Shown: piece after piece, positions 1 through 64,000 of the stretch
How positions within the stretch are numbered: position 1 is the stretch's first letter
Layout of the letters: every line of letters starts with the position of its first letter
NCBI GenBank assembly: GCA_023245335.1
Contig: JAHFKK010000001.1
Coordinates: 363,282 to 427,281, forward strand
DNA: 64,000 nucleotides
Direction: 5' to 3'
Source: Candidatus Gottesmanbacteria bacterium
GTDB taxonomy: Bacteria; Patescibacteriota; Microgenomatia; UBA10105; UBA927
Position numbers and translations under genes: made by a program
Notes under the pieces: model-generated
Databases searched by the model: none
What the model was told of the DNA's origin: nothing
The model's input: the letters and a program-made list of their open reading frames with translations, nothing else

Positions 1-1238
1 AGAATAAGAAACATGATAGTCGGTGTCTCATCGCCGCTTGTGGGCGGTGGGTTACCGGCAAGTGACGCTTCGGCAGTGGGAGAGGCGTCTATGGTAGGTT
101 CAATGGTTGCAGAGGGTGTCGCGTCGCCCAGAACCTGTGTGCCGCTTTTTAATACTTCAAAGACGTTGGTGAGAGCTACGGTTTTCCCTTTGGTGTCAAC
201 ACTCGTTATCGTGACGCTCTGTTTTCCCTCGGAAAGCGCGTGATCCGGGGTATAGCGCCATATACCGTCATCCCCGACGATGACGGCGCTACTTACCGGA
301 TTTGTGATCCCGACGATGACCAATACCTGTTTGCCGATAACTCCCGTGCCCTCAATAAGCGGGAGGCTCGTGGTGAGACGCGCGTCTTTCGCGGGCTGCG
401 TGATTGCGACGGTTTGACTGGCAGCCTGTGTCGTAGCTCCTAAAACGGCAGGTGATGCCTGGGCGAGTAACTTTTGTTGGGCATCCGCCTGGAGTTTGCG
501 GAAATCATAGTCTTTTCCTATGGTCATCGCAGGAACCGGGTTATCATTAAGCGTATCAGTCGTTGCTGTTGACACTCCGCCGGGAGCGCGGATAGCGATG
601 GTTTCATTAATGCGGTCTGCGATCGGGATATATGCCGTAAGCGCCTGTGTCCGTGCGAGATGGAGCGGTACGACCCATGATCCGGTCGACGTCACTATGG
701 TAGAAAGCGCTTGTCCTCCTTCAGGAGTGAGGTAAACGAGCGCGCCCTGTGCCGGTTGGCCGTCCGGAAGCATCACCGTACCATACGCAGGTTCCAGGTT
801 GATGCCGACTCCGGGTATAGATGCCCCTGTCGTCACCGCAAAGGGTTGGACCCCATCCTGAAAGAGAGTCCCTTGCGAAAGGATACGGACGTGATAACTG
901 GTTTGGGCCCGGGCATTTCGTACCTGAACACTGTGGACGGTATATGTCCCCAATGTATTTTTTTTTGTTCCCGAACCCCCCATTTCGTCCCGCTCGTCAT
1001 ACAGCGTACCGATGCCGTTCCCGTCTATGACGATCGCACCGGTTACTGCGTTATCTGTCAGCCAGGAGACGGTAAATGACGTATCGGTAATGTTGGTAAA
1101 CATGACATTTTTGGGTGCAGCGCTTGGCGAGGCACGGCTAAAAAGCGGTGTGACCCGGTCAAAGGCGAGGCTAAAGAGAAATACCGCCCCGAGGACGAGC
1201 ATGATTCCGACGAGTGTGGGAATTTTCCGTGTTTGCAT
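1..1238 (-). CDS. Secreted/membrane-anchored surface protein with FN3-like and Ig-like domains; partial, 3' end lies beyond the window start
   Basis: I translated the minus strand by hand from the ATG at 1238. The frame stays open to position 1, which is why the ORF track (which needs a stop) does not list it. N-terminal hydrophobic signal/TM (IPTLVGIMLVLGAVFLFSLA). FN3-like segment FTNITDTSFTVSWLTD...TYTVHSVQVRNA. Later Ig-like segment VGDDGIWRYTPDHALSEGKQSVTITSVD. The six overlapping + strand ORFs at 13..1281 are antisense noise. Confidence 0.6.
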   Translation of the reverse strand, partial: MQTRKIPTLVGIMLVLGAVFLFSLAFDRVTPLFSRASPSAAPKNVMFTNITDTSFTVSWLTDNAVTGAIVIDGNGIGTLYDERDEMGGSGTKKNTLGTYTVHSVQVRNARAQTSYHVRILSQGTLFQDGVQPFAVTTGASIPGVGINLEPAYGTVMLPDGQPAQGALVYLTPEGGQALSTIVTSTGSWVVPLHLARTQALTAYIPIADRINETIAIRAPGGVSTATTDTLNDNPVPAMTIGKDYDFRKLQADAQQKLLAQASPAVLGATTQAASQTVAITQPAKDARLTTSLPLIEGTGVIGKQVLVIVGITNPVSSAVIVGDDGIWRYTPDHALSEGKQSVTITSVDTKGKTVALTNVFEVLKSGTQVLGDATPSATIEPTIDASPTAEASLAGNPPPTSGDETPTIMFLI

Positions 1239-1251
1239 AGCGTATCGATAC

Positions 1252-1452
1252 TTATTGATAATACGTTTGTTTTGTTTCTAACTGATCCAATACACTTGTG
1301 TCAATTTTTGAGGACAAAGGGAGCACGACTTTTTGAAGCGGCTGGGCGACGGTTGATGTTTTGGTCGTCTTCACGAGTTCAAAAAATACCCACAGAAAAA
1401 CAGTGAGAGTCGTGAACACCGCGATGAGAAGTATGTCCCGATCTTCATCCAT
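1252..1452 (-). CDS. Small single-TM hypothetical protein, immediately downstream of pilO
   Basis: 66 aa ORF with a hydrophobic helix (ILLIAVFTTLTVFLWVFF), 3 nt after the pilO stop. Function not recognisable. Confidence 0.3.
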   Translation of the reverse strand: MDEDRDILLIAVFTTLTVFLWVFFELVKTTKTSTVAQPLQKVVLPLSSKIDTSVLDQLETKQTYYQ

Positions 1453-1455
1453 ATA

Positions 1456-2109
1456 TCATTGCAACGTGTAATATGATTTTAACCGAATAGATAATTGTAA
1501 CGCAGTATCTGACGAGTTTAGTGTAACACCTTGTCTTATAGATACCATATCTATAGTGGTTATACGCCGAAGTGTGATAAGACCGTCAAGAAATGCTTTG
1601 ATTGCAGTATAGGGTCCGGAAATAACCAAGCTGATGGTGAAATCCTGTAATGGTTGTCGCGCGATAAGTTTGGCTCCGGGAGTCGCGTCTTTGGTTGTGA
1701 GTGGTACGCCGGCTATCTGCATTGCTGATATGGACGCTTGAGATACGTTTGCGATATTTCTAAGCTCAACGGCCAGAATAGCGGGATCAGGACTGCGCGG
1801 AAGTGCATCAACGAGCAAGGGGAGACGTGACGCGATAGTTTCATAGGTCGCTTGCGCCTCTATAAGCGCGGTTATTTTTGCCTCCATTTGTTTATTGAGT
1901 GTCGTTTTGTCTTTAATTTCCCGCTGCAGGTATATGATTGTTTGTGCTGTGGGTCGGACCGCGTACCACAAAAATAGGGAAACGGCGAGGAACGAAAATA
2001 CTGCGGTTGTTGAAGCGCGCATCTTCGGTTTTTTCAGAAGCGGTGCGAGATCCTTGTAATACCGCCGTAATCTGGACGGAAGGGCGGATCGTTGTGTTGA
2101 ACTGTCCAT
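1456..2109 (-). CDS. pilO: Type IV pilus assembly protein PilO-like
   Basis: N-terminal TM (AVFSFLAVSLFLWYAV), then coiled coil (IYLQREIKDKTTLNKQMEAKITALIEAQ), then a C-terminal domain consistent with the PilO/PilN-family fold. I chose the ATG at 2109 so that it overlaps the pilN stop at 2114 by a few nt. The track ORF runs to 2190. Confidence 0.55.
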   Translation of the reverse strand: MDSSTQRSALPSRLRRYYKDLAPLLKKPKMRASTTAVFSFLAVSLFLWYAVRPTAQTIIYLQREIKDKTTLNKQMEAKITALIEAQATYETIASRLPLLVDALPRSPDPAILAVELRNIANVSQASISAMQIAGVPLTTKDATPGAKLIARQPLQDFTISLVISGPYTAIKAFLDGLITLRRITTIDMVSIRQGVTLNSSDTALQLSIRLKSYYTLQ

Positions 2110-2113
2110 AATA

Positions 2114-2665
2114 TTATTTTGCCTGTCCGACAGGCACGTCAGCCGTAATTTCAAAGACAATACCTGTCGTGGCCTGGCGGTTGATATCACTTAAGGAAAC
2201 ATTCTGAAGTTGCTTTGTTGCCTGAAGATTGGAAAGAAATTGCGCGAATCCCGTAGTCGTTCCCGCGCTTGCGCTTATAGTGAGCTTACCATTGTTAATG
2301 GTAAGAGAGGTGAGGTACACATCGGGTGGAAGTAGTGTGGCCATCATGTTTATGAGATCGACGGGCCTGGATTGGTTGATCATGAGTTTTTTCGTCGTAT
2401 CAAGGTTTGCCTGAAGCGATCGGATGGAAGTCTCAAATGATGTATTTGCTTCCAATATCGCTTGTTTTTGCGTCACTTCTTCGGTGAGATCGGTGTTTTT
2501 CCGATCCAGGCTGAATCGTGAGATAAACGCGAGAAGCACCATGATTTCCGTCGTGATCATGATATACCGTCCGTAGGTGGTAGCCCACGAAACGATACGG
2601 CCCCACGGCGTGTGCTCCAGGTCTTGTTGTCCAAGTAAATTAATCCGAATGGAATCGGCAGGCAT
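2114..2665 (-). CDS. pilN: Type IV pilus assembly protein PilN
   Basis: Starting at the internal Met gives an N-terminus MPADSIRINLL that carries the conserved PilN INLLP-like motif, which binds PilM. It is followed by a TM helix and a periplasmic domain. The track ORF runs to 2722. Confidence 0.65.
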   Translation of the reverse strand: MPADSIRINLLGQQDLEHTPWGRIVSWATTYGRYIMITTEIMVLLAFISRFSLDRKNTDLTEEVTQKQAILEANTSFETSIRSLQANLDTTKKLMINQSRPVDLINMMATLLPPDVYLTSLTINNGKLTISASAGTTTGFAQFLSNLQATKQLQNVSLSDINRQATTGIVFEITADVPVGQAK

Positions 2666-2728
2666 GAGTTCAGTATAGCAAGGGAGGCAAGATGAATAAA
2701 GCGTTGAACGCTCTTTTCCCAAAAGGCT

Positions 2729-2965
2729 TTACCTTTTGAGGAGTTTCGCGAGGCGTGACTTCAGACGGGCGGCGGTGTTTTTATGGATGCTGTGGTGTTT
2801 GGCCGCGCGATCGACCGCCTGATATGCCAGGGAAATGGTTTTTTCAGATGGAGCTTTGCGCGCTTTTTTCACTGAAGTAGTCAGTGTTTTCTTGATGTGC
2901 GCATTTTGGACAGACCGTACGCGGTCATGTCGGAGCTTTTTGGCGGCTTGTTTCGTGATTGGCAT
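2729..2965 (-). CDS. rpsT: 30S ribosomal protein S20
   Basis: 78 aa basic protein, MPITKQAAKKLRHDRVRSVQNAHIKK..., typical of S20. Confidence 0.85.
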   Translation of the reverse strand: MPITKQAAKKLRHDRVRSVQNAHIKKTLTTSVKKARKAPSEKTISLAYQAVDRAAKHHSIHKNTAARLKSRLAKLLKR

Positions 2966-3029
2966 GAGGTGAAGTATACCCCAGTTGACTCTTTCGGGTC
3001 AAGACGTTGCGATTTATAATAGGGAAGTT

Positions 3030-4682
3030 ATGAAACGAGTTTGGGCCTTGGTGACCAAAAAACAGATGACCGTAGGGTCCGCAGCCTTAGTGCTGGCATT
3101 TATGGTGCTCCTTTCCCGAGTTTTGGGACTTGTCCGTGACCGGTTGCTCGCGTCATATTTTGCGCCGGATACATTAGGAATATATTTTGCAGCGTTCCGT
3201 ATACCGAATTTTATCTTTGAACTGTTGGTCATGGGCGCATTAACATCGGCGTTTATCCCGGTGTATTCCAAATATCTGGCGCAGAATAATGAAAAAGAAG
3301 CACAGCGTGTGGCTGCAGGCCTTATTAATCTCAGTCTGATTATTTTTTTCGTTCTGGCGATACCGCTATACGTAGCGGCCCCGTTCCTTTCCCGGCTTAT
3401 TACGCCGGGATTCAACGAATCACAAATTGCGCAAATGACGGCGTTCACGAGATTCATGTTATTTTTTCAGGTGACTCCGCTTCTTATCGGTAATGTATTT
3501 ACCGGAATTTTGCAGTCCCATAATCTCTTTTTGATCCCGGCGCTCGCGCCGGTTCTTTATAATATCGGAATTATAATCGGCGTCATTCTTCTTGCTCCCG
3601 CCATGGGATTGTGGGCGCCCGTCATAGGTGTTGCCATCGGGGCGGTACTTTTTGTCCTTATTCAAATTCCGGCGCTCATTCACATAGGGTATCGGCACTC
3701 CTCGGAGATCAATCCGAAAAACGAAGGCATACGCGAAGTCGGTAAGCTTATGGGACCCCGCACATTCGGACTGGCAGTAACGCAGATTGATACGACGGTG
3801 GATTTGATGCTCGCAAGCCTCCTCGGAGCCCGGATGGTCACTATATTTGCGTTCGCCCAGCAATTACAGCAGTTGCCGATCGGTTTGTTCGGGCAAACGA
3901 TCGCTCAGGCAGTATTGCCGTCATTGTCGCAGTTGTCGGCAAGCGACAAGCATGATGAGTTTATTGCCACCATACGGTCAGCGGTTCATCAGATTTTGTT
4001 CCTCGTCCTTCCCATGGCGATGCTATTTATCGTACTTCGTATCCCGGTCATCCGTTTGATTTACGGAGCGTCGCGGTTTGACTGGGCTGCGACGGTAGAC
4101 ACCGGGATGACGCTATCCGCATTTAGCATCTCGCTGTTTGCGCAGGCGATCGTTCAGGTGTTGGCGCGGGGGTTCTATTCGCTTTTGGACAGCAAAACGC
4201 CGGTCATCGTAGGAGTCATTTGCGTCGTCCTTAATTCGGTTTTAAGCATCATATTTGTTTTGGTGTTGCACCTGCCTATATGGTCACTGGGACTTTCTAC
4301 GTCTGTTGCGAGCATCCTCAATGCGTTCCTTCTGTTTATGCTCCTGGACCGGCGGATTAAAGGGTTTATTACGCCGTCTCTCATGGTTCCGATACTCAAA
4401 ATGGGAGGAGCGACAATTGTAGCCGGTATCGCTCTTTACATACCGCTCAAGCTGTTTGACCAGCTGGTATTTGATACGACCCGCACGTTCGGTCTCATAC
4501 TTTTGACCGGGGTGTCGGCAACCCTCGGTTTGGCAACCTACTTTTTCCTGTCCTGGGTATTAAATGTCGATCAGGTTCACGACCTTATACGGCTCATGAA
4601 ACGATTCCAGAAGCTCCGTGGATTCTCGCTTGAACCGGCACAAGAGATAGTGAGCGGTAGCCTCCCGGATCAGATAACGTAA
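3030..4682 (+). CDS. murJ: Lipid II flippase MurJ (MviN)
   Basis: Polytopic membrane protein of about 550 aa with MurJ-like N-terminal helices (LLSRVLGLVRDRLLASYFA...RIPNFIFELLVMGALTSAFIPV). ATG at 3030 is preceded by AGGGAAG and a TATAAT at 3015..3020. Divergent from rpsT. Confidence 0.85.
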   Translation: MKRVWALVTKKQMTVGSAALVLAFMVLLSRVLGLVRDRLLASYFAPDTLGIYFAAFRIPNFIFELLVMGALTSAFIPVYSKYLAQNNEKEAQRVAAGLINLSLIIFFVLAIPLYVAAPFLSRLITPGFNESQIAQMTAFTRFMLFFQVTPLLIGNVFTGILQSHNLFLIPALAPVLYNIGIIIGVILLAPAMGLWAPVIGVAIGAVLFVLIQIPALIHIGYRHSSEINPKNEGIREVGKLMGPRTFGLAVTQIDTTVDLMLASLLGARMVTIFAFAQQLQQLPIGLFGQTIAQAVLPSLSQLSASDKHDEFIATIRSAVHQILFLVLPMAMLFIVLRIPVIRLIYGASRFDWAATVDTGMTLSAFSISLFAQAIVQVLARGFYSLLDSKTPVIVGVICVVLNSVLSIIFVLVLHLPIWSLGLSTSVASILNAFLLFMLLDRRIKGFITPSLMVPILKMGGATIVAGIALYIPLKLFDQLVFDTTRTFGLILLTGVSATLGLATYFFLSWVLNVDQVHDLIRLMKRFQKLRGFSLEPAQEIVSGSLPDQIT

Positions 4683-4694
4683 AAATAAAGAAGT

Positions 4695-6098
4695 TTATTG
4701 GGTTTTGGTGATCTCCAGAAGTGCGACACTTTCAGGCGGCATGTAAACTTGTGTGTTGATAGAGGGATCCTGTGCGTCAATGGTCGTCGTCGCATCTCTT
4801 CCCAAAAGCAGGCGTTGTCGTACAGTATACGTTCCGGGTTCTATGCCTCGGATGAGCACGGGAACGTTTTCGCTATGACTCCCGCTTGCGTCAAAATTCA
4901 CGAGTAACACGCGTATGACGTTATTCTGAGTTGATGCGTATGCGCTGACCCATGATCCTTCGCCGGTAAGCGAGAGACGTGTGCCGGCCATAGAATCAAG
5001 GAAGTTATAGACGTAGTAGCGGGGTTTTTTCTTGAGCCCGTTATCGTCATTGGTGATGAGTCCCCAGCCGGATCCGTCCTGTTGTTTCGGTCCATCTTTG
5101 AGTTCGAAGGTAAAAAGATATGTGGGTCCGCCGGAGGTAAGCTGGCGTATGACCGCCGCAGCATGCGCTGCAGCATACGAGGTGCCGTAGCCTGTGCTTT
5201 TATCCCCCGTAAACCCGAATTCAGTAATCAGCTTCGGAAGTAGTGTATACGTGGGGAATGGCAGCAATGCTTTGACGACATTGCGTTCGTCGAGAGCAAA
5301 CTGGTCCGGGTCGCTGAGATATGAATGCCAGGAAAAAAAGTTGACCCGGTTCCCTGATTGGACGAGCGCCGTAATCCAGTTCACAAACAGCCCTGATGTC
5401 GCCGGTCCTCCGAGATAGAACGTATTTACGTTCTGTGCATTTCCTGCTCCTACCGAAGCGTAGTGATAGAGGGTGAGATAGTTTCGGTCACCGCTCAGGG
5501 TCCAGCCCCCAAACTGGGTCAGATTCGGTTCGTTCCATACTTCATAGTAGATGCCGGGTATGTTCATGCCGCCTTTGCCGCTATAGTGTTCGATGGTTTT
5601 TTGTACTACGGTTGCCCAATCATTCCAATCATTGGGAGGACCGGAGATGACGCCGTCTTTTGCTATGACGTCCGGCATATAAGAAAGGGCGAGGACGGGT
5701 TTTGCGCCCGTACTGACCACTGTAGAGACCGCCTGATCAAGCTTAGACCAATCAAAGCGAAGATCAGAGCCATCCCGTGATACGACATGGTAGAGATCAT
5801 AGAGATGGTCGAGGCGTATGACTTTCGGGTGCAGAGCGGTCACATCTCCTTTGACGGACGCGAGCATATCTGTCGATTCTTCTCCGCCCTGAGCGAACGC
5901 GTGATAAAAGTCGGTCTTTATCGGATCAAGCGTCAGTTTTGCCTCAACGACGATGTTAGCAGGCGTTCCTGCCGCCCGGGACATCAAGGTAACGGTCTGT
6001 TGGATAACGAGAAGGAATAGCGGTAGAAAGACAAGAAGCGCCACAATCGAAATGACGGAAGTGACTCGCGATGACACATGCCGGATGAGTATACTCAT
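4695..6098 (-). CDS. Membrane-anchored glycoside hydrolase, clan GH-A (GH39/GH5-like)
   Basis: N-terminal TM anchor. YYEVWNEPN motif (catalytic acid/base Glu of clan GH-A) and a TIM-barrel-like length. The ATG at 6098 overlaps the stop of the upstream surface-protein gene (ATGA). Confidence 0.6.
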   Translation of the reverse strand: MSILIRHVSSRVTSVISIVALLVFLPLFLLVIQQTVTLMSRAAGTPANIVVEAKLTLDPIKTDFYHAFAQGGEESTDMLASVKGDVTALHPKVIRLDHLYDLYHVVSRDGSDLRFDWSKLDQAVSTVVSTGAKPVLALSYMPDVIAKDGVISGPPNDWNDWATVVQKTIEHYSGKGGMNIPGIYYEVWNEPNLTQFGGWTLSGDRNYLTLYHYASVGAGNAQNVNTFYLGGPATSGLFVNWITALVQSGNRVNFFSWHSYLSDPDQFALDERNVVKALLPFPTYTLLPKLITEFGFTGDKSTGYGTSYAAAHAAAVIRQLTSGGPTYLFTFELKDGPKQQDGSGWGLITNDDNGLKKKPRYYVYNFLDSMAGTRLSLTGEGSWVSAYASTQNNVIRVLLVNFDASGSHSENVPVLIRGIEPGTYTVRQRLLLGRDATTTIDAQDPSINTQVYMPPESVALLEITKTQ

Positions 6099-7126
6099 GA
6101 TTTATTTCGAATTAATACCGGTGCCAGTGCCCCACTTAGTAATAGTATCATGCCAAGCGCTAAGAGGAGGATTGTCGGCTCCACAGATCCTGACGCCGGC
6201 ATGGCACTTCCTGATGCGCCATTTTCCGTACCGTTGGATACGACGAATGCGAGCGTCGCAGTTTCCGTTTGACCGGTCGTCGGATTTTGTGCAGCTACGA
6301 CGACTGTGTGTGGACCAGTCTCGAGCGCATTCGGTATGGTATACGTCCAATTTCCGTTGGCATCCGCAGTGACGGTCGCAGTGATCTGTTGGGTAGAATA
6401 GACCGCGATCGTGACGGTACTTCCCGGAGGCGCTTTTCCTTCTATCGTCGGCTTTTGTGTCGCTATCGATTCGTCTTTAGTTGGTGAATCGATCGTGACA
6501 GCAGATGATGTCGCGCTATCAGTTGATTCCGGAGTGGGTGACAGCGTCGGGGTGAGTGTATCCGACGGATTGCCGGTCGGACTAGGAGTCGGAACAACAC
6601 CGCCTCCTATGGTAATCGTAGACGGGGTCGAGCTCGTGAGTACGTTTGTGCTTCCTTCGCCTAAAGCACCGACATAGGTGTCGGCGGTCGCGAACTTGAC
6701 GGTGACCGGCGTAGTCGTACCGGCCAATGCTTTCATGTTTATTGTCGCGACGAGCCCCGTACCAGTGACAGGAGTGATCGTATTAGTTGACCCGACTTGA
6801 ATTGAGGCCGTACCGTTTCCGACAACGCCGGATGAAAGGATATTGGGAAACATCGTGCCGTTATGAATCCACTCGGCTTCAAGCTTGGTAGGGTCAAAGG
6901 CAAGACTTACCTGCACTGCCACCACTTGATTTGCTGCCGTATCCATATGGACTTCGAGCGTAAACGTGTCACCGACTTGTTTGGTGAGCGCAGACGGAGT
7001 GAGGGTCAGTGTTGTAGCAGGCGCCGCGCGTTGGCGTATTTCCTGGTTTCGCATCACGAGAAATATCGTCGCGGGTATAGCAAGAAGAATAAGGAGAGAA
7101 CCAATAATAAGAACAACTCGTTTCAT
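6095..7126 (-). CDS. Surface protein with cohesin-like N-domain, Thr/Pro-rich linker, Ig-like domain and C-terminal TM anchor
   Basis: Start chosen at the internal Met MKRVVLIIGSLLILLAIPATIF (signal/TM). Cohesin-like segment TFTLEVHMDTAANQVVAVQVSLAFDPTKLEA. PT-rich linker. C-terminal hydrophobic anchor ILLLALGMILLLSGALAPVLIRNKS. The track ORF runs to 7213. Confidence 0.5.
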   Translation of the reverse strand: MKRVVLIIGSLLILLAIPATIFLVMRNQEIRQRAAPATTLTLTPSALTKQVGDTFTLEVHMDTAANQVVAVQVSLAFDPTKLEAEWIHNGTMFPNILSSGVVGNGTASIQVGSTNTITPVTGTGLVATINMKALAGTTTPVTVKFATADTYVGALGEGSTNVLTSSTPSTITIGGGVVPTPSPTGNPSDTLTPTLSPTPESTDSATSSAVTIDSPTKDESIATQKPTIEGKAPPGSTVTIAVYSTQQITATVTADANGNWTYTIPNALETGPHTVVVAAQNPTTGQTETATLAFVVSNGTENGASGSAMPASGSVEPTILLLALGMILLLSGALAPVLIRNKS

Positions 7127-7264
7127 GTCTTCCTCTATTATGAAGAAGTCAACTGATGTACGCAATAGTGCGGCATAGTACATATTTGTCGAGCTTCCGT
7201 CCTCGTGACCCACGAGCGGATTTCGTGGCTATAAAAGTGCAGTGCTACGTGTATTGTCGACCCC

Positions 7265-7301
7265 TTGACAAGAGTTAGCACTCAATGTATATTAGTGCTA
7301 A
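7265..7301 (+). promoter_or_regulatory. Sigma70-like promoter (TTGACA-17-TATATT) overlapping a CIRCE operator (HrcA site)
   Basis: TTGACA at 7265..7270 and TATATT at 7288..7293. Inverted repeat TTAGCACTC-N9-TAGTGCTAA at 7275..7301, one mismatch from the CIRCE consensus TTAGCACTC-N9-GAGTGCTAA. It lies directly upstream of hrcA. Confidence 0.75.
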
Positions 7302-7311
7302 TTTCAATAAT

Positions 7312-8043
7312 ATGAATCCCGTAGCAGATCTCACTCCCAGACAGATTCAAATTCTGAAAGCGATTATCGACGAATATATCGCGACGGCGGAAGCCGTAGG
7401 GAGCGAAACATTGGAAAAAAAGTACAATCTCGGTGTTTCCCCGGCGACCATCCGCAATGAGATGGCACACCTCACCGAAATCGGAATGCTCAATCAGCCG
7501 CATACGTCCGCGGGGCGCAGCCCCACGCCTATCGCGCTCAAATATTACGTCGATCAGCTCATGAAGACCAAAGATATGTCGGTCGCGGAAGAAGTCTCGG
7601 TCAAGGAAAAAATTTGGGATTACCGACAAGAGATAGATAAGTTACTCCGGGAAGCGACCAAGACGCTCGCAGAAAAAACCAAGACACTTGCTATTACAGC
7701 GACGAACGAAGGAGACCTTTACTATGCAGGTGCTGCCAATATTTTGGAAATGCCGGAATTTTATGATTATCAACTGACGCATGAACTCTTCGGGACACTG
7801 GATGAATACGGATTTTGGTGGCACGTATTGGAACAGCACGACGACCTATTTTCCATATTAGTCGGCGACGATTTGTCGCATGGGGCACTCACTCAATGCG
7901 GATTTGTCTATCACAAGTTCAAAACGCCGCACGTATCCGGCGCCATCGGGATCGTCGGTCCGTCGAGAATGAACTATCCGTTTGTGATCCCGGTGGTACG
8001 ATACATGGGAGATCTCATAGATGAATTTGCGAGCAGTTGGTAA
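7312..8043 (+). CDS. hrcA: Heat-inducible transcription repressor HrcA
   Basis: N-terminal winged-helix LTPRQIQILKAIIDEYIATAEAVGSETL and HrcA-like length. First gene of the grpE-dnaK operon, behind the CIRCE site. Confidence 0.85.
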   Translation: MNPVADLTPRQIQILKAIIDEYIATAEAVGSETLEKKYNLGVSPATIRNEMAHLTEIGMLNQPHTSAGRSPTPIALKYYVDQLMKTKDMSVAEEVSVKEKIWDYRQEIDKLLREATKTLAEKTKTLAITATNEGDLYYAGAANILEMPEFYDYQLTHELFGTLDEYGFWWHVLEQHDDLFSILVGDDLSHGALTQCGFVYHKFKTPHVSGAIGIVGPSRMNYPFVIPVVRYMGDLIDEFASSW

Positions 8044-8084
8044 CGAACCCCCAGGGTTGTCCGTCTGCCCGTTCCAAAAGACAT

Positions 8085-8561
8085 ATGAAGAAACACGATG
8101 ATGTGGTGAAACCAAAAGATGATGTGCGTGTGGGGGAACTCGAGAAAGAGGCGGAAGACTGGAAGAGTAAATATCTGCGCGCGCTTGCCGATTATCAAAA
8201 TTTGGAAAAGCGGTCGCGGGAACAGGTTAACGACTCGCGTAAATTCGCAGCGGAGCTCATTTTAGCCCGCCTCATTCCTGTCGTCGATACGTTTGCTAAA
8301 GTGAGAGTACATGTGAAGGATGTCGGGTTTGATCTGGCATACAAGGAATTAACGGTTGTTCTTACGGAGCAGGGTGTGGAAGCGATGCATGTTCTGGGAA
8401 AGCCATTTGATCCGCACGAAATGGAATGTATCGAAGTCGTTCCGGGTAACGACAACGAAGTGGTAGAGGAAGTATTTCCCGGCTATCGTTTTCGCGGCAA
8501 AGTATTACGGGTAGCCCAAGTAAAGGTGGGCAAATCCGATACAGCCCAACGTACAAATTAA
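8085..8561 (+). CDS. grpE: Nucleotide exchange factor GrpE
   Basis: Coiled-coil N-terminal region followed by a GrpE C-terminal region. Sits between hrcA and dnaK. ATG at 8085. Confidence 0.85.
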   Translation: MKKHDDVVKPKDDVRVGELEKEAEDWKSKYLRALADYQNLEKRSREQVNDSRKFAAELILARLIPVVDTFAKVRVHVKDVGFDLAYKELTVVLTEQGVEAMHVLGKPFDPHEMECIEVVPGNDNEVVEEVFPGYRFRGKVLRVAQVKVGKSDTAQRTN

Positions 8562-8583
8562 TTATTTATAATAGGAGGTATCT

Positions 8584-10494
8584 ATGGCAAAGATTATCGG
8601 TATTGATCTCGGAACGACAAATTCATGTGTATCCGTCATGTCAGGAGGAGCTCCTGAGGTGATTCATTCTGCTGAAGGCAGGAATGTGATTCCGTCGGTC
8701 GTCGACCCTATCAAAAATATCGTCGGTGACGTCGCCAAACGCCAGATGGTATTGAATCCCAAATCCACTATATTTTCCGTCAAACGTCTGATGGGCCGCA
8801 AATTCTCCGATCCCTCGGTACAAGCGGACATGAAATGGTTGCCCTATACGATAAAAGCCGGCAAAAACGACATGGCGGTCGTCGTCGTGGACGGCAAAGA
8901 GTTTACGCCGCAGGAAATTTCGGCAAAGATACTTGCCAAAATCAAAGCGGATGCCGAAAAGTTCCTGGGCGAACCCGTCAAACAGGCCGTCATCACGGTA
9001 CCCGCGTACTTCGATGACAGCCAGCGCCAGGCGACCAAACAGGCAGGGGAGATCGCAGGGCTCGAAGTCATGCGGATCCTCAATGAGCCGACGGCTGCGT
9101 CACTTGCATACGGATTGGATAAGAAAAATGCGCACACGATCGCAGTCTACGACTTGGGCGGTGGCACGTTTGACATCTCCATACTGGAATTAGGTGACGG
9201 CGTCTATGAAGTGAAAGCAACAAACGGCGATACCCATCTTGGTGGTGACGATTTCGATAAAGTAATCCTTGATTACCTTGCCGACGAGTTCAAGAAAGAA
9301 AACAGTGTGGATCTGCGGAAAGATTCGCAGGCGCTCCAGAGGCTTCGTGATGCTGCCGAAAAAGCAAAAATCGAGCTTTCATCTTCGATGGAAGCAGAGA
9401 TTAATCTGCCATTCATCACCCAGGGCAAAGACGGGCCTTTACACCTCGTCATGAAGCTTACCCGGGCGAAACTTGAGTCGCTCGTTGAACCGCTCATCCA
9501 AAAAAGCATCGAGCCGGTCAAGAAGTGTCTCGCGGACTCCAAGCTCAAAGTCGGGGACATCAATGAGATCGTTCTCGTGGGAGGCATGACCCGTATGCCG
9601 AAAGTAGTCGAAGTCGTGAAATCCTTCTTTGGTAAAGATCCCAACGCCACGGTAAATCCCGATGAAGTGGTGGCAGTAGGAGCGGCAGTTCAGGCCGGGG
9701 TTCTAACCGGAGAAGTCAAAGATGTCGTTCTTCTCGACGTGACGCCGCTTACTTTGAGCGTCGAAACATTGGGCGGAGTATCGACACCGATGATTTCGAG
9801 AAATACTACCGTGCCGACGAGCAAGACAGAAATCTACTCGACGGCCGCAGACAATCAGACGTCGGTAGAGATTAACGTCCTACAAGGAGAACGCCCGATG
9901 GCGACAGATAATAAATCGCTTGGACGGTTTGTCCTGTCCGGCATTCCGGCGGCACCGCGCGGCGTCCCGCAGGTTGAGGTGACGTTTGACATAGACGCTA
10001 ATGGTATTCTCAACGTGACTGCCAAGGACAAAGCGAGCGGCAAAGTAAGCTCGATAAAAATCACGGGCTCGACCGGTCTTTCGAAGGACGAGATCGAGAA
10101 GATGAAGAAAGAAGCCGAGGCCAATGCCACGGCAGATTCCGAAAAGAAAGATAAGATCGAGGCAAAAAACAAAGCGGATAACATGCTTTATGTCGCCGAG
10201 AAAACGTTGAAAGACGCCGGTGATAAAGCCAAGCCCGAGGATAAGACAGCAGTCGAGGAAAAGACGAAGGCACTGAAAGACATACTGGAGTCCGGATCCA
10301 AAGAAGATCTGGAAACCAAAACCAGCGAGCTTTCCGACGCAGTCCAAAAGGTCGGAGCTGCGATGTACCAGCAGAATCAGCCTCCGGCAGGAGGAGATCA
10401 GGCCCAACCGGGTGCTGATGCCGGAGTTACAGCTGAAGACGGCAAAAAAAAGGACGATAAGGCGAAAGCAGAAGAGGGAGAGGTGGTTAGCTAA
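8584..10494 (+). CDS. dnaK: Chaperone DnaK (Hsp70)
   Basis: Hallmark Hsp70 motifs [20 protein letters not shown] and EVLLLDVTPLSLG-like ([18 protein letters not shown]). 636 aa. Confidence 0.97.
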
Positions 10495-10495
10495 T

Positions 10496-10927
10496 ATGAA
10501 AAATAAACATAAATCATATGGTATTGATTTATTGGTAATTTGTGATCACGCCTTATTTTCACAAGACAAAAAGCTCTCAATTATTGGTATATTTGACAGA
10601 CTGTTTGTGAAATCAGTGCCCGCCAATCACGCTAAAATGGTAATTGCGGCATCAATAGTTGGAAAAAATGACTCAGACTGTACCGTAAGCTTGGAGTTTA
10701 TCAGTCCAAGCGGAAAAAATCTGGTCGGAATTAAACCGATTTTTATGAATGTTAGGCTGGGAGCAAATGGCAAAGGGAATTTAATTAGTGAAATCGTCGG
10801 ATTTCCAGTATCAGAAGTCGGTGAATATAAGGTCCGAATGCTCATAAACGGAGAATCACTTCGAGAGATCCCCCTCTATGTGCAGCAGGTAATTTCAAAT
10901 GAAGACGTTAGAAAGCAACCCAATTGA
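10496..10927 (+). CDS. Hypothetical protein; first gene of an AT-rich foreign cassette inserted between dnaK and dnaJ
   Basis: ATG 2 nt after the dnaK stop. 143 aa, MKNKHKSYGIDLLVICDHALF... GC about 35% against about 52% for dnaK. No family recognised. Confidence 0.5.
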   Translation: MKNKHKSYGIDLLVICDHALFSQDKKLSIIGIFDRLFVKSVPANHAKMVIAASIVGKNDSDCTVSLEFISPSGKNLVGIKPIFMNVRLGANGKGNLISEIVGFPVSEVGEYKVRMLINGESLREIPLYVQQVISNEDVRKQPN

Positions 10928-11762
10928 GAGATATCCAACATATATTGATGAGATTGTAACTCCCTACGACATCAGCCAAGCTCCCTTTATTGACGGGTGT
11001 TTTAACGTCGATGAAACAGATTGGCGTTTAGCCAATAGCCAACTAACTGATGGTTTAGACTGTGCTGATAAGTACACTCGATATACTAGTGGTAATGAAC
11101 AAAATTTTATATTCAAAGCAGCCGAAGAGTGTAGTGTGGAGCCCCTTTCTGATCCGTTCGCGTCATATATTGGTAATCGTTGGATGGGTATTCCCGTAGC
11201 GAGAAGTGCTCCTATGGTTTCTCGCATGAATAGTCGAAGATATTATCTCGGTGTTGTGTCGTACGCGACATCAATTACTACTCTCGCAGGCTGGGATTCC
11301 GGTATACCGCAGGATGGGTTAACTGAAATTGACACAACATACATGCAAGGTGATGGGGTTTTACGTGCGTGGCTTAGGGATCATGATCATGCATGGCGAC
11401 ACATTGTTACATGGACAGGGAGCGATGGCGTCATGCATTATTATTTCATTGACTACGGAAGGAGCTGTCTTGATTTGCGAACACAGTGGAATGAAACAAA
11501 ATTACTTAACGATTCTGTCGGTGGCTGTTTTTGGGATATTGAGCATGATCCAGATAAAATAATAGAATATGTCAAGTGCATTCTCCGTATACCCGACTGG
11601 TTGATTAACTATAAATTAATGCAGTATGCATCATCGATGCAAAAGTATGATGTTGTAAATAAAGAATTTTATCTTCGTCGGGCATATGAGATGTCATCAT
11701 ATTTAATCAAGAGTAAGCGTAATCTACTACATGATGTTAGTAATTTTCTTTCGGCTAGGTAA
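10899..11762 (+). CDS. Hypothetical protein; second gene of the AT-rich cassette between dnaK and dnaJ
   Basis: 287 aa ORF that overlaps the previous ORF by 29 nt and ends 2 nt before the dnaJ ATG. AT-rich. No family recognised. Rich in Trp/Tyr/Asp, with an HDHAWRH segment. Confidence 0.5.
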
Positions 11763-11764
11763 CT

Positions 11765-12676
11765 ATGGCAACGAAACGCGATTATTACGAAATATTGGGA
11801 GTCGGGAAATCGGCTTCTGCTGCGGAAATTAAGTCCGCGTACCGGAAGCTCGCGTTGCAATGGCACCCGGACCGAAATAAAGCCGTAGACGCCAACGAGA
11901 AATTCAAGGAAATAAACGAAGCCTACGCAGTACTTTCCGATAGCCAAAAGAAAAGCGCGTACGACCAGTTCGGCCATGCAGCATTTCAGCCGGGTGGCGG
12001 TATGGGTGGGGCAGGCGGAGGCAATCCTTTTAGCGGCGGGTTCCGCCAACAGGGACCATTCCAGTACTACTATTCTTCAGGCGGACAACAGGGCGGGTCG
12101 CCCTTCTCCGGGTTTGAGGATATGATCGATCCGTTTGAGATATTCGAGCAGTTTTTTGGTGGAGGATTTTCTCCCCGCGGCCAGCGCGCGCGGCCGCACC
12201 CCGCATACGAAGTCACGATCGATTTCATGGATGCGGTCAAAGGTGCCACGCGTGAAGTGCACGTCCCCAAAGGTGGTGCGGGTGAAGGATCCGTACGGAA
12301 AACGATCAAAATTCCGGCCGGGGTCGACAGCGGCTCACGCATACGATTCGATGAATTTGATCTCGTCGTATCGGTGCGTCCTGACAAGCGGTTTACCAGA
12401 GAGGGGGATGACATCATACTCACGGAAGAAGTTCCGTTCAGCCTCGCCGCCCTGGGTGGAGTCGTAGACGTCCCGACCATAGAAGAATCGGTCAAAATCC
12501 GAATTCAGCCAGGTACCCAGCCCGGGACACTCATCCGCCTTCGCGGCAAAGGCGTGCCGCACGTCCGGGGAACCGGCCGTGGGGATCAGTACGTACGGGT
12601 GCAGTTACGGGTGCCGAGTCATTTATCCCGCGAGCAAAAAGAACTCTTGGAGAAGCTGGAAAGAAGCGGGGTATGA
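11765..12676 (+). CDS. dnaJ: DnaJ-family co-chaperone (J domain plus G/F-rich region plus C-terminal domains, no zinc-finger insert)
   Basis: J domain DYYEILGV...HPDRN with the HPD motif. Gly/Phe-rich region. The protein has zero cysteines, so the CxxCxGxG zinc finger is absent. Confidence 0.85.
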
Positions 12677-12680
12677 GGAA

Positions 12681-12710
12681 TTGACGCAAGGCCGTTGAGG
12701 CTATATAATA
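12681..12710 (+). promoter_or_regulatory. Sigma70-like promoter TTGACG-18-TATAAT in the dnaJ-nusA spacer
   Basis: TTGACG at 12681..12686 and TATATAAT at 12703..12710. Confidence 0.5.
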
Positions 12711-12733
12711 GGTATATTGTGTAGGAAGTGAAA

Positions 12734-12755
12734 GGTGGGGTGACCCGCCTTTTTT
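12734..12755 (+). terminator. Intrinsic-terminator-like hairpin (GGUGGG-GUGA-CCCGCC) plus U6, lying between the promoter and nusA
   Basis: Stem 12734..12739 pairs with 12744..12749 (one G-U pair), followed by TTTTTT at 12750..12755. It could be a leader attenuator or the end of the dnaK operon transcript. Confidence 0.4.
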
Positions 12756-12779
12756 AATAATTTAAGGAGAAATCAAACT

Positions 12780-13934
12780 ATGCCAGCAACCGTCAGAAGC
12801 GAATTTGCATTAGCCCTCAACCAGGTCGCCACAGAACGTGGTATCGATCCTACAGTCGTACTCGAGACTATAAAAGCCGCGATTTTAGCCGCGTACCGCA
12901 AGGATTACGGCATAGATGAGACCCTCACGCTTACCGTCGACCTCAATCCTGATTCGGGAGAAGCCAAAGTCATGAAGGATGGCGCGGACGTCACGCCTCC
13001 CGGATTCGGCCGTATTGCCGCCCAGACCGCGAAACAGGTTATCTTGCAGCGTATCCGTGAAGCGGAAAAGTCTGCGGTTTTGGCTGATTATCAGGGGAAA
13101 ATCGGCGGTATTGCACCCGGTATGGTATTGCGTTTTGACGGCCCCAATGTGATCGTAGACATCGGTCGTACACAAGCGGTCATGCCGGTATCCGAGCAGA
13201 ATCCTGCGGAACGGTATCACCTCAATCAGCGTTTGACGTTTTACATCGAAGGAATTCGTGAGACCATGCGTGGTAATGAGATTATTGTGTCACGCGCACA
13301 CAAGGGATTGGTAGAAGGACTGTTTAAACGCGAAGTTCCGGAAGTATCCCAGGGGTCAGTCGAGCTTCGGGTTGTCGCCCGTGAGGCCGGTAACCGTACG
13401 AAAGTCGCAGTCTATTCCAACGCTCCCGGTGTTGACCCTGTAGGAAGCTGTGTCGGACAAAAAGGGGTGCGGGTTCAGGCAGTCATAAACGAACTCGGCA
13501 GTAACGAAAAAGTCGATATCATCCAGTGGAGTGAAGACACCAAACAGTTTATCATGGCGTCACTTGCGCCAGCCAAGGACATTGATGTCACCCTGGACGA
13601 GAAAAAACAGGCTGCGGAAGTCATGGTTCCGGACGATCAACTGTCCCTTGCCATAGGCCGTGACGGCGGAAACGTGCGGTTGGCTGCCAAACTGACCGGC
13701 TGGAAGATCGATATCAAAGGGAAGCCCGTACCAGGAGCCGAAAAGAAAGAAGATGCGGTAGTTCCTGCGGAGGCTCCGAAAAAAGAAGCTAAAGCGGAAG
13801 AAGCGCCGAAAGAGAAAGAAGTAAAAACACCGGAAACGCCTCCTCAAGGGAAGGCGGAAGAGCCGGCTCCTATAGTAAAACCCGAAGAATCTACCAGTAA
13901 AGACTCGACTGATACGAAACCAACATCCGTATGA
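12780..13934 (+). CDS. nusA: Transcription termination/antitermination factor NusA with Lys/Glu/Pro-rich C-terminal tail
   Basis: NusA N-terminal domain, S1 and KH regions (VGSCVGQKGVRVQAVINEL..., LAIGRDGGNVRLAAKLTGWKIDI). The C-terminal roughly 70 aa are a low-complexity KEAP-rich tail. Confidence 0.9.
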   Translation: MPATVRSEFALALNQVATERGIDPTVVLETIKAAILAAYRKDYGIDETLTLTVDLNPDSGEAKVMKDGADVTPPGFGRIAAQTAKQVILQRIREAEKSAVLADYQGKIGGIAPGMVLRFDGPNVIVDIGRTQAVMPVSEQNPAERYHLNQRLTFYIEGIRETMRGNEIIVSRAHKGLVEGLFKREVPEVSQGSVELRVVAREAGNRTKVAVYSNAPGVDPVGSCVGQKGVRVQAVINELGSNEKVDIIQWSEDTKQFIMASLAPAKDIDVTLDEKKQAAEVMVPDDQLSLAIGRDGGNVRLAAKLTGWKIDIKGKPVPGAEKKEDAVVPAEAPKKEAKAEEAPKEKEVKTPETPPQGKAEEPAPIVKPEESTSKDSTDTKPTSV

Positions 13935-13961
13935 GACGAGGAGTGTTTTTGACCGGAATGT

Positions 13962-15479
13962 ATGACGAAAGACACGAAATCAGTGAAGGTATCCTCACGT
14001 CCCTCCTCCGCCGAGGCTACGGCGGGCAGGCCGCCAGTGGTTGCGGTTTTGGGTCACGTTGACCACGGTAAAACCACTCTCCTAGACACGATTCGAAAAG
14101 CTCACGTTGCGGCAGGAGAACACGGAGGAATCACCCAGCATATCGGCGCGTACCAGATTGACTATAAAGGAAAAAATAAGGAATCCAGAAAGATTACCTT
14201 TATCGATACCCCCGGCCACGAAGCGTTTTCGAAAATTCGTTCCCGCGGAGCACAGGCGGCTGATATCGCAATCCTGGTCGTCGCGGCAGATGACAGCGTC
14301 AAACCACAGACTATCGAATCCATAGAGCAGATTAAAGCCGCGGGTATTCCGATGGTGGTTGCGATAAATAAAATTGACATGCCCGGCGCGATTATCGACA
14401 AAGTAAAATCGGATTTGGCCAAAGTCGGCGTGCAGGTAGAAGGATTCGGCGGTGATGTGCCGTTTGTGCCTATTTCCGCCAAAAAAGGCACGGGAATAGA
14501 TGCATTATTAGAACTTCTTTTCTTAGTCGCCGACATGAAAGGCCTGGCGGGGGACGCCAAAGAGCCGTTTTCCGCAATCGTCATTGAGGCCAAAGTGGAT
14601 AAATTCAGAGGCACCGTGGCGACCCTTCTCGTCAAAAACGGTACATTAGCCGGCGGAACGTCTCTCTATGAAGGACAAAAACTATTGGGCCGCGTTCGGG
14701 CCATGATGGACGAGTCCGGCGTCAAAGTGCCGGAAGCGCTCCCTGGAAAACCGGTTGAAGTGCTCGGATTTTCCATGTTGCCGTCTGTCGGTGCAGAACT
14801 CACCGCTGTCCCTAGGACAGTTGCGACCGTAGAAGTGAAAAAAACAGATGTCCGGGACACCAATGTCGCGGATTTCCTTGCAGCCATGACAAAAGCCGAC
14901 AAAAAGAGGCTCAAAATACTCCTAAAAGCAGATACGTCAGGTTCGCTTGAAGCCGTCAAAGAAGCGCTTCCCAAAGACGAGACCGATATCGTACGAAGCG
15001 GCCTGGGAGATATAACCGAGGCTGACATACTGGAGGCCAAAGCTACGGGAGCCGTGGTAGTCGGGTTTAACGTCAAAGCCGGCAATACCATAGAAAAATT
15101 TGCACGGGTAGAAAAGGTCATTTACAGAATCTATACGATCATTTATGAGCTTTTGGAAGAAATGGATGATGTCATAGACGGCATGGAAGATTTGCTTGCT
15201 ATGGAGCGCGAATTGGGGAAGGGTACAATTATTGCCGAATTTCCGTTTGACCACGACCGCATCGCAGGCACGAAAGTCCTCTCCGGCAGGCTCGCCAAGG
15301 GGGATAACGTACGGATTATGCGGGGCGAGGAGGAAGTTGCCCGTGTTCGCATCAAATCCATCCGACAGGGTAAAAACGATATGACCAAGGTGGAAACGGG
15401 TGTTGAGTGCGGTGTCCTCTTTGACAGAAAAGTTGATTTTACGCTCCAAGATGCTATAATAGCGTTTACTACAGGCTAA
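13962..15479 (+). CDS. infB: Translation initiation factor IF-2 (short form)
   Basis: GTPase G1 motif VVAVLGHVDHGKTTLLD, DTPGHEAF and NKID. Follows nusA. 505 aa, so the long N-terminal region is missing. Confidence 0.9.
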   Translation: MTKDTKSVKVSSRPSSAEATAGRPPVVAVLGHVDHGKTTLLDTIRKAHVAAGEHGGITQHIGAYQIDYKGKNKESRKITFIDTPGHEAFSKIRSRGAQAADIAILVVAADDSVKPQTIESIEQIKAAGIPMVVAINKIDMPGAIIDKVKSDLAKVGVQVEGFGGDVPFVPISAKKGTGIDALLELLFLVADMKGLAGDAKEPFSAIVIEAKVDKFRGTVATLLVKNGTLAGGTSLYEGQKLLGRVRAMMDESGVKVPEALPGKPVEVLGFSMLPSVGAELTAVPRTVATVEVKKTDVRDTNVADFLAAMTKADKKRLKILLKADTSGSLEAVKEALPKDETDIVRSGLGDITEADILEAKATGAVVVGFNVKAGNTIEKFARVEKVIYRIYTIIYELLEEMDDVIDGMEDLLAMERELGKGTIIAEFPFDHDRIAGTKVLSGRLAKGDNVRIMRGEEEVARVRIKSIRQGKNDMTKVETGVECGVLFDRKVDFTLQDAIIAFTTG

Positions 15480-15482
15480 GAT

Positions 15483-16445
15483 ATGGATTACGAAACAGCA
15501 CTCCAAAAAGCCAAGGATTTAGTAAACGCCGCGAAAGACATCGTGGTTGTGACTCATGGCGCCCCGACACCCGACAGTATGGGCGGCAGTCTTGCCCTCA
15601 TGCTTGGTCTGGCATCTCTTAGCAAACAGGCAACCGTGATTAGTCCTGATCCCATGACCGTAGGACTCTCCAGTTTCATTGGTGCGGATAAAGTAACGCG
15701 TGAATTCGGCAAGAAAAATTTTGTCGTTTCTCTCGACTATGTGGATGGTTCCATCGAGAAGGTCAGCTATAACATCGAAGGCAAGAAGTTTAATCTCGTC
15801 GTGGAGCACCGTCCGGGGTTTGAGCCTATGACCGCGGATAAAGTGCAGTACAACTATCAGGGAACGTCCGCAGACCTCATCATTTCCGTCGATACGCTGA
15901 CTTTGGGTGATCTCGGAGCCGTGTACGAAAATAACAAAAGCATGTTTTCTGCGAAGCAGATAATCAATATCGATTTCCACAAAGATAATGCCAATTACGG
16001 ACACATCAATCTGGTTGATCCGGGTGCATCCTCGACGTCGGAATTGGTAGCGGAGTTTTTGGCGACGTTAGGCGTCAAACTGACGACCGATATAGCGACT
16101 AACCTCCTCAATGCGATCTATGATGCGACGAAGAATTTCCAGAACGGCAATGTTACGTCTATGGCGTTTGAAGTCGCATCCGTGTGTCTCAAAGCCGGTG
16201 CCAAACGCTTTGGCATGCCTGAGGATAACCAAAGGATTGCCGCACCAACAGCTCCTTCTCCCATGACGGATATCCCGGTAGCCGCACCAGTGCAGGCGCC
16301 GCAAGCTACGCCCACCATGCAGACTCAATCAGTTCCGCAAACGCAGGCGCCTCAAACAATGTCGACGGAGAACGGCAATCCCAAACAGCCGCCATCCGAT
16401 TGGCTGAAGCCGAAAATCTTCAAGAGCTCCGGATCACTTATCTAA
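15483..16445 (+). CDS. DHH/DHHA1-family phosphoesterase (NrnA-like nanoRNase/pAp phosphatase) with Pro/Gln-rich C-terminal tail
   Basis: DHH-like N-terminus (VVVTHGAPTPDSMGGSLAL), a DHHA1-like region (GGGH-equivalent ANYGHINLV), and synteny after infB. Confidence 0.65.
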   Translation: MDYETALQKAKDLVNAAKDIVVVTHGAPTPDSMGGSLALMLGLASLSKQATVISPDPMTVGLSSFIGADKVTREFGKKNFVVSLDYVDGSIEKVSYNIEGKKFNLVVEHRPGFEPMTADKVQYNYQGTSADLIISVDTLTLGDLGAVYENNKSMFSAKQIINIDFHKDNANYGHINLVDPGASSTSELVAEFLATLGVKLTTDIATNLLNAIYDATKNFQNGNVTSMAFEVASVCLKAGAKRFGMPEDNQRIAAPTAPSPMTDIPVAAPVQAPQATPTMQTQSVPQTQAPQTMSTENGNPKQPPSDWLKPKIFKSSGSLI

Positions 16446-16504
16446 TGTTTTTACGTAGGGCACAACAGGCGCAAGAACTATTACGATGAACCCCTTTCTA
16501 TGGC

Positions 16505-16533
16505 TTGTAAATTTTAAGTGAATATCGTATAAT
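16505..16533 (+). promoter_or_regulatory. Sigma70-like promoter TTGTAA-17-TATAAT upstream of rpsO
   Basis: TTGTAA at 16505..16510 and TATAAT at 16528..16533. Confidence 0.55.
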
Positions 16534-16577
16534 GAGTGCCTTGGGAGCACCAATTGCGCTCTCATTTTTATATCAGT

Positions 16578-17012
16578 ATGCCAGCAAAATCCACGAAAAA
16601 AGCAGTAAAAGCTACGAAGGCGACGAAAGAAGCTAAAGTAACCAAAAAAGTAAGCGCCGAAAAAACGGTGAAAGCGGAGAAACCGGTGAAAGTCGTCAAG
16701 CAAACATCCAAAAAGTCGACAAAAGCCGCCCCGAAGATAGACGTATCCCAGGTTCCCTCACCGGAAAAACAGGAGATCATCGCGCAATTTGCCGTCAAAT
16801 CAGGTGATACCGGGAGTCCCGAGGTGCAGATAGCGCTTCTTACCAGGAGAATTGAGAAATTGGTGGGGCATCTCAAAACCAATCCGCACGACAATCATTC
16901 ACGCCGGGGTTTACTTGGCATCGTGAGCAAACGCCGACGGCTTCTCAACTATCTTGAGAAAAAAGATGCAAAACGGGTGACAGTCATTAAGTCAAAGTTA
17001 GGATTAACATAA
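16578..17012 (+). CDS. rpsO: 30S ribosomal protein S15 with about 60 aa Lys/Ala-rich N-terminal extension
   Basis: C-terminal 89 aa match the S15 core ([38 protein letters not shown]...). The N-terminal extension [24 protein letters not shown]... resembles a histone H1 tail. Confidence 0.85.
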
Positions 17013-17152
17013 TTTTTAGTAGAAGCACGCGATCCTAGGAACGATAGAGTTACTTAGCGGTCGAGGATAGAGTATAGAAGGCTTTTTCTTCCATGTTCTC
17101 TCTTCAACCCCTATTTCCTCTAGACGTATAGAACCCCGAGGCTTCATGTATC

Positions 17153-19354
17153 ATGAAAGTAATTACCAAAACGGCTGAAATAGCCGGGAAGAAGTTAAGT
17201 TTGGAAGTCGGTCGGTTTGCCGAACAGGCCAGTGCCGCAGTGCTTGCACGATACGGCGATACCATGGTCCTTGCGACGGTCACCGCATCAAGCAAAGAAA
17301 CAACGCTGGATTATTTCCCGTTAAGTGTCGAGTATGTTGAACGGCTTTATGCCGGTGGCCGCATCAAAGGCAGCCGTTGGGTGAAGCGGGAAGGCAGGCC
17401 GACAGATGATGCAATCCTTGCAGGTCGGGTTATCGACCGGTCGATCAGGCCGCTGTTTCCCAAAAGCTACAACCATGACGTACAGGTCATCATAACCGTT
17501 CTTTCTATGGACGGAGAACATGATCCGGATGTGTTGGGATTGGTTGCGACATCAGCTGCAATTGCCATTTCACCTATCCCGTGGAACGGCCCGATCGCAG
17601 GAGTCAGGATGGGGTATGTCGCAAATAGCGAAGGCGGGAAAGGCGCATATCTCGTCAATCCGACGTCTACGGAACAGGAAACAAGCGAATTTGATTTCGT
17701 CGTTTCTTCCGACCGCACGAAAGTCGTGATGCTCGAGGGCGGATTCTGTGAAACACCGGAGCCTTTAGTGTTTGAAGCGATCAAAGAAGCCAAAAAGGTC
17801 AACGGTGAGATCATTGATCTTATCGATTCCCTGGTCAAAGAAGTCGGGAAAAAGAAAATCGCGCTTTCCGAAGTTTCGGAAGCGGATGACCTCAAGAAGA
17901 AAATTGAAAAAGACTACAAGAAAGAGATGGCCGAAGCGTTTGCCAAAAAAGCCGAGAAGGAATTCGGCGGCGATGAAGTAACCGCGCTGGCCGCGAAAAT
18001 CGTTACTGATTACGGCACGGACTACACGACCAAAGATGTAGAAGCCGCGCTTGACGCCCTGTTCAAAAAACAGGTCCGTGAGAATGTATTGACCGCCGGC
18101 AAACGGTTTGACGGACGGAAAATCGATGAGGTACGCCCCATCGAAATCGAAGTGGGCATACTTTCCCGGACACACGGAAGCGCCATGTTTAAACGGGGTC
18201 AAACCCAGGCGCTCACGGTCGCGACTCTTGGTACGCCGAGTCTTGAACAGCTTATCGAAAGCCCGATGGGTGAGGAATCCAAGCGGTATATCCATCACTA
18301 CAGCATGCCGCCGTATTCCGTCGGGGAAACCGGCCGCGTTGGGACACCGTCGCGCCGCGAAATCGGTCACGGAGCGCTCGCAGAACGGGCACTTTTGGCG
18401 GTCATTCCGAGTGAAGACGTGTTTCCGTATACCATTCGGTTGGTCAGCGAAATCATGTCCAGCAACGGATCCACATCTATGGCGTCAACCTGCGGATCGA
18501 CGCTCGCGCTTATGGATGCGGGAGTTCCCATCAAAGAACCGGTTGCCGGTATTTCTGTAGGACTCATGACCGATAAGGAAAAGAAGAACGGCAAGTATGT
18601 CCTTCTTACCGACATCATGGGGATTGAGGATTTTTCCGGTGACATGGATTTCAAAGTCGCGGGTACCAAAAATGGTATCACGGCGATCCAGCTCGATATC
18701 AAAATCGACGGATTGACGGATGAAATCTGTGAGGAAACGCTGGAGCGCGCACGGGTTGCGCGTATGGGCATCTTGGAAAAGATGCTCGCGGTGATTTCCG
18801 CGCCGAGGACGAACGTATCCCAATACGCGCCGAAGGTGAAGGTCATCAAGATCCCGACGGAGCGAATCGGAGAGGTAATCGGTCCCGGAGGGAAAGTCAT
18901 CCGCAATATCATCGCGACAACCGGCGCGACCGTAGACGTCAATGACGACGGCTCGGTATTTATCTCCGGTACGGATGCGGACGGCGTCCAAAAAGCCGTG
19001 GAATGGGTAGAGGGACTCACCCATGACGTCGAAGTAAACGAAGAATTTGAGGGAGAAGTCAAACGCATATTGCCGTTTGGCGCCTTCGTCGAAATCTTAC
19101 CGGGCAAAGAAGGCATGGTCCACGTCTCACAGATGTCGACCGGTTTCGTCGATAATCCGGAAAAGGTTGTCTCCATCGGACAAAAGGTAAAAGTCCGGGT
19201 CATGGAAATTGACGATATGCACAGGATCAATCTCTCCATGCTTTTTGGAGAAGATGCCAAAGCAAAACCAGCCGAGTCGCGAAGCGGTGGCGGTGACCGC
19301 GGCGGCAGGGGTGGCGGACGTGGCGGCTACGGCGGCGGACGAAGACGGTATTAA
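17153..19354 (+). CDS. pnp: Polyribonucleotide nucleotidyltransferase (PNPase) with RGG-rich C-terminal tail
   Basis: Two RNase PH domains, a KH domain (IPTERIGEVIGPGGKVIRNI) and an S1 domain, then GGGDRGGRGGGRGGYGGGRRRY. Confidence 0.95.
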   Translation: MKVITKTAEIAGKKLSLEVGRFAEQASAAVLARYGDTMVLATVTASSKETTLDYFPLSVEYVERLYAGGRIKGSRWVKREGRPTDDAILAGRVIDRSIRPLFPKSYNHDVQVIITVLSMDGEHDPDVLGLVATSAAIAISPIPWNGPIAGVRMGYVANSEGGKGAYLVNPTSTEQETSEFDFVVSSDRTKVVMLEGGFCETPEPLVFEAIKEAKKVNGEIIDLIDSLVKEVGKKKIALSEVSEADDLKKKIEKDYKKEMAEAFAKKAEKEFGGDEVTALAAKIVTDYGTDYTTKDVEAALDALFKKQVRENVLTAGKRFDGRKIDEVRPIEIEVGILSRTHGSAMFKRGQTQALTVATLGTPSLEQLIESPMGEESKRYIHHYSMPPYSVGETGRVGTPSRREIGHGALAERALLAVIPSEDVFPYTIRLVSEIMSSNGSTSMASTCGSTLALMDAGVPIKEPVAGISVGLMTDKEKKNGKYVLLTDIMGIEDFSGDMDFKVAGTKNGITAIQLDIKIDGLTDEICEETLERARVARMGILEKMLAVISAPRTNVSQYAPKVKVIKIPTERIGEVIGPGGKVIRNIIATTGATVDVNDDGSVFISGTDADGVQKAVEWVEGLTHDVEVNEEFEGEVKRILPFGAFVEILPGKEGMVHVSQMSTGFVDNPEKVVSIGQKVKVRVMEIDDMHRINLSMLFGEDAKAKPAESRSGGGDRGGRGGGRGGYGGGRRRY

Positions 19355-19540
19355 ACGACCGAATGCCGAATCTGTGCATAAGCAGCGCCCACAAAATATT
19401 CATGTTTCTTCAACTCCCTCGTGAAGTGAAGATAGCTATACGTACCCTCGTGTTTTCACCCGTACGTAAGGGATCGCTTAAATCCGTTGGTCCGTATTGG
19501 TTTTAGAGTATTGTATTGAAGAATTTGTTATGATGATACT

Positions 19541-20626
19541 ATGTCAAAGTTATTGGATGAAGTGACGATTCTCCGCAAAAAATTGCAGGAAGTCCACGTC
19601 CCGCCCGATTTGGAAGCACGGGTTACGGCAAACCTCGAAGAGATTGAGCGGTTGGAGCATGATATATCCGCACGTGTGCATATCGAGCAGATGATGCGGT
19701 ATATAGATTGGGTCATAAATCTCCCGTGGGATATACGAAGTAAAGATACGCTGGATCTTGCGAATGCGCGGAAGATTTTTGAATCACATCATTATGGACT
19801 ACAGCCGGTCAAGGAACGCATTCTTGAATATTTGGCGGTATTAAAGCTCAATGAAGACCGATGGGAAAAAGAAAAAAAAGTGGAGGAAGCACACTCGACG
19901 CACTCCATGTTAGCCCGGCGTGCACCGATTTTGTGTCTCGTCGGTTTGGTCGGTACCGGAAAGACGACACTCGCAAAATCCATTGCCGAGGCGATGGGCA
20001 GACAGTTTGTCCGTATAGCCTTCGGAGGTATGTCCGATGCGCTGGAACTGCGTGGTCAGTCACGCGTCCGGCCCGATGCGGAAATCGGCCTTATCCTCAA
20101 AGGATTGCGGTATGCGGGCACCAAAAATCCGGTCATGTTGCTGGATGAAATCGACCGCGTATCCGAGGCCACCCGGGGAGATATCATGGGAGTCCTGGTC
20201 GAGCTTTTGGATCCGGAACAAAATTCCGCGTTTGTGGACCATTATCTCGATTACCCATTTGATCTATCAGACGTTCTTTTCGTCGCGACCAGCAATAATA
20301 CGACCAATATCGCGACAGCAGTGCTTGATAGGTTGGAGCCTATCCAAATGCCTTCGTATACGGATGAGGAAAAGATAAAGATCGCCAGGGAATACGTCAT
20401 GCCCGCACTCCTTCACGAATCAGGGCTTACGTCAGAGAATTTATCGATTGATGATGCAATCTGGCCGAAATTAGTACGGCCTTTGGGGTATGATGCCGGT
20501 ATACGGAGTATTGAACGGACACTCAATAGTCTGTGTCGTAAAGTAGCGTTGTCCATTATCGAAGGAAAGGCAAAAACATTTCGCGTCGACGAAACCAACA
20601 TCAAAGACTTCATCGAAGCGTATTAA
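19541..20626 (+). CDS. Lon-like AAA+ ATPase module lacking the N-terminal LAN domain and the C-terminal protease domain
   Basis: Lon signature stretches HYGLQPVKERILEYLAV, Walker A LVGLVGTGKTTLAKSIA, GRQFVRIAFGG, LLDEIDRVS, LLDPEQNSAFVDHYLDYPFDLSDVLFVATSN and LDRLEPIQMPSYTDEEK. The protein ends after the alpha-helical subdomain. rnj starts 10 nt later. Confidence 0.75.
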   Translation: MSKLLDEVTILRKKLQEVHVPPDLEARVTANLEEIERLEHDISARVHIEQMMRYIDWVINLPWDIRSKDTLDLANARKIFESHHYGLQPVKERILEYLAVLKLNEDRWEKEKKVEEAHSTHSMLARRAPILCLVGLVGTGKTTLAKSIAEAMGRQFVRIAFGGMSDALELRGQSRVRPDAEIGLILKGLRYAGTKNPVMLLDEIDRVSEATRGDIMGVLVELLDPEQNSAFVDHYLDYPFDLSDVLFVATSNNTTNIATAVLDRLEPIQMPSYTDEEKIKIAREYVMPALLHESGLTSENLSIDDAIWPKLVRPLGYDAGIRSIERTLNSLCRKVALSIIEGKAKTFRVDETNIKDFIEAY

Positions 20627-20635
20627 GGACCATAC

Positions 20636-22384
20636 ATGAGAAGAATTTTTATTTCAAAACCCGCCCAACTGCCGACCCGTCAGCATGTAAATTTCGGCGA
20701 GTACGGATCAGGCAAAGATTCCGTACGTATCGTTCCGCTTGGGGGATCGGGGAATGTCACCAAGAACATGTATCTCTATGAGTACCGGTATGACGGGAAA
20801 CTGTCCGATATCCTCATTGTGGATTGTGGCATCGGATTTCCGGATGATGAGATGTTCGGCGTGGATCTGGTGCTTCCCGACATCCGGTATCTGTCTGACA
20901 AACGGGATAAAATCCGCGGATTGGTCTTCACGCACGGGCACGATGATCACATCGGAGGTATTCCATATATCTACCCCAAGCTAGGTCACATCCCCATGTG
21001 GGGCCCGAAGCTCGCTGCGAGCTTCGCGAATCTGAAACTCAAAGAAACCGGTATCCGCGAACGGGTGCGGGCGCTCAACTTTGACGATCATATCGATATC
21101 GGACCGTTTCATTTGTCCTTCATACGTTTGACGCACTCGGTACCGGATACATCACACATTGTCATCGAAACTCCTGTCGGCATTTTTTACCATGGCAGCG
21201 ATTTCAAGTTCGATCCGACGCCACTTGATGACAAGCCGTCGGAATTGTGGAAAATAAATGCGGTGGGAAAAAAGGGCGTCTTGTGTCTACTCTCCGACAG
21301 TTTAGGGAGCGAACGGCCCGGGTTCACGCCGTCGGAACAGATTATCGGTGAAACGATCGAGAAAGAGCTGAAATTGAGTGCCGGCAAGGTGTTGTTTACG
21401 ACGCAATCAAGCAACATCTCCCGTATACAGCTTGCGATCGAGATAGCGATAAAATACGGTCGGAAGATCGCATTTCTTGGCCGGAGCATCGATCAGAATG
21501 TAGAAGAATCGGTCAAGTTGGGATACATGAAGTTCCCGCGGGATGTCATCATACGTGATCAGGATTTGAAACGCATGCCGGCAAACAAACAGTTTCTCAT
21601 CGTCGCAGGGGCGCAGGGCCAGTCGACATCGAATCTTTCGAGGATCGCTAGCGACAATCATAAATTTGTACACCTCACCGATCAGGATACGGTTATCCTT
21701 TCTGCGGATCCCATCCCGGGCCGGGAAAACGATGTTGATCGCCTGATAAATAATATTTATCGGCATGGGAGCCGTGTCGCGTATTCCGACATTATGGAAG
21801 ATCTGCACGTTTCCGGACACGGCAGCAGCGGGGATATGATGCTCCTTTTGTCCGCATTGGGACCGAAATACGTGATGCCCATAGGCGGCACCTATAAACA
21901 CCTTATGCAATACCGTAGGCTTGCTATGGATCTGGGGTACGATAAACGCGCGGTACTCATCCCCGATGACGGAGAAGTGCTTGAGTTCCGGAAAGACGCT
22001 GCGCCTCGGGTGGTTGACCATCTCACCCTTGAGCACGTCATGATTGACGGGTTGGGGGTTGGAGACGTGGGGTCTGTTGTCCTTCGTGACCGGCAAACCA
22101 TCGCTCATGAAGGGATTGTGGTCGTCGTCGTACCCATAGAGGAGGCAACGGGCAGGATGACCAGTCCGCCGGAGATCATTACCCGGGGATTTGTCTACGT
22201 CAAGGAAGCCGGACGGCTTCTTGATCGGTCGACGGATGTCGTTTCCCGCTCGCTTCGTCTCAAGAAGGGGAGAATCCAGGATTGGCAGTTTGTACGGAAA
22301 CAGATAGAGGAGTCGCTCGGAGAGTTTCTTCTCAAAGAAACCGGCAGGCGGCCGCTTATCGTACCGGTAGTACTAGAGGTGTAG
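20636..22384 (+). CDS. rnj: Ribonuclease J
   Basis: Metallo-beta-lactamase motif VFTHGHDDHIGG, a beta-CASP region and an RNA-metabolising C-terminal region. 582 aa. Confidence 0.9.
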   Translation: MRRIFISKPAQLPTRQHVNFGEYGSGKDSVRIVPLGGSGNVTKNMYLYEYRYDGKLSDILIVDCGIGFPDDEMFGVDLVLPDIRYLSDKRDKIRGLVFTHGHDDHIGGIPYIYPKLGHIPMWGPKLAASFANLKLKETGIRERVRALNFDDHIDIGPFHLSFIRLTHSVPDTSHIVIETPVGIFYHGSDFKFDPTPLDDKPSELWKINAVGKKGVLCLLSDSLGSERPGFTPSEQIIGETIEKELKLSAGKVLFTTQSSNISRIQLAIEIAIKYGRKIAFLGRSIDQNVEESVKLGYMKFPRDVIIRDQDLKRMPANKQFLIVAGAQGQSTSNLSRIASDNHKFVHLTDQDTVILSADPIPGRENDVDRLINNIYRHGSRVAYSDIMEDLHVSGHGSSGDMMLLLSALGPKYVMPIGGTYKHLMQYRRLAMDLGYDKRAVLIPDDGEVLEFRKDAAPRVVDHLTLEHVMIDGLGVGDVGSVVLRDRQTIAHEGIVVVVVPIEEATGRMTSPPEIITRGFVYVKEAGRLLDRSTDVVSRSLRLKKGRIQDWQFVRKQIEESLGEFLLKETGRRPLIVPVVLEV

Positions 22385-22554
22385 CGTTGGGTCAGGTGGG
22401 GTGATGATTTGGTATCCGATGAGATCCCTCGACAAGCTCGGGATGCCATAAGCATGGCACTTGACTCCTGCTCTATATTACTATAGGATATTTAGGGGAC
22501 AGGGTAGTGGCTATTCGTTGAAATGGAAGGCAGCGCTTACGTATACTTACCTAT

Positions 22555-24729
22555 ATGGCATTTAAGTTCAAATCAAAACCAAAACGCAGGTATCATAAAC
22601 GCCGCGGGTTTGGTCTCAAACTCAAAAAGCAGACCATCTATACCGTGGCAGCAATCTGGTTTTGGCTGTTTGCAGGTATCATTTGTCTTTCGTTTTTCGG
22701 CGAAGGACAAATGCTGTCTACGCTTCGAAACGCTCTCAACAGTCACTTCGGATGGATCATGTATCCGTTGCCTATATTTTTAATTTCCGCAAGCACGCTT
22801 TTTTTCAAAGTGAAGTCTGATTTAGGGAATCAGAATATCCCCTTGGGGTTGGGTATTCTACTGTTCGGGCTTATGGGGCTCACTCAGGCCGGAGACATAG
22901 GGATGACGCTGTCAACGACGGTTTCCGATGCCATAGCGCCAGAGGGCGCTATATTACTTTTTTTGGGAGTCCTTCTTATCGGATTTATTGTCATTTTCAA
23001 TACATCACTTGACCGGTTTATGAATTTCCTTCTGGGTGGCGTGCAGATGATCGTCGAGTGGTTTTCGTCGCTTGGCAAACGGGGTACTTTGGAGAAGTCG
23101 GACGTATTCGGCAGACGGAAAGATATCCTCAAAATTCGTACGACCGATATAGAGCCGCTTCTGAAACAACCCATGACTCCGCCGCCGGTACCCACAAAAG
23201 GTGCTGCGGGGTCGAAAGATACCCGGGCGGCGAATGATCTCAAGATTCCCCGTCCGCTTCCGCAACCGCAGGACATGAAACTCTGGGAATATCCGGATGT
23301 CACCCTTTTGTCTGATGGTCCGGGCGAGAAAGCTGACCGGGGAGACGTACGCAAAAACGCCGATACGATAGAAAAGACGCTGGACAGCTTCGGGATACAA
23401 GCGCAGGTAGTTGAGGTAAACCCCGGCCCTGCAGTCACCCAGTACGCTATGAAGATCGCTCTCGGCACCAAGGTGTCCAAGGTGACGTCGCTCGCGAGCG
23501 ACATGGCGCTCGCCCTTGCCGCACCTACCGGACAGGTGCGTATAGAAGCTCCCATCCCGGGACGGGATTTAGTGGGCATCGAAATTCCCAATCGAGGGTT
23601 AGAGTTTGTCACCCTCAAAAAAATGCTGACGTCCGACGCGATGCGAAAAGCGAAAAGTAAACTTGCCGTAGCGCTGGGACTTGATGTCGCGGGGAATCCG
23701 CTTATTGCCGATATCGGGAAGATGCCGCACGTTCTGGTTGCCGGTACGACTGGTTCCGGTAAATCCGTACTCCTCAATTCCTGGATCTGCAGCATTCTTT
23801 ACAAGACGACCCCTGCCGAAGTGAAGCTTATCCTGATTGATCCGAAACGAGTAGAGTTAGTGGGGTATAACGGCATCCCCCATTTATTGACGCCGGTCAT
23901 CGTCGAGACAGACAAGATTCTCTCAGCACTTCGGTGGGCGACGCAGGAAATGGAACGCCGGTATAAGCAGTTTGCGGAAGTAGGAGTCCGCAACATCGAT
24001 AGTTTCAATGAACTGTCAGGATTCCAGGCGCTTCCGTATATCGTCATTTTCATAGATGAGCTTGCGGACCTTATGGGATATGCACCGGTCGAGGTGGAAG
24101 ATACCATTTGTCGCATTGCCCAAATGGCACGGGCGACCGGCATACACCTCATTGTTGCGACCCAGCGACCCAGCGTCGATGTCATCACGGGACTTATCAA
24201 AGCAAATATTCCTGCGAGAATTGCGTTCAATGTCTCTTCCATGGTTGATTCCCGCGTTATCATTGATTTGCCCGGCGCCGAAAAGTTATTAGGCCGCGGG
24301 GACATGCTGTATGTTCCGCCGGATCAGGCGAAGCCGATGCGTATCCAGGGAACGTATGTGTCGGAAAAGGAAGTAAATAAGGTTGTAGAGTTTTTCAAAA
24401 ATAAACCGGTGACCGTAGAGTATAAAGATGAAGTGCTCAATCAGCCGGCGAGCGCCATGAAACGGGGCGGCGGCGGTGGCGGCGCGGACGGGCACGATCA
24501 GTTATTTGAAGACGCACTTCGGCTCGTATGTCAGTATGATAAAGCTTCTGCATCGCTTCTCCAGCGCAGGTTGTCGGTCGGGTATGCACGCGCGGCCCGA
24601 ATACTTGATCAACTGGAAATGGCAGGGGTTATCGGTCAGGGTGAAGGATCGAAGCCACGCGACGTCCTCATCAAAGACCCTAATGAATTTTTAGCGCAGC
24701 AACAGCTGGCGCAGGATCAGGATGCGTAA
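22555..24729 (+). CDS. ftsK: DNA translocase FtsK/SpoIIIE
   Basis: N-terminal TM helices, motor-domain Walker A VAGTTGSGKSVLLNS, and a C-terminal gamma winged-helix (LFEDALRLVCQYDKASASLLQRRLSVGYARAARILDQLEMAGVIG). Confidence 0.9.
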   Translation: MAFKFKSKPKRRYHKRRGFGLKLKKQTIYTVAAIWFWLFAGIICLSFFGEGQMLSTLRNALNSHFGWIMYPLPIFLISASTLFFKVKSDLGNQNIPLGLGILLFGLMGLTQAGDIGMTLSTTVSDAIAPEGAILLFLGVLLIGFIVIFNTSLDRFMNFLLGGVQMIVEWFSSLGKRGTLEKSDVFGRRKDILKIRTTDIEPLLKQPMTPPPVPTKGAAGSKDTRAANDLKIPRPLPQPQDMKLWEYPDVTLLSDGPGEKADRGDVRKNADTIEKTLDSFGIQAQVVEVNPGPAVTQYAMKIALGTKVSKVTSLASDMALALAAPTGQVRIEAPIPGRDLVGIEIPNRGLEFVTLKKMLTSDAMRKAKSKLAVALGLDVAGNPLIADIGKMPHVLVAGTTGSGKSVLLNSWICSILYKTTPAEVKLILIDPKRVELVGYNGIPHLLTPVIVETDKILSALRWATQEMERRYKQFAEVGVRNIDSFNELSGFQALPYIVIFIDELADLMGYAPVEVEDTICRIAQMARATGIHLIVATQRPSVDVITGLIKANIPARIAFNVSSMVDSRVIIDLPGAEKLLGRGDMLYVPPDQAKPMRIQGTYVSEKEVNKVVEFFKNKPVTVEYKDEVLNQPASAMKRGGGGGGADGHDQLFEDALRLVCQYDKASASLLQRRLSVGYARAARILDQLEMAGVIGQGEGSKPRDVLIKDPNEFLAQQQLAQDQDA

Positions 24730-24760
24730 CGGGATTTAACTTTTATAATGCTTCTCTATT

Positions 24761-25399
24761 ATGAAAACCGTCGGCTTCATGCTAAAGGAAAGGCGTCTTG
24801 CTAGAGGGTTAACGCCGGCGGATATAGAACGCGCGATAAAAATCCGTGAGAAATTTATTATCGCAATCGAGGATGATCATTTTCATCTCCTTCCGTCTCC
24901 ATCGTATGCAAAAGGATTTGTCCGGAATTACGCAGAATATTTGGGACTTTCCACAGATCAGATATTGGCGTTTTTCCGCAGACAGATGACGGAAACGAGT
25001 GGCGCGAGTCTCATACCAAGTGGAGTTGCCGATCCTTTGAATGCCCCGCTTATTCACCTCACCCCCGGCAGATTCATCGGGATACTCATATCGCTTCTCC
25101 TCATCGTATTTTTTGTATACCTCGGCGGTCAGTATTATCGTATCAGTCAGCCGCCGGTGCTCGCCGTCGACGCCCCACAAAATCAGGCAATCGTATCGGA
25201 AAAGCATGTCGTCGTGACGGGTAAGACCGATTCCGACGCGACCGTTATGATAAACGGTGTCTCGGCGGTCGTCCGTGATGACGGGCAGTTTTATTATCAG
25301 GTCGCGGTCGACCCCGGAGTAAATAAAGTGACGATCACCGCAACGAGCAAGTTCGGAAAAACAAAAACAATTGTACGGGAAGTAGGGTATCAACCGTAG
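24761..25399 (+). CDS. rodZ: RodZ-like cytoskeleton protein (HTH plus TM plus C-terminal domain)
   Basis: N-terminal XRE-type HTH (LKERRLARGLTPADIERAIKIREKFIIAIE), one TM helix (FIGILISLLLIVFFVYLGG) and an extracytoplasmic beta-rich C-terminus. Confidence 0.6.
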   Translation: MKTVGFMLKERRLARGLTPADIERAIKIREKFIIAIEDDHFHLLPSPSYAKGFVRNYAEYLGLSTDQILAFFRRQMTETSGASLIPSGVADPLNAPLIHLTPGRFIGILISLLLIVFFVYLGGQYYRISQPPVLAVDAPQNQAIVSEKHVVVTGKTDSDATVMINGVSAVVRDDGQFYYQVAVDPGVNKVTITATSKFGKTKTIVREVGYQP

Positions 25400-25563
25400 T
25401 GAGTATTAGTTTGGTGTTGTTTGTGATATTGACCTGCGCGCGCATAGGAGATACCATGATGAAGTCTGTTCCAAGTGAATAGAACGTAGTAAGTAGAAAG
25501 TAGACAAAATATTATCTACTCACGAACAACTACTTACTATTTTCCGTTTACTCATTCCTGCCT

Positions 25564-25833
25564 ATGGATCCCGTACAAATTACCATTATTGCCATAAGCT
25601 TCATCCTCACACTTCTTTTAGTTGTCTTGGGGGTACAGGTCTGGTATATTTTCAAAGAAATCCGCACGTCTCTCGTGAAAGTAAACAGCATGCTTGACGA
25701 TGCCAAAAAGGTCACGTCCACCGTCGGTGATTCCGTGAGCGGTATGGCTGGGATAGCAAGCGGTATACGCGCAGCGCTTTCCGTGTTTAAGGTTTTTAAG
25801 AAAAAAGATAAAGATGAAGAAGAATACGACTAG
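25564..25833 (+). CDS. DUF948-like small membrane protein
   Basis: 89 aa with an N-terminal TM (ITIIAISFILTLLLVVLGVQVWYIF) followed by a helical region, as in YtxG/DUF948. Confidence 0.45.
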   Translation: MDPVQITIIAISFILTLLLVVLGVQVWYIFKEIRTSLVKVNSMLDDAKKVTSTVGDSVSGMAGIASGIRAALSVFKVFKKKDKDEEEYD

Positions 25834-25957
25834 CCCGCCTACGCTTACTTTACGGCTTTTCAGTACTATTCGTACACGCCGTAAAGAGCGCGTGAGCGGC
25901 GGGTCTAAGAAACAGTAGTCCCGATAAGAATCGGAAACTGTTTCTAAGAAAGGAACT

Positions 25958-26347
25958 ATGAGTGACAACAACCATGACGGAAAATTTTTCTTCGGATTTT
26001 TTCTCGGCGGACTCATCGGAGCACTCGTTATCTTTTTTCTGGGCACCAAAGAGGGTAAAAAGCTGGAAAAGAAGCTTGAGGTCCGCGGTAAGGACGTCCT
26101 GGATGAACTGGATGAGAAGCTAGAGGAACTGGAAAAAAGCGGTAAGGAACTGGTCAAGCAAGGGGAAGCGATCAAGGAGCGCGTCATGGATACATTTGAA
26201 GAGAAGAAGGAAGAGATGACCGACGCTACTGTCGAAAAAATCGATTCAGCGCTTGCGCATATAGAAGCACTGCAAAATAAAGGTGCGGAAACGACCAAAG
26301 ACATCCGGAAGAAATTTACGAACCTTCCGAAGAAACGATCCGTCTAA
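25958..26347 (+). CDS. YtxH-like stress protein (Gly-zipper TM plus charged coiled coil)
   Basis: FFFGFFLGGLIGALVIFFLGTKEGKK matches the YtxH N-terminal motif. The rest is a K/E-rich helix. Confidence 0.5.
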   Translation: MSDNNHDGKFFFGFFLGGLIGALVIFFLGTKEGKKLEKKLEVRGKDVLDELDEKLEELEKSGKELVKQGEAIKERVMDTFEEKKEEMTDATVEKIDSALAHIEALQNKGAETTKDIRKKFTNLPKKRSV

Positions 26348-26637
26348 GTTTTTTGACTTTTTCTCGGTCAGTGCTATCCTTCGGTGTGACAATATCTCCT
26401 CATGAACGTTCCGAACGGGATTCGGCGGAAGCATTTTATCGTGATTATCAGTGGAAGGGAAAAAATTGTGTTGCCAGACAAATGCTCTTCGGGACTAACG
26501 GCTGGGATGGACTACTACATCTTGTTCCGATACCCCTGCGGATCAGCATACGTCTCGAAGTTAAGAAAGAAAAAGCTGCGGCGGCACTAAAAGAATGTAT
26601 GCGTACGCGTGGACCGTTTGATATATAATCACTTCGT

Positions 26638-27822
26638 ATGAATAGATTTACGGCCCGGGTGACGGACCTCCCGAATTCGGGAATCGGATACATGATGCGC
26701 TATGCGTCCAAATATCCCGACGCGGTATCGCTCGGTCAGGGAACCCCGTTATTTCCTACACCCCAGTTTATTTATGAGGCAGTGATGGCCGAGGCCAAAC
26801 GCAATCCTTTGGTCGGTATGTATTCCGATACAAAAGCGGAAATAGAAGACAACCTGAAAGCCCGTATCGCAAAGCAAATGACGGAAGATTACGGATTCAC
26901 TCCGGAACCGGAACGGTTGGGCATAACAGTCGGGGGTGTGGGTGCGCTTTTTGCCGCAATCATGTCTTTGGTAGAAAAAGGCGATGAGGTCGTCTATTTC
27001 GATCCCAGTTATGCTCTGCACATTTCTCAGATTCATTTGGCTGAGGCGTCACCTGTTTTTGTCCCGTATGATGAGGCATCTGGCTGGTCCGTGAGCATAG
27101 AGAAACTCCGTAAGGCCATGACCAAACGGACCAAAATGATTATCCTCACCAATCCGAATAATCCCACGGGCACTGTACTGTCGGAATCGGAAGTCCGCGA
27201 GCTCGTGTCTATCGTGTTGGAGTATGATGTCATGCTTCTTTTGGATGAGGCATATTATTTCCTGACGTACGGCAAAAAATTATTCAGTCCTATGCGAATT
27301 CCGGAGATCCGCAACAACGTGATTCTGTGCCGGAGCTTTTCCAAGGAATTCGCCATGACCGGCTGGCGTGTGGGCTATGCGTATGCCGCACCCGAGTTTA
27401 CCCAGAAAATACAGAGCGTGCAGATCTATTTCAGCGTCTGTCCTCCGACGCCCTCCATAGTGGCCGCCACAGCGGCACTCTCCGATCCGCGGGGGAAGGA
27501 GACGACCGAGTGGCTCAAGCAGAAGTTTACCGAAAGTAAGGTTGCGATATGCGAACGGCTCGATCGATTGCCGAAACTGTTTTCGTATCACCCGCCGGAT
27601 GGCGCATATTATATATTCGCAAAATACTTGGGGTTTGACCTGCCTGCTATGGATTTCACAAAATTATTAGTAGATGAAGCAAAGGTCGTTACTATTCCAG
27701 GGAGCGGCATGGGTCCATCGGGTGCCGGGCATATCCGGATGTCATTTGCTGCGGATCAGAGCCTCATTCATGAGGCGTTTGACCACCTTGACGCATTCGC
27801 GAAGAAACGCAATCTCCTTTAG
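26638..27822 (+). CDS. Pyridoxal-phosphate-dependent aminotransferase, class I/II
   Basis: Fold-type I aminotransferase length. SFSKEFAMTGWRVGY carries the PLP-lysine motif (SxSK). The N-terminal region is typical of aspartate/aromatic or LL-DAP aminotransferases. Confidence 0.8.
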   Translation: MNRFTARVTDLPNSGIGYMMRYASKYPDAVSLGQGTPLFPTPQFIYEAVMAEAKRNPLVGMYSDTKAEIEDNLKARIAKQMTEDYGFTPEPERLGITVGGVGALFAAIMSLVEKGDEVVYFDPSYALHISQIHLAEASPVFVPYDEASGWSVSIEKLRKAMTKRTKMIILTNPNNPTGTVLSESEVRELVSIVLEYDVMLLLDEAYYFLTYGKKLFSPMRIPEIRNNVILCRSFSKEFAMTGWRVGYAYAAPEFTQKIQSVQIYFSVCPPTPSIVAATAALSDPRGKETTEWLKQKFTESKVAICERLDRLPKLFSYHPPDGAYYIFAKYLGFDLPAMDFTKLLVDEAKVVTIPGSGMGPSGAGHIRMSFAADQSLIHEAFDHLDAFAKKRNLL

Positions 27823-27828
27823 CTACTT

Positions 27829-29217
27829 TCAGGATTTCCGTCGGAAGATGACCTGTTCTTTTGTCTCGTAGACGGGCAGGTATCTCGTATCTTTACGAAG
27901 GGTCGCTACGAGGACATGTATGTCGACGCCAAAAAAGTCATTGATGTTTTGCCCCTCCCGTAAGTCCAGCACGAAATAATCCGGCATGAAATCCGTGTAT
28001 ACCGCACGTAGGAGATATACCTTGTGCGTGTGAATCATATGAGGTGCGAGGTTGTTTTGCGTCATGACGGTCGTTCCCGACGGCACGCGGGCGATGAGAT
28101 CGTTGAGAAACCCGAAGTGCCGGGAATCACGATAAAACGTGGGATTGTACGCGAGTCCAAGTGGAGAGCGGAGAATGAATCTATGCAGAACGAGGGAAAG
28201 GACGATAAGTGCGGTTGCTATACCGGGTACGAAGAAACGGTGCCACTTCTTCTTCATGAGACGAAGGCAGCCCATGATGGATGAAAACGAAAGGATAGCA
28301 GCCATTTGTATGTTGTAATGGAGCCCGAGCGTCCAGCGAAGGGTAAATTCCTTTTGCATAAACCGTGTTGCGATATCCTGCACAATCAAAGGCCAGGCCG
28401 GAGGATAAAGCAGCGGGAGGAAGCCGAAACTAAGGAAACTGACCCAGAGCGTTTCCCGTTTCACCGGATCGTTCACAAACGACCCGATAAGTGCAGACGG
28501 ATGATAATCGAGTGTGGGCGTATAGAAGTACCGCTGACCGTAAAAGTAGGGTATGACTATCTGTGTGGTGAGGATTCCCCAGACTACGGAAATGACGCCG
28601 ACCACGATAGCGGTACGAAGCCAGCGCTTGTCGATAAAATATATGAGGATGGCAAGTCCTACGCCCAAGAGAGCACTGCTTTCTTTGAATCCCAGCGTTA
28701 TGAAGAAGCTCACCCAAAATAACGTTTTATTTTTAGTGACGAGACCATAGAACGTGAGCATGAGCGGAAGAGACATAAACGTGACCTCGTGCACGTCCGC
28801 TATAATTGCATTTTGCGTGCCGACAAAGAGGAGATAACTGCAGGTGATGGCAAGAGGGAGTAGCCGATTTTTTAATACGTGTTTTCCGATGAGGTACAAG
28901 ACGAGCCCGCTCAATCCTACGGCAAGCGCTTGCGCTACAAGGAGCGCTTCGGGCCGGCTGGTAAGCCAATAAATGGGCGTCAGGAGGAACATGCTGGGAC
29001 TGAAATGGTCGGCGAATATGAGTTTGCCGCCGATGACGTAATGATCGACTATGGGAGGACGTAAGTGCGCGACGTTCCAGATCGCCTGGTCAAATATGCC
29101 GAAATCATAATAAAACACTTCGTATTGGAAGAAGCGGTGGACCGACACGAGGATTGCGGCTAGGGTGTAGAGCGCGATACTGCAGTAAGCGAGAAGGTCA
29201 ACGAGACGGTTTTTCAT
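27829..29217 (-). CDS. DUF2079-family polytopic membrane protein (predicted glycosyltransferase-like)
   Basis: About 12 TM helices, with HFSP and other DUF2079-like conserved stretches near the N-terminus. Confidence 0.55.
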   Translation of the reverse strand: MKNRLVDLLAYCSIALYTLAAILVSVHRFFQYEVFYYDFGIFDQAIWNVAHLRPPIVDHYVIGGKLIFADHFSPSMFLLTPIYWLTSRPEALLVAQALAVGLSGLVLYLIGKHVLKNRLLPLAITCSYLLFVGTQNAIIADVHEVTFMSLPLMLTFYGLVTKNKTLFWVSFFITLGFKESSALLGVGLAILIYFIDKRWLRTAIVVGVISVVWGILTTQIVIPYFYGQRYFYTPTLDYHPSALIGSFVNDPVKRETLWVSFLSFGFLPLLYPPAWPLIVQDIATRFMQKEFTLRWTLGLHYNIQMAAILSFSSIMGCLRLMKKKWHRFFVPGIATALIVLSLVLHRFILRSPLGLAYNPTFYRDSRHFGFLNDLIARVPSGTTVMTQNNLAPHMIHTHKVYLLRAVYTDFMPDYFVLDLREGQNINDFFGVDIHVLVATLRKDTRYLPVYETKEQVIFRRKS

Positions 29218-29218
29218 A

Positions 29219-30097
29219 CTATATCTTCAGCTTTTCTACGAGAACGCCGGAGGAAATGATAAGGAGTCCGCCGACGATCTGGATCGGTGTCAATGATTCT
29301 TTGAGTATCGGCACTGCCATAAATGCCACCAGAACCGGAGTAAATGACATGATCATCGTGACAAATGATGCGCTCGCATATTTAAATGCGTGAAACTGGA
29401 ATGTCGTGAGGGCGAAGTCCCCGACGGTGATACCCAGTATCAAAAGCCATTCCTTCGGGATATGGAGTGTCGTATGTGTTGCTGCGATGAGAATTACAGG
29501 GATGAGTGCGATCGCAAATCTACCGGACGCGCCGAGCCCCGGTGTCATACGGTTGGCTGCGAGCTTGATAAGCACGCCGTTTCCTATGGCAAGAAGCATC
29601 GCTTCAAGAAGCGTCAGGAGATCGCCCGTCGACAAATGTAAGAGCTGGCCGTTGGTCGTGAGTAAGTAGGCGCCGGAAAGAATGGTGATGAGGAGCACGA
29701 GTTTCTTTTTCGTCACCGGTTCATGGAGGAATATCGCTGCGAAGATGATGATAAATACGGAGACCATCCGGATGAGGAATGAAAAATTCACAGCCGGAGT
29801 ATTCGCGAGTGCGAATGCCTCGACGAAGCTTACCGCGACGGAGCTTATGAGTGCCATGCCGACGAGGAGCCAGATATCCTTTTTTGTGAGTTTGCGGACA
29901 TTTTTCTTTTCTTTGGAAAATACGAAGAGCCAGTACGGAGCCGCCAGTATCGTCGTCCAGAAGGCGAGGTTGTACGGATTTTCGCCGTGACTCAAAACTA
30001 TACGCCCCAATACGATACTCGTCGCCCAGAAGAACGACGAAAGGAACGTAAAAATAAATCCTTTAGATAATTTCATGCAGATATCGGTTTGCGACAA
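29219..30097 (-). CDS. EamA/DMT-family transporter
   Basis: 10-TM protein with the duplicated EamA architecture. Confidence 0.75.
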   Translation of the reverse strand: MSQTDICMKLSKGFIFTFLSSFFWATSIVLGRIVLSHGENPYNLAFWTTILAAPYWLFVFSKEKKNVRKLTKKDIWLLVGMALISSVAVSFVEAFALANTPAVNFSFLIRMVSVFIIIFAAIFLHEPVTKKKLVLLITILSGAYLLTTNGQLLHLSTGDLLTLLEAMLLAIGNGVLIKLAANRMTPGLGASGRFAIALIPVILIAATHTTLHIPKEWLLILGITVGDFALTTFQFHAFKYASASFVTMIMSFTPVLVAFMAVPILKESLTPIQIVGGLLIISSGVLVEKLKI

Positions 30098-30980
30098 AGA
30101 CGCTGCTCACGATAATGATACCCCCGATCATTTCCGGCACCCCCACCATTTCGTGATACATAACATAGCCGAACAGAAGAGCAAATACATTGTCTAAAAG
30201 TAGTACCTGTGTGCCGATGACCGCATCCAGATGGTTGAAGGCAAAAATTTCCAAAGGATTTACCAGGATATTCATACCCGTGCCTATCACTAGACCGAGG
30301 AGGACGTGCGGATTGGTAAACGCGGAGACAGAGATAGTTTCACCTCGAAGTATTGCTATGAGAAATCCGGATATCGCCGCGATGGTCATGACGGAGATCG
30401 TAATTTCGTGTGTGTTGAGATGTGTGGAAAGAAGCTTACGGCCTACATAAAACCACGCCATCGTAGCGGTCGCAAGGAGCGCAAACCACTCGCCCTTTCC
30501 GAATACCGTAAGATGAGGAACGAACGACTTGGTTGCGACCATGGTGATGCCGATAAGGGACGTGATAAGAAGCGCGATCAGTTTTCCGTTCAGTGGTTTT
30601 TTGAGAACGAAAAATGCGTATAGATATGAAAAGAACGGCACAGAAGCAAATATGACGGTGACGTTGATAAGTTTCGCGTTGATTGCTGCAAGCGTGCTGA
30701 AATAAACAGCTATGGAATACCCGATGATTCCCATAGAAAGCAGTATGAGGAAATCGCGCGCCGGCATTGTAATAATTCGTTTCCAACGCAGGTGTTTCCG
30801 GAATAGAGCCATGAGTATGAGCGCTCCGAAGCTGATGCGTAGGTACACCTGGGTCATGGGTGGGAATCCTTCGGCAAGTAATCGAGATGAAACGTTTAGT
30901 AGACTATATGCGGCAGCGACAAGTACCAGGCCTGCGACGGCGAGACGATGTACAGAGTAACGGGAGAGTTGTTTGATCAT
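30063..30980 (-). CDS. EamA/DMT-family transporter
   Basis: 10-TM protein with the duplicated EamA architecture. Arranged in tandem with its neighbours. Confidence 0.75.
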   Translation of the reverse strand: MIKQLSRYSVHRLAVAGLVLVAAAYSLLNVSSRLLAEGFPPMTQVYLRISFGALILMALFRKHLRWKRIITMPARDFLILLSMGIIGYSIAVYFSTLAAINAKLINVTVIFASVPFFSYLYAFFVLKKPLNGKLIALLITSLIGITMVATKSFVPHLTVFGKGEWFALLATATMAWFYVGRKLLSTHLNTHEITISVMTIAAISGFLIAILRGETISVSAFTNPHVLLGLVIGTGMNILVNPLEIFAFNHLDAVIGTQVLLLDNVFALLFGYVMYHEMVGVPEMIGGIIIVSSVFVANRYLHEII

Positions 30981-31879
30981 TAGGAGTTGTCGCCTTTCAG
31001 GATAATGAGTATCGAAGAAATTATAACAAGTACGCCCCCAAATGTTGCATACATGCCCGGGATTTCCCGGAAAAAAAGAAATGCCAATAGTGTAGCAAAG
31101 AGAAGTTCGGAAAGAAGTAGGATGCTGCCTAAGGCCGACTTAATATATTGGAAGCCTTTGCTCATAAGGAGCCACGCGAGAAAGTTATCAATGCCGAAAA
31201 GGACCGTGACGAGCCAGGTATTCGGAGCTAGTGTTGTAATTCCGTTTCCTCCGGCATAAAAAGAATGTTCAAAAGACAATGAGAGCACTCCGAGCACAAG
31301 GACACCGACAAACGTACTGACGAGAAGTAATAGTTGGGAGCTATATTGTGGCAGCTTTTTGCGGCTTATAAGGTAAAACGACTGGCCAAAGGCAGACAGA
31401 AGTGCGGAAAATCCTCCGATCTTCCATGTCGCGAATGAATTCGGCCGGAAAAGCAGTAAGAGCGCAAGTAATGTGACGGCGAGAGCAATCAGGTTATATC
31501 TGTTCGCCTTTTCCTTCAGTATGAAATAACCCAGGATAGGCGTAATGATGGAAAAGCAATAAAAGATAAATAAACCGTTACTTACTTCAGTGTAGATGAT
31601 GCCGTACGTAAAAAAGAGATTCGTGAGTGCATACCCAAATACCGCAACGAGAACGAGAAATACAATAGTATTTTTGGAAAGTGCAAACTTGGACTTGGTG
31701 ATGATGAAGTAGACGAGAGCAGAAAGAAAGGCAAAAATATACCGGAGGAATACCTGTGACATCGGGGGAACATGGCCGCTCCCGAGGAAACGGATAAGAA
31801 TCGGCATAATGCTATAGAGAAGTGCCGATCCCAAGAGAAAAATAATACCTTTGGTGTTATCCCCGGATTTCCGAATCAT
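30980..31879 (-). CDS. EamA/DMT-family transporter
   Basis: 10-TM protein with the duplicated EamA architecture. Third member of the tandem set. Confidence 0.75.
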   Translation of the reverse strand: MIRKSGDNTKGIIFLLGSALLYSIMPILIRFLGSGHVPPMSQVFLRYIFAFLSALVYFIITKSKFALSKNTIVFLVLVAVFGYALTNLFFTYGIIYTEVSNGLFIFYCFSIITPILGYFILKEKANRYNLIALAVTLLALLLLFRPNSFATWKIGGFSALLSAFGQSFYLISRKKLPQYSSQLLLLVSTFVGVLVLGVLSLSFEHSFYAGGNGITTLAPNTWLVTVLFGIDNFLAWLLMSKGFQYIKSALGSILLLSELLFATLLAFLFFREIPGMYATFGGVLVIISSILIILKGDNS

Positions 31880-31929
31880 TCCAGGTTAATGATATCACTC
31901 AAAGCGTTGGATAGCTACGAAAGGCAGAT

Positions 31930-32463
31930 TCAAATGTACGGGAGGAGCTGGGGGATTTTGGCGTAGCCGGAACTCTCGGTGAAGTGCCCGGCGCCTTTGA
32001 CGAATATATAGGTAGCACCGAATCGTTTGCTCATGGCTTCCATGGTAAACGCCGTCATATACGGGTCGTTATCCGAGGACGTGACGTAGATATCCTTCAC
32101 ATTCTTTCTAATAGCATTATGATTCATTTTTGTTTTCCAAAATGACTGATGCTCGACCGTGAGATCATCAAAATCCCATCCGGAGACGAGAAATAGTTTC
32201 CTGAACTTATGTTTTTCCGCAAGCCGCATGGCGAGAAGCGATCCCAGGCTATGCCCAAAGACAATAAAGTCGTCGGCAAGCGGTACCGTTTTTTCTATGA
32301 AGTCCATTTGTGATTTGAGGTCCGGGGCATCCGTTTCCATGGTTGGGATTTCCGGGAGATAGACGGTATATCCTTTTGTCTCAAGCTCTTTTTTCAGCCA
32401 CGGGGACCAATGTTTATCCGGCCCGTTGTGCCAAGCGTGGAGGATAAGTGCGGATTTTGTCAT
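31930..32463 (-). CDS. Alpha/beta serine hydrolase, RBBP9/YdeN family
   Basis: ILHAWHNGPDKHW, the nucleophile elbow FGHSLGS, and C-terminal GAGHF. Start set at the internal Met MTKSALIL. Confidence 0.65.
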   Translation of the reverse strand: MTKSALILHAWHNGPDKHWSPWLKKELETKGYTVYLPEIPTMETDAPDLKSQMDFIEKTVPLADDFIVFGHSLGSLLAMRLAEKHKFRKLFLVSGWDFDDLTVEHQSFWKTKMNHNAIRKNVKDIYVTSSDNDPYMTAFTMEAMSKRFGATYIFVKGAGHFTESSGYAKIPQLLPYI

Positions 32464-32548
32464 GGTTAGATTATAGTGGATCCTTGCAAGTAGAAAACAA
32501 CGGCGTTTTTGATTTGACCAGTTTTGAGCGTTATAATAGGCCGCGACT

Positions 32549-33193
32549 ATGAAGTTAGCTGAAATCGATGACATACCGATAGGCTTAGTCGATATAGCGG
32601 AGCACTATATTAGCGCTCCGGAATTGCGTGACTCGTTTCGATATGCCCGACGCCATATGCCGGTGTTTCGGAGAGAGCTCGGTGAGCTGGATCAAATTGT
32701 ATCTGCCATTAATACCACTGATGTGGCTCGCCTTCCTCAGGACATGGTGAACACACGACGGTTGAAAGGATATCTGAAAGCCACGAATAAACAGCTCCCC
32801 TTAATGCTCAACGAGGCGACCCAACGGGATCGTTTTCTTCAGAGTCGATATGCAAGAATGTTGCAAGAAGGAGACAAGTTGCTTGGCCCGTTTTTCCATT
32901 TCCATACGAATATCCATGCAGACGGGCGGCGGCTGTCGGCGGCAGTCATGGACGGTTACGGATTGTTTGTTCCGTTTATTTTGGGGAGAACAGGAGACTT
33001 ACTTAAGGAAACTCAAGGACTTGCCGTCAATGCATTATGTGAGGTATTAGCCGAATCGCAGGCAAAAAATATTCGACCATCACGGTTATTTACGAATACA
33101 AAGAGAAACGGTTGGTACAAGCCTGATTATGGGTTGCGTAGTGATTTCCTTGCAAGACACAACCTACTGAGCGAGTCCGGCGCATCAACGTAA
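32549..33193 (+). CDS. Hypothetical protein
   Basis: 214 aa ORF preceded by TTGATT-17-TATAAT at about 32505..32535. No recognisable family. Confidence 0.4.
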   Translation: MKLAEIDDIPIGLVDIAEHYISAPELRDSFRYARRHMPVFRRELGELDQIVSAINTTDVARLPQDMVNTRRLKGYLKATNKQLPLMLNEATQRDRFLQSRYARMLQEGDKLLGPFFHFHTNIHADGRRLSAAVMDGYGLFVPFILGRTGDLLKETQGLAVNALCEVLAESQAKNIRPSRLFTNTKRNGWYKPDYGLRSDFLARHNLLSESGAST

Positions 33194-33291
33194 GAAGCGA
33201 ATATAGTTAATACTCAAGGCAGTCTTGTCGCGGTAAATCTTGCCCGCGGATGTGATGGGTGAGAAGCAGTCGGTGATCCTATAAATACCAT

Positions 33292-33519
33292 TCATTTTCC
33301 ATTTAGACGACACCGTTCTTTTTTAACGTTCTTGCCTGTGCTTAGATGAGTCAGACGATTGTAATGTGGTAGCCCATCTATACTAATAGAGAAATTGTAG
33401 GCTGTGTCTTGATCGGCAAAGACTAGGATAGTTGTTGGTTCTGACGGCGATCCTAGCATGCGGTCGACTTTTTGAAGTCCTTCCGTGTCCCATTCCAGTC
33501 CTTCTAAGTGGATAAACAT
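33292..33519 (-). CDS. Small hypothetical ORF; may be a gene remnant
   Basis: 75 aa ORF in a 330 nt gap. No recognisable family. Confidence 0.2.
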   Translation of the reverse strand: MFIHLEGLEWDTEGLQKVDRMLGSPSEPTTILVFADQDTAYNFSISIDGLPHYNRLTHLSTGKNVKKERCRLNGK

Positions 33520-33525
33520 AAGTAG

Positions 33526-33852
33526 TTATTTTAGTTCACCGATGATCCAATCCAGATATTTTTTACTGGCGTGTGACACAGGGAAAGCGAGGATCTCGGG
33601 ATTTTTGTACCCATGCATCTTTATGACGGCCTTTTCCATCTCACGCCATTTGGATTCGAGAGTTTTGACCAGAAGCAATGTCTCATCGGCATAATCTACG
33701 GTGGATTTGCCGGGCGGCCATAGATAGGAAGACTGCACTCCATCCAGTATCTGCATGCAGGCAATGAGACGGTGTTTGAGTAAATGAATGCCGATACTGT
33801 CAGCTTCATTTTTGTCACGGCAGGATATAAAACCCAAAAGCATGGTGGTCAT
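33526..33852 (-). CDS. cutA: Divalent-cation tolerance protein CutA
   Basis: CutA1 fold signature (RLIACMQILDGVQSSYLWPPGKSTVDYADETLLLVKT...HGYKNPEILAFP). Confidence 0.75.
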   Translation of the reverse strand: MTTMLLGFISCRDKNEADSIGIHLLKHRLIACMQILDGVQSSYLWPPGKSTVDYADETLLLVKTLESKWREMEKAVIKMHGYKNPEILAFPVSHASKKYLDWIIGELK

Positions 33853-33857
33853 ACCGT

Positions 33858-34712
33858 TTACCCCACAAATCCTAACGCAACTATACCCGTTAATGCAACT
33901 ATGATGCCGATGAGCTGACGTTTGGTGAGTTTTTCATGAAAGATAAGGAAAGCTAAAAGCACAGAAAGTGTAGGAGAAGCGCTACCGATTGGCGCAACAA
34001 TGGCAGCAAGCCCATGTTGTAAGCCGACATTAAAGAAAAAGTCACCACCGCGCAGAAGCAGCAGGCTGGCAAGAATCGGAATGCGGGCTTTGGAAAGTGC
34101 ATTTGTAGAAATGCGGATATGCATCCGTCGGAACCATAGGTAAAAAAGGGGTAGCCAGAAAAACGAAAGGTATACCGGCCAGAACCAGCTTAACGTCGGG
34201 GTAAATAGTTTGACTACCGTAAAGAATAGGCCAAAGCTGAAAGCAGAATACAGCGCAAGCCACACGCCCCGCATATGATTTCGGTCTACGTGTGCACCGG
34301 GTTTGTACGTGCAGAGAAACACACCCAAGAAGATGCCGGCGATGATTATAAACTTAGAGAGATTCAGCGGTTCATGAAAAAAGAGCGTTGAGAAAAGGAC
34401 GATGAGTGCGCCGAACGACCCCATGATGGTAAGCACAATGGAGACGTCACTTTCTACCAAGGCCAGACTGACGGCAAAATTTCCGGACTGGTAAAGAAAA
34501 CCGACCAGAATCGCTGCGGCGATCACTATGAGCGGCGCCGAGATCAGCATGTGCCAGTAGAGGAAGGCGAGCGGGGTAAACAGGAGTGCAGCGCCGGTCA
34601 TTATCCAAAATGTCGTTTGATATCCGCCTATTTTTCTGGCAGTGATGGCGCCGAAAATATCGCCGATGCCCCAGCCGAAATACGAAATAAGCCCAAAAAT
34701 ATACGCCAGCAT
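33858..34712 (-). CDS. EamA/DMT-family transporter
   Basis: 10-TM protein with the duplicated EamA architecture. Confidence 0.7.
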   Translation of the reverse strand: MLAYIFGLISYFGWGIGDIFGAITARKIGGYQTTFWIMTGAALLFTPLAFLYWHMLISAPLIVIAAAILVGFLYQSGNFAVSLALVESDVSIVLTIMGSFGALIVLFSTLFFHEPLNLSKFIIIAGIFLGVFLCTYKPGAHVDRNHMRGVWLALYSAFSFGLFFTVVKLFTPTLSWFWPVYLSFFWLPLFYLWFRRMHIRISTNALSKARIPILASLLLLRGGDFFFNVGLQHGLAAIVAPIGSASPTLSVLLAFLIFHEKLTKRQLIGIIVALTGIVALGFVG

Positions 34713-34724
34713 AGTAGGCTCAAA

Positions 34725-35696
34725 TTATAATATTTTTTTGACTGCGGCGTATGCGCGCAGTCCGTCCCACCCCCGGTCCAGCCAGGTCTGCGTCTGTTTG
34801 GTCATGTCGTGTTCGATGCGCATGTGATACGACATACCGATAGCATAGGCGGCAAATTGGCTGCGGATGAGCGTCGGGAGCGCCGCAATTTCATCTTTGG
34901 TAAGCGGTCGTTTTTCCTCATACGTATCTAAAATAGTTCGGATGATGGCGCTTCGTTTTGTCGTGTCGACGTAGAGAGTGAAGTTTGCGATAAATGTCGC
35001 GATATCGAGGATCGAGGCCTGATAATCCATGCAGCCAAAATCAAGTATGCATATCTCTCCGGTGGCGCTTTTTAGTATATTTTCTTTTTCGAACGTCCCA
35101 TGGATGATACTCCGGGGAAATAGAGAAAGGTTTATTTTACCTAGTTTCGTTACGACCGGTGTGATGGCAGTAAGTTCATCGGAATTCAGTGCGGATTTTT
35201 TCGTTTTAAACTCTTCCGGCAGATTTATGATGCCGAGTGAATCGTAGTAGGGATGAATGACGCCCTGAATGCGATGGATGGCCGACATTGTCCGGGTTAA
35301 GGTCACAAGATCCGTATCCGTGACCGGAGTACGCGTAAACGGTTTACCGGGAAAATACTCAAAGACGCAAAGATATATCGGGTGTGTTTTCCCTGGGATG
35401 TCGATGAGTTTTCGTTTGTCCGCCGTCTCAAGGAGCCCTGGAACCGGAAGACGGAGTTTAGCCGATGCGGTATGCGCCCGGATCACGTCGTCTATGCGCT
35501 GTTTGGATCTGTCTGCGGCAAATATTTTGACGACATATTTACCGTTTGTTGTCGTGAGCTCGACATTATAGTCCTGATAGCCCGTGGTGATGGGTACGAA
35601 GGAGACAACAGTACCAAGGGCAAATAATTGCGCCGTGTGTTCGAGTATACTCGGCAAGGTACGCGTGCTGCCGACACGACTGAAGGAGTCGTCCAT
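34725..35696 (-). CDS. Phosphotransferase-family kinase (APH/ChoK/HSK-II-like)
   Basis: Protein-kinase-like fold motifs: Brenner-like region, ICILDFGCMDYQASILDIAT (a DFG-equivalent), and APH-family length. Confidence 0.7.
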   Translation of the reverse strand: MDDSFSRVGSTRTLPSILEHTAQLFALGTVVSFVPITTGYQDYNVELTTTNGKYVVKIFAADRSKQRIDDVIRAHTASAKLRLPVPGLLETADKRKLIDIPGKTHPIYLCVFEYFPGKPFTRTPVTDTDLVTLTRTMSAIHRIQGVIHPYYDSLGIINLPEEFKTKKSALNSDELTAITPVVTKLGKINLSLFPRSIIHGTFEKENILKSATGEICILDFGCMDYQASILDIATFIANFTLYVDTTKRSAIIRTILDTYEEKRPLTKDEIAALPTLIRSQFAAYAIGMSYHMRIEHDMTKQTQTWLDRGWDGLRAYAAVKKIL

Positions 35697-35702
35697 AATG
35701 AT

Positions 35703-36044
35703 TTATTTCACCATGTGGTGTTGTTTAGCTTTCCAGGCAGGGGTGGTCGCGATAAAAAGAGCCATGTGTCCTTCCCAGTAAAATTTTTCTTTGGGCCTGA
35801 GGAAGATGCAGTCACCGATGACGATGGGAATTTTTTTCCCCGTGACACCGATAAACCCGTCGCCGCTTATCACCAATGCCAATTCTTTGGATATCATGTT
35901 CATCGCATAGCCTTTGACCGGATAGCGGCCGGAGATAATCGCGGTGGCGCCGCTTAGACCCCGCTCCCGCATGACATATTCTTCTACCGTTGTCGTCGGA
36001 GCTGTCTCTACCCAATGGGTTTGCTTTTGTTTAACGATCTGCAT
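35703..36044 (-). CDS. Cupin-domain protein
   Basis: 113 aa beta-barrel cupin-like sequence (ISKELALVISGDGFIGVTGKKIPIVIGDCIFLRP). Confidence 0.55.
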   Translation of the reverse strand: MQIVKQKQTHWVETAPTTTVEEYVMRERGLSGATAIISGRYPVKGYAMNMISKELALVISGDGFIGVTGKKIPIVIGDCIFLRPKEKFYWEGHMALFIATTPAWKAKQHHMVK

Positions 36045-36074
36045 GGGTTATGAAGCCTATTGTACTCCTCCCGA

Positions 36075-36851
36075 TCATCTTCTGTCGAAGAAGGAGTGAA
36101 GCATGAGGGCAACGATGATGGTAACGCCGCTTATAACCACTATGCTGACCATCTGCATGATTTTTGCACTGGTCCACCATGCAGGCTTAGGAGTTGGTGT
36201 CGGGGTGATGATTGCCGGCATAAGCGTCGGCGACGGAAGGGGTGCGAGTGTCGGGAATGCGCCGGTATAAATCATCGGTGTTTCATTGACGATTATTTCC
36301 TGCGTCGGTGCGGGTGTGCGGATGGGTGTCGGCGTAAGAGCGTTGTCGTTCACCACAACCGTATATGTGCAGTAGGATGGGTAACTGGACCAGCTGTTAT
36401 TGTTGTCACGAACGTGGCAGGTGACGTTATATGATCCGGGGTTGGCATAGGCGTGCGTGATCGAGAACGCGCCGTATTGCCCGACGTTTTTTTCTACGAG
36501 CTGCTTCTGGTCTCCGCCGAATCCGAACTCTGCTGCCGTTATGTCATTATTCGAGTCGTAGCCGGCACACGCGAAGTTGACGGTCAGCGGTTTGACTCCT
36601 GCACCGGGGTTTGCTGAGAGCCCGAGACATCTGGGAGGGCTATTGGTCGGAGTAGGCGTGAGGGTCGGGGTGACGGTGGGCGTAAGCGTCTCAGACGGTG
36701 TGGCGGTGGGGGTAAGATTTATGGTTGGTGTCGCGTTGGTGTCTGTCGCCCTGCTTCTCACGTCCTGGGGTTGCGTCACGATGGCCCAGATGATAAGCGG
36801 AAATATGATAAGCGCGATAAGCAGCAATAATTTCGCAGCGGATGATTTCAT
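36075..36851 (-). CDS. Surface protein with PKD domain, Thr/Pro linkers and C-terminal TM anchor
   Basis: Signal peptide. PKD signature VNFACAGYDSNNDITAAEFGFGGD...ITHAYANPGSYNVTCHVRDNNNSWS. C-terminal helix VSIVVISGVTIIVALML. Confidence 0.7.
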   Translation of the reverse strand: MKSSAAKLLLLIALIIFPLIIWAIVTQPQDVRSRATDTNATPTINLTPTATPSETLTPTVTPTLTPTPTNSPPRCLGLSANPGAGVKPLTVNFACAGYDSNNDITAAEFGFGGDQKQLVEKNVGQYGAFSITHAYANPGSYNVTCHVRDNNNSWSSYPSYCTYTVVVNDNALTPTPIRTPAPTQEIIVNETPMIYTGAFPTLAPLPSPTLMPAIITPTPTPKPAWWTSAKIMQMVSIVVISGVTIIVALMLHSFFDRR

Positions 36852-36925
36852 GGATCGTTTTCAGTATACGGGTGTTCTTTCTAGAGGTCAATGGAAGAGG
36901 CCATAATCGTGATATAATTCACCAT

Positions 36926-38803
36926 ATGCAATCAGATGACGTCAGAAATAAATTTATACAATATTATAAAGCCCGTAAGCATGTCGCGATTCCTTCGGCC
37001 TCCCTGGTTCCGGAAAACGACCCGACGACGCTTTTTACTTCCTCGGGGATGCAGCCTCTTATCCCGTACCTTCTAGGCCAGACGCACCCGTCCGGGAAAC
37101 GGTTGGTCGACAGCCAGAAGTCATTCCGTTCGCAGGATATAGATGAAGTAGGTGATAACCGGCATACGACGTTTTTCGAAATGCTGGGCAACTGGTCGCT
37201 CGGCGATTATTTCAAAAAAGAACAATTACCCTGGATATTTGAGTTTCTTACGAAAGAGTTGAAGCTCGATCCCAAGCGTCTCTACGTATCTGTTTTTGAA
37301 GGAGAAGGGGCTGTTCCCAAAGATGAGGAGTCGATACATATATGGAAAAAAATATTCAAAGAAGTCGGAATTGATGCGAAAGAAGGCCTGTCCTTAAATG
37401 AGGGCGGTCGGATATTCGCATATCCTGCCAAAAAGAACTGGTGGAGTAGATCCGGCGAACCGAAAAACATGCCGCCGGGGGAGCCTGGCGGACCTGACAG
37501 TGAAGTATTTTTTGATTTCGGAGCCAAGGGACTTCATGAAAAATCACCGTGGAAAAACGAACCATGCCACCCCAACTGCGACTGCGGCAGATTTATGGAG
37601 ATTGCCAATTCCGTGTTTATGCAATACCAAAAGATGCCGGACGGGAATCTCAAAGAATTGGCGCAGAAAAATGTGGATTTCGGCGGAGGACTCGAGCGGA
37701 TGACTGCTGCGGCAAACGACAATCCCGATGTGTTCATGTCCGATCTCTTTTCCCCGCTTATCCAGGTACTCGAAGAGGCATCCGGTCGTGTATATGGGGA
37801 GGAGCCGGTACCGACGCGCGTCATGCGCGTCCTTTCCGATCATATAAAAGCCGCAATCATGATGATGGTCGATGGAGTCCTGCCGTCCAATAAAGGACAG
37901 GGATATATCCTCCGCAGGCTTATCCGGAGGTCGCTTCTCTATGGATGGAAGCTGGGACTCATCAAGGATCTCACCTATATCGGCAGGCTCGCTTCACCGG
38001 TAGCGAAAATATACGCCGGAAGCTATCCGGAAGTGACGGAAAAAATTGATGAAATCCGGTTACTCCTCCAGGAGGAGGCGCTCCGGTTTGGCAAGACGCT
38101 CGAGCGGGGCCTTGCCGAAATAGAAAAGTTTCCGGCGTTAAACGGCAAGATCGCTTTCAACCTCTATGAAACGTTCGGATTCCCATGGGAAATGACCGTT
38201 GAGATCGCCTCGGAAAAAGGGCAGACCGTCGACCGTGCACAGTTTGAGGAAGAATTTAACAAACATAAAACGCTTTCGAGAACAGCCGCTGCCGGCATGT
38301 TTAAAGGCGGACTTGCGGATCACGGGGAAGAAACGACCAAGCTGCATACCGCACACCACCTGTTACTCGCGAGTCTGCAGAAGCTCGTCGACCCGAGCAT
38401 CAAACAACGCGGAAGTAATATCACGGCCGAACGCTTACGCATAGACTTCAACTTCATGCGCAAGCTGACGCCCGAGGAACTCACAAAAGTCGAAGTGATG
38501 GTGAACGAAAAAATTAAGGAAAATCTTAAAGTCACGCGTATCGAGATGGCGCGGGGTGTCGCCGAGACCATGGGCGCGCAACGCGAATTCGGCCAGAAAT
38601 ATCCGGATCGGGTCGGCGTCTATTTCGTCAATCTCAAAGAAGGTGTGGATCCCGAACGGGCGACACCCGCGGACTATTTTTCCGCGGAATTTTGCGGCGG
38701 GCCGCACGTCAGCTTTACAGGAACATTAGGCCACTTTACAATACGGAAAGAGGAGTCTGCCGGTGCCGGTATCCGGCGAATTTACGGACTACTCTCAAAG
38801 TAA
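36926..38803 (+). CDS. alaS: Alanine--tRNA ligase, truncated form (catalytic plus tRNA-binding plus editing, no C-Ala domain)
   Basis: FTSSGMQPLIPYLLG, HTTFFEMLGNWSLGDYFK, and the editing-domain HxxxH/CGGPHV motifs. About 625 aa against about 870 aa for canonical AlaRS. Confidence 0.85.
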   Translation: MQSDDVRNKFIQYYKARKHVAIPSASLVPENDPTTLFTSSGMQPLIPYLLGQTHPSGKRLVDSQKSFRSQDIDEVGDNRHTTFFEMLGNWSLGDYFKKEQLPWIFEFLTKELKLDPKRLYVSVFEGEGAVPKDEESIHIWKKIFKEVGIDAKEGLSLNEGGRIFAYPAKKNWWSRSGEPKNMPPGEPGGPDSEVFFDFGAKGLHEKSPWKNEPCHPNCDCGRFMEIANSVFMQYQKMPDGNLKELAQKNVDFGGGLERMTAAANDNPDVFMSDLFSPLIQVLEEASGRVYGEEPVPTRVMRVLSDHIKAAIMMMVDGVLPSNKGQGYILRRLIRRSLLYGWKLGLIKDLTYIGRLASPVAKIYAGSYPEVTEKIDEIRLLLQEEALRFGKTLERGLAEIEKFPALNGKIAFNLYETFGFPWEMTVEIASEKGQTVDRAQFEEEFNKHKTLSRTAAAGMFKGGLADHGEETTKLHTAHHLLLASLQKLVDPSIKQRGSNITAERLRIDFNFMRKLTPEELTKVEVMVNEKIKENLKVTRIEMARGVAETMGAQREFGQKYPDRVGVYFVNLKEGVDPERATPADYFSAEFCGGPHVSFTGTLGHFTIRKEESAGAGIRRIYGLLSK

Positions 38804-38838
38804 AAAAGTTTTGTACACGAACTGCCCTCTAATCTGAC

Positions 38839-41268
38839 ATGAAGCTACCAAGCGCGCTTACCTCACTCATCAAAAAGAAGGAAGACGGAAAAGAATACTA
38901 CTTTTCCCTCTACATGGATGTCGATGCCGCAGCCGTTGCCGTGTGGAGCATGGATCCGGCCAAATTACCGACAATAGCCAGCTTCGCTCACGGCGTCGTA
39001 AAAGAGAATACCTGGGAAGCGCGGATACAGGTCATTGACCGGTTGTTGTCGGCCGCGGAAGACAAGGTAGGGGTAACAAAGGCGATCACCAAAACAGTTT
39101 TCGGCATGCCGGGCGCGTACCTCACTGCGGAAGGGAACATCGCTGATGAGATCCGGCCGCAGCTTAAAAAACTTGCACAGGTATTGGAACTTAAACCTGT
39201 GGGATTCGTTCCGTTGTCCCAAGCGCTTGCGTTTTCTCTCAAAAACGACGAAGGCGTACCGCCGAGCATCATCCTCATCGGGTGTTCCCAGAAAAATGCG
39301 CTCATCACCCTTTTTCGGGTCGGGAAACTTACCAGCCAGGATACGGTCGATCTCGCGGATGATCCGGCGGCTGTCGTGGAAGCGATCCTGAAAAAGAATC
39401 AGGATGGCGATGTGTTGCCTTCCCGGATGCTTCTGTACGGCGGGGATACCGTGAGACTCGAGGATGTACGGACGAAATTATTGAAACACCCCTGGCCCAC
39501 GCGGACAAACTTTCTCCACTTCCCGAAAATAGAGATCGTATCCGTAGAGTCGCTTCTCCACGCGGTTTCCCTGGCCGGGGCCGCGGAACTTGCTTCTGAC
39601 ATCGGGGAGCCGATTGAAGCCGCAGGAACGGTAGCGACGGTCGTTGCGCAACCGCGCCCGTCCATACTTCCCTCAGAGCCGGTCATTACACCTGCCGACA
39701 CGACTTCGGAAAAGGAAGAAGTGGAAGAAGAAGCGGTTGATGAGCGCGAAGAATCGGGTATCGCCAGTGCAGGTGAGGAAGAGGGAGAACCCGGTTCGTT
39801 GGAATCGGAAGCAGAAACAGTGGGTGATGCTATCGAAAAAGAAGAATCATCCGATGAAGAAGTCTCAAATGTAGAACTCGTGACACCCGAGTCTCTGGGA
39901 TTCCGGAAAGAAGACATACTGGAAAAAACTCCGGCTTCACATATGCCGCGGCCGGTCGTCGCGAAACCTATTAATCGTGAAGAGCTGGAAGAGGACGTAT
40001 TTGAGGAAGAAGACGAAGAAGAAGTGGAAGATACAAACGCAAAAAAGCCATTCAAATTGCCATTTAGCATTCCTACCGTCCGGGCGGATATGTTTGCTCC
40101 GGTCACACGCTTCCTGTCGCACCTTCGGTTTCCCAAAATGAAAAATACCATGTATATTTTCGGTGCTGTGGGTGTGGTACTTCTCTTGGGGGTCCTCTTT
40201 TATTTCGTCCCACGGGTCACGGTAACCGTTCTCGTATCGCCGCAGTCGGTGGACCAGTCGACGACGCTGACGGTCAATCCGACCGCAACTGTCGCAGACC
40301 CCGCGAGTAAAATCATACCGGGACACACGCAAAGCAAATCCATAAGCGGCGATAAAACAATTGCAGTGACCGGCAAGAAAAACGTCGGCGATCCGTCCAA
40401 GGGAACCGTGACTATCTATAATAAAGTCACGAATAGTAAGACGCTCCCTAAGGGAACGGTGCTTACGGGAAACAGTCTGTCATTTACTCTCGACAGTGAT
40501 GTTTCCATCGCTTCAGCCAGTGAAGACATAGGTTCCATCACCTTCGGAAAAGCGACCGCAAACGTCACCGCCAAAGACATAGGACCCAACGGCAATCTGC
40601 CGGCCGGCGTAGAATTCGTATTTACCGGTGTGAGTGGTTCGCAGGCATCAGCCCGGAACGATGCGGCATTTACCGGCGGCAACAGCAAATCAGTGACGGT
40701 CATTTCGCGCGCCGACCAGGACGGACTCGTGAAAGCCCTGACGGATGATTTGGTGGGGCAGGCGAAATCGCAGTTAGCCGCAAGTGCGACAGGCGGGGAG
40801 CATCTCATAGATGAAACGGTAAAAACTGCAGTGTCCGATAAGTCATTTGATCAGGAGATAGATCAGCAGGCGAGCCAGCTGCACGGCAAAATCACGATAA
40901 CGGTAAGCGGGATAAGCATAAGCGATGAAGACGTAAAAGCGATCCTTACGTCTCTGGTAGAAGGGAAAGTACCGGCAGGCTATGCCCTGGCGCCGGATCA
41001 AACCAATGTGTCGGTTTCCAACGTGACGGTCAAAAAAGACGGCTCCATAACGCTGACTGCGAAACTCACGGCGATCGCACTTCCGAAAGTCGACACCGAG
41101 GCACTTAAAACGACCCTCGCAGGAAAGGACGTCACCGCAGCGCTTACCATCCTCAAACAAACGACCGGGGTAGCAGGGGCAGAGTATAAGTTTGCGTTTT
41201 CGCCCGTGCAAAGCCGGTTGCCCATGAACCGCAACAATATCACCATTACCACAGCAGTCCAGCGATAG
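38839..41268 (+). CDS. Bitopic membrane protein: actin-like (FtsA/PilM-like) cytoplasmic N-domain, acidic linker, one TM, large beta-rich extracellular domain
   Basis: N-terminal 260 aa look like a degenerate FtsA/PilM ASKHA fold (YYFSLYMDVDAAAVAVWSMD; IILIGCSQKNALITLFRVGKL; MLLYGGDTVRLEDV). Glu-rich linker. TM helix IFGAVGVVLLLGVLFYFV. About 390 aa Thr/Val/Ser-rich ectodomain. Confidence 0.45.
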   Translation: MKLPSALTSLIKKKEDGKEYYFSLYMDVDAAAVAVWSMDPAKLPTIASFAHGVVKENTWEARIQVIDRLLSAAEDKVGVTKAITKTVFGMPGAYLTAEGNIADEIRPQLKKLAQVLELKPVGFVPLSQALAFSLKNDEGVPPSIILIGCSQKNALITLFRVGKLTSQDTVDLADDPAAVVEAILKKNQDGDVLPSRMLLYGGDTVRLEDVRTKLLKHPWPTRTNFLHFPKIEIVSVESLLHAVSLAGAAELASDIGEPIEAAGTVATVVAQPRPSILPSEPVITPADTTSEKEEVEEEAVDEREESGIASAGEEEGEPGSLESEAETVGDAIEKEESSDEEVSNVELVTPESLGFRKEDILEKTPASHMPRPVVAKPINREELEEDVFEEEDEEEVEDTNAKKPFKLPFSIPTVRADMFAPVTRFLSHLRFPKMKNTMYIFGAVGVVLLLGVLFYFVPRVTVTVLVSPQSVDQSTTLTVNPTATVADPASKIIPGHTQSKSISGDKTIAVTGKKNVGDPSKGTVTIYNKVTNSKTLPKGTVLTGNSLSFTLDSDVSIASASEDIGSITFGKATANVTAKDIGPNGNLPAGVEFVFTGVSGSQASARNDAAFTGGNSKSVTVISRADQDGLVKALTDDLVGQAKSQLAASATGGEHLIDETVKTAVSDKSFDQEIDQQASQLHGKITITVSGISISDEDVKAILTSLVEGKVPAGYALAPDQTNVSVSNVTVKKDGSITLTAKLTAIALPKVDTEALKTTLAGKDVTAALTILKQTTGVAGAEYKFAFSPVQSRLPMNRNNITITTAVQR

Positions 41269-41287
41269 CTCACCAGTATATTGTTCA

Positions 41288-41502
41288 GCGCATAATTTGT
41301 GTGCGCACGCCAAGCGTTGGTAATCCACGGGTGACGGTCGCGAGAGCATCCTGCGATGAGTCCGCACTTCGGAGTGAGACGTAGCAGCATGGAGAAATAG
41401 TTATTATTTCACGAACGAATTGAGGCGAATCGCGGGACACGCGACCGGCAGGCCCCGCAATCTCGTTTCCTTCGCGTGGCGTGTCTTACACAAATTACGC
41501 GC
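41288..41502. ncRNA. Candidate structured RNA (6S-like?) or MITE-like element bounded by a 27 bp interrupted inverted repeat
   Basis: GCGCATAATTTGTGTG at 41288..41303 pairs with TACACAAATTACGCGC at 41487..41502 (15 of 16 pairs). The stem extends through CGCACGCCAAGCG at 41304..41316 pairing with CGCGTGGCGTG at 41474..41484. The interior has the CACU-UCGG-AGUG hairpin. No convincing ORF. Lies in the 288 nt gap before the sortase gene. Confidence 0.3.
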
Positions 41503-41550
41503 CTCACTACATATATAAGGTGATATGATGGTCTATACTCAATTGAACCT

Positions 41551-42255
41551 ATGGTGATGTACCGTTACGTCAAAGCAGTACGAAAAAAGCCCATCTCCAG
41601 GCCGGTTGTCATATCCTATGTGCTCATGCTGATGGGACTTGGCGTCATCACATGGACGATTTGGCCGATCGTATCGTTTTTCGCTTTTGATCAGATCATG
41701 TATGCCCAGACCGTGAGTCCGGTCGAAAACAGCAGTGTCCGTCCGGCGGCGCCGCTTGCGTATGCGGAAGCAGGAGGAGCCACGACCGATCCCAATACGT
41801 GGTTCCCGACCCAACCGCAGAAAAAAGTCGTGGCCCCCGTCACGAGTTATTCGCTTTCTATCCCGTCACTTGGCATACAGAGTGCAACGGTTACTATTGC
41901 CGGGGATGACCTCGGCAAAAGCCTCATCCATTACGGAGGAACGGGACTTCCGGGTGAGTACGGCAATACCGTCATTTTCGGGCACTCCACGCTGCCGCAG
42001 CTTTTCCGCGGGACCAAAGACTATCATGCGGTATTTGCGACCTTGCCGACCATAAAAAACGGGACCGATATCCTCATTACCTATGACGGGGTGAAGTATC
42101 GGTACATCGTATATGATAAAGTTGTTGTAGAGCCCACAGATCTCACACCGCTTGAGCAGCAGTTCGATGATTCATATCTCACGCTCGTGACCTGTGTGCC
42201 GCCCGGAACATTTCTGTATCGGCTAAACGTCAAAGCGCGGTTAGAAAGGATTTAA
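41551..42255 (+). CDS. Sortase (class E/B-like transpeptidase)
   Basis: N-terminal TM, the His motif GNTVIFGHST, the catalytic Cys motif LTLVTC, and a downstream Arg (VKARLERI). Confidence 0.85.
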   Translation: MVMYRYVKAVRKKPISRPVVISYVLMLMGLGVITWTIWPIVSFFAFDQIMYAQTVSPVENSSVRPAAPLAYAEAGGATTDPNTWFPTQPQKKVVAPVTSYSLSIPSLGIQSATVTIAGDDLGKSLIHYGGTGLPGEYGNTVIFGHSTLPQLFRGTKDYHAVFATLPTIKNGTDILITYDGVKYRYIVYDKVVVEPTDLTPLEQQFDDSYLTLVTCVPPGTFLYRLNVKARLERI

Positions 42256-42259
42256 TCAT

Positions 42260-43519
42260 ATGACTCAAAAAGGTGAACAGAAGGCAATAGATGCCATCAA
42301 AAAAAAGTTAGTCGGTAAAAAGCTGAGCTACAATGAAATTTTTTCCATCATGGACGAAATATCCAATAAGGATCTTTCTCCCGTCCTCACTACATATTTT
42401 GCCGCGGCAGGATTTAAGGAAGGATTCTCCGATGAAGAGCTGTACTTTTTGACCAAAGCGATGATCAATACCGGACCCAAGCTTAAGTTCCCTGGGGTGG
42501 TCGCGGACAAGCATTCGACCGGCGGTGTCGCCGGGACGCGTACGACGATGATCGTCGTCCCGATTATCGCCGCCGCAGGACTCACCATACCGAAGACTTC
42601 CTCGAGGGCGATCACGTCTCCGTCGGGAACGGCGGACACGATGGAAGTGGTAGCGCCGGTTGATCTTTCTCTTGAGAAGATTACGCATATCGTCAAAAAA
42701 GTCGGCGGTTGTATCGTCTGGGGCGGACATGTGGGGTTGGCACCCGCGGATGATATCCTCATCCAGGTCGAACGCCCGTTAGGATTCGAATCGTACGACA
42801 AAATTATCGTTTCCGTGATGGCCAAAAAAGTAGCATCGGGCGCGAATCATATCATCATCGATATTCCCGTGGGGCCGACCATGAAGATTCAGCATTTCAA
42901 AGACGCGGAACTCATCGCCAAGAAGTTCGCGCTCTTGGCCAAAAAATTTGGCGTCAAAATGATTTTTGACATAAACGAAACACGCCAAAACGCCGGCCGC
43001 GGTATCGGACCGGTCCTCGAAGCGCGTGACGTATTTGAAGTTTTGGAGCAGGCGCCGGAGCGCCCTCTTGCACTTGAGGCAAAGGCGCTGAGGCTCGCCG
43101 GCAAATTACTGACGCTTTGTTACGCGGACATACCGGGTAAAAAGTCTTTGGACGGCGAAGAAACCGCGCGGGAGATGCTGTCTTCCGGGAAAGCGCTCAA
43201 AAAAATGAAGGAAATCATCAAAGCCCAGGGCGGGAATCCCAACGTGGTGAGTAGTAAACTCGTCCCAGGTAATCACAAATATGAACTCAAATCACCGCGT
43301 CACGGGATAGTCTCTGCCATAGATAATCAGCAGATTACCGTCATATGCAGGATTCTCGGGAACCCCACGGACAAAAAGGCCGGTATGTATCTCAACCGAA
43401 AACTTGAAGAGACGGTGGATACGGGTGATATACTAGGGACGTTTTATAGTTCGGATGCGTGGCGCCTGAAGGAAGCCGCGGAAACGTTGAAAACTATGCC
43501 GATATTTCATGTAGAATAG
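42260..43519 (+). CDS. deoA: DeoA-family nucleoside phosphorylase (thymidine/pyrimidine-nucleoside or AMP phosphorylase)
   Basis: The phosphate-binding signature appears as VADKHSTGGVAG, and the glycosyltransferase family 3 fold is present along the length. Confidence 0.8.
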   Translation: MTQKGEQKAIDAIKKKLVGKKLSYNEIFSIMDEISNKDLSPVLTTYFAAAGFKEGFSDEELYFLTKAMINTGPKLKFPGVVADKHSTGGVAGTRTTMIVVPIIAAAGLTIPKTSSRAITSPSGTADTMEVVAPVDLSLEKITHIVKKVGGCIVWGGHVGLAPADDILIQVERPLGFESYDKIIVSVMAKKVASGANHIIIDIPVGPTMKIQHFKDAELIAKKFALLAKKFGVKMIFDINETRQNAGRGIGPVLEARDVFEVLEQAPERPLALEAKALRLAGKLLTLCYADIPGKKSLDGEETAREMLSSGKALKKMKEIIKAQGGNPNVVSSKLVPGNHKYELKSPRHGIVSAIDNQQITVICRILGNPTDKKAGMYLNRKLEETVDTGDILGTFYSSDAWRLKEAAETLKTMPIFHVE

Positions 43520-43532
43520 AACGGTAACAGAT

Positions 43533-43724
43533 ATGCTCAAAAATATTTTAGGTCCGGTTCAAGCGTGGCTACTTGCCCAGGGCAAATGCGTGGGTTGCGG
43601 CAAGATTCTTCCTGTCAAAGAAGGCAAAGGTATGCAGCGCGTCGATTGCGCATGCGGCAGAATTTATATGTATGATCCGGCTGCACACAAATACCGGAGG
43701 GCGCTTCTCGATGAAATCAAATAG
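43533..43724 (+). CDS. Small zinc-ribbon protein
   Basis: 63 aa with CVGCG...CAC, a four-Cys ribbon. Overlaps the mltG start by 14 nt. Confidence 0.4.
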   Translation: MLKNILGPVQAWLLAQGKCVGCGKILPVKEGKGMQRVDCACGRIYMYDPAAHKYRRALLDEIK

Positions 43725-44700
43725 TACCAACATATTCTTCTCTCGGGTCATCGTATTTCTTCTGGTGATAGCGGTCGGCATCGTGGTTTTCTTTGGCTGG
43801 TGGGGGACAAGCACACAGGCCGTCGACCCTATGGATCCCGCGCCGATATCGTTTACCGTGCATCCCGGGGATGGAGTGCGGGTGATCGCGGCTAACCTCG
43901 CGACCTATCGGCTCATCCGGAGCCCCACGGCATTTTTTGTTCTCGTCAAAGTCATGGGGATAGAGAAAAACCTGCAGGCGGGAGATTTCCGGCTCAACAA
44001 AACGATGGACAGTAAGACCGTCGCTCAGCAATTGACGCACGGATTTGAGGATATCTGGGTGACGGTACTGGAGGGCTGGCGCAATGAGGAAATTGCCGTC
44101 GTCCTTGCCAAAAATCTGGATATCCCCGAAAGCGAGTTTCTGAAAGTTTCCCATGAGGGGTACATGTTTCCGGACACGTATCGTATCCCGCACGACGCTT
44201 CGGCCGGAGCAGTCGTTAATATGTTCCGGACAACATTTGATGCAAAAGTGACGGATGCCATGAAGGCCTCGGCAGTGAAACACGGACTGACGGTCGATCA
44301 GATGGTGACACTCGCGTCCCTGGTTGAGCGCGAAGGGCATAATGATCAGGATCGCCCGGTCATAGCGGGCATACTCCTCAAGCGTCTGAAAGCCAATTGG
44401 CCGCTTCAGGTCGACGCCACGCTTCAGTTCTCGTTGGGATATCAGTCAAGTGATAAGAGCTGGTGGAAAAAAGAACTTACTGATGATGACCGGAAAATTG
44501 CATCGCCGTACAATACATACCTCAATCCCGGACTGCCGCCGGGCCCCATCTGTAACCCCGGCCTTTCATCTCTTAATGCCGTCGCAAACCCCAAGGATTC
44601 CGACTACTGGTATTATCTGCATGATACGTCGGGAGCTATCCATTACGCGAAGACCATCGAGGAACATAATGCGAATATCGCGAAATTTCTCCGCGGGTAA
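43711..44700 (+). CDS. mltG: Endolytic murein transglycosylase MltG (YceG family)
   Basis: N-terminal TM followed by a YceG domain with C-terminal YYLHDTSGAIHYAKTIEEHNANI. Start set at the internal Met MKSNST. Confidence 0.85.
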   Translation: MKSNSTNIFFSRVIVFLLVIAVGIVVFFGWWGTSTQAVDPMDPAPISFTVHPGDGVRVIAANLATYRLIRSPTAFFVLVKVMGIEKNLQAGDFRLNKTMDSKTVAQQLTHGFEDIWVTVLEGWRNEEIAVVLAKNLDIPESEFLKVSHEGYMFPDTYRIPHDASAGAVVNMFRTTFDAKVTDAMKASAVKHGLTVDQMVTLASLVEREGHNDQDRPVIAGILLKRLKANWPLQVDATLQFSLGYQSSDKSWWKKELTDDDRKIASPYNTYLNPGLPPGPICNPGLSSLNAVANPKDSDYWYYLHDTSGAIHYAKTIEEHNANIAKFLRG

Positions 44701-46395
44701 ATGAACAAAATCATCGGCAGTATCATCGGAGCATTGTTGCTCTTCGTCACTCCTCTGGCATTTGCTCAGGGGAGCGCTGACGTTGCCGCCGAACACATCC
44801 AGTCGTATGCCGTGAATGCGGCGGTCCATACCGACGGAACAGCGCGGGTATCGGAACGCCTCCTCTATCATTTCTCGTCTCCCCGGCACGGCATCATACG
44901 GACGATCCCGTATGTCAAAACAAATAGTAACGGCAAGAAGTATGCCATGACGATCGACAACATCACCGTCACGGATGAAAGTAATGCCGCATACCCCGTG
45001 ACCCAAAGCAGTGACGGCACGAACCTATCACTCAAAGTTGGGGATTCGGACAATACGCTCACGGGAGATCACTGGTATGTCATTTCTTATGACGTATCGG
45101 GCGGGATCACGTATTTTTCCGATCACGATGAATGGTACTGGAACGACATCGGTTCCGAGTGGTCTGTACCCGTCCTTTCAGCCGAGGCAATCACAGAACT
45201 TCCGAACGGCATCACCGATACGACCATCCAGAAATCCTGCTTTACCGGAGTACCGGGATCGACAGAAAGCTCCTGCACTATGACGGTTGCCAACGACGTC
45301 GTGACCGTAAAAGCGACCAGGGAACTCGCCGCGGGTGAGGGGCTGACGACTGTTATTGGTTTTCCGAAGAATATCGTTTCCGTCCTCGAGTCCAAGGAAG
45401 TCGTACCGTTTTTCTCGACAACAGCAGGAAAAATTGTCCTCGTTCTCATCGCGATTGCCGTATTTATCTGGTATATCGTCGCACCTATCATGGTCGTCTG
45501 GAAATGGTGGACGTCAGGGAGGGACCCCAAGCCCGCTATGGGAGAGGTGAAGGCATGGTTCAGTCCGCCAACGACTGCGGCAGGGCGAACGCTTACTCCT
45601 GCGGAAACCGGCGGCCTCATTGACGAACGTGTTGATATGCGCGATATCTATGGCACGATCATAGATCTTGCCCGCCGGGGGTATCTCAAGATTACCGAAA
45701 GTACGAAAGGAGACTTCACCCTCACGAAGATGAAAAAATGGAGTGCTTCGGAGTTGCAATCCTACGAAGTTACGCTTCTCACCGGTATTTTTTCCGGCGA
45801 AGACAGCGTGAAGCTCAAGGATCTGGACCTCCGGGAGACCATCCATACGGTGAGTAACGCATTGTATATCTCGATGGTTTCCGACGGATTCTTCCCGAAT
45901 AATCCCGAGAAGGTCCGGTTACTTTATATTGTCCTTGCGGTGTTTTCTGCCATTACGTTTAATCCCATACTTCTTTTGGTATCGCTGACGTTTGGCCTCC
46001 ATATGCCGAGGAAAACGATGCTGGGAGCGGGTCAGGCAGCGGTAGCCAGGTCCCTCAAAAATTTCCTGGTAAGCCAGGACAAGCAGCTTGCGTTCCAGGC
46101 CAAAAACCAGATGATGTTTGAGAAACTTCTGCCGTATGCGATCGCATTTGGTGTGGAAGTCATCTGGGCCAAACGATTCCGCGATATCGCGATCAAACGA
46201 CCGGATTGGTATGAATCTTCGACCGGAGGAAACTTCAATACATTACTCTTCGCACAGAGTCTCGGCCGCGGATACAGCACCTCATTTGCGACAGCCGCGA
46301 CATACAAATCCTCTTCCGGTTTCTCTTCCGGCTTTTCCGGAGGAGGAGGGTTCTCCGGCGGCGGGGGTGGTGGCGGAGGCGGCGGAAGCTGGTAG
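44701..46395 (+). CDS. DUF2207-family membrane protein with Gly-rich C-terminus
   Basis: Signal peptide, extracellular DUF2207-like region (YFSDHDEWYWNDIG), two TM segments and a terminal (G)n tail. Confidence 0.6.
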   Translation: MNKIIGSIIGALLLFVTPLAFAQGSADVAAEHIQSYAVNAAVHTDGTARVSERLLYHFSSPRHGIIRTIPYVKTNSNGKKYAMTIDNITVTDESNAAYPVTQSSDGTNLSLKVGDSDNTLTGDHWYVISYDVSGGITYFSDHDEWYWNDIGSEWSVPVLSAEAITELPNGITDTTIQKSCFTGVPGSTESSCTMTVANDVVTVKATRELAAGEGLTTVIGFPKNIVSVLESKEVVPFFSTTAGKIVLVLIAIAVFIWYIVAPIMVVWKWWTSGRDPKPAMGEVKAWFSPPTTAAGRTLTPAETGGLIDERVDMRDIYGTIIDLARRGYLKITESTKGDFTLTKMKKWSASELQSYEVTLLTGIFSGEDSVKLKDLDLRETIHTVSNALYISMVSDGFFPNNPEKVRLLYIVLAVFSAITFNPILLLVSLTFGLHMPRKTMLGAGQAAVARSLKNFLVSQDKQLAFQAKNQMMFEKLLPYAIAFGVEVIWAKRFRDIAIKRPDWYESSTGGNFNTLLFAQSLGRGYSTSFATAATYKSSSGFSSGFSGGGGFSGGGGGGGGGGSW

Positions 46396-46462
46396 ACTGA
46401 TTCTCCACTTACATTGACTTCTCCGAATGTAATGTATATCACTATAAGTGGAGGTATTTCCT

Positions 46463-47011
46463 ATGGCAGAATATTCAGAAGGGTACGGCAAACGGCCGTT
46501 ATGGCAATGGGTTCTTTTGTATGTAGTGATTGGCGGGCTTGTCTACGGGCTCATCTATTATTTTCTCATGGGTAATAAAGGCGGATATAACTACGGATCC
46601 GCGAACAGTAATCCGACGACTACCATGCAGGGCGCGCCGTCCGGAGCAGTTGCGAGTCCGTCGCCGTCTGTGGGCAGTATGAACAAAGTGACGGTTGATT
46701 TGGCGGCTGAAAACGGGTCCGGTGAGACCGGGACAGCAACACTTGAGCAGCAAAACGGTAAAGTGGTGGTGACGATTGCGCTCACCGGTTCCAAATCGGG
46801 GGTGGCACAGCCCGCACATATCCACCTCGGCGCATGTCCGGGAGTGGGTGCGGTCAAGTATCCGCTTACGCCTGTGGTGAACGGATCGTCTGTCACGACG
46901 CTTGCGGTCCCTATGGACGATCTCAAGGCCAATTTACCTTTGGCGCTCAACGTTCATAAGTCGGCGAGTGAGGTAAGTGTATATACGGCCTGCGGACCGC
47001 TTGCGCTCTAA
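46463..47011 (+). CDS. Hypothetical membrane-anchored secreted protein
   Basis: N-terminal TM (LWQWVLLYVVIGGLVYGLIYYFLM) and a C-terminal beta-rich domain (PAHIHLGACPG...). Confidence 0.45.
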   Translation: MAEYSEGYGKRPLWQWVLLYVVIGGLVYGLIYYFLMGNKGGYNYGSANSNPTTTMQGAPSGAVASPSPSVGSMNKVTVDLAAENGSGETGTATLEQQNGKVVVTIALTGSKSGVAQPAHIHLGACPGVGAVKYPLTPVVNGSSVTTLAVPMDDLKANLPLALNVHKSASEVSVYTACGPLAL

Positions 47012-47038
47012 GGAAACAAAGCGGTATATAATATTCTT

Positions 47039-47647
47039 GTGGGAAGAGCAATCGCATTTGTATTCCTGGGTATCATCATAGCCGGTTTCGCGCTTCTCGC
47101 ATCGCGGGGAAACGAAGATACCTGGATTTGCCAGAATGGTATGTGGGTGAAACACGGGAATCCAAGTGACCCCAAACCTTTGATTCCCTGCCGCACGAAA
47201 GCCGATCGTATGAATATCTTCAGTCCTGCATTTACCGACAACGGAAAGCTGCCTGCCAAATATAGCTGTCAAGGCGAAGGGATGAGCCCTCCATTTAGCT
47301 TTGTCGGGGTCCCGACGGCGGCCAAATCATTGGCACTTTTCCTCGATGATCCGGATGCACCGTTTGGGATATTTCATCATTGGCTGGTCTGGAACATCGA
47401 TCCCAAGGCGACGGAAATTCAGGAAAATGGCGTACTGGAAGGGGTAGCGATCGGAACAAATAGTGCAGGAGCTTCGGCCTATGAGCCCGCATGTCCGCCA
47501 TCGGGCACGCACCGTTACATATTTACACTCATGGCTCTGGACACCAAGCTCACACTTACGGACACTGCGACCCGGCCGGAATTCGACGCCGCATCCAAAG
47601 GCCATGTCATAGCGACCGCGACACTTACGACGAGATACGCGAAATAG
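47039..47647 (+). CDS. PEBP/YbhB/YbcL-family (Raf-kinase-inhibitor-like) protein with N-terminal TM
   Basis: PEBP motifs FLDDPDAP, HW..WN and HRYIFTLMALD. Confidence 0.75.
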   Translation: MGRAIAFVFLGIIIAGFALLASRGNEDTWICQNGMWVKHGNPSDPKPLIPCRTKADRMNIFSPAFTDNGKLPAKYSCQGEGMSPPFSFVGVPTAAKSLALFLDDPDAPFGIFHHWLVWNIDPKATEIQENGVLEGVAIGTNSAGASAYEPACPPSGTHRYIFTLMALDTKLTLTDTATRPEFDAASKGHVIATATLTTRYAK

Positions 47648-47684
47648 TGAATCGTTTGTTTCGCATTCCCTTTCTATGTTAAGG

Positions 47685-47735
47685 TTGACATATGTTTTAA
47701 CATATGTTAATATATGAGTTGTACTTAACATATGG
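47685..47735 (+). promoter_or_regulatory. Promoter TTGACA-17-TAATAT interleaved with three ACATATG-core palindromic operator repeats
   Basis: TTGACATATGTT at 47685..47696, the perfect 14 bp palindrome TTAACATATGTTAA at 47697..47710, and TTAACATATGG at 47725..47735, which overlaps the ATG of the HTH gene. Confidence 0.6.
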
Positions 47736-47989
47736 ATACAAAACGGTATTTATCCACGACAGACGTAGCAAAGATTTTGGGCGTAAGCCGTATCACGGTG
47801 TTTCAGCGTGTCAAGAGCGGGAAAATTCATGCCGTAAAAGTCGGTCATTCTTATGTGATTGATCCCGCCGATATCGGTGTGGTGACGGGTCAAGCAGTTT
47901 CTCCAAAGCAAAAGTTGGTCATGAATCAGGCGGTCAAGAAAACCGTGGCCGAGTATGGAGATGCGCTCCGCTTACTCGGGAAGGAATAG
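47732..47989 (+). CDS. Excisionase/MerR-type HTH DNA-binding protein; putative antitoxin of Doc
   Basis: LSTTDVAKILGVSRITVFQRVKSGKIHAVKVG helix-turn-helix. Its stop is 5 nt before the Doc start. Confidence 0.6.
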   Translation: MDTKRYLSTTDVAKILGVSRITVFQRVKSGKIHAVKVGHSYVIDPADIGVVTGQAVSPKQKLVMNQAVKKTVAEYGDALRLLGKE

Positions 47990-47993
47990 ATTC

Positions 47994-48413
47994 ATGATAA
48001 CCAAACTCACCATAGATGAAGTGGAATACATTTCATTTACGCTCGCTAAGGAGCTCATGGGATGGAAGGAGCCGATTCCGGATTTCCATACGCGTTTCCC
48101 CAACATATTAGAAAGCAGTCTTCGTGTCCCTTTTCAGACGTTTGACGGCAAAAATCTTTATAAGGGCCTCATCGACAAAGCGGCGATTCTTTTCTATCTC
48201 ATGATCAAAAATCATCCGTTCAAAAACGGGAATAAGCGGATCGCGATGACGACACTGTTTGTATTTCTCTACGTGAACGGTAAATGGCTCAAGGTGGACA
48301 ATCGGGAACTGTATACGTTTGCCGTGTGGGTGGCGGAAAGTAATGCGATGTTTCAGGAGGGAGTGGTGACGTCTATCCGTAAATTTTTGACTACCTACCT
48401 CGTTGAGCGATGA
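47994..48413 (+). CDS. doc: Fic/Doc-family toxin (death-on-curing)
   Basis: Fic/Doc motif HPFKNGNKR (consensus HxFx(D/N)GNKR) within a roughly 140 aa protein. Confidence 0.75.
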   Translation: MITKLTIDEVEYISFTLAKELMGWKEPIPDFHTRFPNILESSLRVPFQTFDGKNLYKGLIDKAAILFYLMIKNHPFKNGNKRIAMTTLFVFLYVNGKWLKVDNRELYTFAVWVAESNAMFQEGVVTSIRKFLTTYLVER

Positions 48414-48423
48414 TTGCCGTGAT

Positions 48424-48666
48424 CTATAAGGGGAGTACGCGTTGGGCAGTCGAGACCGGTGGAGCTTTCTTCACTTTTTCTTTTGCCTCTATAGATTCCG
48501 ATACCATGAGTTCCAAAAGATCGCTTCGGAGAATGGCGTATATCCCGTGTCCTCCCGCAGAAAGATGTCGGGCTTTCAGCATTTTGTGTTCTATCCACCG
48601 GCGGATCGTATCCGGATGTTTGTGGAGAAACCGGGCAGCTTCTTCGACGGTAACGATATCATTCAT
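48424..48666 (-). CDS. Excisionase-family HTH DNA-binding protein
   Basis: VTVEEAARFLHKHPDTIRRWIEHKML, a classic excisionase-type HTH. Convergent with doc. Confidence 0.55.
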   Translation of the reverse strand: MNDIVTVEEAARFLHKHPDTIRRWIEHKMLKARHLSAGGHGIYAILRSDLLELMVSESIEAKEKVKKAPPVSTAQRVLPL

Positions 48667-48806
48667 TGTGACGACCTAGAGTATAGCACAGTGTGCAAGA
48701 GACGGAAGACTTTGTATTGATATTGTAATCTATCTCATCGACAAACCGGCGGTGACGCGCCACTATGACGATGCCGATGAATTTCGGCGCGAAGGGAGGT
48801 AATGGT

Positions 48807-49463
48807 ATGAAAACCCCATTCCTTATTGTAGCCGGAGTCATTCTGATAGGCGTCGGCGCAGTGCTTGTTACGAGAAAGGCGCCATCGCCGCCGCCCCCAA
48901 CTCATGAGACCGTATCTACAAGTCCGACCACAGCAACCGCAACAACCGGAACCTGTAAAGAGGAAAACGTTTCCCTCCCGAACTACTCCGATCCGGGCAA
49001 GCGCCTCCGTAACTGTTTCGTCCAGTATCCCGGTGAACCGAGCCGACAGGACAAAAGTTATTACATCGTGGAGGACACCTGTGGACAGTTTACCCAGGCA
49101 TTTATGGAAGGCACCCTGGGAGGGAAGATTACCCATGTAGCGCCGCCCCAAATCGCAGGGATTAATGACTGCAGTTATTATCTCACCGACAAAGAATACG
49201 TCATGCTCAATCTGGATTATCTGTCCGTCGCCAATCAGAAGACAGGCAATGAGGCTATGGGACGAAAGGTAGAAAAGGCTTCGGGCATACCTATGGATAA
49301 CATGGTCGTGTACCAGGAGGACGGAGCGATCAACGTCATCTATCTCATCCTGGGGCCTGAGAAGTTCTTGTCCCTGCGTCCGAGATCAAAAGCGACGATA
49401 CCGAATGATCGCTTCCTCACCTGGGCGGCAAACATAGGAAGTGCGATCAAGAGCTACAAATAA
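48807..49463 (+). CDS. Hypothetical membrane-anchored extracellular protein
   Basis: RBS GAAGGGAGG. N-terminal TM (FLIVAGVILIGVGAVLV), a PT-rich linker and a Cys-containing ectodomain. Confidence 0.45.
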   Translation: MKTPFLIVAGVILIGVGAVLVTRKAPSPPPPTHETVSTSPTTATATTGTCKEENVSLPNYSDPGKRLRNCFVQYPGEPSRQDKSYYIVEDTCGQFTQAFMEGTLGGKITHVAPPQIAGINDCSYYLTDKEYVMLNLDYLSVANQKTGNEAMGRKVEKASGIPMDNMVVYQEDGAINVIYLILGPEKFLSLRPRSKATIPNDRFLTWAANIGSAIKSYK

Positions 49464-49471
49464 GCTCACGG

Positions 49472-50341
49472 TCAGATTTTGAACCGCTCGACGAAAAACA
49501 TCGATCCCACGATGACGGCTCCACCGAGGAGCTGGTACACATCCAGCCGCTCATGGAGTAAAGGGTACGACAGGATGGTGACAAAGACAGGGGTGAGCGA
49601 CACAATCATCGTCACAAATGAGGCGGTCGCATGTTTGTACGCCCGGTTCCGTACCATCGTGATGCCAAGCGACAGGGCGCTCCCCAGTATGATAAACGGT
49701 ATGTGTCCGGATACCCGCAGAGCGCCAATTCCGACGGCAAAGATAAAAAGGGCGACAGAAGAAACGATAGATATGGCCGCCCCGCTTATGTCCGGATGCA
49801 TCCGGGAGATTGTGTGCTTTATGAGGATGTTGGAAATGAATGCGGCGGACAGTGCGTATACCAGGGTATAGATATCTCCGGTCGTGAGATGTATGCCTTT
49901 CCCGTTGGTTGTGAGTAAGAATGAGCCGAAAAGGATGAGTCCCGCGAGTATCCACTTTTTCACGCTGATGGCTTCTTTGAAAAAGATATACGCGAGGATG
50001 ATAGTGAATACGACGATCGTACGATAGAGAAACGCGAAGTTTGCGGCGGGCGAGTGCAGGAGTGTAATCGACTGCAGGTAGTTGAGGCCCACTGAGGATA
50101 TGACCCCTATACCTACGAGATACCATTTGAATTTAGGCGAAAGCGCTTGGTATTCCTCTCTGTGTTTGCCGAGTATGTATATCCACGGCGGGATCATGAT
50201 GAGGCCGATCCAGACGGTAAGGTTGAGGGGATCCTCGCCTTTCAGAAGAAGATATCGGGTGTTTACGAGCGAGCACGCCCAAAGGAATGCGGTCGCCAGT
50301 GAAAATATAAGTCCCCTGCTCATTCCGGAAAATAACTTCAT
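49472..50341 (-). CDS. EamA/DMT-family transporter
   Basis: 10-TM protein with the duplicated EamA architecture. Start set at the internal Met MKLFSGMSRG. Confidence 0.7.
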   Translation of the reverse strand: MKLFSGMSRGLIFSLATAFLWACSLVNTRYLLLKGEDPLNLTVWIGLIMIPPWIYILGKHREEYQALSPKFKWYLVGIGVISSVGLNYLQSITLLHSPAANFAFLYRTIVVFTIILAYIFFKEAISVKKWILAGLILFGSFLLTTNGKGIHLTTGDIYTLVYALSAAFISNILIKHTISRMHPDISGAAISIVSSVALFIFAVGIGALRVSGHIPFIILGSALSLGITMVRNRAYKHATASFVTMIVSLTPVFVTILSYPLLHERLDVYQLLGGAVIVGSMFFVERFKI

Positions 50342-50518
50342 GTCTTTCGCATTATAGTACAAATATCCCGGTGCGTTCTGTCGGTCATTTCTACCGGTGA
50401 GCAGTATAATGGGACACATGGCGAAGAGTGGAGAAGTGGACGAGCTCCATGCAAAGGTAGTTTCGTATCTTCCTAAACCGGAGTTGACATTTCTCATAGA
50501 GTTTGTAATATATATCAC

Positions 50519-50995
50519 ATGGTTAAAAACATCGTTATTCTCGTTCTGGTTGTTCTTGCTGCAGGTGAAGGATACTTCCTCATGCATAAATCCAATGGTC
50601 CCATGGTACAGGGCGCAGAGCGCGAAAATGCGCAGCAGCCTCGTCCCAGCGGCGCTCCAAACAGGCCGCCGATCCTAGGTAAAGGCGATAAGCTTATGGG
50701 ATCGCCCTTAGAGAAATTTGCATTTAAGATCGCGCCAGGAGATATACCTCCTGAATCCCAAGCCAAACTCACCGGCTTTGCCGTGAAGTCGACGAAACTT
50801 GCTGACGGATCGGAGCAGGTCTCGCTCACGCCGAAAGATGCGGATGATCAGTTCCAACAGTATACCGTCAAACCCGGCCAAGTACTCTATTTCATAGAGA
50901 TGACGGGGTCAGATGATGTCGGCAGTCAGGATTTGGATAAGAACTATCGCGATGACTACGGCATGATCACCGACGCAAACGGCGTGATCCAGTAA
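50519..50995 (+). CDS. Hypothetical secreted protein
   Basis: N-terminal signal/TM (IVILVLVVLAAGEGYF). Promoter TTGACA-16-TAATAT upstream at about 50486..50513. Confidence 0.45.
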   Translation: MVKNIVILVLVVLAAGEGYFLMHKSNGPMVQGAERENAQQPRPSGAPNRPPILGKGDKLMGSPLEKFAFKIAPGDIPPESQAKLTGFAVKSTKLADGSEQVSLTPKDADDQFQQYTVKPGQVLYFIEMTGSDDVGSQDLDKNYRDDYGMITDANGVIQ

Positions 50996-51341
50996 CGTCA
51001 TCCCCCAAACCGTCCTCAACCTCCGATTTGGCAAATATACCCGTTTCAGGTATAATATTAGGCCTATAGGACAGCCTATGACAGGAAAATCATCATCAGC
51101 GAAGGAATCAGTCCCCAGTGTTCTCATCCTCCTTGGACGGACACCAGAAGGCATGGGGTCATTCCTTACGCGTGCCGCAGGAAGGACTGTGCCATTCGAT
51201 GTGGATTATCCACGACTCAAGGCACAACCAGATGTACAACCAGCAACCGGCGCGCGCGCTTCTATAGCCCGACGCGTGGCTGCGCTCAAAAGGGCATTTG
51301 GAATTTAAGTTTTTTTCATTGAGCACAATTTATCGATCTCT

Positions 51342-51704
51342 ATGCCATCAGTACAGAAATTACTACGTAGTGTGAAGCGGGCTAGGAACGAGCTGTTTCG
51401 CGAATCCAAAAATTTGCCTCCGGGTTATTGCGATTTTATAAATAGACCGGTGTCAGAATTCGCATCAGAGAGCCATATCTGGCGCAGTAACGAACCTGCA
51501 GAGATCGGTGATTATCCCTCTCATTTGGTTGCGTCCATCCATACACGCGGGAAGGGCGGTGTCATCATCCAATTCTCCGGAAGCAATAAGAAAGATAGAG
51601 GTATCGTGTTGGGAAGTGTTACCGACATCGAGAACAACGATGAAGTCGTCAAAGCTCTGGAAGAGAAAACCAGAAGGAGAGGATGGAAGTTAGAATTAGA
51701 ATAG
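51342..51704 (+). CDS. Hypothetical protein
   Basis: 120 aa ORF. A promoter TTGGCA-17-TATAAT at about 51030..51060 lies upstream of this cluster. No family recognised. Confidence 0.35.
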   Translation: MPSVQKLLRSVKRARNELFRESKNLPPGYCDFINRPVSEFASESHIWRSNEPAEIGDYPSHLVASIHTRGKGGVIIQFSGSNKKDRGIVLGSVTDIENNDEVVKALEEKTRRRGWKLELE

Positions 51705-51748
51705 GTTTCATTGTCCCGAGCGTGTAAAGTAAGACAGAAATTATTGGT

Positions 51749-52024
51749 ATGCCAATCATAGACGCCATTTCAGCCGAGAAATTAGCAGCGTTGCGAAAAA
51801 TTGGTTCGGATGTGGAAGCACGCAAGAAACAGGAAGCTGCAGATATCCAGCTGGCACTTAGTCTCGGCGAAGAACCCGGCAAACTTACGCACGATCAGCT
51901 TGAGACGTTATTAGATATACAAATGGGCGGAAAGGGAGACCATATCTCGCATCAGGTTATCAGGCGTAAGCTCTGGAAAGGCCATAAGTTCAGTTTCCGC
52001 ATGGCCGGACAGAAAACCAGGTAA
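51749..52024 (+). CDS. Hypothetical protein
   Basis: 91 aa ORF. No family recognised. Confidence 0.3.
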   Translation: MPIIDAISAEKLAALRKIGSDVEARKKQEAADIQLALSLGEEPGKLTHDQLETLLDIQMGGKGDHISHQVIRRKLWKGHKFSFRMAGQKTR

Positions 52025-52030
52025 GGGGAT

Positions 52031-52267
52031 TTAGCGGCCGACAGGATGCAATCGTGTACCCACGCCCCAGTTACGTAGCATCATTTTGGCGAATCGGGGG
52101 TCCAGCCATTCTGCCCTTCTTAGTATCCCCAGATCACGTCGGCCATTTTTATCTTCTATCGCGATCTCGACTTTGCCGGCGAAGCCGGGCTGGACGAGTA
52201 ACCGCGCCCGGTGTGTATTGCCGGATGCTTCATGTACCGTTGCAGTAAACCTTTTTTCGTCAAACAT
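52031..52267 (-). CDS. Hypothetical protein
   Basis: 78 aa ORF, convergent with the previous ORF. No family recognised. Confidence 0.3.
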   Translation of the reverse strand: MFDEKRFTATVHEASGNTHRARLLVQPGFAGKVEIAIEDKNGRRDLGILRRAEWLDPRFAKMMLRNWGVGTRLHPVGR

Positions 52268-52356
52268 ATGTCGTCGGCGGGCTGGTTGCGCCTATAGTAC
52301 CACAAGAAGCTATTTATGGAAAATATACGCAACATAGAGTGGTATAGTGGGATGGT

Positions 52357-52623
52357 ATGGCAAGACGCAGACTGACGTGGGATAGCGACGTCGTACTCAC
52401 GGTACGCATACGGAAATATCTCTGGCATGAGTTTGTACAGGACGTATGTATCGCGATATACGTGGTCTATATTCTATTGAATTCCTTGTCGAAACGGCTC
52501 TTCCATTGTCCCGTCCGGGAATCCTTGAAACGTTTACTCCACGGTATCAAATGGGCTTTCTGGATTTGGTTAGCTGGCGTATGGACCTACCTTCTTGTAG
52601 CCAGCGCCTTTGGTTGGCGCTAA
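52357..52623 (+). CDS. Hypothetical small membrane protein
   Basis: 88 aa with two hydrophobic helices. Confidence 0.3.
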   Translation: MARRRLTWDSDVVLTVRIRKYLWHEFVQDVCIAIYVVYILLNSLSKRLFHCPVRESLKRLLHGIKWAFWIWLAGVWTYLLVASAFGWR

Positions 52624-52665
52624 TAGTCGTGTAGACCTTGGAGGTAAAGAATAGAAAAGTTCAAT

Positions 52666-53421
52666 ATGGCTAAATTTATCGGAGGGACTAGTAAATATCT
52701 AATCCAGCAAAAATTTTATTACATGCTGGGAGGGTATCTTCTCATGATTTGTCTTGTGGTCGCGTTGCTGTGGTATTGGGTGTTTATACTCCATTTTGTC
52801 CACAATATTTGGGTTATTTTGACAGCTACGATAGTTTTTCTTATCGTTTACAAGGTCATTACTTACTTTGTTAATGACGGGATGAAGCACGAATTTGCTT
52901 TTGGTTATGGGATAACCGGTGAAGCAAAAGTAGCAGAGGAACTCAACCGTTTACCCGCCAGCTACACAGTTATTCAAGATGTGAAACTTTCAGATACAAA
53001 GACAAACATTGATTTTGTAGTCCTTGGCCCAAATGGAATATGGGCAGTTGAAGTAAAAAGTCACAAAGGCAATATCACTTATGATGGAAGCCGGTTGTTG
53101 AGATATGGCCGGCCACTCGAAAAGAATTTTATCGGTCAGTCACGTCTCGAGGCTACCGCGCTAACTGATTATCTTCAGTCACATATAGACCGTCACATAT
53201 ATGTTGATTCACTCCTCGTATTTTCAAGTCCAAAAGCGACCATGCGCTTTGGTGAGCACCCGATACAAGATGTGGTTATAATTGGTGCTTCATGGCTTAA
53301 CCGGCATATCCTTGAACATCAGTCGCAAATTAAGTTTACACCGCAGGATATCGACCAAATTGCACGTGTCCTGCAATTAGAAAAAATAGATGGTAGTAAA
53401 CCTGCAATGGGTGTAAAATAG
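52666..53421 (+). CDS. NERD (nuclease-related domain) protein with N-terminal TM helices
   Basis: Three N-terminal hydrophobic helices, then a NERD-like core (GEAKVAEELNRL...IDFVVLGPNGIWAVEVKSHKGNI). AT-rich. Confidence 0.65.
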   Translation: MAKFIGGTSKYLIQQKFYYMLGGYLLMICLVVALLWYWVFILHFVHNIWVILTATIVFLIVYKVITYFVNDGMKHEFAFGYGITGEAKVAEELNRLPASYTVIQDVKLSDTKTNIDFVVLGPNGIWAVEVKSHKGNITYDGSRLLRYGRPLEKNFIGQSRLEATALTDYLQSHIDRHIYVDSLLVFSSPKATMRFGEHPIQDVVIIGASWLNRHILEHQSQIKFTPQDIDQIARVLQLEKIDGSKPAMGVK

Positions 53422-53443
53422 GGCAGATCAGAACTATTTTTAT

Positions 53444-55075
53444 ATGCCACAGCTTACTTGGATCGGAAAAGATAAAGTCGAAAACCACGACAAGGACCTT
53501 CCTTTTCGAGTGCTGAAACCAAACAAAAAACTTTCAGTCGGTGAGGACGACAATCTTCTTATACAAGGTGACAATCTCGAAGCATTAAAAGCTTTAATGC
53601 CGTTTTACTACAATAAGATTAAGTGTATTTATATTGATCCACCATATAACACGGGAAACGAGAAGTGGGTTTATAACGACAAGGTAAATTCGGCCCGAAT
53701 TAAAAAATGGCTTCATTCCGTAGTAGGAACGGAAGATCTTGAACGTCACGATAAGTGGTTATGTATGATTTATCCTAGAATTAAACTTCTTAGGGATTTA
53801 TTAAAAGAAGACGGTGCTATTTTTGTTTCGATAGACGATAACGAAGTAGACAATCTTAGGCTTTTAATGGACGAAGTATTTGGGTCTAAAAACTTCGTAG
53901 CTATGATAATAGTTCAAATTAATCCAAGAGGAAGAACATTAGATAGATTTTTAGCTAAAACCCACGAGTATATTCTTCTTTATGCGAAAAATGCCGAACT
54001 CGATTCTTGTATAAATCTTATTCCTAAAGTAGGTCATTCTTTAGGAACATATAACAAAAAGGACGACAAAGGTATTTATAGAACACTTGAATTAAGAAAT
54101 CGGAACCCCGTTTTTAACCGCAAAAACCGACCTAATTTATATTACCCAATCTTTGTAAATCCTGTTGATTTTAAGATTTCTTTAACTAAAGACACCAAAC
54201 ACACAATTGAGGTTTTCCCCTTGAACAGCACAGGTGTTGAAGGGTGTTGGACTTGGGGAAAAGATAAAGTAGCACAAGAAATAGGTACTCTACTTGGCAA
54301 AAAGGTTTCTACCGGTGTATGGAGAATCTATAGAAAAGATTACCTTTACGACGATCAGGGAAATGAGTCATTAACTAAGGCAAAAGCACTTTGGACAGAA
54401 TCAGAATTTAATAATGAAAATGGGAAAGAGATTGTAAGGAAAATATTTGGTGGGAATTCGCCCTTTGACTATCCAAAATCGGTAGATCTGATTAAGCATT
54501 GTATCAAATTAGGATCTGGAAGTAGCGATATTATTATGGATTCTTTCGCCGGATCAGGTACCACAGGTCACGCAGTATTAGAATTAAATAAAGAAGATGG
54601 TGGTAAACGAAAGTTTATATTGGTCGAGCTTGAAGAGGAAATAGCTAAAAAAACAACCGCAGTTAGACTTCAAAAAGTAATCAAAGGATATAACGGAGCT
54701 ATGTATCCTAACGGGACAGGGCAAGGCTTCCAGTATTTAGATTTAAACGGAGAATTATTTGACAGAACAGGTATTATAAACAACGTAGTAAATTACGAAG
54801 ACCTAGCCTCTTATATTTACTTTACTGAAACAAAGTCATATTTAGATCTAGGAATAATCAGAAATTCCTATATAGGTAGTTTTGGTTCAAATAATTATTT
54901 CTTATTATTCAACGGTATAGGAAAGAATGTTTTAGACGAGAGGTTTTTAAAGTCAATTTCCAGATATGAAGGGAAAAAGGTTGTATTTGCCGATAAATGC
55001 CTATTAGACGACGATTATTGTGAAAAGCACAACATTGTCTTTAAACAAATTCCTTACGAATTAAAGAAATATTAA
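53444..55075 (+). CDS. mod: Type III restriction-modification methyltransferase (Mod), N6-adenine beta-class
   Basis: Motif IV IYIDPPYNTGN near the N-terminus and motif I DSFAGSGTTGHA near residue 365, the beta-class order. AT-rich. Directly followed by res. Confidence 0.85.
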   Translation: MPQLTWIGKDKVENHDKDLPFRVLKPNKKLSVGEDDNLLIQGDNLEALKALMPFYYNKIKCIYIDPPYNTGNEKWVYNDKVNSARIKKWLHSVVGTEDLERHDKWLCMIYPRIKLLRDLLKEDGAIFVSIDDNEVDNLRLLMDEVFGSKNFVAMIIVQINPRGRTLDRFLAKTHEYILLYAKNAELDSCINLIPKVGHSLGTYNKKDDKGIYRTLELRNRNPVFNRKNRPNLYYPIFVNPVDFKISLTKDTKHTIEVFPLNSTGVEGCWTWGKDKVAQEIGTLLGKKVSTGVWRIYRKDYLYDDQGNESLTKAKALWTESEFNNENGKEIVRKIFGGNSPFDYPKSVDLIKHCIKLGSGSSDIIMDSFAGSGTTGHAVLELNKEDGGKRKFILVELEEEIAKKTTAVRLQKVIKGYNGAMYPNGTGQGFQYLDLNGELFDRTGIINNVVNYEDLASYIYFTETKSYLDLGIIRNSYIGSFGSNNYFLLFNGIGKNVLDERFLKSISRYEGKKVVFADKCLLDDDYCEKHNIVFKQIPYELKKY

Positions 55076-55076
55076 T

Positions 55077-57389
55077 ATGTTAAATTTAAAAAAGTATCAA
55101 GCTAGAACATTACAAGAATTAGATGATTTTCTGGTTAATGCAAGTGCCTTAAAAGGTGGGCGCGGAATTAGAATAGCCTATCTAGATCAGGTAGGTGACG
55201 AAGAAAGGCATTACAAGCCAATAGAAAAGCTGGAGGAATCACCCTTTGTATGTATTAAAATTCCGACTGGCGGTGGAAAAACCTTAGTTGCCTGTCACGC
55301 ACTTCCAGTTATCCTCGATCGTTATTTAAAAGATAAAAATGGAAAAGGTCTTGTTATATGGTTTGTTCCTTCGGACGCTATCAGGTCCCAAACTCTAAAC
55401 AACCTTAAAGACAGAAACCATCCCTATCGTGAAGTATTAGATAGTAAGTTTGGAAATAACGTTAAAGTTTTAACGATTGAAGAAGCCTTATCTATATCAA
55501 AATCGGATATACAAAATAATCTATGTATCGTAGTTGCTAGTCTTTCAGCATTTAGACGAACAGATACATTGTGGTTAAAGGTTTTTCAGAATAACGGTTC
55601 TTTAATATCCCATTTTGAAAATCTTATTGAAGACAAAGACTTTTTTGAAAAAGACGAGGAAGGTGAAATCATTTATTCACTAGCAAATGTGATCAAAATG
55701 AACAATCCGCTTATAATAGTTGACGAAGGACATAATGCACAAACACTGTTATCATTTGAAATGCTTCAGAAGCTTAACCCCTCGTTTATTTTAGAATTTA
55801 CCGCTACACCAAGGGCAGAAAGCAATGTATTAGTTAAAGTTCTTGCTTCTGAATTAAAGGCAGAAAAGATGGTCAAGATTCCCATTTACTTAGATAACGT
55901 TACCCAATGGCAAGAAGCAATTCGTGATGGCGTTAAGCAACGTAATGATCTTGAAAAGCTAGCGGGAAAAGAAAAGCGATTAACAAAAGAATATATTCGT
56001 CCAGTCGCCCTACTTCAAGCAGAACAAGAAAAGGAAAACAACACAAAGATATATGTAGAAAAAATTAAACGGTTTTTACTGGAAGAACTTGAGATTCCAG
56101 AAGCACAAATTGCAATTAAGACCAGTAAGCAAGATCAGATTAAAGGAATTGACTTATTTAAATCGAACTGTCCGATACGCTACATAATTACCGTAAACGC
56201 CCTTAAAGAAGGCTGGGATTGTTCTTTTGCTTATGTTCTTATTTCTGTTGCTAATCTAGGCGCTACAATAGCCGTAGAACAGACAATGGGACGCATAATG
56301 CGTCTACCTAATGCCAAGGACAAAAAGTCGGTAGATCTTAACTATTCCTATATCTATACGTCTTCTGAAAGCTTTAACAGGGCTTCTAGCGCCATTATAA
56401 AGGGCTTAGAGCAAAACGGTTATTCAAGACAAGATCTTCGTAAAAATGAAGGAACGATCGTCCCAGAAAAAGAAGAATTCGATAAGTTTATCAAGGATAA
56501 AGATATTAAAGTTCCATTGTTGGGGATAAAAGGCAAAGGCGACGCTTTAGCTTTCAATAGAGATCTTATTGGTGAAGATTTCCGAATCTATGATCATTCC
56601 AAACCATTCGAAATCGATTTTCATAATGACCAGAATCAAAGAATTAAGATTGACATAGATAAAGAAAACGGCTTATATCGCATAACGCAGGGGAAACTTA
56701 GCCTAATCTTGTACCCGGAAGATTTTTCAATTGAAGAAGTAGGTAATTGGCTAAAACAGAATATCAGACATAATGTCGTTTCTTCCGACGAAATGTCTAA
56801 ATATATCGATTTGGTATTGGTTGAAGCTTCAAAGAAACATAAGATCGAAGAAATAAGCCTGAATAGGTTTCGACTTAAAGAATTGATCGGATTCGAAGTC
56901 TTAAAGATAATTACCGAATATGCCAAAAGTGTATTTGATAAGCTAATGTCTAAGAAGGCCCTTAACACCGATTCCGCTTACTTTACGCCGACAGAAAGTA
57001 TCTTTCTTTTAAGATTATCCGAAGAACACTTTCAGAAACACTTATTTGAACGGTCAGGTCATTTAAACGGCGAAGAAACAGATTTTGCTATGCGTTTAGA
57101 CACGCTAGATAATCTTATGTGGTGGTATAGGAATCGCGAAAAAGAAGACTTCTACCTTCAAGGGTGGAAACAGGGGAAGTTCTACCCCGATTTTATAGCC
57201 AAAACCAAAAGCGGAAAGTATTTACTAATTGAATATAAAGGTGAAGATAGACTTAGTAATGAAGATACTGGCTACAAGAAAGATCTGGGAAATTTATGGT
57301 CAAAGATTTCCGGAGGTAAACATAAGTTTTATTTAGTAAACAAAAGTAATTCAGACGAAATTCTTAAAGAAATCTCAAGAATTGCGTAG
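55077..57389 (+). CDS. res: Type III restriction endonuclease Res subunit (SF2 helicase plus C-terminal PD-(D/E)xK nuclease)
   Basis: Walker A IPTGGGKT, Walker B IIVDEGHNA, helicase motif VI-like QTMGRIMR, and a C-terminal YPDFIAKTKSGKYLLIEYKG (PD...ExK). Confidence 0.8.
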   Translation: MLNLKKYQARTLQELDDFLVNASALKGGRGIRIAYLDQVGDEERHYKPIEKLEESPFVCIKIPTGGGKTLVACHALPVILDRYLKDKNGKGLVIWFVPSDAIRSQTLNNLKDRNHPYREVLDSKFGNNVKVLTIEEALSISKSDIQNNLCIVVASLSAFRRTDTLWLKVFQNNGSLISHFENLIEDKDFFEKDEEGEIIYSLANVIKMNNPLIIVDEGHNAQTLLSFEMLQKLNPSFILEFTATPRAESNVLVKVLASELKAEKMVKIPIYLDNVTQWQEAIRDGVKQRNDLEKLAGKEKRLTKEYIRPVALLQAEQEKENNTKIYVEKIKRFLLEELEIPEAQIAIKTSKQDQIKGIDLFKSNCPIRYIITVNALKEGWDCSFAYVLISVANLGATIAVEQTMGRIMRLPNAKDKKSVDLNYSYIYTSSESFNRASSAIIKGLEQNGYSRQDLRKNEGTIVPEKEEFDKFIKDKDIKVPLLGIKGKGDALAFNRDLIGEDFRIYDHSKPFEIDFHNDQNQRIKIDIDKENGLYRITQGKLSLILYPEDFSIEEVGNWLKQNIRHNVVSSDEMSKYIDLVLVEASKKHKIEEISLNRFRLKELIGFEVLKIITEYAKSVFDKLMSKKALNTDSAYFTPTESIFLLRLSEEHFQKHLFERSGHLNGEETDFAMRLDTLDNLMWWYRNREKEDFYLQGWKQGKFYPDFIAKTKSGKYLLIEYKGEDRLSNEDTGYKKDLGNLWSKISGGKHKFYLVNKSNSDEILKEISRIA

Positions 57390-57391
57390 GT

Positions 57392-57847
57392 ATGAAAACC
57401 CCTTCATTTTTTCTTCCTGACCAAGACGGCAAGACACATTCTATGTCTGACTACCGAGGTAAATGGGTAGTGGTGTACTTCTACCCCAAAGACGATACGC
57501 CGGGGTGCACGAAGGAAGCATGCGGGTTCCGGGATTTCGGCGCTGACTTTGCCAAACGGGGAGTCGTGATACTTGGGATATCCAAAGACAGTGTGGAGTC
57601 CCACAAAAAGTTTGCGGACAAATACAAGCTCACTTTCCCGCTCCTTGCCGACGTCGACCACAAAGTGGCCGAAAGCTTTGGCGCGTGGGGAGTGAAGAAG
57701 TTTATGGGTCGAGAATTTACCGGAGTACTACGTAACACTTATATCATTAATCCCACGGGTGAAATCGTGAAGATGTATGAAGGCGTGAATCCCCTAGTGC
57801 ACGCGAAAGAAGTACTCGCGGACCTGCCGGGATTAATGAGCGTGTGA
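57392..57847 (+). CDS. bcp: Thiol peroxidase Bcp (peroxiredoxin)
   Basis: YFYPKDDTPGCTKEACGFRD carries the peroxidatic and resolving Cys motif. 151 aa. Confidence 0.85.
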   Translation: MKTPSFFLPDQDGKTHSMSDYRGKWVVVYFYPKDDTPGCTKEACGFRDFGADFAKRGVVILGISKDSVESHKKFADKYKLTFPLLADVDHKVAESFGAWGVKKFMGREFTGVLRNTYIINPTGEIVKMYEGVNPLVHAKEVLADLPGLMSV

Positions 57848-57911
57848 TGGTTGCCTCTCTACTTACCGAATTCTATATTCGGCGATCGGGTGGTATGATT
57901 ATGGTACGATT

Positions 57912-58154
57912 TTGTCTATGAAACTATTCCGTTACCGTAAGCCGTCTATGAACACGATCCTTGGAATTACCCGAGTGAAGCGATCCATACGGAAAGCAAC
58001 GGGAGTGAGTACCATCGAGCGATATACGAAGCCCAGCAGGATCAAACAATCCATCAAACAAAAGGTGGGTCTCTATAGTCCGACCATGACGGTTGTCCGC
58101 CAGACGTCCAAAGGGAAGCTGCCGTCGTTTTTTGGATTGTTTGGGAAAAAGTGA
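57912..58154 (+). CDS. Small basic hypothetical protein
   Basis: 80 aa, Lys/Arg-rich. Confidence 0.3.
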   Translation: MSMKLFRYRKPSMNTILGITRVKRSIRKATGVSTIERYTKPSRIKQSIKQKVGLYSPTMTVVRQTSKGKLPSFFGLFGKK

Positions 58155-58182
58155 TATAAACGTCTGGAAGATTCTTTAGCAT

Positions 58183-58557
58183 ATGGAAGCCACGTTAAAC
58201 CAGGAAACGAATAAGCCCAATCCTATTTCCCTCAAAGAATGGTTCCTCATGGATACCGACGAGCAGAAGGATTTTTTTGGTAATCTGTCTTTTCGGGAGA
58301 AGAATGATTTTATGATCGCCCAGAGTAATTATTACCAGGAACTGCCGAAGGCAGAAAAGCAGGCACTCATCCAGGCGAGGATAGATAAGCTGAGCGGGAA
58401 AAAAGACCAAACGCTTAAAGATAAAGCGGAATTAGGTGCCATGAAATCGGCACTCGGTCACGCGGAATCTCCGAAGCCTCCCAAGCCCGGCGGGGAAAAG
58501 GGAATCGTCGCGAAAATCAGAACAGTTTCCAGTCCCTACCTCATACGATCCGTCTGA
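58183..58557 (+). CDS. Hypothetical protein
   Basis: 124 aa, charged and helical. No family recognised. Confidence 0.35.
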   Translation: MEATLNQETNKPNPISLKEWFLMDTDEQKDFFGNLSFREKNDFMIAQSNYYQELPKAEKQALIQARIDKLSGKKDQTLKDKAELGAMKSALGHAESPKPPKPGGEKGIVAKIRTVSSPYLIRSV

Positions 58558-58564
58558 CGGAGGA

Positions 58565-58873
58565 TTACTTCTGTTCCGGAGAAATCTGACTTCCGACTTT
58601 TATATCGTGTGCGTGTACCGTGCCCGCCGGTACTTCGATGACGGTATAGTATCGTGGGTTCCAGAGGAAGAATCGATTGGGCGGCAGGCTTTTTTTCATA
58701 CAGACAACGCGGTTGTGGGTGTCTAAAATCAGGACATCAATCGGGTGTCTCACCCCGAACGTGTGGATGCCCCATCGTGTCGTAAACATGACGGGAGATA
58801 TGGACTCCGCGCCGATGAGGCCCACAGATTTTTCCCGGAAGGTCCGTAACGTTTTTACTTTGAGTCGTATCAT
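58565..58873 (-). CDS. DUF192-family protein
   Basis: The DUF192 pattern (MIRLKVK...FTTRWGIHTFGVRHPIDVLILDTHNRVV...VIEVPAG...IKVG) matches the COG1430 family. Confidence 0.55.
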   Translation of the reverse strand: MIRLKVKTLRTFREKSVGLIGAESISPVMFTTRWGIHTFGVRHPIDVLILDTHNRVVCMKKSLPPNRFFLWNPRYYTVIEVPAGTVHAHDIKVGSQISPEQK

Positions 58874-59745
58874 TTTGTTTTTGTGTGCGGCTTCCTGTGC
58901 TCGGCAACCGCTGGGATGATCGAGGAGAGAAATATGCACGCGCCGCCCAGGATGACGGTCACGGGCGCGATCTCACGGAAGATAAAAAACGCGAGAATCA
59001 TGCCGACCACCGTATCGTTTAGGAGTATGACGCTGCCGACCTGTGCGTCCACGACCATAAATCCGCGGGCGACCAGTTGCCCGGTGAAGACCTGGGTGAG
59101 CCCGAGAAATCCTATGGCTCCAAGCTGTGCGTTTACCTGGACGACAGACCATGATTCACGCACGATAAGAGAGAGAAGTAATGCGCCGACCAGTGTCAGT
59201 CCCTGGTCCGTGACGACCAGCTGCGGCAACGAATAGGATTTGGAAATCGGGCGGGAAAATACGCTCCACAAAGACGCCCCGATGCCACCGATGAGCGCGA
59301 CGATAACATACCAATTAAAGGTAAGTGCGGATTGAGCGAAGTTAATTAGGTACAGCCCGACAGCAGTAAGCGCGAGTGAGCCCATTTTCACCACCGTGAT
59401 TTTTTCCTTGTACAACACGATGCCAAAAAGTCCGCTGAACAAAATATCCGCCGCATAAAACGTGAACAGTGCCGCTCCCACGGACATGTGATTGACTGCG
59501 GCGTATGATCCGGCGGTTGCCATGATGCTGCCGACCGCGCGCAAGACAAACCACTTCCAGTGGGCGCGAGCGATGGGTTTCCACCGCACAAACCAGAAAA
59601 GGAACAGGATGGTGACGATGCTGCGCACTCCCGTACTCAGGAACGGCCCGTACGAAATGCCGGCGATGCGGGAGGCGATGTTCTGCGATCCATACAGGCT
59701 CGCCGCGCCAAAAAGTGACAGAATTCCCCATGATGTCGGAGACAT
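58870..59745 (-). CDS. EamA/DMT-like transporter
   Basis: 10 predicted TM helices. Start set at the internal Met MSPTSWGIL. Confidence 0.6.
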   Translation of the reverse strand: MSPTSWGILSLFGAASLYGSQNIASRIAGISYGPFLSTGVRSIVTILFLFWFVRWKPIARAHWKWFVLRAVGSIMATAGSYAAVNHMSVGAALFTFYAADILFSGLFGIVLYKEKITVVKMGSLALTAVGLYLINFAQSALTFNWYVIVALIGGIGASLWSVFSRPISKSYSLPQLVVTDQGLTLVGALLLSLIVRESWSVVQVNAQLGAIGFLGLTQVFTGQLVARGFMVVDAQVGSVILLNDTVVGMILAFFIFREIAPVTVILGGACIFLSSIIPAVAEHRKPHTKTK

Positions 59746-59751
59746 ACGAGG

Positions 59752-60192
59752 ATGAGTATAACAAATATCCTTCACAAGAGCGGTGCGGTGTCGTATACTC
59801 CGTGGCAGCATATGCTGAAAGGATTTTCAAAAAAAGAACAGGAGTCTTTGGGACAAGTCCTGCGGATGATCGCGGAGAATCGGACTCCTGTGACGACCAT
59901 GGTTAAGCTGGATACGAGAAGAACGACCTACATAACGACCAGATTAGGTCCCGATCTTTTTTCTATCCAGAAAGTAAGCGGGAGAAGGATTGTGCTGATA
60001 CCGATCGGCAGTCATACGGAAATATCTACGCGAGACGATCGTTTCGTCGTAGATGATATGCGTCCGCGGGACGGGCACACTGCCGGAGTACTTATCAGAA
60101 GTGAACACGGCCGCCATATGATAGAGCCGCAAAACAAGTTGCGGGAGATTCCCCTGTTGGGAACCGTTGTGTATCGTAAGTCAGACTGGTGA
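59752..60192 (+). CDS. Hypothetical protein
   Basis: 146 aa ORF. No family recognised. Confidence 0.3.
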   Translation: MSITNILHKSGAVSYTPWQHMLKGFSKKEQESLGQVLRMIAENRTPVTTMVKLDTRRTTYITTRLGPDLFSIQKVSGRRIVLIPIGSHTEISTRDDRFVVDDMRPRDGHTAGVLIRSEHGRHMIEPQNKLREIPLLGTVVYRKSDW

Positions 60193-60400
60193 GAAGCGAG
60201 CGCCCTCAGCTTGTTTTCAGGTTGATCCGTTACTATTCCCATACTTGAGCATCCGCCTGGCCAGCTTCCCCGCCTGATCCAAGGAAACGGGACCGGAGAG
60301 GACGACGACTGAAGGCGGAGCCAAGGAACTTTATTAAAAAAAAGATTATAAGACCCTCTTTCGCACAAGGCTTCGGGGGGGCACGGAAGGACACAATATT

Positions 60401-60814
60401 ATGAAAGATACGTCACATGTGGCACTGGTTATTGCAGTCGCACTCATCGTAGGAGCGGCGGGATTTTTCGTCGGTGTGCATGTAGCTAACCGCAGACTTA
60501 CCGGAGCATGGGGGAATGAAAGACCCATGATGGGACAGCGGATGGGTATGATGCGCGGACGCGGATCCGGGGGATACGGAACGAGATCCGGCGGCATGAT
60601 GGGGGCAGGCGGTCAGATAACCGCGATAAGCGGCAATACCGTCACACTCAAGGCGACAAACGGTACCACTAGTACTGTGATACTTTCTGATGGTGCGGTC
60701 GTCGATACGATGACTAAAGGTACGGCCAAAGATCTCAAAGTCGGTCAGAACATACTGGTTACCGGCGGAGGATTCTGGAACGGTGCTGAGACGGTCATAG
60801 TACGGCCACAATAA
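60401..60814 (+). CDS. Secreted DUF5666-like protein with Gly/Met-rich low-complexity region
   Basis: Signal/TM, then a GMMRGRGSGGYG region, then ITAISGNTVTLKATNGTTSTVILSDGAVV...GQNILVTG, which is typical of DUF5666. Confidence 0.5.
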   Translation: MKDTSHVALVIAVALIVGAAGFFVGVHVANRRLTGAWGNERPMMGQRMGMMRGRGSGGYGTRSGGMMGAGGQITAISGNTVTLKATNGTTSTVILSDGAVVDTMTKGTAKDLKVGQNILVTGGGFWNGAETVIVRPQ

Positions 60815-61135
60815 AGGTCAGAGATATTTTTTAGACGCTTCTCGTGTCACCAAGCCAGTGAGCATTTCTCGATTCGGGCGGCGACGGATACGGTTTAACC
60901 CAGCCGAAGAAGTCAGTAGAAGGTGTTTTCGGATCTGTGGATGCATGGTGATAGAGTTGGAGATGTAAAAACAGTTGCTGCGTCGCTATCGCTTCCGATG
61001 TGAAGCGCTCGTGGTAACGGCACCCATTCGCTCCGCAAATAGCCTCATGAAGTTCTTGTTTCATAGCCAGCCGTTATTATACAACGCTGCGCAATAGTAT
61101 GGATTAAACACGCATTCGGGGAGAAAGGAGGTCCG

Positions 61136-61687
61136 CTAACGGGCGTCTTCTGCGTCCGGTGGTTCAGGAGGGAGGAATTCCTCACCGTTGGGTCCGCCCG
61201 GCTTCACATATTCTCCGGGTTTAAGCCATTGCACGTAGGTGCAGCCGGTCGCCTGTTTTTTCTCCCGGTCCCAGCCGCTTGTCGAGCATTTCTTCATCTT
61301 TTTGCCTGATGATGTCGTATAGAGGACGAGCTTACTGCCGCAGTCCGGACAGATTTCGTCGAGCGGTTCGGTCGTGCCGTTTATCCACTCAACATAATCG
61401 CAGCCCTCCGCCTTTTTGGTTTCCTTGTTCCAGATATTCGTCGAGCATTTCTTCATTTTTTTGCCGAAGCGCGTTACGACGAGGACGAGTGGAGAGCCGC
61501 ATTTGGGACACTTCTCATCGAGGGCCTGGGGTTCCGGTGTAAACCACTTTACGTAATCACAGCCTTCATTTTTTTTGGTTTCCGGATTCCATCGACCGGT
61601 ACTACACCGCTGTAGTTGTTTGCCGGATTTCGTCGTCTGGATCTCGCCGAGCGGGTTACCGCATTTGGGACACATATCTGTAGCCAT
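61136..61687 (-). CDS. Protein made of three tandem topoisomerase-type C4 zinc-ribbon modules
   Basis: Three repeats of about 56 aa, each CP(K/D)CG..L.....GKKMKKCST..W..E.K...GC.YV.W. The repeats are also visible at DNA level with a period of about 168 nt, for example 61272..61301 against 61439..61469. Confidence 0.7.
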   Translation of the reverse strand: MATDMCPKCGNPLGEIQTTKSGKQLQRCSTGRWNPETKKNEGCDYVKWFTPEPQALDEKCPKCGSPLVLVVTRFGKKMKKCSTNIWNKETKKAEGCDYVEWINGTTEPLDEICPDCGSKLVLYTTSSGKKMKKCSTSGWDREKKQATGCTYVQWLKPGEYVKPGGPNGEEFLPPEPPDAEDAR

Positions 61688-62048
61688 AGGAAAAACTATA
61701 CCAGACTACACATCGTTTGCATACAGAGGAATTATGATATGTCGGTATGAGGAGTGATTATTTATTCACAATCATTCGATAGAAGATGTATACTCTCCGA
61801 AACGATGGATAACGTCACGCTTGGTAAAATATTTAAAGAGCGGGGGTGGGCCCCCACCCCGGAGGAAGTTCGGCCGGTCAATACAGATCGCCCAGTACGA
61901 CGACGCGGATTCCATCTCGTTTTTATATCTACGGAGGAATTAGTGCGTATATTCATGAAACAGGATTTCCAGTACGGCGGGCCGAATTATCGACGTATAA
62001 GGCACGGGAAACACAGTCCCCGGCGGGGATAAGATCACCCGCGAGAAA

Positions 62049-62414
62049 CTACGCACCTGCTTTGCGTATTTGTTCCTCAGTCATGCCGAAGTGGTGTCCT
62101 ATTTCATGGAGCACGGTTTTTTTCACCTGTTCTTTTATGACTTCCGGATTGTCGCCGAATATGGCAAGCATGGGACCCGCGAAAATGATGATTTTGTCCG
62201 GTACGGCAGCAGTATAGTTGCCGCGTTTGGTTTGCGGGATGCCGCGATAGAGGCCAAAGAGCGTAGACCCGGGCCCGGCGCCGCCGGCTGACAGTTCTTC
62301 CGGAGTCGGCCAGATTTCTGCAAGTACTTCCACGTTATCCAGGCTTTTGGCAAACTGCGCGGGTAACCCATCCAGGGCCGTAGCGATAAGTTCTTCAAAT
62401 TCCGTGAGTGTCAT
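62049..62414 (-). CDS. Zincin-like minimal metallopeptidase (HEIGHHFG)
   Basis: VLHEIGHHFGMTEEQIRKAG carries the HExxH zinc-binding motif. About 120 aa, COG3824-like. Confidence 0.7.
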   Translation of the reverse strand: MTLTEFEELIATALDGLPAQFAKSLDNVEVLAEIWPTPEELSAGGAGPGSTLFGLYRGIPQTKRGNYTAAVPDKIIIFAGPMLAIFGDNPEVIKEQVKKTVLHEIGHHFGMTEEQIRKAGA

Positions 62415-62480
62415 GGATGTATTGTAATGCGCTCAAAAGAATTTTTCACTGCAGTGCGCAGGGTAGTTGATCTGACTCTT

Positions 62481-62584
62481 TTTGATTTTCTTATAGGGTT
62501 GTGTATAGTGGATATAGTATGTTCGATTTCGAACAGAATAATCGTGAGATATAAATCGTTAGCCGCCGTATTTGGCGGTTTTTT
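62481..62584 (+). ncRNA. Candidate small RNA or leader: promoter TTGATT-16-TATAGT, about 70 nt transcript, intrinsic terminator
   Basis: TTGATT at 62481..62486 and TATAGT at 62503..62508. Internal hairpin CGATTT...AAATCG. Terminator stem GCCGCC at 62562..62567 pairs with GGCGGT at 62574..62579, followed by TTTTTT at 62579..62584. The RBS and ATG of the next gene follow at 62621. Confidence 0.3.
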
Positions 62585-62620
62585 GTGGAAAATACTTTTT
62601 TGAGAGGAGGTGAAAACATA

Positions 62621-63328
62621 ATGAAAAAAATATTTTTAGGAATTTCTTTGGCGGCACTTGTTATTTTTTCGTTTGCTCTCGCGACGTCGCGGACATTTGC
62701 GGACGACAAACCGAAACATGATCGTGATGACAGTCATCGTAATGGCGGCGTCTTTAACCCGGATAAGGAATTATCCCGGAAGGCGTGCGGAGACAAATTA
62801 GGCAATCCGCTTGTAGACGTGACGCAAAAAGTGCAGGACGATACGGATTCCGGAGTCGGCAGCAACGTGTACTTTCCGAGTGCCGGAAATTACTGGAATG
62901 TCGAAGGCTACACACGTCATATCAAGGCGTGGCAGACTGCTTCGGCATCCGCCGACGTCCCAGCGACGTTTTGTGCGATCGTGACCTATGAAAACGGTCA
63001 TTTCGATACGTTTTATAAACAGACCGGTCCCGCCGGTACCGGATTCATCGGTGCAGACGTGAACGGTGAGATGAGCGGCGGATATCGTGCGACATTTACC
63101 GGTACATTTGCTCCGACCGGAGCTTGGGTGACCAACGGTAATGTCGGTACGTTTGATTACAACTGTGATTTAGCGGGCAATTGCGGACCCGGTCGTGTTG
63201 ACTGGATCGCGCAGTACTTCCCAGGCTATGGCGGGTTTGATCAGCCGTGGTGGGGATGGAAATATCAGGCTGGAAGTCACGGGACGTGGATTAACGCGAG
63301 TACCGGAAGTTCAGGTAATATCCTGTAA
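62621..63328 (+). CDS. Hypothetical secreted protein (Gly/Thr/Trp-rich)
   Basis: RBS GAGAGGAGG 8 nt upstream of the ATG. Signal peptide MKKIFLGISLAALVIFSFALA. Confidence 0.5.
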   Translation: MKKIFLGISLAALVIFSFALATSRTFADDKPKHDRDDSHRNGGVFNPDKELSRKACGDKLGNPLVDVTQKVQDDTDSGVGSNVYFPSAGNYWNVEGYTRHIKAWQTASASADVPATFCAIVTYENGHFDTFYKQTGPAGTGFIGADVNGEMSGGYRATFTGTFAPTGAWVTNGNVGTFDYNCDLAGNCGPGRVDWIAQYFPGYGGFDQPWWGWKYQAGSHGTWINASTGSSGNIL

Positions 63329-63352
63329 CGCGTTTTGTTTGTATTGTTTTTT

Positions 63353-63382
63353 CTGACAGCCCATCGCATTCGCGGTGGGCTG
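63353..63382 (+). terminator. Hairpin GACAGCCCA-N12-TGGGCTGTC downstream of the secreted-protein gene
   Basis: Perfect 9 bp inverted repeat at 63353..63361 and 63374..63382, followed by TATTT. Confidence 0.45.
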
Positions 63383-63404
63383 TCTATTTGGTATACTCGC
63401 AGCA

Positions 63405-63965
63405 ATGACTAAAACTCAGAAACTTCAACAAATTGCGGATGAGATCGCGCGGTGCCGTACATGCAAGGCACAGAAAAGCGGCAAGCCGGTGCCGGGAGAG
63501 GGCAATCCGGATGCGGATATCGTGTTTCTCGGGGAAGCGCCGGGCAGAAATGAAGCACTGTCCGGGAGGCCGTTTATCGGCAGGTCGGGAAAGTTACTCC
63601 GTCGGATGATCACCGATGCGGGACTTAGAGAAGCCGAAGTTTTTATCACCAGTCCGGTCAAATACTTGCCCGATCGCGGGACGCCGACAAAGAAAGATAT
63701 CAAGCACGGGAGAGCTCACCTAACCAAACAACTCGCCGTCATCGAACCCAAGATCATCGTCCTTCTCGGTGCGACCGCCGTCTATGCGATGCTCGAAGAG
63801 GTCATACCGATTATGAAAAAGCACGGTACGATCGTAGAAAAAGACGGGAGACGATACCTCATCACTTTGCACCCCGCCGCCATTCTCCGGTTTCCCAAAT
63901 ATGCGCCGCTTATGCGGGCGGATTTTACCCTTCTCAAGCGGTTAGTATTCAAGAAAGGTTTGTAA
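63405..63965 (+). CDS. udg: Uracil-DNA glycosylase, family 4
   Basis: CRTCKAQ...PVPGEGNPDADIVFLGEAPGRNEALSGRPFIGRSGKLL matches the family-4 UDG motif region (GEGP...GEAPG...G.PF.G.AG). Confidence 0.8.
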   Translation: MTKTQKLQQIADEIARCRTCKAQKSGKPVPGEGNPDADIVFLGEAPGRNEALSGRPFIGRSGKLLRRMITDAGLREAEVFITSPVKYLPDRGTPTKKDIKHGRAHLTKQLAVIEPKIIVLLGATAVYAMLEEVIPIMKKHGTIVEKDGRRYLITLHPAAILRFPKYAPLMRADFTLLKRLVFKKGL

Positions 63966-64000
63966 ACTCTCATACATATATTTTTAACAATATATGTTAC

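Follow-up and report, generated by a model that had tools for sequence, protein, structure and literature searches.

A DUF6941 gene and a predicted kinase-like gene between dnaK and dnaJ in an HrcA/CIRCE-type heat-shock operon of Patescibacteria

Two small overlapping genes, ORF1 and ORF2, lie between dnaK and dnaJ in the 64 kb window (the whole stretch of DNA analysed here), and we propose, with a probability of about 55%, that they form a lineage-specific, vertically inherited accessory module of an HrcA/CIRCE-controlled dnaK operon, encoding a binding protein and a predicted phosphotransferase, respectively. The hosts of the module would be Gottesmanbacteria-like and Levybacteria-like Patescibacteria, lineages that we take to belong to the Microgenomates group. 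Few bacterial gene arrangements are as conserved as the hrcA-grpE-dnaK-dnaJ operon, and extra conserved genes within it are, to our knowledge, rare. If the proposal is right, ORF2 represents a new kinase-like family that sequence profiles do not detect and that is linked to a single, specific cellular system, and bacteria with genomes of ~1.2 Mb control the one Hsp70 machine they have through covalent modification. The initial annotation of this DNA considered the function of the pair undescribed, which is upheld. A full-text search for 'DUF6941', the family to which ORF1 belongs, returned no paper, and neither it nor a broader one covering dnaK operons, kinases and the bacteria concerned turned up a description of the fixed DUF6941 position 3' of dnaK or, in Chloroflexota, near hsp20.

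Organization and expression signals of the operon

The six genes from hrcA to dnaJ are co-directional (Table 1), with successive spacings of -7, 22, 1, -29 and 2 nt. Two overlapping ORFs of 143 and 287 aa had been described as filling the dnaK-dnaJ junction, and the coordinates confirm it: the ORF1 start codon is one base past the dnaK stop (TAA, 10492-10494), ORF1 and ORF2 overlap by 29 nt, and the dnaJ start codon is two bases past the ORF2 stop. The hrcA gene probably begins at the ATG at 7312 and not at the mechanically listed position 7285, which falls within the CIRCE operator. In a Pfam search the dnaJ product has neither a detectable zinc-finger domain nor any domain beyond those listed in Table 1. 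Rfam and tRNA scans of the window found nothing, so no RNA element accounts for the region.

Table 1. Coordinates of the operon features within the window
Feature	Coordinates	Strand	Basis
sigma-70-like promoter (TTGACA-17-TATATT)	7265..7293	+	11/12 consensus match
CIRCE operator (HrcA binding site), TTAGCACTCAATGTATATTAGTGCTAA	7275..7301	+	one mismatch to consensus
hrcA (repressor)	7312..8043	+	ORF list, sequence, Pfam HrcA on orthologues
grpE	8037..8561	+	ORF list; orthologue has PF01025
dnaK (Hsp70)	8584..10494	+	PF00012, E 4.7e-254
ORF1, DUF6941 protein, 143 aa	10496..10927	+	
ORF2, 287 aa, without sequence family	10899..11762	+	
dnaJ (J domain and C-terminal domain)	11765..12676	+	PF00226, E 1.2e-27; PF01556, E 3.8e-34

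The CIRCE element lies directly upstream of hrcA with the layout TTAGCACTC-N9-TAGTGCTAA and is the sole match in the 64 kb, where 0.01 would be expected by chance. The operon promoter overlaps it, the -10 hexamer sitting within the CIRCE spacer, and CIRCE-like elements occupy the same place upstream of hrcA in related loci (L001, L006, L012, L016, L018, L020, L022 and L027). Between 10496 and 11762 the + strand has no terminator-like site and just three 9/12 promoter matches; strong promoter-like sites are absent. The suggestion that the pair is wired into a CIRCE/HrcA-type operon is upheld, and the six genes follow a single promoter and CIRCE. Given the short gaps (1, -29 and 2 nt) and the lack of + strand terminator-like sites, we infer a single transcript with dnaK. 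The last dnaK codons contain a Shine-Dalgarno-like sequence, GGGAGAGGTGG (10476-10486), positioned for ORF1; the dnaK-ORF1 junction sequence including GAGGTGGT is kept in L001, L006 and L014, and the 29-nt overlap together with the Shine-Dalgarno-like sequence within the dnaK 3' end is kept in four species. ORF1 and ORF2 would share a transcript and translational coupling with the two flanking genes, dnaK and dnaJ, and co-transcription of this kind would imply that they are induced by heat or unfolded protein.

Conservation and composition of the dnaK-dnaJ junction

DUF6941 genes linked to dnaK were recovered from 19 distinct lineages (the window, L001, L006, L014, L013 [= L029], L012, L099 and twelve genome-scan loci), and dnaK is directly upstream in all of them, counting Patescibacteria-type loci recovered with upstream sequence. 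Where the contig continues, dnaJ is just downstream, with L012 and L016 as exceptions; a rearrangement has removed dnaJ in L012, and in L013 a hairpin has been placed before dnaJ. This position of DUF6941 is held across lineages whose DnaK proteins are just 65-73% identical. All seven ORF2-containing lineages with context have the order DUF6941-ORF2-dnaJ, with homologues down to 23-25% identity, and 15 lineages (L012, L016-L028 and L030) have ORF1 at the same site without ORF2. Because most lineages have DUF6941 alone, ORF2 is not needed for the role of ORF1. The junction position shared across relatives indicates that any insertion was ancient and that the pair has been inherited vertically, and the precise insertion of a foreign cassette put forward in the initial annotation is not supported by the comparison, DUF6941 being 3' of dnaK in every such Patescibacteria-type locus and ORF2 filling the same slot in 7/7.

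The cassette had also been described as AT-rich and foreign-looking, with ~35% GC. It is indeed a compositional outlier, but the measured GC content is 39.6% (37.7% in ORF1 and 40.5% in ORF2), compared to 51.5% in dnaK, 56.1% in dnaJ and 49.0% in the whole window. At third codon positions the GC fraction (GC3) is 0.35 in both genes, whereas 58 window ORFs average 0.54 (sd 0.075); a restriction-modification island at 52.7-57.4 kb supplies the only other GC3 outliers in the window, its three genes. The low GC of the pair is seen again in orthologous loci. Conservation at the junction, which was to speak against the earlier reading if joined to a host-like composition, is what we find, and the composition is not host-like.

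Comparisons of orthologues give 0.22-0.43 non-synonymous differences per site (pN) versus 0.62-0.79 synonymous differences per site (pS). Between the window and L001, pN/pS is 0.22/0.71 for ORF1 and 0.32/0.78 for ORF2, with 0.25/0.78 for grpE and 0.09/0.74 for dnaK as a comparison. ORF1 and ORF2 are both under purifying selection and, judged from their orthologues in other genomes and from pN below pS, are real genes and not chance ORFs. As low GC recurs despite saturated synonymous sites, it is no mark of recent transfer, and we reject recent horizontal transfer as its source. An origin of the pair from an AT-rich Levybacteria donor was also considered and has no support: the window ORF1 matches Levybacteria ORF1 at 36% and those of ORF2-less lineages at 39-41%. 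AT-richness and small overlapping ORFs alone are no sign of a mobile defence module, a caution of some general use. The low-GC, rare-codon make-up may limit both proteins to sub-stoichiometric amounts even though the mRNA is highly expressed, and the accessory-module model does need an added assumption to account for the strongly deviant GC3.

Predicted structures and activities of ORF1 and ORF2

The initial annotation placed neither protein in a recognised family. This holds for ORF2, but ORF1 is a member of Pfam DUF6941 (PF22091; 77.2 bits against a cut-off of 27, E 1.9e-21), its residues 13-130 aligning to profile positions 3-125 of 125, and PF22091 is present in all ORF1 homologues found. 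ORF1 is predicted to fold as a nine-strand Ig-like beta-sandwich with a disordered C-terminal tail, and its conserved polar residues are C16, D17, K26, S28, D34, R35 and N95; by sequence, the ORF1 profile has weak Ig-domain matches alone (E>0.5) among solved structures. As the older of the two partners of dnaK, and the more widespread, ORF1 would be a non-enzymatic binding or adaptor protein that binds substrate or DnaK and, where ORF2 is present, may recruit or regulate it.

DUF6941 genes are also present in Chloroflexota, where they do not adjoin dnaK. At Limnocylindria-type loci of this phylum a same-strand Hsp20 gene is upstream in 56/65 and a same-strand gene for a SixA-like His_Phos_1 phosphatase is upstream in 60/65, the end of the phosphatase gene being within 120 nt of the DUF6941 match (<=120 nt) at ~18 of them. 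Gene order thus makes the hsp20-phosphatase neighbourhood a second, independent link between DUF6941 and heat shock, and, if the proposed reading is right, the two neighbourhoods together give DUF6941 a testable hypothesis, that of a proteostasis partner. One DUF6941 homologue is on a phage contig, adjoining genes for an HD-domain phosphohydrolase and a terminase, so the family can travel.

ORF2 has no match in Pfam, NCBIfam, PADLOC or PHROGs, and a search of eight family members against Pfam at E<=10 yielded scattered single-member noise with no shared family, CotH included. The family is small, with seven matches among 1.84 billion representative proteins, one of them spurious: the giant adhesin P0025 (3,895 aa), which matches ORF2 residues 27-102 in eight stretches, was discarded as a spurious hit to a low-complexity repeat protein. 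A word-indexed homology search with the ORF2 alignment added two short-contig members and no others. Among solved structures the ORF2 profile has a chance cellulase match alone (E 0.45), and at the sequence level we found no likeness to any kinase family and detected no glycine-rich loop or other motif of known kinase families. No signal peptide is apparent by eye.

The predicted structure of ORF2 is an atypical protein-kinase-like fold, bilobal and recognisable against solved kinases. The model was built from eight sequences and has a pLDDT of 71, with just one of five models above 60, and confidence is below 50 in the catalytic and activation loops (residues 164-168 and 183-195). Foldseek searches with it return kinase folds only, with weak E-values (none <=1e-3), and CotH, CtkA, PI4KIIα and Fam20C are better matches than HipA. 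Residues K73, E81, R160, D163 and D185 are invariant in the family, with K73, E81, D163 and D185 kept in eight sequences down to 20% identity. In the model K73 ends the strand 69-74, E81 begins the helix 81-94, R160 and D163 are just past the helix 146-159, and D185 is just past the strand 179-183; these placements of Lys, Glu, catalytic-loop Asp and metal-binding Asp fit the pattern of the protein-kinase-like superfamily. Canonical kinases have a metal-binding Asn five residues past the catalytic Asp; at D163 + five, ORF2 family members have a His, or the position is displaced by an insertion. D163 and D185 are 22 residues apart, and the catalytic Asp pair of CotH (D228 and D251) is 23 apart (PMC7821199).

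ORF2 would be an active ATP-dependent phosphotransferase in which K73 and E81 position ATP, D163 acts as the catalytic base and D185 is a metal ligand. Its targets would be either chaperone clients or a member of the chaperone system itself, be it DnaK, DnaJ, GrpE or the repressor HrcA. A predicted kinase-like fold leaves both chemistry and substrate class unfixed, since such folds also house lipid and small-molecule kinases, AMPylases and pseudokinases.

A more specific joint proposal, which we advance tentatively, is that the pair provides a dedicated post-translational control layer in the Hsp70 operon. ORF2, as the founder of a new atypical-kinase family of about ten sequences, would target DnaK, a co-chaperone or HrcA by phosphorylation or AMPylation; DUF6941 would be a chaperone-associated adaptor whose partners are DnaK in Patescibacteria and, in Chloroflexota, Hsp20 and the phosphatase. 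The only documented cases of such covalent control that we came across are eukaryotic Hsp70 (PMC13215673) and arginine phosphorylation in Firmicutes (PMC11046695). By way of analogy only, a Legionella kinase phosphorylates Hsp70 at T495, leading to its inhibition (PMC13215673). If true, this proposal would give DUF6941 its first function. Hsp70 regulation by phosphorylation would have a counterpart encoded on a bacterial chromosome, and McsA/McsB an analogue of independent origin.

Alternative readings and relationships to known systems

The pair had been likened to a defence, abortive-infection or toxin-immunity module, a comparison that its setting does not support: there is no PADLOC match (0 families at E<=1 for either protein), the neighbours are hrcA, grpE, dnaK, dnaJ and the housekeeping genes nusA and infB, and ORF1 occurs without ORF2 in 15 lineages. 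A recently acquired anti-phage defence or abortive-infection cassette would suit two small, overlapping, AT-rich genes without described function, all the more in a window that also holds a genuine AT-rich defence island as an example of foreign DNA in this genome. We nonetheless consider it very unlikely and, by synteny, already largely refuted, as the site is identical in all relatives while synonymous sites are saturated, the GC offset is reproduced in orthologous loci, there are no defence neighbours, and neither the 50,697 phage records nor the 72,556 plasmid records searched contain an ORF2 relative. We also give little credence to a HipA-like toxin-antitoxin or persistence module, in which ORF2 is a growth-arresting kinase toxin, neutralised by ORF1 and switched on with the heat-shock regulon. 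The AT-rich composition and the order of two small overlapping genes, smaller first, are as this would predict, and the ORF2 Asp spacing of 22 resembles that of HipA, in which the pair is D309/D332. However, CotH, CtkA, PI4KIIα and Fam20C match ORF2 better than HipA does, eight family members have no HipA_C Pfam match at E<=10, and HipA membership was rejected on an hhalign comparison of the family profile with E. coli HipA (probability 0.2%). The upstream partner is a beta-sandwich and not an HTH antitoxin, and its presence at the site without ORF2 indicates that the two are not an obligate toxin-antidote couple. Nor did we find the mobile, patchy distribution of toxin-antitoxin loci, all 7/7 lineages sharing one fixed chromosomal context with no plasmid or phage copies.

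Two further readings accept the conservation of the locus. The proteins could be non-catalytic co-chaperones, ORF2 being a pseudokinase or nucleotide-sensing scaffold and ORF1 a client-binding sandwich, which tune the substrate choice of DnaK/DnaJ without covalent modification. This shares the conservation and operon evidence with the accessory-module model and is consistent with the missing glycine-rich loop and known-kinase motifs, with the His or insertion at the metal-binding Asn position and with the low model confidence around the catalytic loop. We think it unlikely, however, as Lys, Glu and both Asp residues are invariant among members only 20-25% identical, a pattern usual for active sites that have been kept; in pseudokinases one or more of the four is typically lost. 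Conserved gene order may also persist without a functional link, and the pair, or ORF1 and then ORF2, could be passengers that came to rest at an intergenic position tolerant of insertion, within a well-expressed operon, have persisted there and have a function unrelated to proteostasis. The GC3 of the pair, strongly deviant versus 53 of the 58 window ORFs, the phage-contig homologue of DUF6941 and the separation of the Chloroflexota genes from dnaK would all agree with this, but we find it improbable given that the position has persisted across such divergent DnaK proteins and through the rearrangements in L012 and L013, that the translational-coupling geometry is conserved, and that there is a second independent neighbourhood with hsp20 in another phylum.

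The accessory-module reading relates to several known systems. Compared to HipA/HipT toxins (HipBA and HipBST), the window pair is without a HipA_C signature, an HTH antitoxin or mobility, and its upstream gene mostly occurs without ORF2. Fam20C and CtkA are secreted kinases; with CotH they are atypical kinases to which ORF2, itself without a Pfam match, has 7-10% identity in structural alignments. CotH is a spore-coat kinase (PMC7821199), whereas ORF2 is encoded in a chaperone operon. With the Bacillus-type hrcA-grpE-dnaK-dnaJ/CIRCE operon the window shares gene order, a single promoter-overlapping CIRCE and tight spacing; it differs in the two added genes between dnaK and dnaJ and in a DnaJ without a zinc-finger domain. 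In Bacillus, mcsA and mcsB are part of the clpC heat-shock operon (ctsR-mcsA-mcsB-clpC), and the former encodes a zinc-finger protein. McsB, an arginine kinase, has been studied jointly with its activator McsA, both as regulators of the heat-shock response, and the main substrates of McsB are the repressors HrcA and CtsR (PMC11046695). McsB has a phosphagen-kinase catalytic domain (PMC11046695), whereas the fold matches of ORF2 are kinase-like and not to phosphagen kinases, and the window pair, a kinase-like fold and a beta-sandwich, has no homology to McsA/McsB. The likeness is one of analogy only: in both cases a heat-shock operon under the control of a repressor encodes a kinase, predicted in the case of ORF2, together with a small partner protein.

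Organization of the dnaK–dnaJ junction

The interval between dnaK and dnaJ is filled by two overlapping genes, ORF1 and ORF2 (the cassette), and on this the sequence, the ORF list and the coordinates agree with the initial annotation. The overlap is 29 nt; the spacing first described between the ORF2 stop and the dnaJ ATG is correct (11762/11765), and the dnaK stop and ORF1 ATG lie at 10494/10496. The single CIRCE element (HrcA operator) of the window is overlapped by a sigma-70-like promoter (11/12 match), both just upstream of hrcA. Inside 10496-11762 the + strand has only three promoter matches, each 9/12, and no terminator-like hairpin was found there on that strand; the earlier view that the cassette lacks signals of its own and belongs to an operon under CIRCE control is thus upheld. 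The mechanically listed hrcA start (ATG 7285) falls within the CIRCE and promoter, and the true start is probably ATG 7312, giving a protein beginning MNPVADL...

The 303 aa DnaJ has a J domain and a C-terminal domain, with no zinc-finger domain found by Pfam, and is therefore a class-B-like (CbpA-like) J-protein; its length is similar in related loci. Divergently oriented upstream of hrcA are genes for a GH39 glycoside hydrolase and a cohesin/Big_13 surface-type protein, and because these hold the same position at the homologous loci L001, L006 and L014 the whole neighbourhood is syntenic. No tRNA genes or Rfam families at gathering score were found in the whole 64 kb window.

Coordinates of features in the window and at two Limnocylindria-type loci (L052 and L036, each in its own numbering)
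Feature	Coordinates	Strand	Comment
GH39 and cohesin/Big_13 genes	4695-7213	-	divergent
CIRCE	7275-7301		one mismatch
hrcA	7285/7312-8043	+	window ORF list
grpE	8037-8561	+	window ORF list
dnaK	8584-10494	+	TAA at 10492-10494
ORF1	10496-10927	+	143 aa, ATG at 10496
ORF2	10899-11762	+	287 aa, TAA at 11760-11762
dnaJ	11765-12676	+	ATG at 11765
nusA, infB	downstream of dnaJ	+	window ORF list
NERD nuclease-domain protein	52666-53421		defence island
Type III-like DNA methylase, N6_N4_Mtase	53444-55075		defence island
ResIII/helicase restriction subunit	55077-57389		defence island
L052 locus	5034-6384		Limnocylindria-type
L052 HSP20	5034-5471		PF00011
L052 His_Phos_1	5468-5953
L052 DUF6941	5977-6384
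L036 locus	5076-6378		Limnocylindria-type hsp20-phosphatase-DUF6941

Conservation, genomic position and composition

ORF1 matches the uncharacterised Pfam family DUF6941 (PF22091) end to end (E 1.9e-21), contrary to the statement that neither protein resembles a recognised family; this does hold for ORF2, with zero matches in Pfam, NCBIfam, PADLOC and PHROGs. When 1.84 billion representative proteins were scanned exhaustively with HMMER, only seven matched ORF2, one of them a repetitive giant adhesin and spurious. Same-organism assemblies carry an identical pair, that of the Patescibacteria genome L001 is 62%/53% identical (ORF1/ORF2), and other ORF2 relatives share 44%, 38% and 20-25% identity. 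Comparison with the orthologues in L001, L014 and L006 gives 0.22-0.30 non-synonymous differences per site (pN) in ORF1 and 0.32-0.43 in ORF2, with synonymous differences (pS) of 0.62-0.79, at saturation; ORF1 evolves at about the rate of grpE, and ORF2 somewhat faster. Both are real, conserved genes under purifying selection.

The order DUF6941-ORF2-dnaJ is found in every ORF2 member with readable context (the window, L001/L002, L006-L009, L014/L015, L013, L096-L098 and L099), with dnaK upstream where the contig is long enough. The DUF6941 protein of L006-L009 is deposited as Candidatus Gottesmanbacteria, and L013 (also returned as L029) is Candidatus Levybacteria. A scan of the DUF6941 alignment against one genome for each of 185,579 species gave 80 loci, whose context was determined by tblastn with the window's proteins. 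Fifteen (L016-L030) are Patescibacteria-like, labelled Curtissbacteria, Levybacteria, Cerribacteria or 'Patescibacteria group', with two labelled only 'bacterium'; four MAGs (L016, L021, L023 and L024) have Pseudomonadales/Gammaproteobacteria labels, yet carry a Patescibacteria-type hrcA-grpE-dnaK-DUF6941(-dnaJ) operon with a DnaK 65-70% identical to the window's, and these contigs are probably mis-binned or mislabelled. The arrangement hrcA-grpE-dnaK-DUF6941 is present in 14 of the 15 (the L030 contig begins inside DUF6941), and dnaJ lies 20-250 nt further on in all those whose contig runs on, apart from L016; in L012 DUF6941 follows dnaK and no dnaJ comes after it. ORF2 is absent from 14 of these 15 loci and present only in L029. 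Because it is seen across L012, L016-L029 and the ORF2-bearing loci, DUF6941 directly 3' of dnaK is an old and stable feature of this Patescibacteria group, which does not support the proposed insertion of a foreign cassette; ORF2, present in two sublineages, was either added later or lost differentially.

Four species share the same junction details: a Shine-Dalgarno-like GAGGTGGT within the final codons of dnaK, a gap of 1-2 nt and an ORF1/ORF2 overlap of 29 nt. Many of these loci have CIRCE-like elements ahead of hrcA. In Levybacteria L013 ORF1 and ORF2 do not overlap and are 35 nt apart, and a GC-rich hairpin of 9 bp, flanked by T/A runs (L013 6916-6936), separates ORF2 from dnaJ; here dnaJ may be transcribed apart, with ORF1 and ORF2 staying with dnaK. 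The dnaK-linked DUF6941 proteins (ORF1 orthologues L001-L030; window 10886-10927) have a disordered C-terminal tail with a conserved terminal Asn (...KQPN, ...KKVSN, ...NKVN, ...LPN), which may be a short docking motif; the Limnocylindria homologues end in ...GNA instead.

The other 65 of the 80 loci (L031-L095) are mostly from Limnocylindria (Chloroflexota), and none has dnaK, dnaJ, grpE or hrcA within 6 kb. Upstream on the same strand are an Hsp20 gene (56/65) and a SixA-like histidine phosphatase gene (60/65), which form a tight pair in Limnocylindria-type loci with DUF6941 14 nt to 4 kb downstream. Through these loci DUF6941 is linked with a heat-shock gene in another phylum too, once more next to a phospho-enzyme; they count as about one more independent observation, not 56, because all are from one clade. 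Among 2.9 million viral contigs a single phage contig (L100, 280-3001; IMG/VR UViG_3300031671_000090) has a DUF6941 gene (714-1124), adjoining an HD_4 phosphohydrolase gene – a third case of DUF6941 beside a phospho-enzyme – and followed on its other side by a gene of no assigned function and then large terminase and portal genes.

The described AT-richness of the cassette is borne out, with 39.6% GC against 51.5% in dnaK, 56.1% in dnaJ and 49.0% in the window, the earlier figure of about 35% being a little too low. At third codon positions the GC (GC3) of both cassette ORFs is 0.35, compared with 0.45-0.66 for 53 of the 58 window ORFs, and apart from the cassette only three genes, at 52.7-57.4 kb, are outliers. 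Every ORF2-bearing lineage compared has a cassette richer in AT than the flanking genes; in L013 the offset is weak at third positions and lies mainly in total GC (0.30/0.32 versus 0.41/0.39), and in DUF6941-only lineages it is small or absent. Un-ameliorated recent transfer is ruled out as the source because synonymous sites between the ORF2-bearing lineages are saturated. Some force must keep the GC low, the simplest candidate being selection for poor codons, which would hold down the amount of regulatory protein made from a heavily translated mRNA. The window's only other strongly AT-rich stretch (52666-57389; GC 35-40%, GC3 0.30-0.375) is a true defence island, followed by a peroxiredoxin gene of host composition.

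GC3 of the cassette and flanking genes at five loci
Locus	ORF1/ORF2	dnaK/dnaJ
Window	0.35/0.35	0.58/0.59
L001	0.43/0.37	0.53/0.52
L014	0.34/0.34	0.61/0.60
L006	0.34/0.33	0.37/0.47
L013	0.21/0.22	0.28/0.22

Predicted fold of ORF2

An AlphaFold2 model of ORF2 built from eight sequences is usable and only moderately confident (pLDDT 71, pTM 0.76; the other four models 38-56). By Foldseek, an independent method, the best 50 matches are all kinase folds with weak E-values (3.6e-3 and above), and the best TM-scores are to CotH (0.47), CtkA (0.43) and Fam20A (0.42). Among the residues that do not vary in the family are K73, E81, G118, S121, G151, W158, R160, D163, Y181, Y182 and D185. In the model K73 is at the end of strand 69-74, E81 at the start of helix 81-94, R160 and D163 follow helix 146-159, and D185 follows strand 179-183, an order that in the predicted structure is that of kinases: beta-3 Lys, alpha-C Glu, catalytic-loop Asp and DFG-type Asp. 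The two Asp residues are 22 apart, compared with 23 for CotH D228/D251, both of which are required for CotH activity (PMC7821199). Because ORF2 showed no link to a kinase family at the level of sequence, it is placed by predicted fold and motif only, in the protein-kinase-like superfamily and outside its known families.

A proposed accessory role alongside DnaK

The pair is read most economically as a DnaK accessory module. Its expression would come from the operon that CIRCE controls, and its translation would be coupled to that of dnaK and dnaJ, with ORF1 acting as a binding or adaptor protein and ORF2 as a phosphotransferase whose targets could be chaperones, HrcA or clients. That the two proteins are instead non-catalytic co-chaperones is unlikely, and that they are passengers with an unrelated function slightly more so. 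The initial annotation favoured an undescribed defence or toxin-type module, against which stand the conserved synteny, the occurrence of ORF1 alone, the failure to find ORF2 copies among 50,697 phage and 72,556 plasmid records, and the lack of any PADLOC defence-model match for the pair; these leave a HipA-like toxin–antitoxin pair improbable and a defence cassette very improbable indeed.

The operon is of the class I heat-shock kind, with a putative kinase and its partner embedded in it. It offers a specific lead, open to testing, on how minimal bacteria regulate their chaperones and on two uncharacterised proteins. DUF6941 is already catalogued and unstudied, a full-text literature search finding no paper that mentions it; ORF2 is new as a very small kinase-like family, and no description of the dnaK-DUF6941-(ORF2)-dnaJ operon variant was found in the literature search. 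The genes for the kinase McsB and its partner McsA lie in the clpC heat-shock operon. McsB is an arginine kinase regulated by McsA, and its major substrates are the repressors CtsR and HrcA (PMC11046695), a precedent for a kinase and partner in heat-shock control in logic only, with no homology to the pair. Phosphorylation also controls Hsp70, a Legionella kinase being one of the enzymes involved (PMC13215673), again a precedent in logic and not by homology.

Follow-up and report, generated by a model that had tools for sequence, protein, structure and literature searches.

In the published classifications, Lon is an ATPase fused to a protease (PMC9569914). LonA, LonB, LonC and LonBA all need a protease (P) domain, which follows the ATPase (A) domain in one chain; LonB has a membrane anchor and LonC a degenerate Walker motif (PMC9569914). 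In LonC (e.g. that of Meiothermus taiwanensis), the protease is kept and the ATPase module is dead, and a chaperone-like function has been proposed for it (PMC3391209, PMC13069640). In the chloroplast FtsHi pseudo-proteases, which are homologues of AAA+ proteases, proteolysis has been lost and the ATPase kept, and these proteins are non-proteolytic motors (PMC8197885). The roles of the Lon ATPase residues K362, D423, E424, N473, R484 and R542 have been set out, as has that of Tyr398 and Ile399 in pore loop 1, which intercalate with the substrate backbone and power translocation (PMC7239648). Finally, EcLon(235-584) is a stable product of limited proteolysis that binds ADP, packs as an open helical hexamer and is ordered from Ala247 (PMC6722904).

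Here, we analysed a stretch of 64,000 nucleotides of DNA from a Candidatus Gottesmanbacteria bacterium, hereafter the window, and in it a protease-less, N-domain-less, LonA-derived AAA+ ATPase gene at 19541..20626, which we refer to as X. Neither a protease-less Lon ATPase nor any Lon of Patescibacteria was found described in the literature searched, and the X family is apparently undescribed. Its lineage is widespread and under selection, and has shed the protease along with the substrate-recognition domain and the canonical gripping tyrosine of Lon, while preserving the machinery of ATP hydrolysis. X is a natural experiment on the Lon motor acting alone. It is relevant to the chaperone-like, protease-independent roles of Lon, a matter of long debate, and to proteostasis or RNA turnover in CPR bacteria, about whose reduced genomes little is understood.

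X is a stand-alone Lon-type AAA+ module

X is an ORF on the + strand with an ATG start and a TAA stop, encoding 361 amino acids. It aligns with LonA residues ~247-580 only, i.e. with the three-helix bundle and the AAA+ module, at 37-45% sequence identity across the whole protein. Its best match among PDB sequences is B. subtilis LonA (3m6a, E 1.5e-80), and E. coli Lon (6u5z) can be aligned to it over 6u5z residues 249-579. Pfam recognises only AAA (residues 131-268, 62.5 bits) and Lon_lid (residues 293-345, 42.4 bits, 5.3e-11), both above gathering. The NCBIfam lon model TIGR00763 matches X over model positions 256-573 of 795 with 334.9 bits, below its cut-off of 608, and NF008053 gives 272 bits, below its cut-off of 891. 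An earlier note, made from the sequence alone, had described this ORF as a Lon AAA+ module standing without N-terminal and protease domains, and the Pfam matches, the span of the TIGR00763 match and the LonA alignments all bear this out.

The N-terminal LON substrate-binding domain and the coiled-coil HI(CC) region are absent from X, the start of which falls at EcLon residue ~247 (alignments run from Lon 247 or 249 onward). At the other end, the ORF stops at the lid: Pfam detects no S16 protease domain (Lon_C) in X, and the protein has no GPSAG or Ser-Lys dyad motif, as had been noticed at the outset. X contains no transmembrane insert either, and its Walker motifs are intact.

[quoted passage not shown] A family-specific linker insert of ~20 residues (approx. 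104-127, 19850..19921) lies opposite a gap in BsLon and YpLon and is predicted with a pLDDT of 61-63. It is followed by Walker A (GLVGTGKTT, residues 135-143, 19943..19969; Lon counterpart GPPGVGKTS), which lies 134 residues into the protein rather than the 120 or so first estimated; its atypical sequence had been correctly singled out. Pore loop 1 (RGQSRVRPDAEIG, residues 171-183, 20051..20089) takes the place of RGHRRTY(V/I)GAMPG in Lon. Next comes Walker B (LLDEID, residues 200-205, 20138..20155), of which D202 and E203 are Lon D423 and E424. Sensor-1 Asn252 (20294-20296) and the arginine finger Arg264 (20330-20332) delimit the segment 20294..20332 and correspond to Lon N473 and R484 (PMC7239648). 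The α-helical lid (Pfam Lon_lid; residues 271-357, 20351..20611) contains the sensor-2 residue Arg322 (20504-20506), and the protein ends with the peptide IEAY-COOH (20612..20623), an [IV][ED]xY motif conserved in close relatives. All these features are on the + strand.

An AlphaFold2 model of X computed from a deep alignment (pLDDT 89.8, pTM 0.86) shows the three-helix bundle (residues 2-60), further helices, an α/β core and the lid, with low confidence only in the insert and the last residues; a model computed with only 45 close homologues reached a pLDDT of 58 and was set aside. The top Foldseek matches of the model are all LonA or LONP1. The best reciprocal match is 6n2i, the structure of EcLon(235-584) (TM 0.85/0.91, rmsd 2.2 Å), which has the same start and end points as X; the fragment is a laboratory product, whereas X is the product of a natural gene. 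Together with the known behaviour of the fragment, this match makes X the natural equivalent of a domain unit whose autonomy is already known.

The short form is ancient and conserved in Patescibacteria

A protein identical to X is present on independent assemblies. Its 120 closest homologues (74-100% identity) are all 342-384 amino acids long with the same two domains, and in a profile search of the wider clade 119 of the 120 best matches measure 347-398 amino acids, with source names that include Gottesmanbacteria, Shapirobacteria, Microgenomates and Patescibacteria. An exhaustive HMMER search, which took in 1.84 billion representatives, recovered X's own cluster and ~17 further short clusters (50%-identity clusters) at 36-55% identity, all of which end 227-234 residues past Walker A; canonical LonAs of 770-850 amino acids came up in the same search at about 40-47% identity. 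Each of 13 species-level genomes, Levybacteria and Shapirobacteria MAGs among them, encodes a short X of 341-408 amino acids, and a Dojkabacteria member (P0142) was identified separately. In all, hundreds of relatives in Gottesman-, Levy-, Shapiro- and Dojkabacteria share the X architecture.

In a neighbour-joining tree of the shared region, computed without bootstrap support, every protease-less sequence falls into one clade, from which 45 canonical LonAs are separate. For the full-length Lons closest to X, the source names looked up were those of Clostridiales and Anaerolineales only. Comparison of X with three orthologues gave a pN of 0.13-0.16 against a pS of about 0.8, which is saturated, indicating strong purifying selection, and the GC content of X equals that of its neighbour genes. 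From the shared short form, the single clade, the purifying selection and the native GC content, these sequence comparisons indicate that the loss of the N and P domains is ancient and that the gene has been kept by selection. X is a conserved protein family of Patescibacteria (CPR), and not a broken gene.

These data also dispose of the reading, one of two offered in the earlier note, that X is a recently truncated Lon. The bare absence of the N and P domains is all that a recent truncation, a pseudogene remnant or a sequencing or assembly artefact of a full-length lon would account for. The same boundaries recur in hundreds of clusters and in the 13 species genomes, they fall cleanly between domains, and selection on the gene is strongly purifying. 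The worry that a frameshift or misassembly had separated X from missing domains is met by the identical protein on independent assemblies and by the flanking genes: 186 nt separate the end of pnp from X, and a complete RNase J gene lies directly downstream, leaving no room for a hidden or frameshifted N or P domain. We therefore give this explanation practically no credence.

The database labels of the family are 'AAA family ATPase' or 'ATP-dependent Lon protease'. The former is uninformative and the latter wrong, since there is no protease, and reconstructions of metabolism or proteostasis which count X as a Lon are mistaken because of such labels.

The ATPase site is retained and pore loop 1 is rebuilt

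Residues were tallied in 30 members of the protease-less clade and in 45 canonical Lons. The Walker A lysine K362, the Walker B residues D423 and E424, sensor-1 N473, the trans arginine finger R484 and sensor-2 R542 (Lon numbering) are invariant in all 30 and all 45. X has kept the full set of residues required for ATP binding and hydrolysis in a ring. Tyr456 of the pre-sensor-1 β-hairpin is also largely kept in the protease-less clade. Walker A departs from that of Lon at its prolines: the first is Leu in 25/30 clade members and Pro in 42/45 canonical Lons, so that the clade reads GL[VAQ]G where canonical Lon reads GPPG; GLVGTGKTT is invariant in the 120 close relatives.

Pore loop 1, on the other hand, has been rebuilt. 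Tyr398 and Val/Ile399 of Lon give way to x-Pro-Asp/Glu-Ala-Glu, a proline-containing acidic loop of the pattern x-P-[DE]-A-E-P-G. At position 398, Tyr is found in 45/45 canonical Lons, while the 30 clade members have Phe (7), Ser (4), Arg, His, Asn, Glu and Gln (3 each) and others; an aromatic is retained here in 8 of them (Phe 7, Tyr 1). At position 399, Val, Ile or Leu in 45/45 canonical LonAs is opposed to Pro in 19/30 of the clade. Gly400 (43/45) becomes Asp or Glu (26/30) and Met/Leu402 (41/45) becomes Glu (26/30). Just before, His394 (45/45) is variable in the clade (Gln in 13/30) and Arg395 (44/45) is Ser in 22/30. X has Arg-Pro in place of the Tyr-hydrophobic pair; the loop hardly varies within its own subfamily, 94% of which have Arg at the Tyr position. 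The statement that every Lon ATPase signature is present thus holds for Walker A and B, sensor-1, the arginine finger and sensor-2, and fails at pore loop 1.

Other traits concern the linker and the two ends of the protein. The linker insert before strand β-1 varies from ~20 residues in X to more than 100 in two clade members (P0144 and P0162) and is of low complexity in other subclades; some clade members also have Gln/Pro-rich disordered N-terminal extensions. At the C-terminus, Tyr ([IV][ED]xTyr-COOH) is the last residue in 118 of the 120 close relatives. Among the 13 species-level genomes, X ends with Trp or Tyr in 10, nine with [YF][LIV]Px[WY]-COOH and one (L011) with IEAY.

X shares with LonA (MEROPS S16, TIGR00763) the fold, Walker B, sensor-1, arginine finger, sensor-2, the tyrosine of the pre-sensor-1 β-hairpin and the Lon-type lid. 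Unlike LonA, it has neither N domain nor S16 protease, its Walker A is of the GL[VAQ]G type, its pore loop 1 is rebuilt with acidic residues at positions 400 and 402, and it has an extra linker insert and a conserved C-terminal aromatic. With no protease domain, no N domain, a score below the equivalog cut-off and no Tyr398-hydrophobic 399 pair, X stands outside the LonA family, and with no P domain, no transmembrane insert and intact Walker motifs it is not a LonB, LonC or LonBA. What it does have are the marks of a Lon-type AAA+ module of the HCLR clade, i.e. Pfam AAA and Lon_lid, all catalytic residues and the pre-sensor-1 β-hairpin. The comparison with the Lon families called for in the earlier note places X as LonA-derived, with LonB and LonC features absent. 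Like LonC, X is a Lon-family member minus one of the two Lon activities, but the degeneration is the opposite one: in X it is the ATPase that is kept, apparently live, and the protease that is missing altogether. The FtsHi proteins are a parallel in concept. In FtsHi, a degenerate protease domain is retained on a classical AAA ATPase, whereas in X the domain is deleted and the lineage is that of HCLR/Lon.

A proposed non-proteolytic ATPase of LonA descent

We propose that X is most likely an ATP-hydrolysing, stand-alone, non-proteolytic remodelling or chaperone-like ATPase of LonA descent acting in Lon-like rings, a reading based on sequence which we rate as somewhat better than even. Of the LonA from which it descends, X has retained only the three-helix bundle and the AAA+ module. 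It would hydrolyse ATP, given its conserved active site, and would assemble into Lon-like hexamers, open or closed. Both predictions draw on the trans-acting arginine finger, the conservation of which makes sense only in an oligomer, and on the behaviour of EcLon(235-584). The protease domain of Lon contributes to ring stability; X, having none, may for that reason not form closed rings.

X would have no proteolytic activity and would not be a processive translocase of polypeptides of the classical Lon type, since the Tyr-Val/Ile grip of pore loop 1 has been replaced by a proline-containing acidic loop. The earlier note had alternatively seen in X an ATPase repurposed as an unfoldase or chaperone. 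A repurposed ATPase in general agrees well with the invariant catalytic residues. The label "unfoldase" is doubtful, because the clade does not conserve the pore-loop-1 aromatic by which Lon grips and pulls polypeptides (PMC7239648), and with the Tyr-hydrophobic pair not conserved, a remodelling or chaperone-like ATPase is favoured over a processive unfoldase. Some clade members may still translocate polypeptides, an aromatic being present at the Tyr position in 8/30. A client or partner would be engaged by the acidic pore loop, by the C-terminal aromatic peptide, or by both; the acidity of the loop suggests basic clients. Overall, the sequences depict a family that is large, clearly functional and mechanistically puzzling.

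Search for a separate protease

We next consider whether the missing domains are encoded elsewhere. HMMs of the N and P regions were built from the 45 canonical Lons and searched against 353 kb, comprising the 64-kb window and 23 loci of the short clade. Neither the P-domain HMM (1e-88 to 1e-91 in control loci) nor the N-domain HMM (1e-84 to 1e-87 in control loci) had any match at E <= 1 in the 353 kb. tblastn with approximate E. coli Lon P- and N-domain query sequences recovered only X itself. Two candidates were discarded: a weak P-domain match at 43091-43387 sits in a pyrimidine-nucleoside phosphorylase-like gene, and an 809-residue ORF (38839..41268), considered as a possible full-length Lon, has no Pfam match and is not Lon. 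No peptidase was found among the 39 annotated ORFs of at least 180 amino acids in the window, and none adjoins X there. Of the 24 related loci examined, 23 likewise have no peptidase gene next to X. The exception is a divergent locus (L091), where two M16 peptidases lie just upstream of X and an M23 peptidase downstream.

These results bear on the idea that X is one half of a split Lon, i.e. an ATPase subunit that docks by its C-terminal aromatic onto a separate peptidase (S16/Lon_C, ClpP/HslV-like or M16), as ClpX does with ClpP and HslU with HslV. Heteromeric AAA+ proteases are a known design (PMC9569914). Like X, ClpX and HslU belong to the HCLR clade and are stand-alone ATPases without a covalently attached peptidase; unlike X, they have a pore loop with the conserved aromatic motif GYVG, and for each a partner peptidase gene is linked or known. 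The C-terminal tail of HslU engages its partner. The free C-terminal Tyr or Trp of the X family, conserved in 118/120 close relatives and 10/13 species-level genomes, resembles a docking peptide, and the locus with M16 and M23 peptidases around X would fit. Yet such a peptide could instead act in cis, capping the face of the lid that in Lon is hidden under the linker and P domain, and the clade does not conserve the Tyr-hydrophobic pair that feeding a peptidase requires. With no peptidase gene beside X in the window and in 23/24 related loci, and no Lon_C within the 353 kb, we regard a split Lon as unlikely, and retain the non-proteolytic remodeller as the preferred reading.

Genomic neighbourhood of X

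The genes around X in the window are, in order, hrcA (with a CIRCE element), dnaK, an unknown gene, dnaJ, nusA, infB, a DHH-family gene, rpsO, pnp, X, rnj, ftsK and an HTH_25 gene. Both neighbours of X were assigned by Pfam and are on the + strand: pnp (17153..19354) encodes a PNPase of 733 amino acids with an Arg/Gly-rich C-terminal tail (about 19250-19351), and rnj (20636..22384) a complete RNase J of 582 amino acids. A spacer of 186 nt (19355..19540) separates pnp from X; on its + strand, no consensus promoter or terminator scored above shuffled expectation, and there is no obvious Shine-Dalgarno sequence. As the earlier note had seen, rnj follows closely, its ATG coming after a 9-nt spacer past the X stop. 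In four related loci (L004, L005, L017 and L022), ORFs of the pnp-X-rnj array overlap. The 9-nt spacing and these overlaps fit co-transcription. In this lineage X shares its orientation with pnp and rnj and is packed closely against them, which makes its co-expression with the RNA-turnover genes probable.

Of the 13 species-level genomes, 7 (reaching down to about 50% identity) have the whole segment nusA...pnp-X-rnj-ftsK-HTH25, 3 have part of it and 3 lack it; the chromosomal position of X is native and ancient. rnj adjoins X in most Microgenomatia loci. It is not beside X in nine loci (L006, L012, L014, L018, L021, L008, L091, L092 and L093). L092, which holds the most divergent member examined (37% identity), still has X between pnp and ftsK, with other genes intervening and rnj absent. 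The neighbours of X vary where the block is broken: a family-4 UDG is found directly 3' of X in three loci, and an RNase H-like gene is also among them. No partner gene is common to all X loci. Basic R/G-rich tails are present on the PNPases of all related loci. X was also considered as a known anti-phage defence ATPase (e.g. a BrxL-type Lon-like protein) and rejected: PADLOC gave only generic P-loop matches, the best being TRIP13 with 36 bits over residues 85-176, and the operon context is a housekeeping one.

This neighbourhood raises the possibility that X is an accessory ATPase of RNA decay, which would remodel PNPase, RNase J or their RNP substrates, or handle the Arg-rich disordered tail of PNPase via its acidic pore, as the ATP-dependent part of a CPR degradosome-like arrangement. 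The tight packing of pnp-X-rnj, its persistence in 7/13 genomes and in part in 3 more, the position of X between pnp and ftsK still at 37% identity, and the nucleic-acid enzymes among its other neighbours all speak for it, as do the basic tails of the PNPases and the Arg at the Tyr position in X's subfamily. However, since the entire block from nusA to ftsK and HTH25 is syntenic, X may owe its place beside pnp and rnj to inherited gene order and not to functional coupling, and in the nine loci listed above rnj is not next to X. Moreover, X has no RNA-binding domain, and its conserved acidic pore residues argue against the threading of nucleic acids. We thus hold this possibility to be rather unlikely.

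A link between the acidic loop of X and the Arg/Gly-rich tails of PNPase is speculative. In its most specific form, X would be the remodelling subunit of a Patescibacteria-specific RNA-degradosome-like machine, in which an acidic, Tyr-less, Lon-derived hexamer engages the tail of the PNPase encoded by its upstream neighbour, or other basic tails of RNA-binding proteins, docks by its C-terminal Tyr, and couples ATP hydrolysis to the activity or turnover of PNPase and RNase J. We consider this scheme quite improbable; if true, the role would be one not known for any relative of Lon. The reading that we prefer remains that of a remodelling or chaperone-like ATPase.

Chaperone genes and heat-shock elements

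A CIRCE element is present at 7275-7301, before hrcA/dnaK. No CIRCE was found upstream of X, nor in the groES-X intergenic regions of L014 and L018. Control of X by heat shock via CIRCE was thus rejected: no element lies upstream of X, though the genome uses one for hrcA/dnaK. In L014 and L018, groES-groEL is divergently adjacent to X, and in L008 it lies nearby; this proximity was counted for a chaperone-like remodeller, and the missing CIRCE upstream of X against it. Cpn10 and Cpn60 are found near X in the Dojkabacteria locus.

Genes flanking the Lon-derived ATPase

Upstream of the gene for the protease-less LonA-derived ATPase (here X), the C-terminus of PNPase (pnp, 17153..19354) forms an Arg/Gly-rich disordered tail encoded at window positions 19250-19351 (...SRSGGGDRGGRGGGRGGYGGGRRRY). 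Basic R/G/P/S-rich tails of 30-100 aa extend past the S1 domain in all Microgenomatia PNPases examined, including those of the related loci L011-L029. The tail seems to be an extension specific to this lineage, serving in RNA binding or as a scaffold. The S15 ORF (rpsO, 16536-17012), as listed, carries an N-terminal extension of about 65 aa, rich in Lys and Ala, ahead of the S15 domain, while S15 in relatives is 89-134 aa long. Either the start codon lies further downstream, or the basic extension is particular to the lineage.

In three related loci (L019, L020 and L021), from genomes that do not have the pnp-X-rnj packing, a family-4-type uracil-DNA glycosylase gene lies directly 3' of X; the window's own uracil-DNA glycosylase gene is found at 63375-63965, 43 kb from X. 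Several TPA MAG records (L011-L013, L015 and L017-L019) bear the title "uncultured Gammaproteobacteria" or "Pseudomonadales bacterium". The gene content and synteny of these records are clearly those of Patescibacteria, and the taxonomy given in the titles is probably a placeholder or an error.

Tandem Lon-type AAA+ proteins

Searches with X also returned a set of very large proteins (P0122-P0140, 900-1700 aa) in which Lon-type AAA+ modules are arranged in tandem, two or three per protein. With X as query, these proteins score above canonical Lons. The pore loop of these modules differs, reading RGHNRTW[KR]xxQPG, and the source of P0122 is named as Candidatus Dependentiae. These proteins appear to represent another unusual Lon-derived architecture.

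Other genes of the window

A near-perfect CIRCE operator (TTAGCACTCAATGTATATTAGTGCTAA, 1 mismatch) was located at 7275-7301, overlapping the start of hrcA (7285..8043). Downstream of hrcA lies dnaK (8584..10494), followed by a 287-aa ORF (10899..11762), which occupies the position expected for grpE and gave no Pfam match, and then by dnaJ (11765..12676). Immediately downstream of alaS, an 809-aa ORF (38839-41268) matched no Pfam family at E <= 1e-5.

A module resembling restriction-modification or defence spans 52666-57389 and consists of genes for a NERD nuclease-related protein (52666..53421), an N6/N4 DNA methylase (53444..55075) and a ResIII/DEAD helicase (55077..57389). EamA-family transporter genes are unusually numerous, with at least five Pfam-confirmed copies in the 64-kb window (29219-34712, 49472-50587 and 58870-59811) and a sixth, at 30063..30980, inferred from the related locus L001.

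What the first reader, a model, noticed from the sequence alone, without database searches (positions are those of the whole stretch)
38839..41268. Actin-like (FtsA/PilM-like) domain fused to a TM helix and a 390 aa extracellular beta-rich domain, next to a sortase
The N-terminal 260 residues resemble a degenerate ASKHA/FtsA/PilM fold. A poly-Glu linker, a single TM helix and a long Thr/Val-rich ectodomain follow. I do not recognise this architecture. It could couple a cytoplasmic filament or ATPase to a cell-surface structure, for example the divisome, a pilus or an attachment organelle. It also bears on the missing PilM partner of the pilN gene at 2114..2665.
Basis: inference. Interest (0 to 1): 0.6.

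Follow-up and report, generated by a model that had tools for sequence, protein, structure and literature searches.

The report
FtsA-like domain fused to baseplate-J ectodomain
One membrane protein of a Patescibacteria (CPR) bacterium joins a stripped-down, probably ATP-blind relative of the cell-division protein FtsA (inside the cell) to a homologue of a phage tail baseplate wedge protein (outside the cell); in related phyla the same two parts are neighbouring genes, which points to an undescribed envelope-spanning module.

Summary
ORF 38839..41268 (+) encodes 809 aa: a conserved N-domain (1-262), a D/E-rich disordered linker with a conserved 15-aa motif, one TM helix (437-457) and a 352-aa ectodomain. 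A sortase gene follows. The N-domain models confidently as a minimal ASKHA/actin fold. Profile-profile comparison ties it specifically to an FtsA-like family (prob 97%, E 1e-11; controls <1%), with the FtsA 1C and 2B subdomains deleted and the phosphate motifs degenerate. The unrecognised ectodomain is a full-length homologue of phage baseplate J/gp47 wedge proteins (Pfam plus Foldseek). In Saccharibacteria and in Chloroflexota (Limnocylindrales), alaS is followed by a complete FtsA-like gene, then a TM-anchored baseplate-J-like gene, then ruvX and mltG (54/54 loci). In Gottesmanbacteria and relatives the two are one fused gene at the same position, always followed by a sortase (69/69). So this is a lineage-specific fusion of a conserved, uncharacterised FtsA + baseplate-J-like membrane module. 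It probably couples a cytoplasmic scaffold to cell-wall or surface assembly; that function is inferred only. The idea that it is PilN's missing PilM partner is not supported. No paper describing the module was found.

The parts
38839..41268 (+). Whole gene: 809-aa bitopic protein (N-in, C-out)
   Evidence: Continuous ORF. Full-length homologues. Single hydrophobic helix with basic residues on its N-terminal side.
38839..39624 (+). Cytoplasmic N-domain, aa 1-262: minimal ASKHA core (subdomains 1A+2A) derived from an FtsA-like protein. It has no 1C and no 2B, and its phosphate-1 and phosphate-2 motifs are degenerate.
   Evidence: AF2 model pLDDT 83.8, pTM 0.82. Foldseek PDB hits are all ASKHA. 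hhalign to the FtsA-like family gives prob 97.4%, E 1.3e-11, with gaps at 1C and 2B. Controls are negative. Motif census. No Pfam, NCBIfam or PDB sequence hit.
39625..39858 (+). Acidic, poorly conserved linker 1, aa 263-340 (32% D/E)
   Evidence: Conservation profile; composition.
39859..39918 (+). Conserved short linear motif inside the linker, core aa 343-357 'NVELVTPESLGF'. Its binding partner is unknown.
   Evidence: Alignment of 15 diverse members. This 20-aa block has no gaps and 69% top-residue conservation, against 9-28% in the flanking linker.
39919..40038 (+). Acidic linker 2, aa 361-400 (38% D/E; contains the poly-Glu run)
40039..40146 (+). Basic juxtamembrane segment, aa 401-436 (8 K/R, 1 D/E), on the cytoplasmic side by the positive-inside rule
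40147..40209 (+). Single transmembrane helix, aa 437-457
   Evidence: Only region with a Kyte-Doolittle 19-residue mean above 1.6. Modelled as a helix.
40210..41265 (+). Extracellular domain, aa 458-809: multi-domain homologue of baseplate J / Mu gp47 wedge proteins
   Evidence: AF2 model pLDDT 86.5. Top Foldseek hits in PDB (A-1(L), phi812, diffocin, Mu, Pa193 baseplates; E 2e-6 to 1e-4 over 330-377 columns) and in BFVD (almost only baseplate J/wedge proteins, E down to 7e-8). Global TM is only about 0.2.
40390..40680 (+). Beta-barrel of the ectodomain, aa 518-614: Pfam Baseplate_J (PF04865) match, also GlxA-type barrel
   Evidence: Pfam E 4e-5, 23.4 bits against cut-off 21.1. 12 of 15 family members hit, best 7e-7. 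A Chloroflexota relative hits PHROG 6 'baseplate wedge subunit' at 1e-8.
41551..42255 (+). Sortase with N-terminal TM helix and TLxTC-type active site ('LVTC'). Invariably the next gene after the fused form.
   Evidence: Pfam Sortase E 5e-20; NCBIfam sortase_fam. Downstream in 69/69 species-level loci, median gap about 11 nt. Also in L086.
36842..38803 (+). alaS (AlaRS, 653 aa): conserved upstream anchor of the cluster
   Evidence: Pfam tRNA-synt_2c E 3e-115. Upstream in 59/60 fused loci and 46/54 split loci.
43573..44700 (+). mltG/yceG (maximal ORF; the true start is probably later, overlapping the end of the 63-aa Zn-ribbon ORF 43533..43724): conserved downstream anchor of the cluster
   Evidence: Pfam YceG E 2e-76. 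Downstream in 62/62 fused loci. Downstream of ruvX in split loci.

Best explanation
The gene encodes a single-pass envelope protein. It is a lineage-specific fusion (Gottesmanbacteria and related Microgenomates) of two partners that are separate, adjacent and often overlapping genes in Saccharibacteria and in Chloroflexota (Limnocylindrales).

The two partners in the split form:
1. A complete FtsA-type protein with a 1C subdomain, intact ATP motifs and an FtsA-like C-terminal amphipathic helix.
2. A bitopic membrane protein whose ectodomain is homologous to phage baseplate J/gp47 wedge proteins.

Shown for the fused form:
- The FtsA moiety is reduced to its 1A+2A core. It lacks 1C and 2B, and the phosphate-binding Asp/Gly motifs are replaced.
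- It is tied directly to the membrane through a roughly 175-aa acidic disordered tether that carries one conserved short motif.
- The module sits in the ancient alaS...(ruvX)...mltG cluster and is followed immediately by a sortase gene, with a median gap of about 11 nt.

Inferred mechanism:
- The cytoplasmic pseudo-ATPase core is a docking or self-association module.
- The baseplate-J-like ectodomain self-associates on the outer face of the membrane and contacts the wall.
- Together they form a trans-membrane coupler. It links a cytoplasmic division or growth scaffold to extracellular cell-wall and surface-protein assembly (sortase, MltG, and in one relative a class A PBP).
- This is analogous in logic to FtsA-FtsN/FtsQ, or to PilM+PilN fused as GspL.
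For: Architecture and conservation.

N-domain:
- ASKHA fold.
- Specific homology to the FtsA-like partner family: hhalign over X aa 8-248 against FtsA-like aa 10-389, prob 97.4%, E 1.3e-11, with deletions at 1C and 2B.
- Negative controls: DnaK NBD 0.2%, reversed alignment 0.9%.
- Smaller alignment: 87%.
- Direct tblastn hit between an FtsA-like protein and the N-domain of member L077, E 2e-4.

The partner family is FtsA-type:
- TIGR01174 E 2e-32; full-length match to PRK09472.
- PDB sequence hits to FtsA at 2e-15 against PilM at 3e-9.
- Conserved amphipathic C-terminal 'S-I-R-E-K-I-D-R-M-L-R-V', muH 0.58, against 0.62 for the E. coli FtsA membrane-targeting sequence.

Ectodomain is baseplate J-like. 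The A2 profile matches the split proteins over their full ectodomain (E 2e-23 and 2e-18).

Split module synteny, alaS - ftsA-like - TM-BpJ - ruvX - mltG:
- Individual loci.
- BpJ downstream in 54/54 and ruvX in 49/49 metagenome loci.

Intermediate form: a separate but degenerate 346-aa ASKHA gene upstream of a TM-BpJ gene.

Fused synteny, alaS - X - sortase - ... - mltG: sortase in 69/69, alaS in 59/60, mltG in 62/62. X - sortase - class A PBP in L086.

Degenerate nucleotide motifs across 118 members.
Against: - No experiment or structure of a complex exists. Function rests on homology, gene order and analogy.
- alaS, ruvX and mltG form an old cluster whose members are not known to work together, so position alone is weak evidence for a wall or division role.
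- The N-domain lacks the 2B subdomain that binds the FtsZ tail in FtsA and the 1C subdomain that recruits late divisome proteins. The canonical FtsA interactions therefore cannot be assumed.
- Whether these genomes keep a canonical FtsA elsewhere is unknown.
- Foldseek global TM-scores for the ectodomain are low (about 0.2, rmsd 25-40 A). Domain order and folds match baseplate J, but the overall shape, and hence the oligomeric behaviour, is not established.
- The model pTM of 0.53 shows that inter-domain packing is uncertain.
- The Pfam match covers only the barrel.
Confidence: 0.55

Rival explanations
1. It is a sortase-linked surface-assembly platform. The membrane-anchored ectodomain positions the co-encoded sortase, or serves as the base or acceptor for sortase-joined surface proteins or a fibre. 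The cytoplasmic domain only regulates or localises this. This rival overlaps with the best explanation in the envelope role but has no division link.
For: - A sortase is the next gene in 69/69 fused loci, with gaps of a few nucleotides, and in the distant fused member L086.
- Sortase is absent from all split-form loci, so fusion and sortase co-occur perfectly.
- A candidate substrate with an 'MPASG'+TM+basic tail signal is in the window at 6095..7213.
- 'TIYNK' is invariant in the barrel of fused forms.
Against: - The protein has no C-terminal sorting signal.
- Its conserved 'RLPxNxNNI' aligns with a non-LP loop of sortase-free relatives.
- The ectodomain family predates the sortase association, which is absent in Saccharibacteria and Chloroflexota.
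- No pilin-like genes lie in the operon.
Confidence: 0.2
2. It is the PilM-equivalent of the type IV pilus machine, a PilM-PilN-like fusion comparable to GspL. It would supply the cytoplasmic partner that is missing next to pilN/pilO at 1456..2722.
For: - PilM structures are among the top Foldseek hits (E 3e-9, TMq 0.55-0.59).
- No pilM gene lies next to pilN; rpsT is upstream.
- The architecture of actin-like domain, TM helix and ectodomain parallels GspL (established knowledge).
Against: - No PilM_2, TIGR01175 or GspL HMM hit.
- It lacks the 1C-type subdomain that forms the PilN-binding groove.
- PilN here still carries the 'INLLG' motif that expects a canonical PilM.
- The relatives are FtsA-type, with an FtsA-like membrane-targeting helix.
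- It is never syntenic with pil genes in more than 150 loci.
- The ectodomain is not PilN/PilO-like.
Confidence: 0.05
3. It is a host-attachment or epibiont contact organelle component specific to the CPR lifestyle. The baseplate-like ectodomain would bind or pierce the host surface.
For: - Patescibacteria are largely epibionts (PMC11665869, abstract).
- The ectodomain derives from a family used in contractile injection devices.
- It is surface-exposed, and cohesin/PKD surface proteins are encoded nearby.
Against: - The same module occurs in Limnocylindrales (Chloroflexota). That contig carries a normal-sized gene complement and is not CPR.
- There are no sheath, tube, spike or other baseplate genes nearby.
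- It is embedded among housekeeping genes and conserved in position across phyla.
Confidence: 0.1
4. It is a prophage or contractile-injection-system remnant, or a gene-calling or assembly artefact joining two genes.
For: Only the Baseplate_J Pfam hit, and the NCBI label 'baseplate J/gp47 family protein' on some homologues.
Against: - The ORF is continuous. The fused architecture recurs in more than 100 species-level genomes and several hundred 50%-identity clusters.
- It sits at a fixed chromosomal position between alaS and mltG.
- Composition is ordinary (GC 0.53).
- No other phage genes are present.
- There is strong purifying conservation of both domains.
Confidence: 0.02

Closest known systems
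FtsA (bacterial actin homologue of the divisome) with its bitopic partners (FtsN, FtsQ/DivIB)
   Same: The N-domain is homologous to an FtsA-type family: the 1A and 2A cores align, and the 'LP-R-LL-GG' adenosine-motif region and the following W...F..P segment are shared. In sister lineages the partner is a complete FtsA-like protein with 1C, ATP motifs and an amphipathic C-terminal helix. That protein is encoded next to, and often overlapping, a bitopic membrane protein. This matches the FtsA-FtsN/FtsQ logic of a cytoplasmic actin-like protein coupled to a single-pass envelope protein.
   Different: The window protein has no 1C and no 2B, has degenerate phosphate motifs, and has a true TM helix instead of an amphipathic helix. 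It gives no FtsA HMM hit. The ectodomain is unrelated to the SPOR domain of FtsN or the POTRA/beta domains of FtsQ. The gene is not next to ftsZ.
GspL of type II secretion, and the PilM + PilN pair of type IV pili
   Same: The architectural principle is the same: a nucleotide-blind actin-like cytoplasmic domain, one TM helix and an extracytoplasmic domain. The evolutionary pattern is also the same: two adjacent genes in some lineages (PilM, PilN) are one fused gene in others (GspL). This rests on established knowledge. PilM is among the fold hits.
   Different: There is no sequence or HMM relation to GspL, PilM or PilN. There is no SHS2/1C insertion. The ectodomain is baseplate-J-like, not ferredoxin-like. 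There is no secretion ATPase or pilin context.
Baseplate J / Mu gp47 / P2 gpJ / T4 gp6-type wedge proteins of contractile tails (Pfam PF04865)
   Same: The barrel domain passes the Pfam threshold. The whole ectodomain aligns in 3Di space with solved and predicted baseplate J proteins over 313-440 columns at prob 1.0.
   Different: It is anchored to the cell membrane by an N-terminal TM helix and faces outward. It has no neighbouring gp25/W, gp46/I, tube, sheath or spike genes. It is chromosomal, housekeeping-linked and conserved across phyla. Global superposition is poor (TM about 0.2).
Minimal ASKHA proteins without catalytic motifs (YeaZ/TsaB; EutJ-size cores)
   Same: It is about 240 aa and consists of the two RNase-H-like lobes only. 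YeaZ and EutJ are among the best fold matches with balanced TM (0.5-0.55). It has lost ATP-binding motifs, as has YeaZ (established knowledge).
   Different: There is no sequence relation to these proteins. Profile evidence places it with FtsA-like proteins instead. It is fused to a membrane protein.

Membership tests
FtsA | Matches FtsA family models (TIGR01174 / PF14450 / SHS2_FTSA) | tested here: not met
   No Pfam or NCBIfam hit for the N-domain, even at E<=1. The split-form partner hits TIGR01174 at 2e-32 but scores below its cut-off.
FtsA | Remote homology to FtsA-type proteins over the ASKHA core | tested here: met
   hhalign prob 97.4%, E 1.3e-11, 237 columns, against the alaS-linked FtsA-like family. 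Controls <1%. tblastn hit to L077.
FtsA | 1C (SHS2) subdomain inserted in 1A, and 2B subdomain (FtsZ-tail site) | tested here: not met
   The AF2 model shows only two beta3-alpha-beta-alpha-beta-alpha lobes in 262 aa. The hhalign gaps fall exactly at the 1C and 2B segments of the FtsA-like proteins.
FtsA | Intact phosphate-1 (DxGxx), phosphate-2 (DxGGGT) and adenosine (GGG) motifs | tested here: not met
   P1 is 'L-D-x-D-A-A-A' with no Gly. The P2 Asp is replaced by L/I/V and there is no GGT. The adenosine motif is reduced to 'LLYG(G)'.
FtsA | C-terminal amphipathic membrane-targeting helix | tested here: not met
   Replaced by an acidic linker plus a true TM helix. The helix is present in the split-form FtsA-like proteins.
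FtsA | Binds the FtsZ C-terminal peptide and localises to the division site | not testable with these tools
   Needs interaction or localisation experiments, or multimer modelling.
PilM (type IV pilus alignment complex) | PilM_2 / TIGR01175 model match | tested here: not met
   No hit. The FtsA-like relatives score far better against FtsA than against PilM.
PilM (type IV pilus alignment complex) | Encoded with pilN/pilO; groove (1A/1C) for the PilN N-terminal INLLP peptide | tested here: not met
   The gene lies 36 kb from pilN/pilO and is never next to pil genes in more than 150 loci. The 1C subdomain is absent.
GspL | GspL cytoplasmic and periplasmic domain models; T2SS operon context | tested here: not met
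   No GspL Pfam hit at E<=1. There are no secretion genes nearby. The resemblance is architectural only.
Baseplate_J (PF04865) / gp47-type wedge proteins | Pfam model above gathering threshold | tested here: met
   23.4-25.2 bits against cut-off 21.1 for the window protein. 12/15 family members hit, best E 7e-7. The match covers profile positions 21-109 of 255 only.
Baseplate_J (PF04865) / gp47-type wedge proteins | Full-length structural correspondence to solved wedge proteins | tested here: inconclusive
   Top Foldseek hits are exclusively baseplate J/wedge proteins, aligned over 313-440 columns at prob 1.0. However, TM is about 0.2 and rmsd 25-40 A, and the model pTM is 0.53.
Baseplate_J (PF04865) / gp47-type wedge proteins | Part of a contractile tail/CIS gene cluster (gp25/W, gp46/I, tube, sheath, spike) | tested here: not met
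   The neighbours are alaS, sortase, a thymidine-phosphorylase-like gene, mltG and DUF2207. The same holds in 80 related loci.
Sortase substrate (cell-wall sorting signal protein) | C-terminal LPXTG-like motif + hydrophobic segment + basic tail | tested here: not met
   The C-terminus '...RLPMNRNNITITTAVQR' has no hydrophobic segment. The LP loop aligns with 'TPKN' in sortase-free relatives.

The most novel reading that the evidence does not exclude
Chloroflexota and Patescibacteria share an ancestral, so far undescribed envelope-spanning apparatus. In it, FtsA (or its degenerate, fused descendant) is physically coupled through the membrane to an extracellular assembly built from a cellular homologue of the phage baseplate wedge protein J. 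That assembly would be a possibly ring- or arc-forming exoskeletal element at the division or growth site. On this reading, baseplate wedge proteins and a core cell-envelope protein are evolutionary relatives (exaptation in one direction or the other). These phyla would also divide with a divisome component that has no counterpart in model bacteria.
Probability: 0.3. Interest if true: 0.85.

Novelty: new variant of a known kind. Interest (0 to 1): 0.66.

Why it matters
Cell division and envelope growth in Patescibacteria and in many Chloroflexota are almost unstudied, and these groups make up a large share of bacterial diversity. The result identifies a conserved partner of their FtsA-type gene. 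The partner is adjacent to it, and overlaps it by 4 nt in the Saccharibacteria locus L084. It was present downstream in 54/54 split loci and is fused to the FtsA-type domain in more than 100 species. This turns a 'hypothetical / baseplate J family' annotation into a concrete, testable candidate for a lineage-specific divisome or wall-assembly component.

Genetic tools now exist for Saccharibacteria, so localisation, essentiality and interaction can be tested directly. It is also a clean fusion/split ('Rosetta stone') case that predicts a physical interaction. It is an example of a phage-baseplate fold used on the cell surface outside any injection device. The fixed pairing of the fused form with a sortase suggests a link between this module and surface-protein anchoring.

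Tried and rejected
- **Sequence searches of the N-domain.** Pfam, NCBIfam, PHROGs and a PDB profile found nothing significant. Only the fold search and profile-profile comparison were informative.
- **'RLPxNxNNI' as a sortase signal.** Rejected. There is no hydrophobic tail, and the loop is shared with sortase-free relatives as 'TPKN...'.
- **The ~85-aa N-terminal domain of split BpJ proteins as a relative of the fused N-domain.** Rejected: hhalign prob 0.7%. That domain also has no PDB or Pfam match.
- **Prophage or CIS remnant.** Rejected on context and conservation.
- **Promoter/terminator scan of the 283-nt gap before the sortase.** Nothing on the + strand.
- **Literature.** Searches for 'baseplate J' with CPR, Patescibacteria, Saccharibacteria, sortase or FtsA found no paper. 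A look for TM7x gene neighbours of ftsA in a transcriptome paper's supplement gave only the ftsA and ftsZ locus tags, which are not adjacent.
- **Not checked.** Whether the genome has a canonical ftsA or pilM elsewhere could not be checked.


Full report
**1. The observation**

The window reads as a Patescibacteria (CPR) chromosome segment with about 50% GC and housekeeping genes. An uninterrupted ORF at 38839..41268 (+) encodes 809 aa.

A database search found the identical protein on a 1.218-Mb contig. It also found more than 120 full-length homologues at 38-71% identity, named where named as Gottesmanbacteria or Woesebacteria 'hypothetical' or 'baseplate J/gp47 family' proteins.

Column conservation over 118 homologues, hydropathy and composition give this map:
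- aa 1-262: conserved N-domain.
- aa 263-340: poorly conserved, 32% D/E.
- about aa 343-357: conserved motif 'NVxxVxPExLGF'.
- aa 361-400: poorly conserved, 38% D/E.
- aa 401-436: basic stretch.
- aa 437-457: the only transmembrane helix.
- aa 458-809: conserved T/V/S-rich ectodomain of 352 aa.

The next gene, 41551..42255, is a sortase. The description is therefore correct apart from the ectodomain length. The architecture is not an artefact. A profile of the N-domain finds 1396 representatives of 50%-identity clusters, 668 of them at E<=1e-30. The best 150 are almost all 700-850 aa with the domain at the N-terminus.

**2. The N-domain**

No Pfam, NCBIfam or PDB sequence model matches it. An AlphaFold2 model built on 15 diverse homologues is confident (pLDDT 83.8, pTM 0.82). 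It shows two consecutive beta-beta-beta-alpha-beta-alpha-beta-alpha lobes, the ASKHA/actin core, with no room for extra subdomains.

Foldseek against the PDB returns only ASKHA proteins at E about 1e-9 to 1e-7: ROK kinases, PilM, PPX/GppA, YeaZ, FtsA and EutJ. TMq is 0.55-0.61 for FtsA and PilM. The fold search alone does not single out FtsA or PilM.

The canonical nucleotide motifs are degenerate across the family:
- Phosphate-1 is 'L-D-x-D-A-A-A', without glycine.
- The phosphate-2 Asp is replaced by L/I/V, and 'GGT' is absent.
- Only 'LLYG(G)' remains of the adenosine motif.

I infer that the domain does not hydrolyse ATP. It is nevertheless under strong purifying selection. Invariant positions include W36, W59, R62, D67, G122-F123-V124, L193-P194, R196, N224-F225, H227 and P229-K230.

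**3. The ectodomain**

The only Pfam hit of the whole protein is Baseplate_J (PF04865), above its gathering score, on aa 518-614. Twelve of 15 diverse members hit it.

The AlphaFold2 model of the TM helix plus ectodomain has pLDDT 86.5 but pTM 0.53. The domains are confident and their mutual arrangement is not. Foldseek results:
- Against the PDB, the top hits are baseplate J/gp47-type wedge proteins of cyanophage A-1(L), phage phi812, diffocin, Mu and Pa193. They align over 330-377 of 378 columns at prob 1.0 (E 2e-6 to 1e-4). The GlxA beta-barrel also hits.
- Against BFVD, the 38 best hits are, where named, almost exclusively 'baseplate J-like' or 'baseplate wedge' proteins (E down to 7e-8).

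Global TM-scores are only about 0.2. I therefore take homology of domain content and order as supported, and overall shape as open. A Chloroflexota relative also hits PHROG 6 'baseplate wedge subunit'. By the positive-inside rule, and because there is no signal peptide before a cytoplasmic-type domain, the topology is N-in/C-out (inference).

**4. Relatives elsewhere: the key result**

A profile of the ectodomain also finds proteins of about 550-620 aa that lack the N-domain. They have a conserved ~85-aa N-terminal domain ('IYxDVDDEITS...'), an acidic linker, a TM helix and the same ectodomain.

Their genomic contexts are uniform: alaS, then a 420-432-aa FtsA-like gene, then this TM-baseplate-J-like gene, then ruvX and mltG. 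The second gene overlaps the first by 4 nt in L084. This order is seen in:
- Three Saccharibacteria-type contigs.
- A 70%-GC contig.
- A Limnocylindrales (Chloroflexota) contig.

In 80 further metagenome loci found with the FtsA-like protein, the TM-BpJ gene follows in 54/54 loci with room, ruvX follows in 49/49, and alaS precedes in 46/54.

The FtsA-like proteins carry the FtsA hallmarks:
- TIGR01174 at E 2e-32, below the cut-off, and an end-to-end match to PRK09472.
- Best PDB sequence hits to FtsA at 2e-15, against PilM at 3e-9.
- Intact DIGT / DVGGGTTD / CGGGS motifs.
- A conserved amphipathic C-terminal 'S-I-R-E-K-I-D-R-M-L-R-V'. Its hydrophobic moment of 0.58 matches the E. coli FtsA membrane-targeting helix at 0.62. 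The E. coli sequence is from my own knowledge.

NCBI calls one of them 'cell division FtsA domain-containing protein'. In Nanosynbacter lyticus TM7x the only annotated ftsA is not adjacent to ftsZ by locus tag (PMC10768705). That is compatible with, but does not prove, this being the organism's FtsA.

**5. The window's N-domain is a cut-down copy of that FtsA-like partner**

- With 260 N-domains against 84 FtsA-like proteins, hhalign gives prob 97.4%, E 1.3e-11 over 237 columns (aa 8-248 against 10-389). The two large gaps in the window protein fall where the FtsA-like proteins have 1C and 2B.
- Controls with the same settings give 0.2% against the DnaK nucleotide-binding domain and 0.9% against the reversed alignment.
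- A small-alignment comparison gave 87%.
- One family member (L077) gives a direct tblastn hit at E 2e-4.
- An intermediate exists. In contig L085, alaS is followed by a separate 346-aa gene and then a TM-BpJ gene. The 346-aa protein is a degenerate ASKHA protein, related to the fused N-domain (88%, E 3e-6) and to FtsA-like proteins (52%), but not to DnaK (0.3%).

**6. Synteny of the fused form**

In 80 species-representative genomes the record titles are mostly Candidatus Gottesmanbacteria, with some Woesebacteria, Microgenomates and 'Patescibacteria group'. The many 'uncultured Gammaproteobacteria' titles are evidently generic deposit labels. That is my inference from shared synteny and 35-69% identity.

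The gene order is alaS - X - sortase - (thymidine-phosphorylase-like) - 63-aa Zn-ribbon ORF - mltG:
- Sortase downstream in 69/69 loci, with a median gap of about 11 nt.
- alaS upstream in 59/60.
- mltG downstream in 62/62.

A distant fused member (36% GC) has X - sortase - class A PBP. No split-form locus has a sortase. Fusion and sortase linkage therefore coincide perfectly in the data at hand. I cannot explain this. The protein lacks a sorting signal, and its conserved C-terminal 'RLPxNxNNI' corresponds to a non-LP loop in sortase-free relatives.

**7. Most likely mechanism**

Shown: this is a fused, membrane-tethered descendant of an FtsA-type protein plus a cell-surface baseplate-J homologue. 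It occupies the position of a two-gene module shared by Chloroflexota and Patescibacteria.

Inferred:
- The split partners interact. This is the Rosetta-stone argument, backed by tight gene adjacency that includes a 4-nt overlap in L084.
- In the fused form, covalent linkage replaced the interaction domain. The split proteins' 85-aa N-terminal domain is absent and unrelated.
- The FtsA core became a nucleotide-independent docking or self-association module.
- The acidic tether, with its conserved motif, recruits an unknown partner.
- The ectodomain self-associates, as wedge proteins do (established knowledge for T4 gp6 and Mu gp47), and contacts the wall.
- The context (sortase, MltG, class A PBP) suggests coupling of a cytoplasmic division or growth scaffold to wall and surface assembly.

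I put about 0.9 on the structural and evolutionary statement and about 0.35 on the division/wall-coupling function, giving 0.55 overall.

**8. Rivals**

- A sortase-centred surface-assembly platform (0.2) is compatible with the strict sortase linkage but lacks a substrate signal.
- The PilM idea (0.05) fails every family test that I could run.
- The PilN here keeps its 'IRINLLG' motif, with rpsT rather than pilM upstream. A canonical PilM is therefore expected elsewhere.
- A CPR-specific host-attachment device (0.1) is weakened by the presence of the module in Limnocylindrales.
- A prophage remnant or artefact (0.02) is excluded by conservation and context.

**9. Comparison with what is known, and novelty**

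- It works like FtsA-FtsN/FtsQ or PilM-PilN/GspL in its logic: an actin-like cytoplasmic part coupled to a single-pass envelope protein, split in some lineages and fused in others.
- It is not a member of FtsA sensu stricto. It has no 1C or 2B, no ATP motifs, no amphipathic helix and no HMM hit.
- It is not a member of PilM or GspL.
- Its ectodomain is a member of the Baseplate_J superfamily by Pfam, but it lies outside any tail or injection cluster.
- Full-text searches found no paper linking baseplate J to CPR, Saccharibacteria, sortase or FtsA. Databases carry only 'hypothetical' or 'baseplate J/gp47 family protein'.
- I rate it a new variant of a known kind (actin-like/bitopic envelope couplers). 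There is a real chance (about 0.3) that it marks a new apparatus.
- Interest is 0.66. A specialist in bacterial division or CPR biology would be surprised that the FtsA-type gene of two large phyla is invariably paired or fused with a surface homologue of a phage baseplate protein. The hypothesis is directly testable in the Saccharibacteria strains that are now genetically tractable.

**10. Limits**

- No multimer modelling was possible.
- Only 64 kb of the genome is available, so the presence of a canonical ftsA or pilM elsewhere is unknown.
- The window and the roughly 1 Mb of related flanks contain none.

Noticed in passing
window 6095..7213 (-): Surface protein with cohesin and Big_13 domains. 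It ends in 'MPASG' + hydrophobic segment + 'RNKS', a sorting-signal-like tail. It is a candidate substrate for the sortase at 41551..42255 and hints at an [LM]PxSG motif in this lineage.
   Followed up: partly
window 36075..36851 (-): PKD-domain protein with an N-terminal TM helix, Pro/Thr-rich linkers and a C-terminal TM helix + 'DRR' tail. It is divergently placed upstream of alaS and is syntenic only in the closest relatives of this genome.
   Followed up: partly
window 1456..2722 (-): pilN (likely start 'MPADSIRINLLG', canonical PilM-binding type motif) and pilO are preceded by rpsT rather than pilM. A 68-aa membrane ORF follows pilO. The PilM partner must be encoded elsewhere or be absent.
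   Followed up: partly
window 43533..43724 (+): 63-aa CxxC...CxC zinc-ribbon ORF between the thymidine-phosphorylase-like gene and mltG, overlapping the mltG maximal ORF. It is conserved at this position in nearly all 80 related loci, so it is a real small gene of unknown role.
   Followed up: partly
window ~52000..58000 (genes 53444..55075 and 55077..57389, +): Low-GC island (34-42% against about 50%) carrying a type III restriction-modification pair (N6_N4 DNA methylase + ResIII helicase/endonuclease). It is probably horizontally acquired.
   Followed up: no
window 29219..31879 (-), 49472..50587 (-), 58870..59811 (-): Five EamA-family (drug/metabolite transporter) paralogues confirmed by Pfam within 64 kb, three of them in tandem. 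This is an unusual density for a 1.2-Mb genome.
   Followed up: no
window 36842..38803 (+) vs L170:5978-8713: The AlaRS here is 653 aa and lacks the C-terminal DHHA1 domain. That domain is present in the 911-aa Limnocylindrales enzyme at the equivalent position. Saccharibacteria versions are also short (593-693 aa).
   Followed up: no
L084:7001-7280, L087:6001-6280, L170:10001-10260 (split-form relatives): Conserved ~85-aa N-terminal cytoplasmic domain 'IYxDVDDEITS...ALVLP...N.KLL' in the split-form baseplate-J-like membrane proteins. It is shared by Saccharibacteria and Chloroflexota, has no Pfam or PDB match, and is the presumed docking site for the FtsA-like partner.
   Followed up: partly
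window 44701..46395 (+): DUF2207 membrane protein ending in a poly-Gly tail ('GGGGFSGGGGGGGGGGSW'). It follows mltG in many of the related loci.
   Followed up: no
L086:8240-11189: In a distant, 36%-GC fused-form genome the operon reads X - sortase - class A PBP (transglycosylase + transpeptidase). This strengthens the cell-wall context of the module.
   Followed up: no
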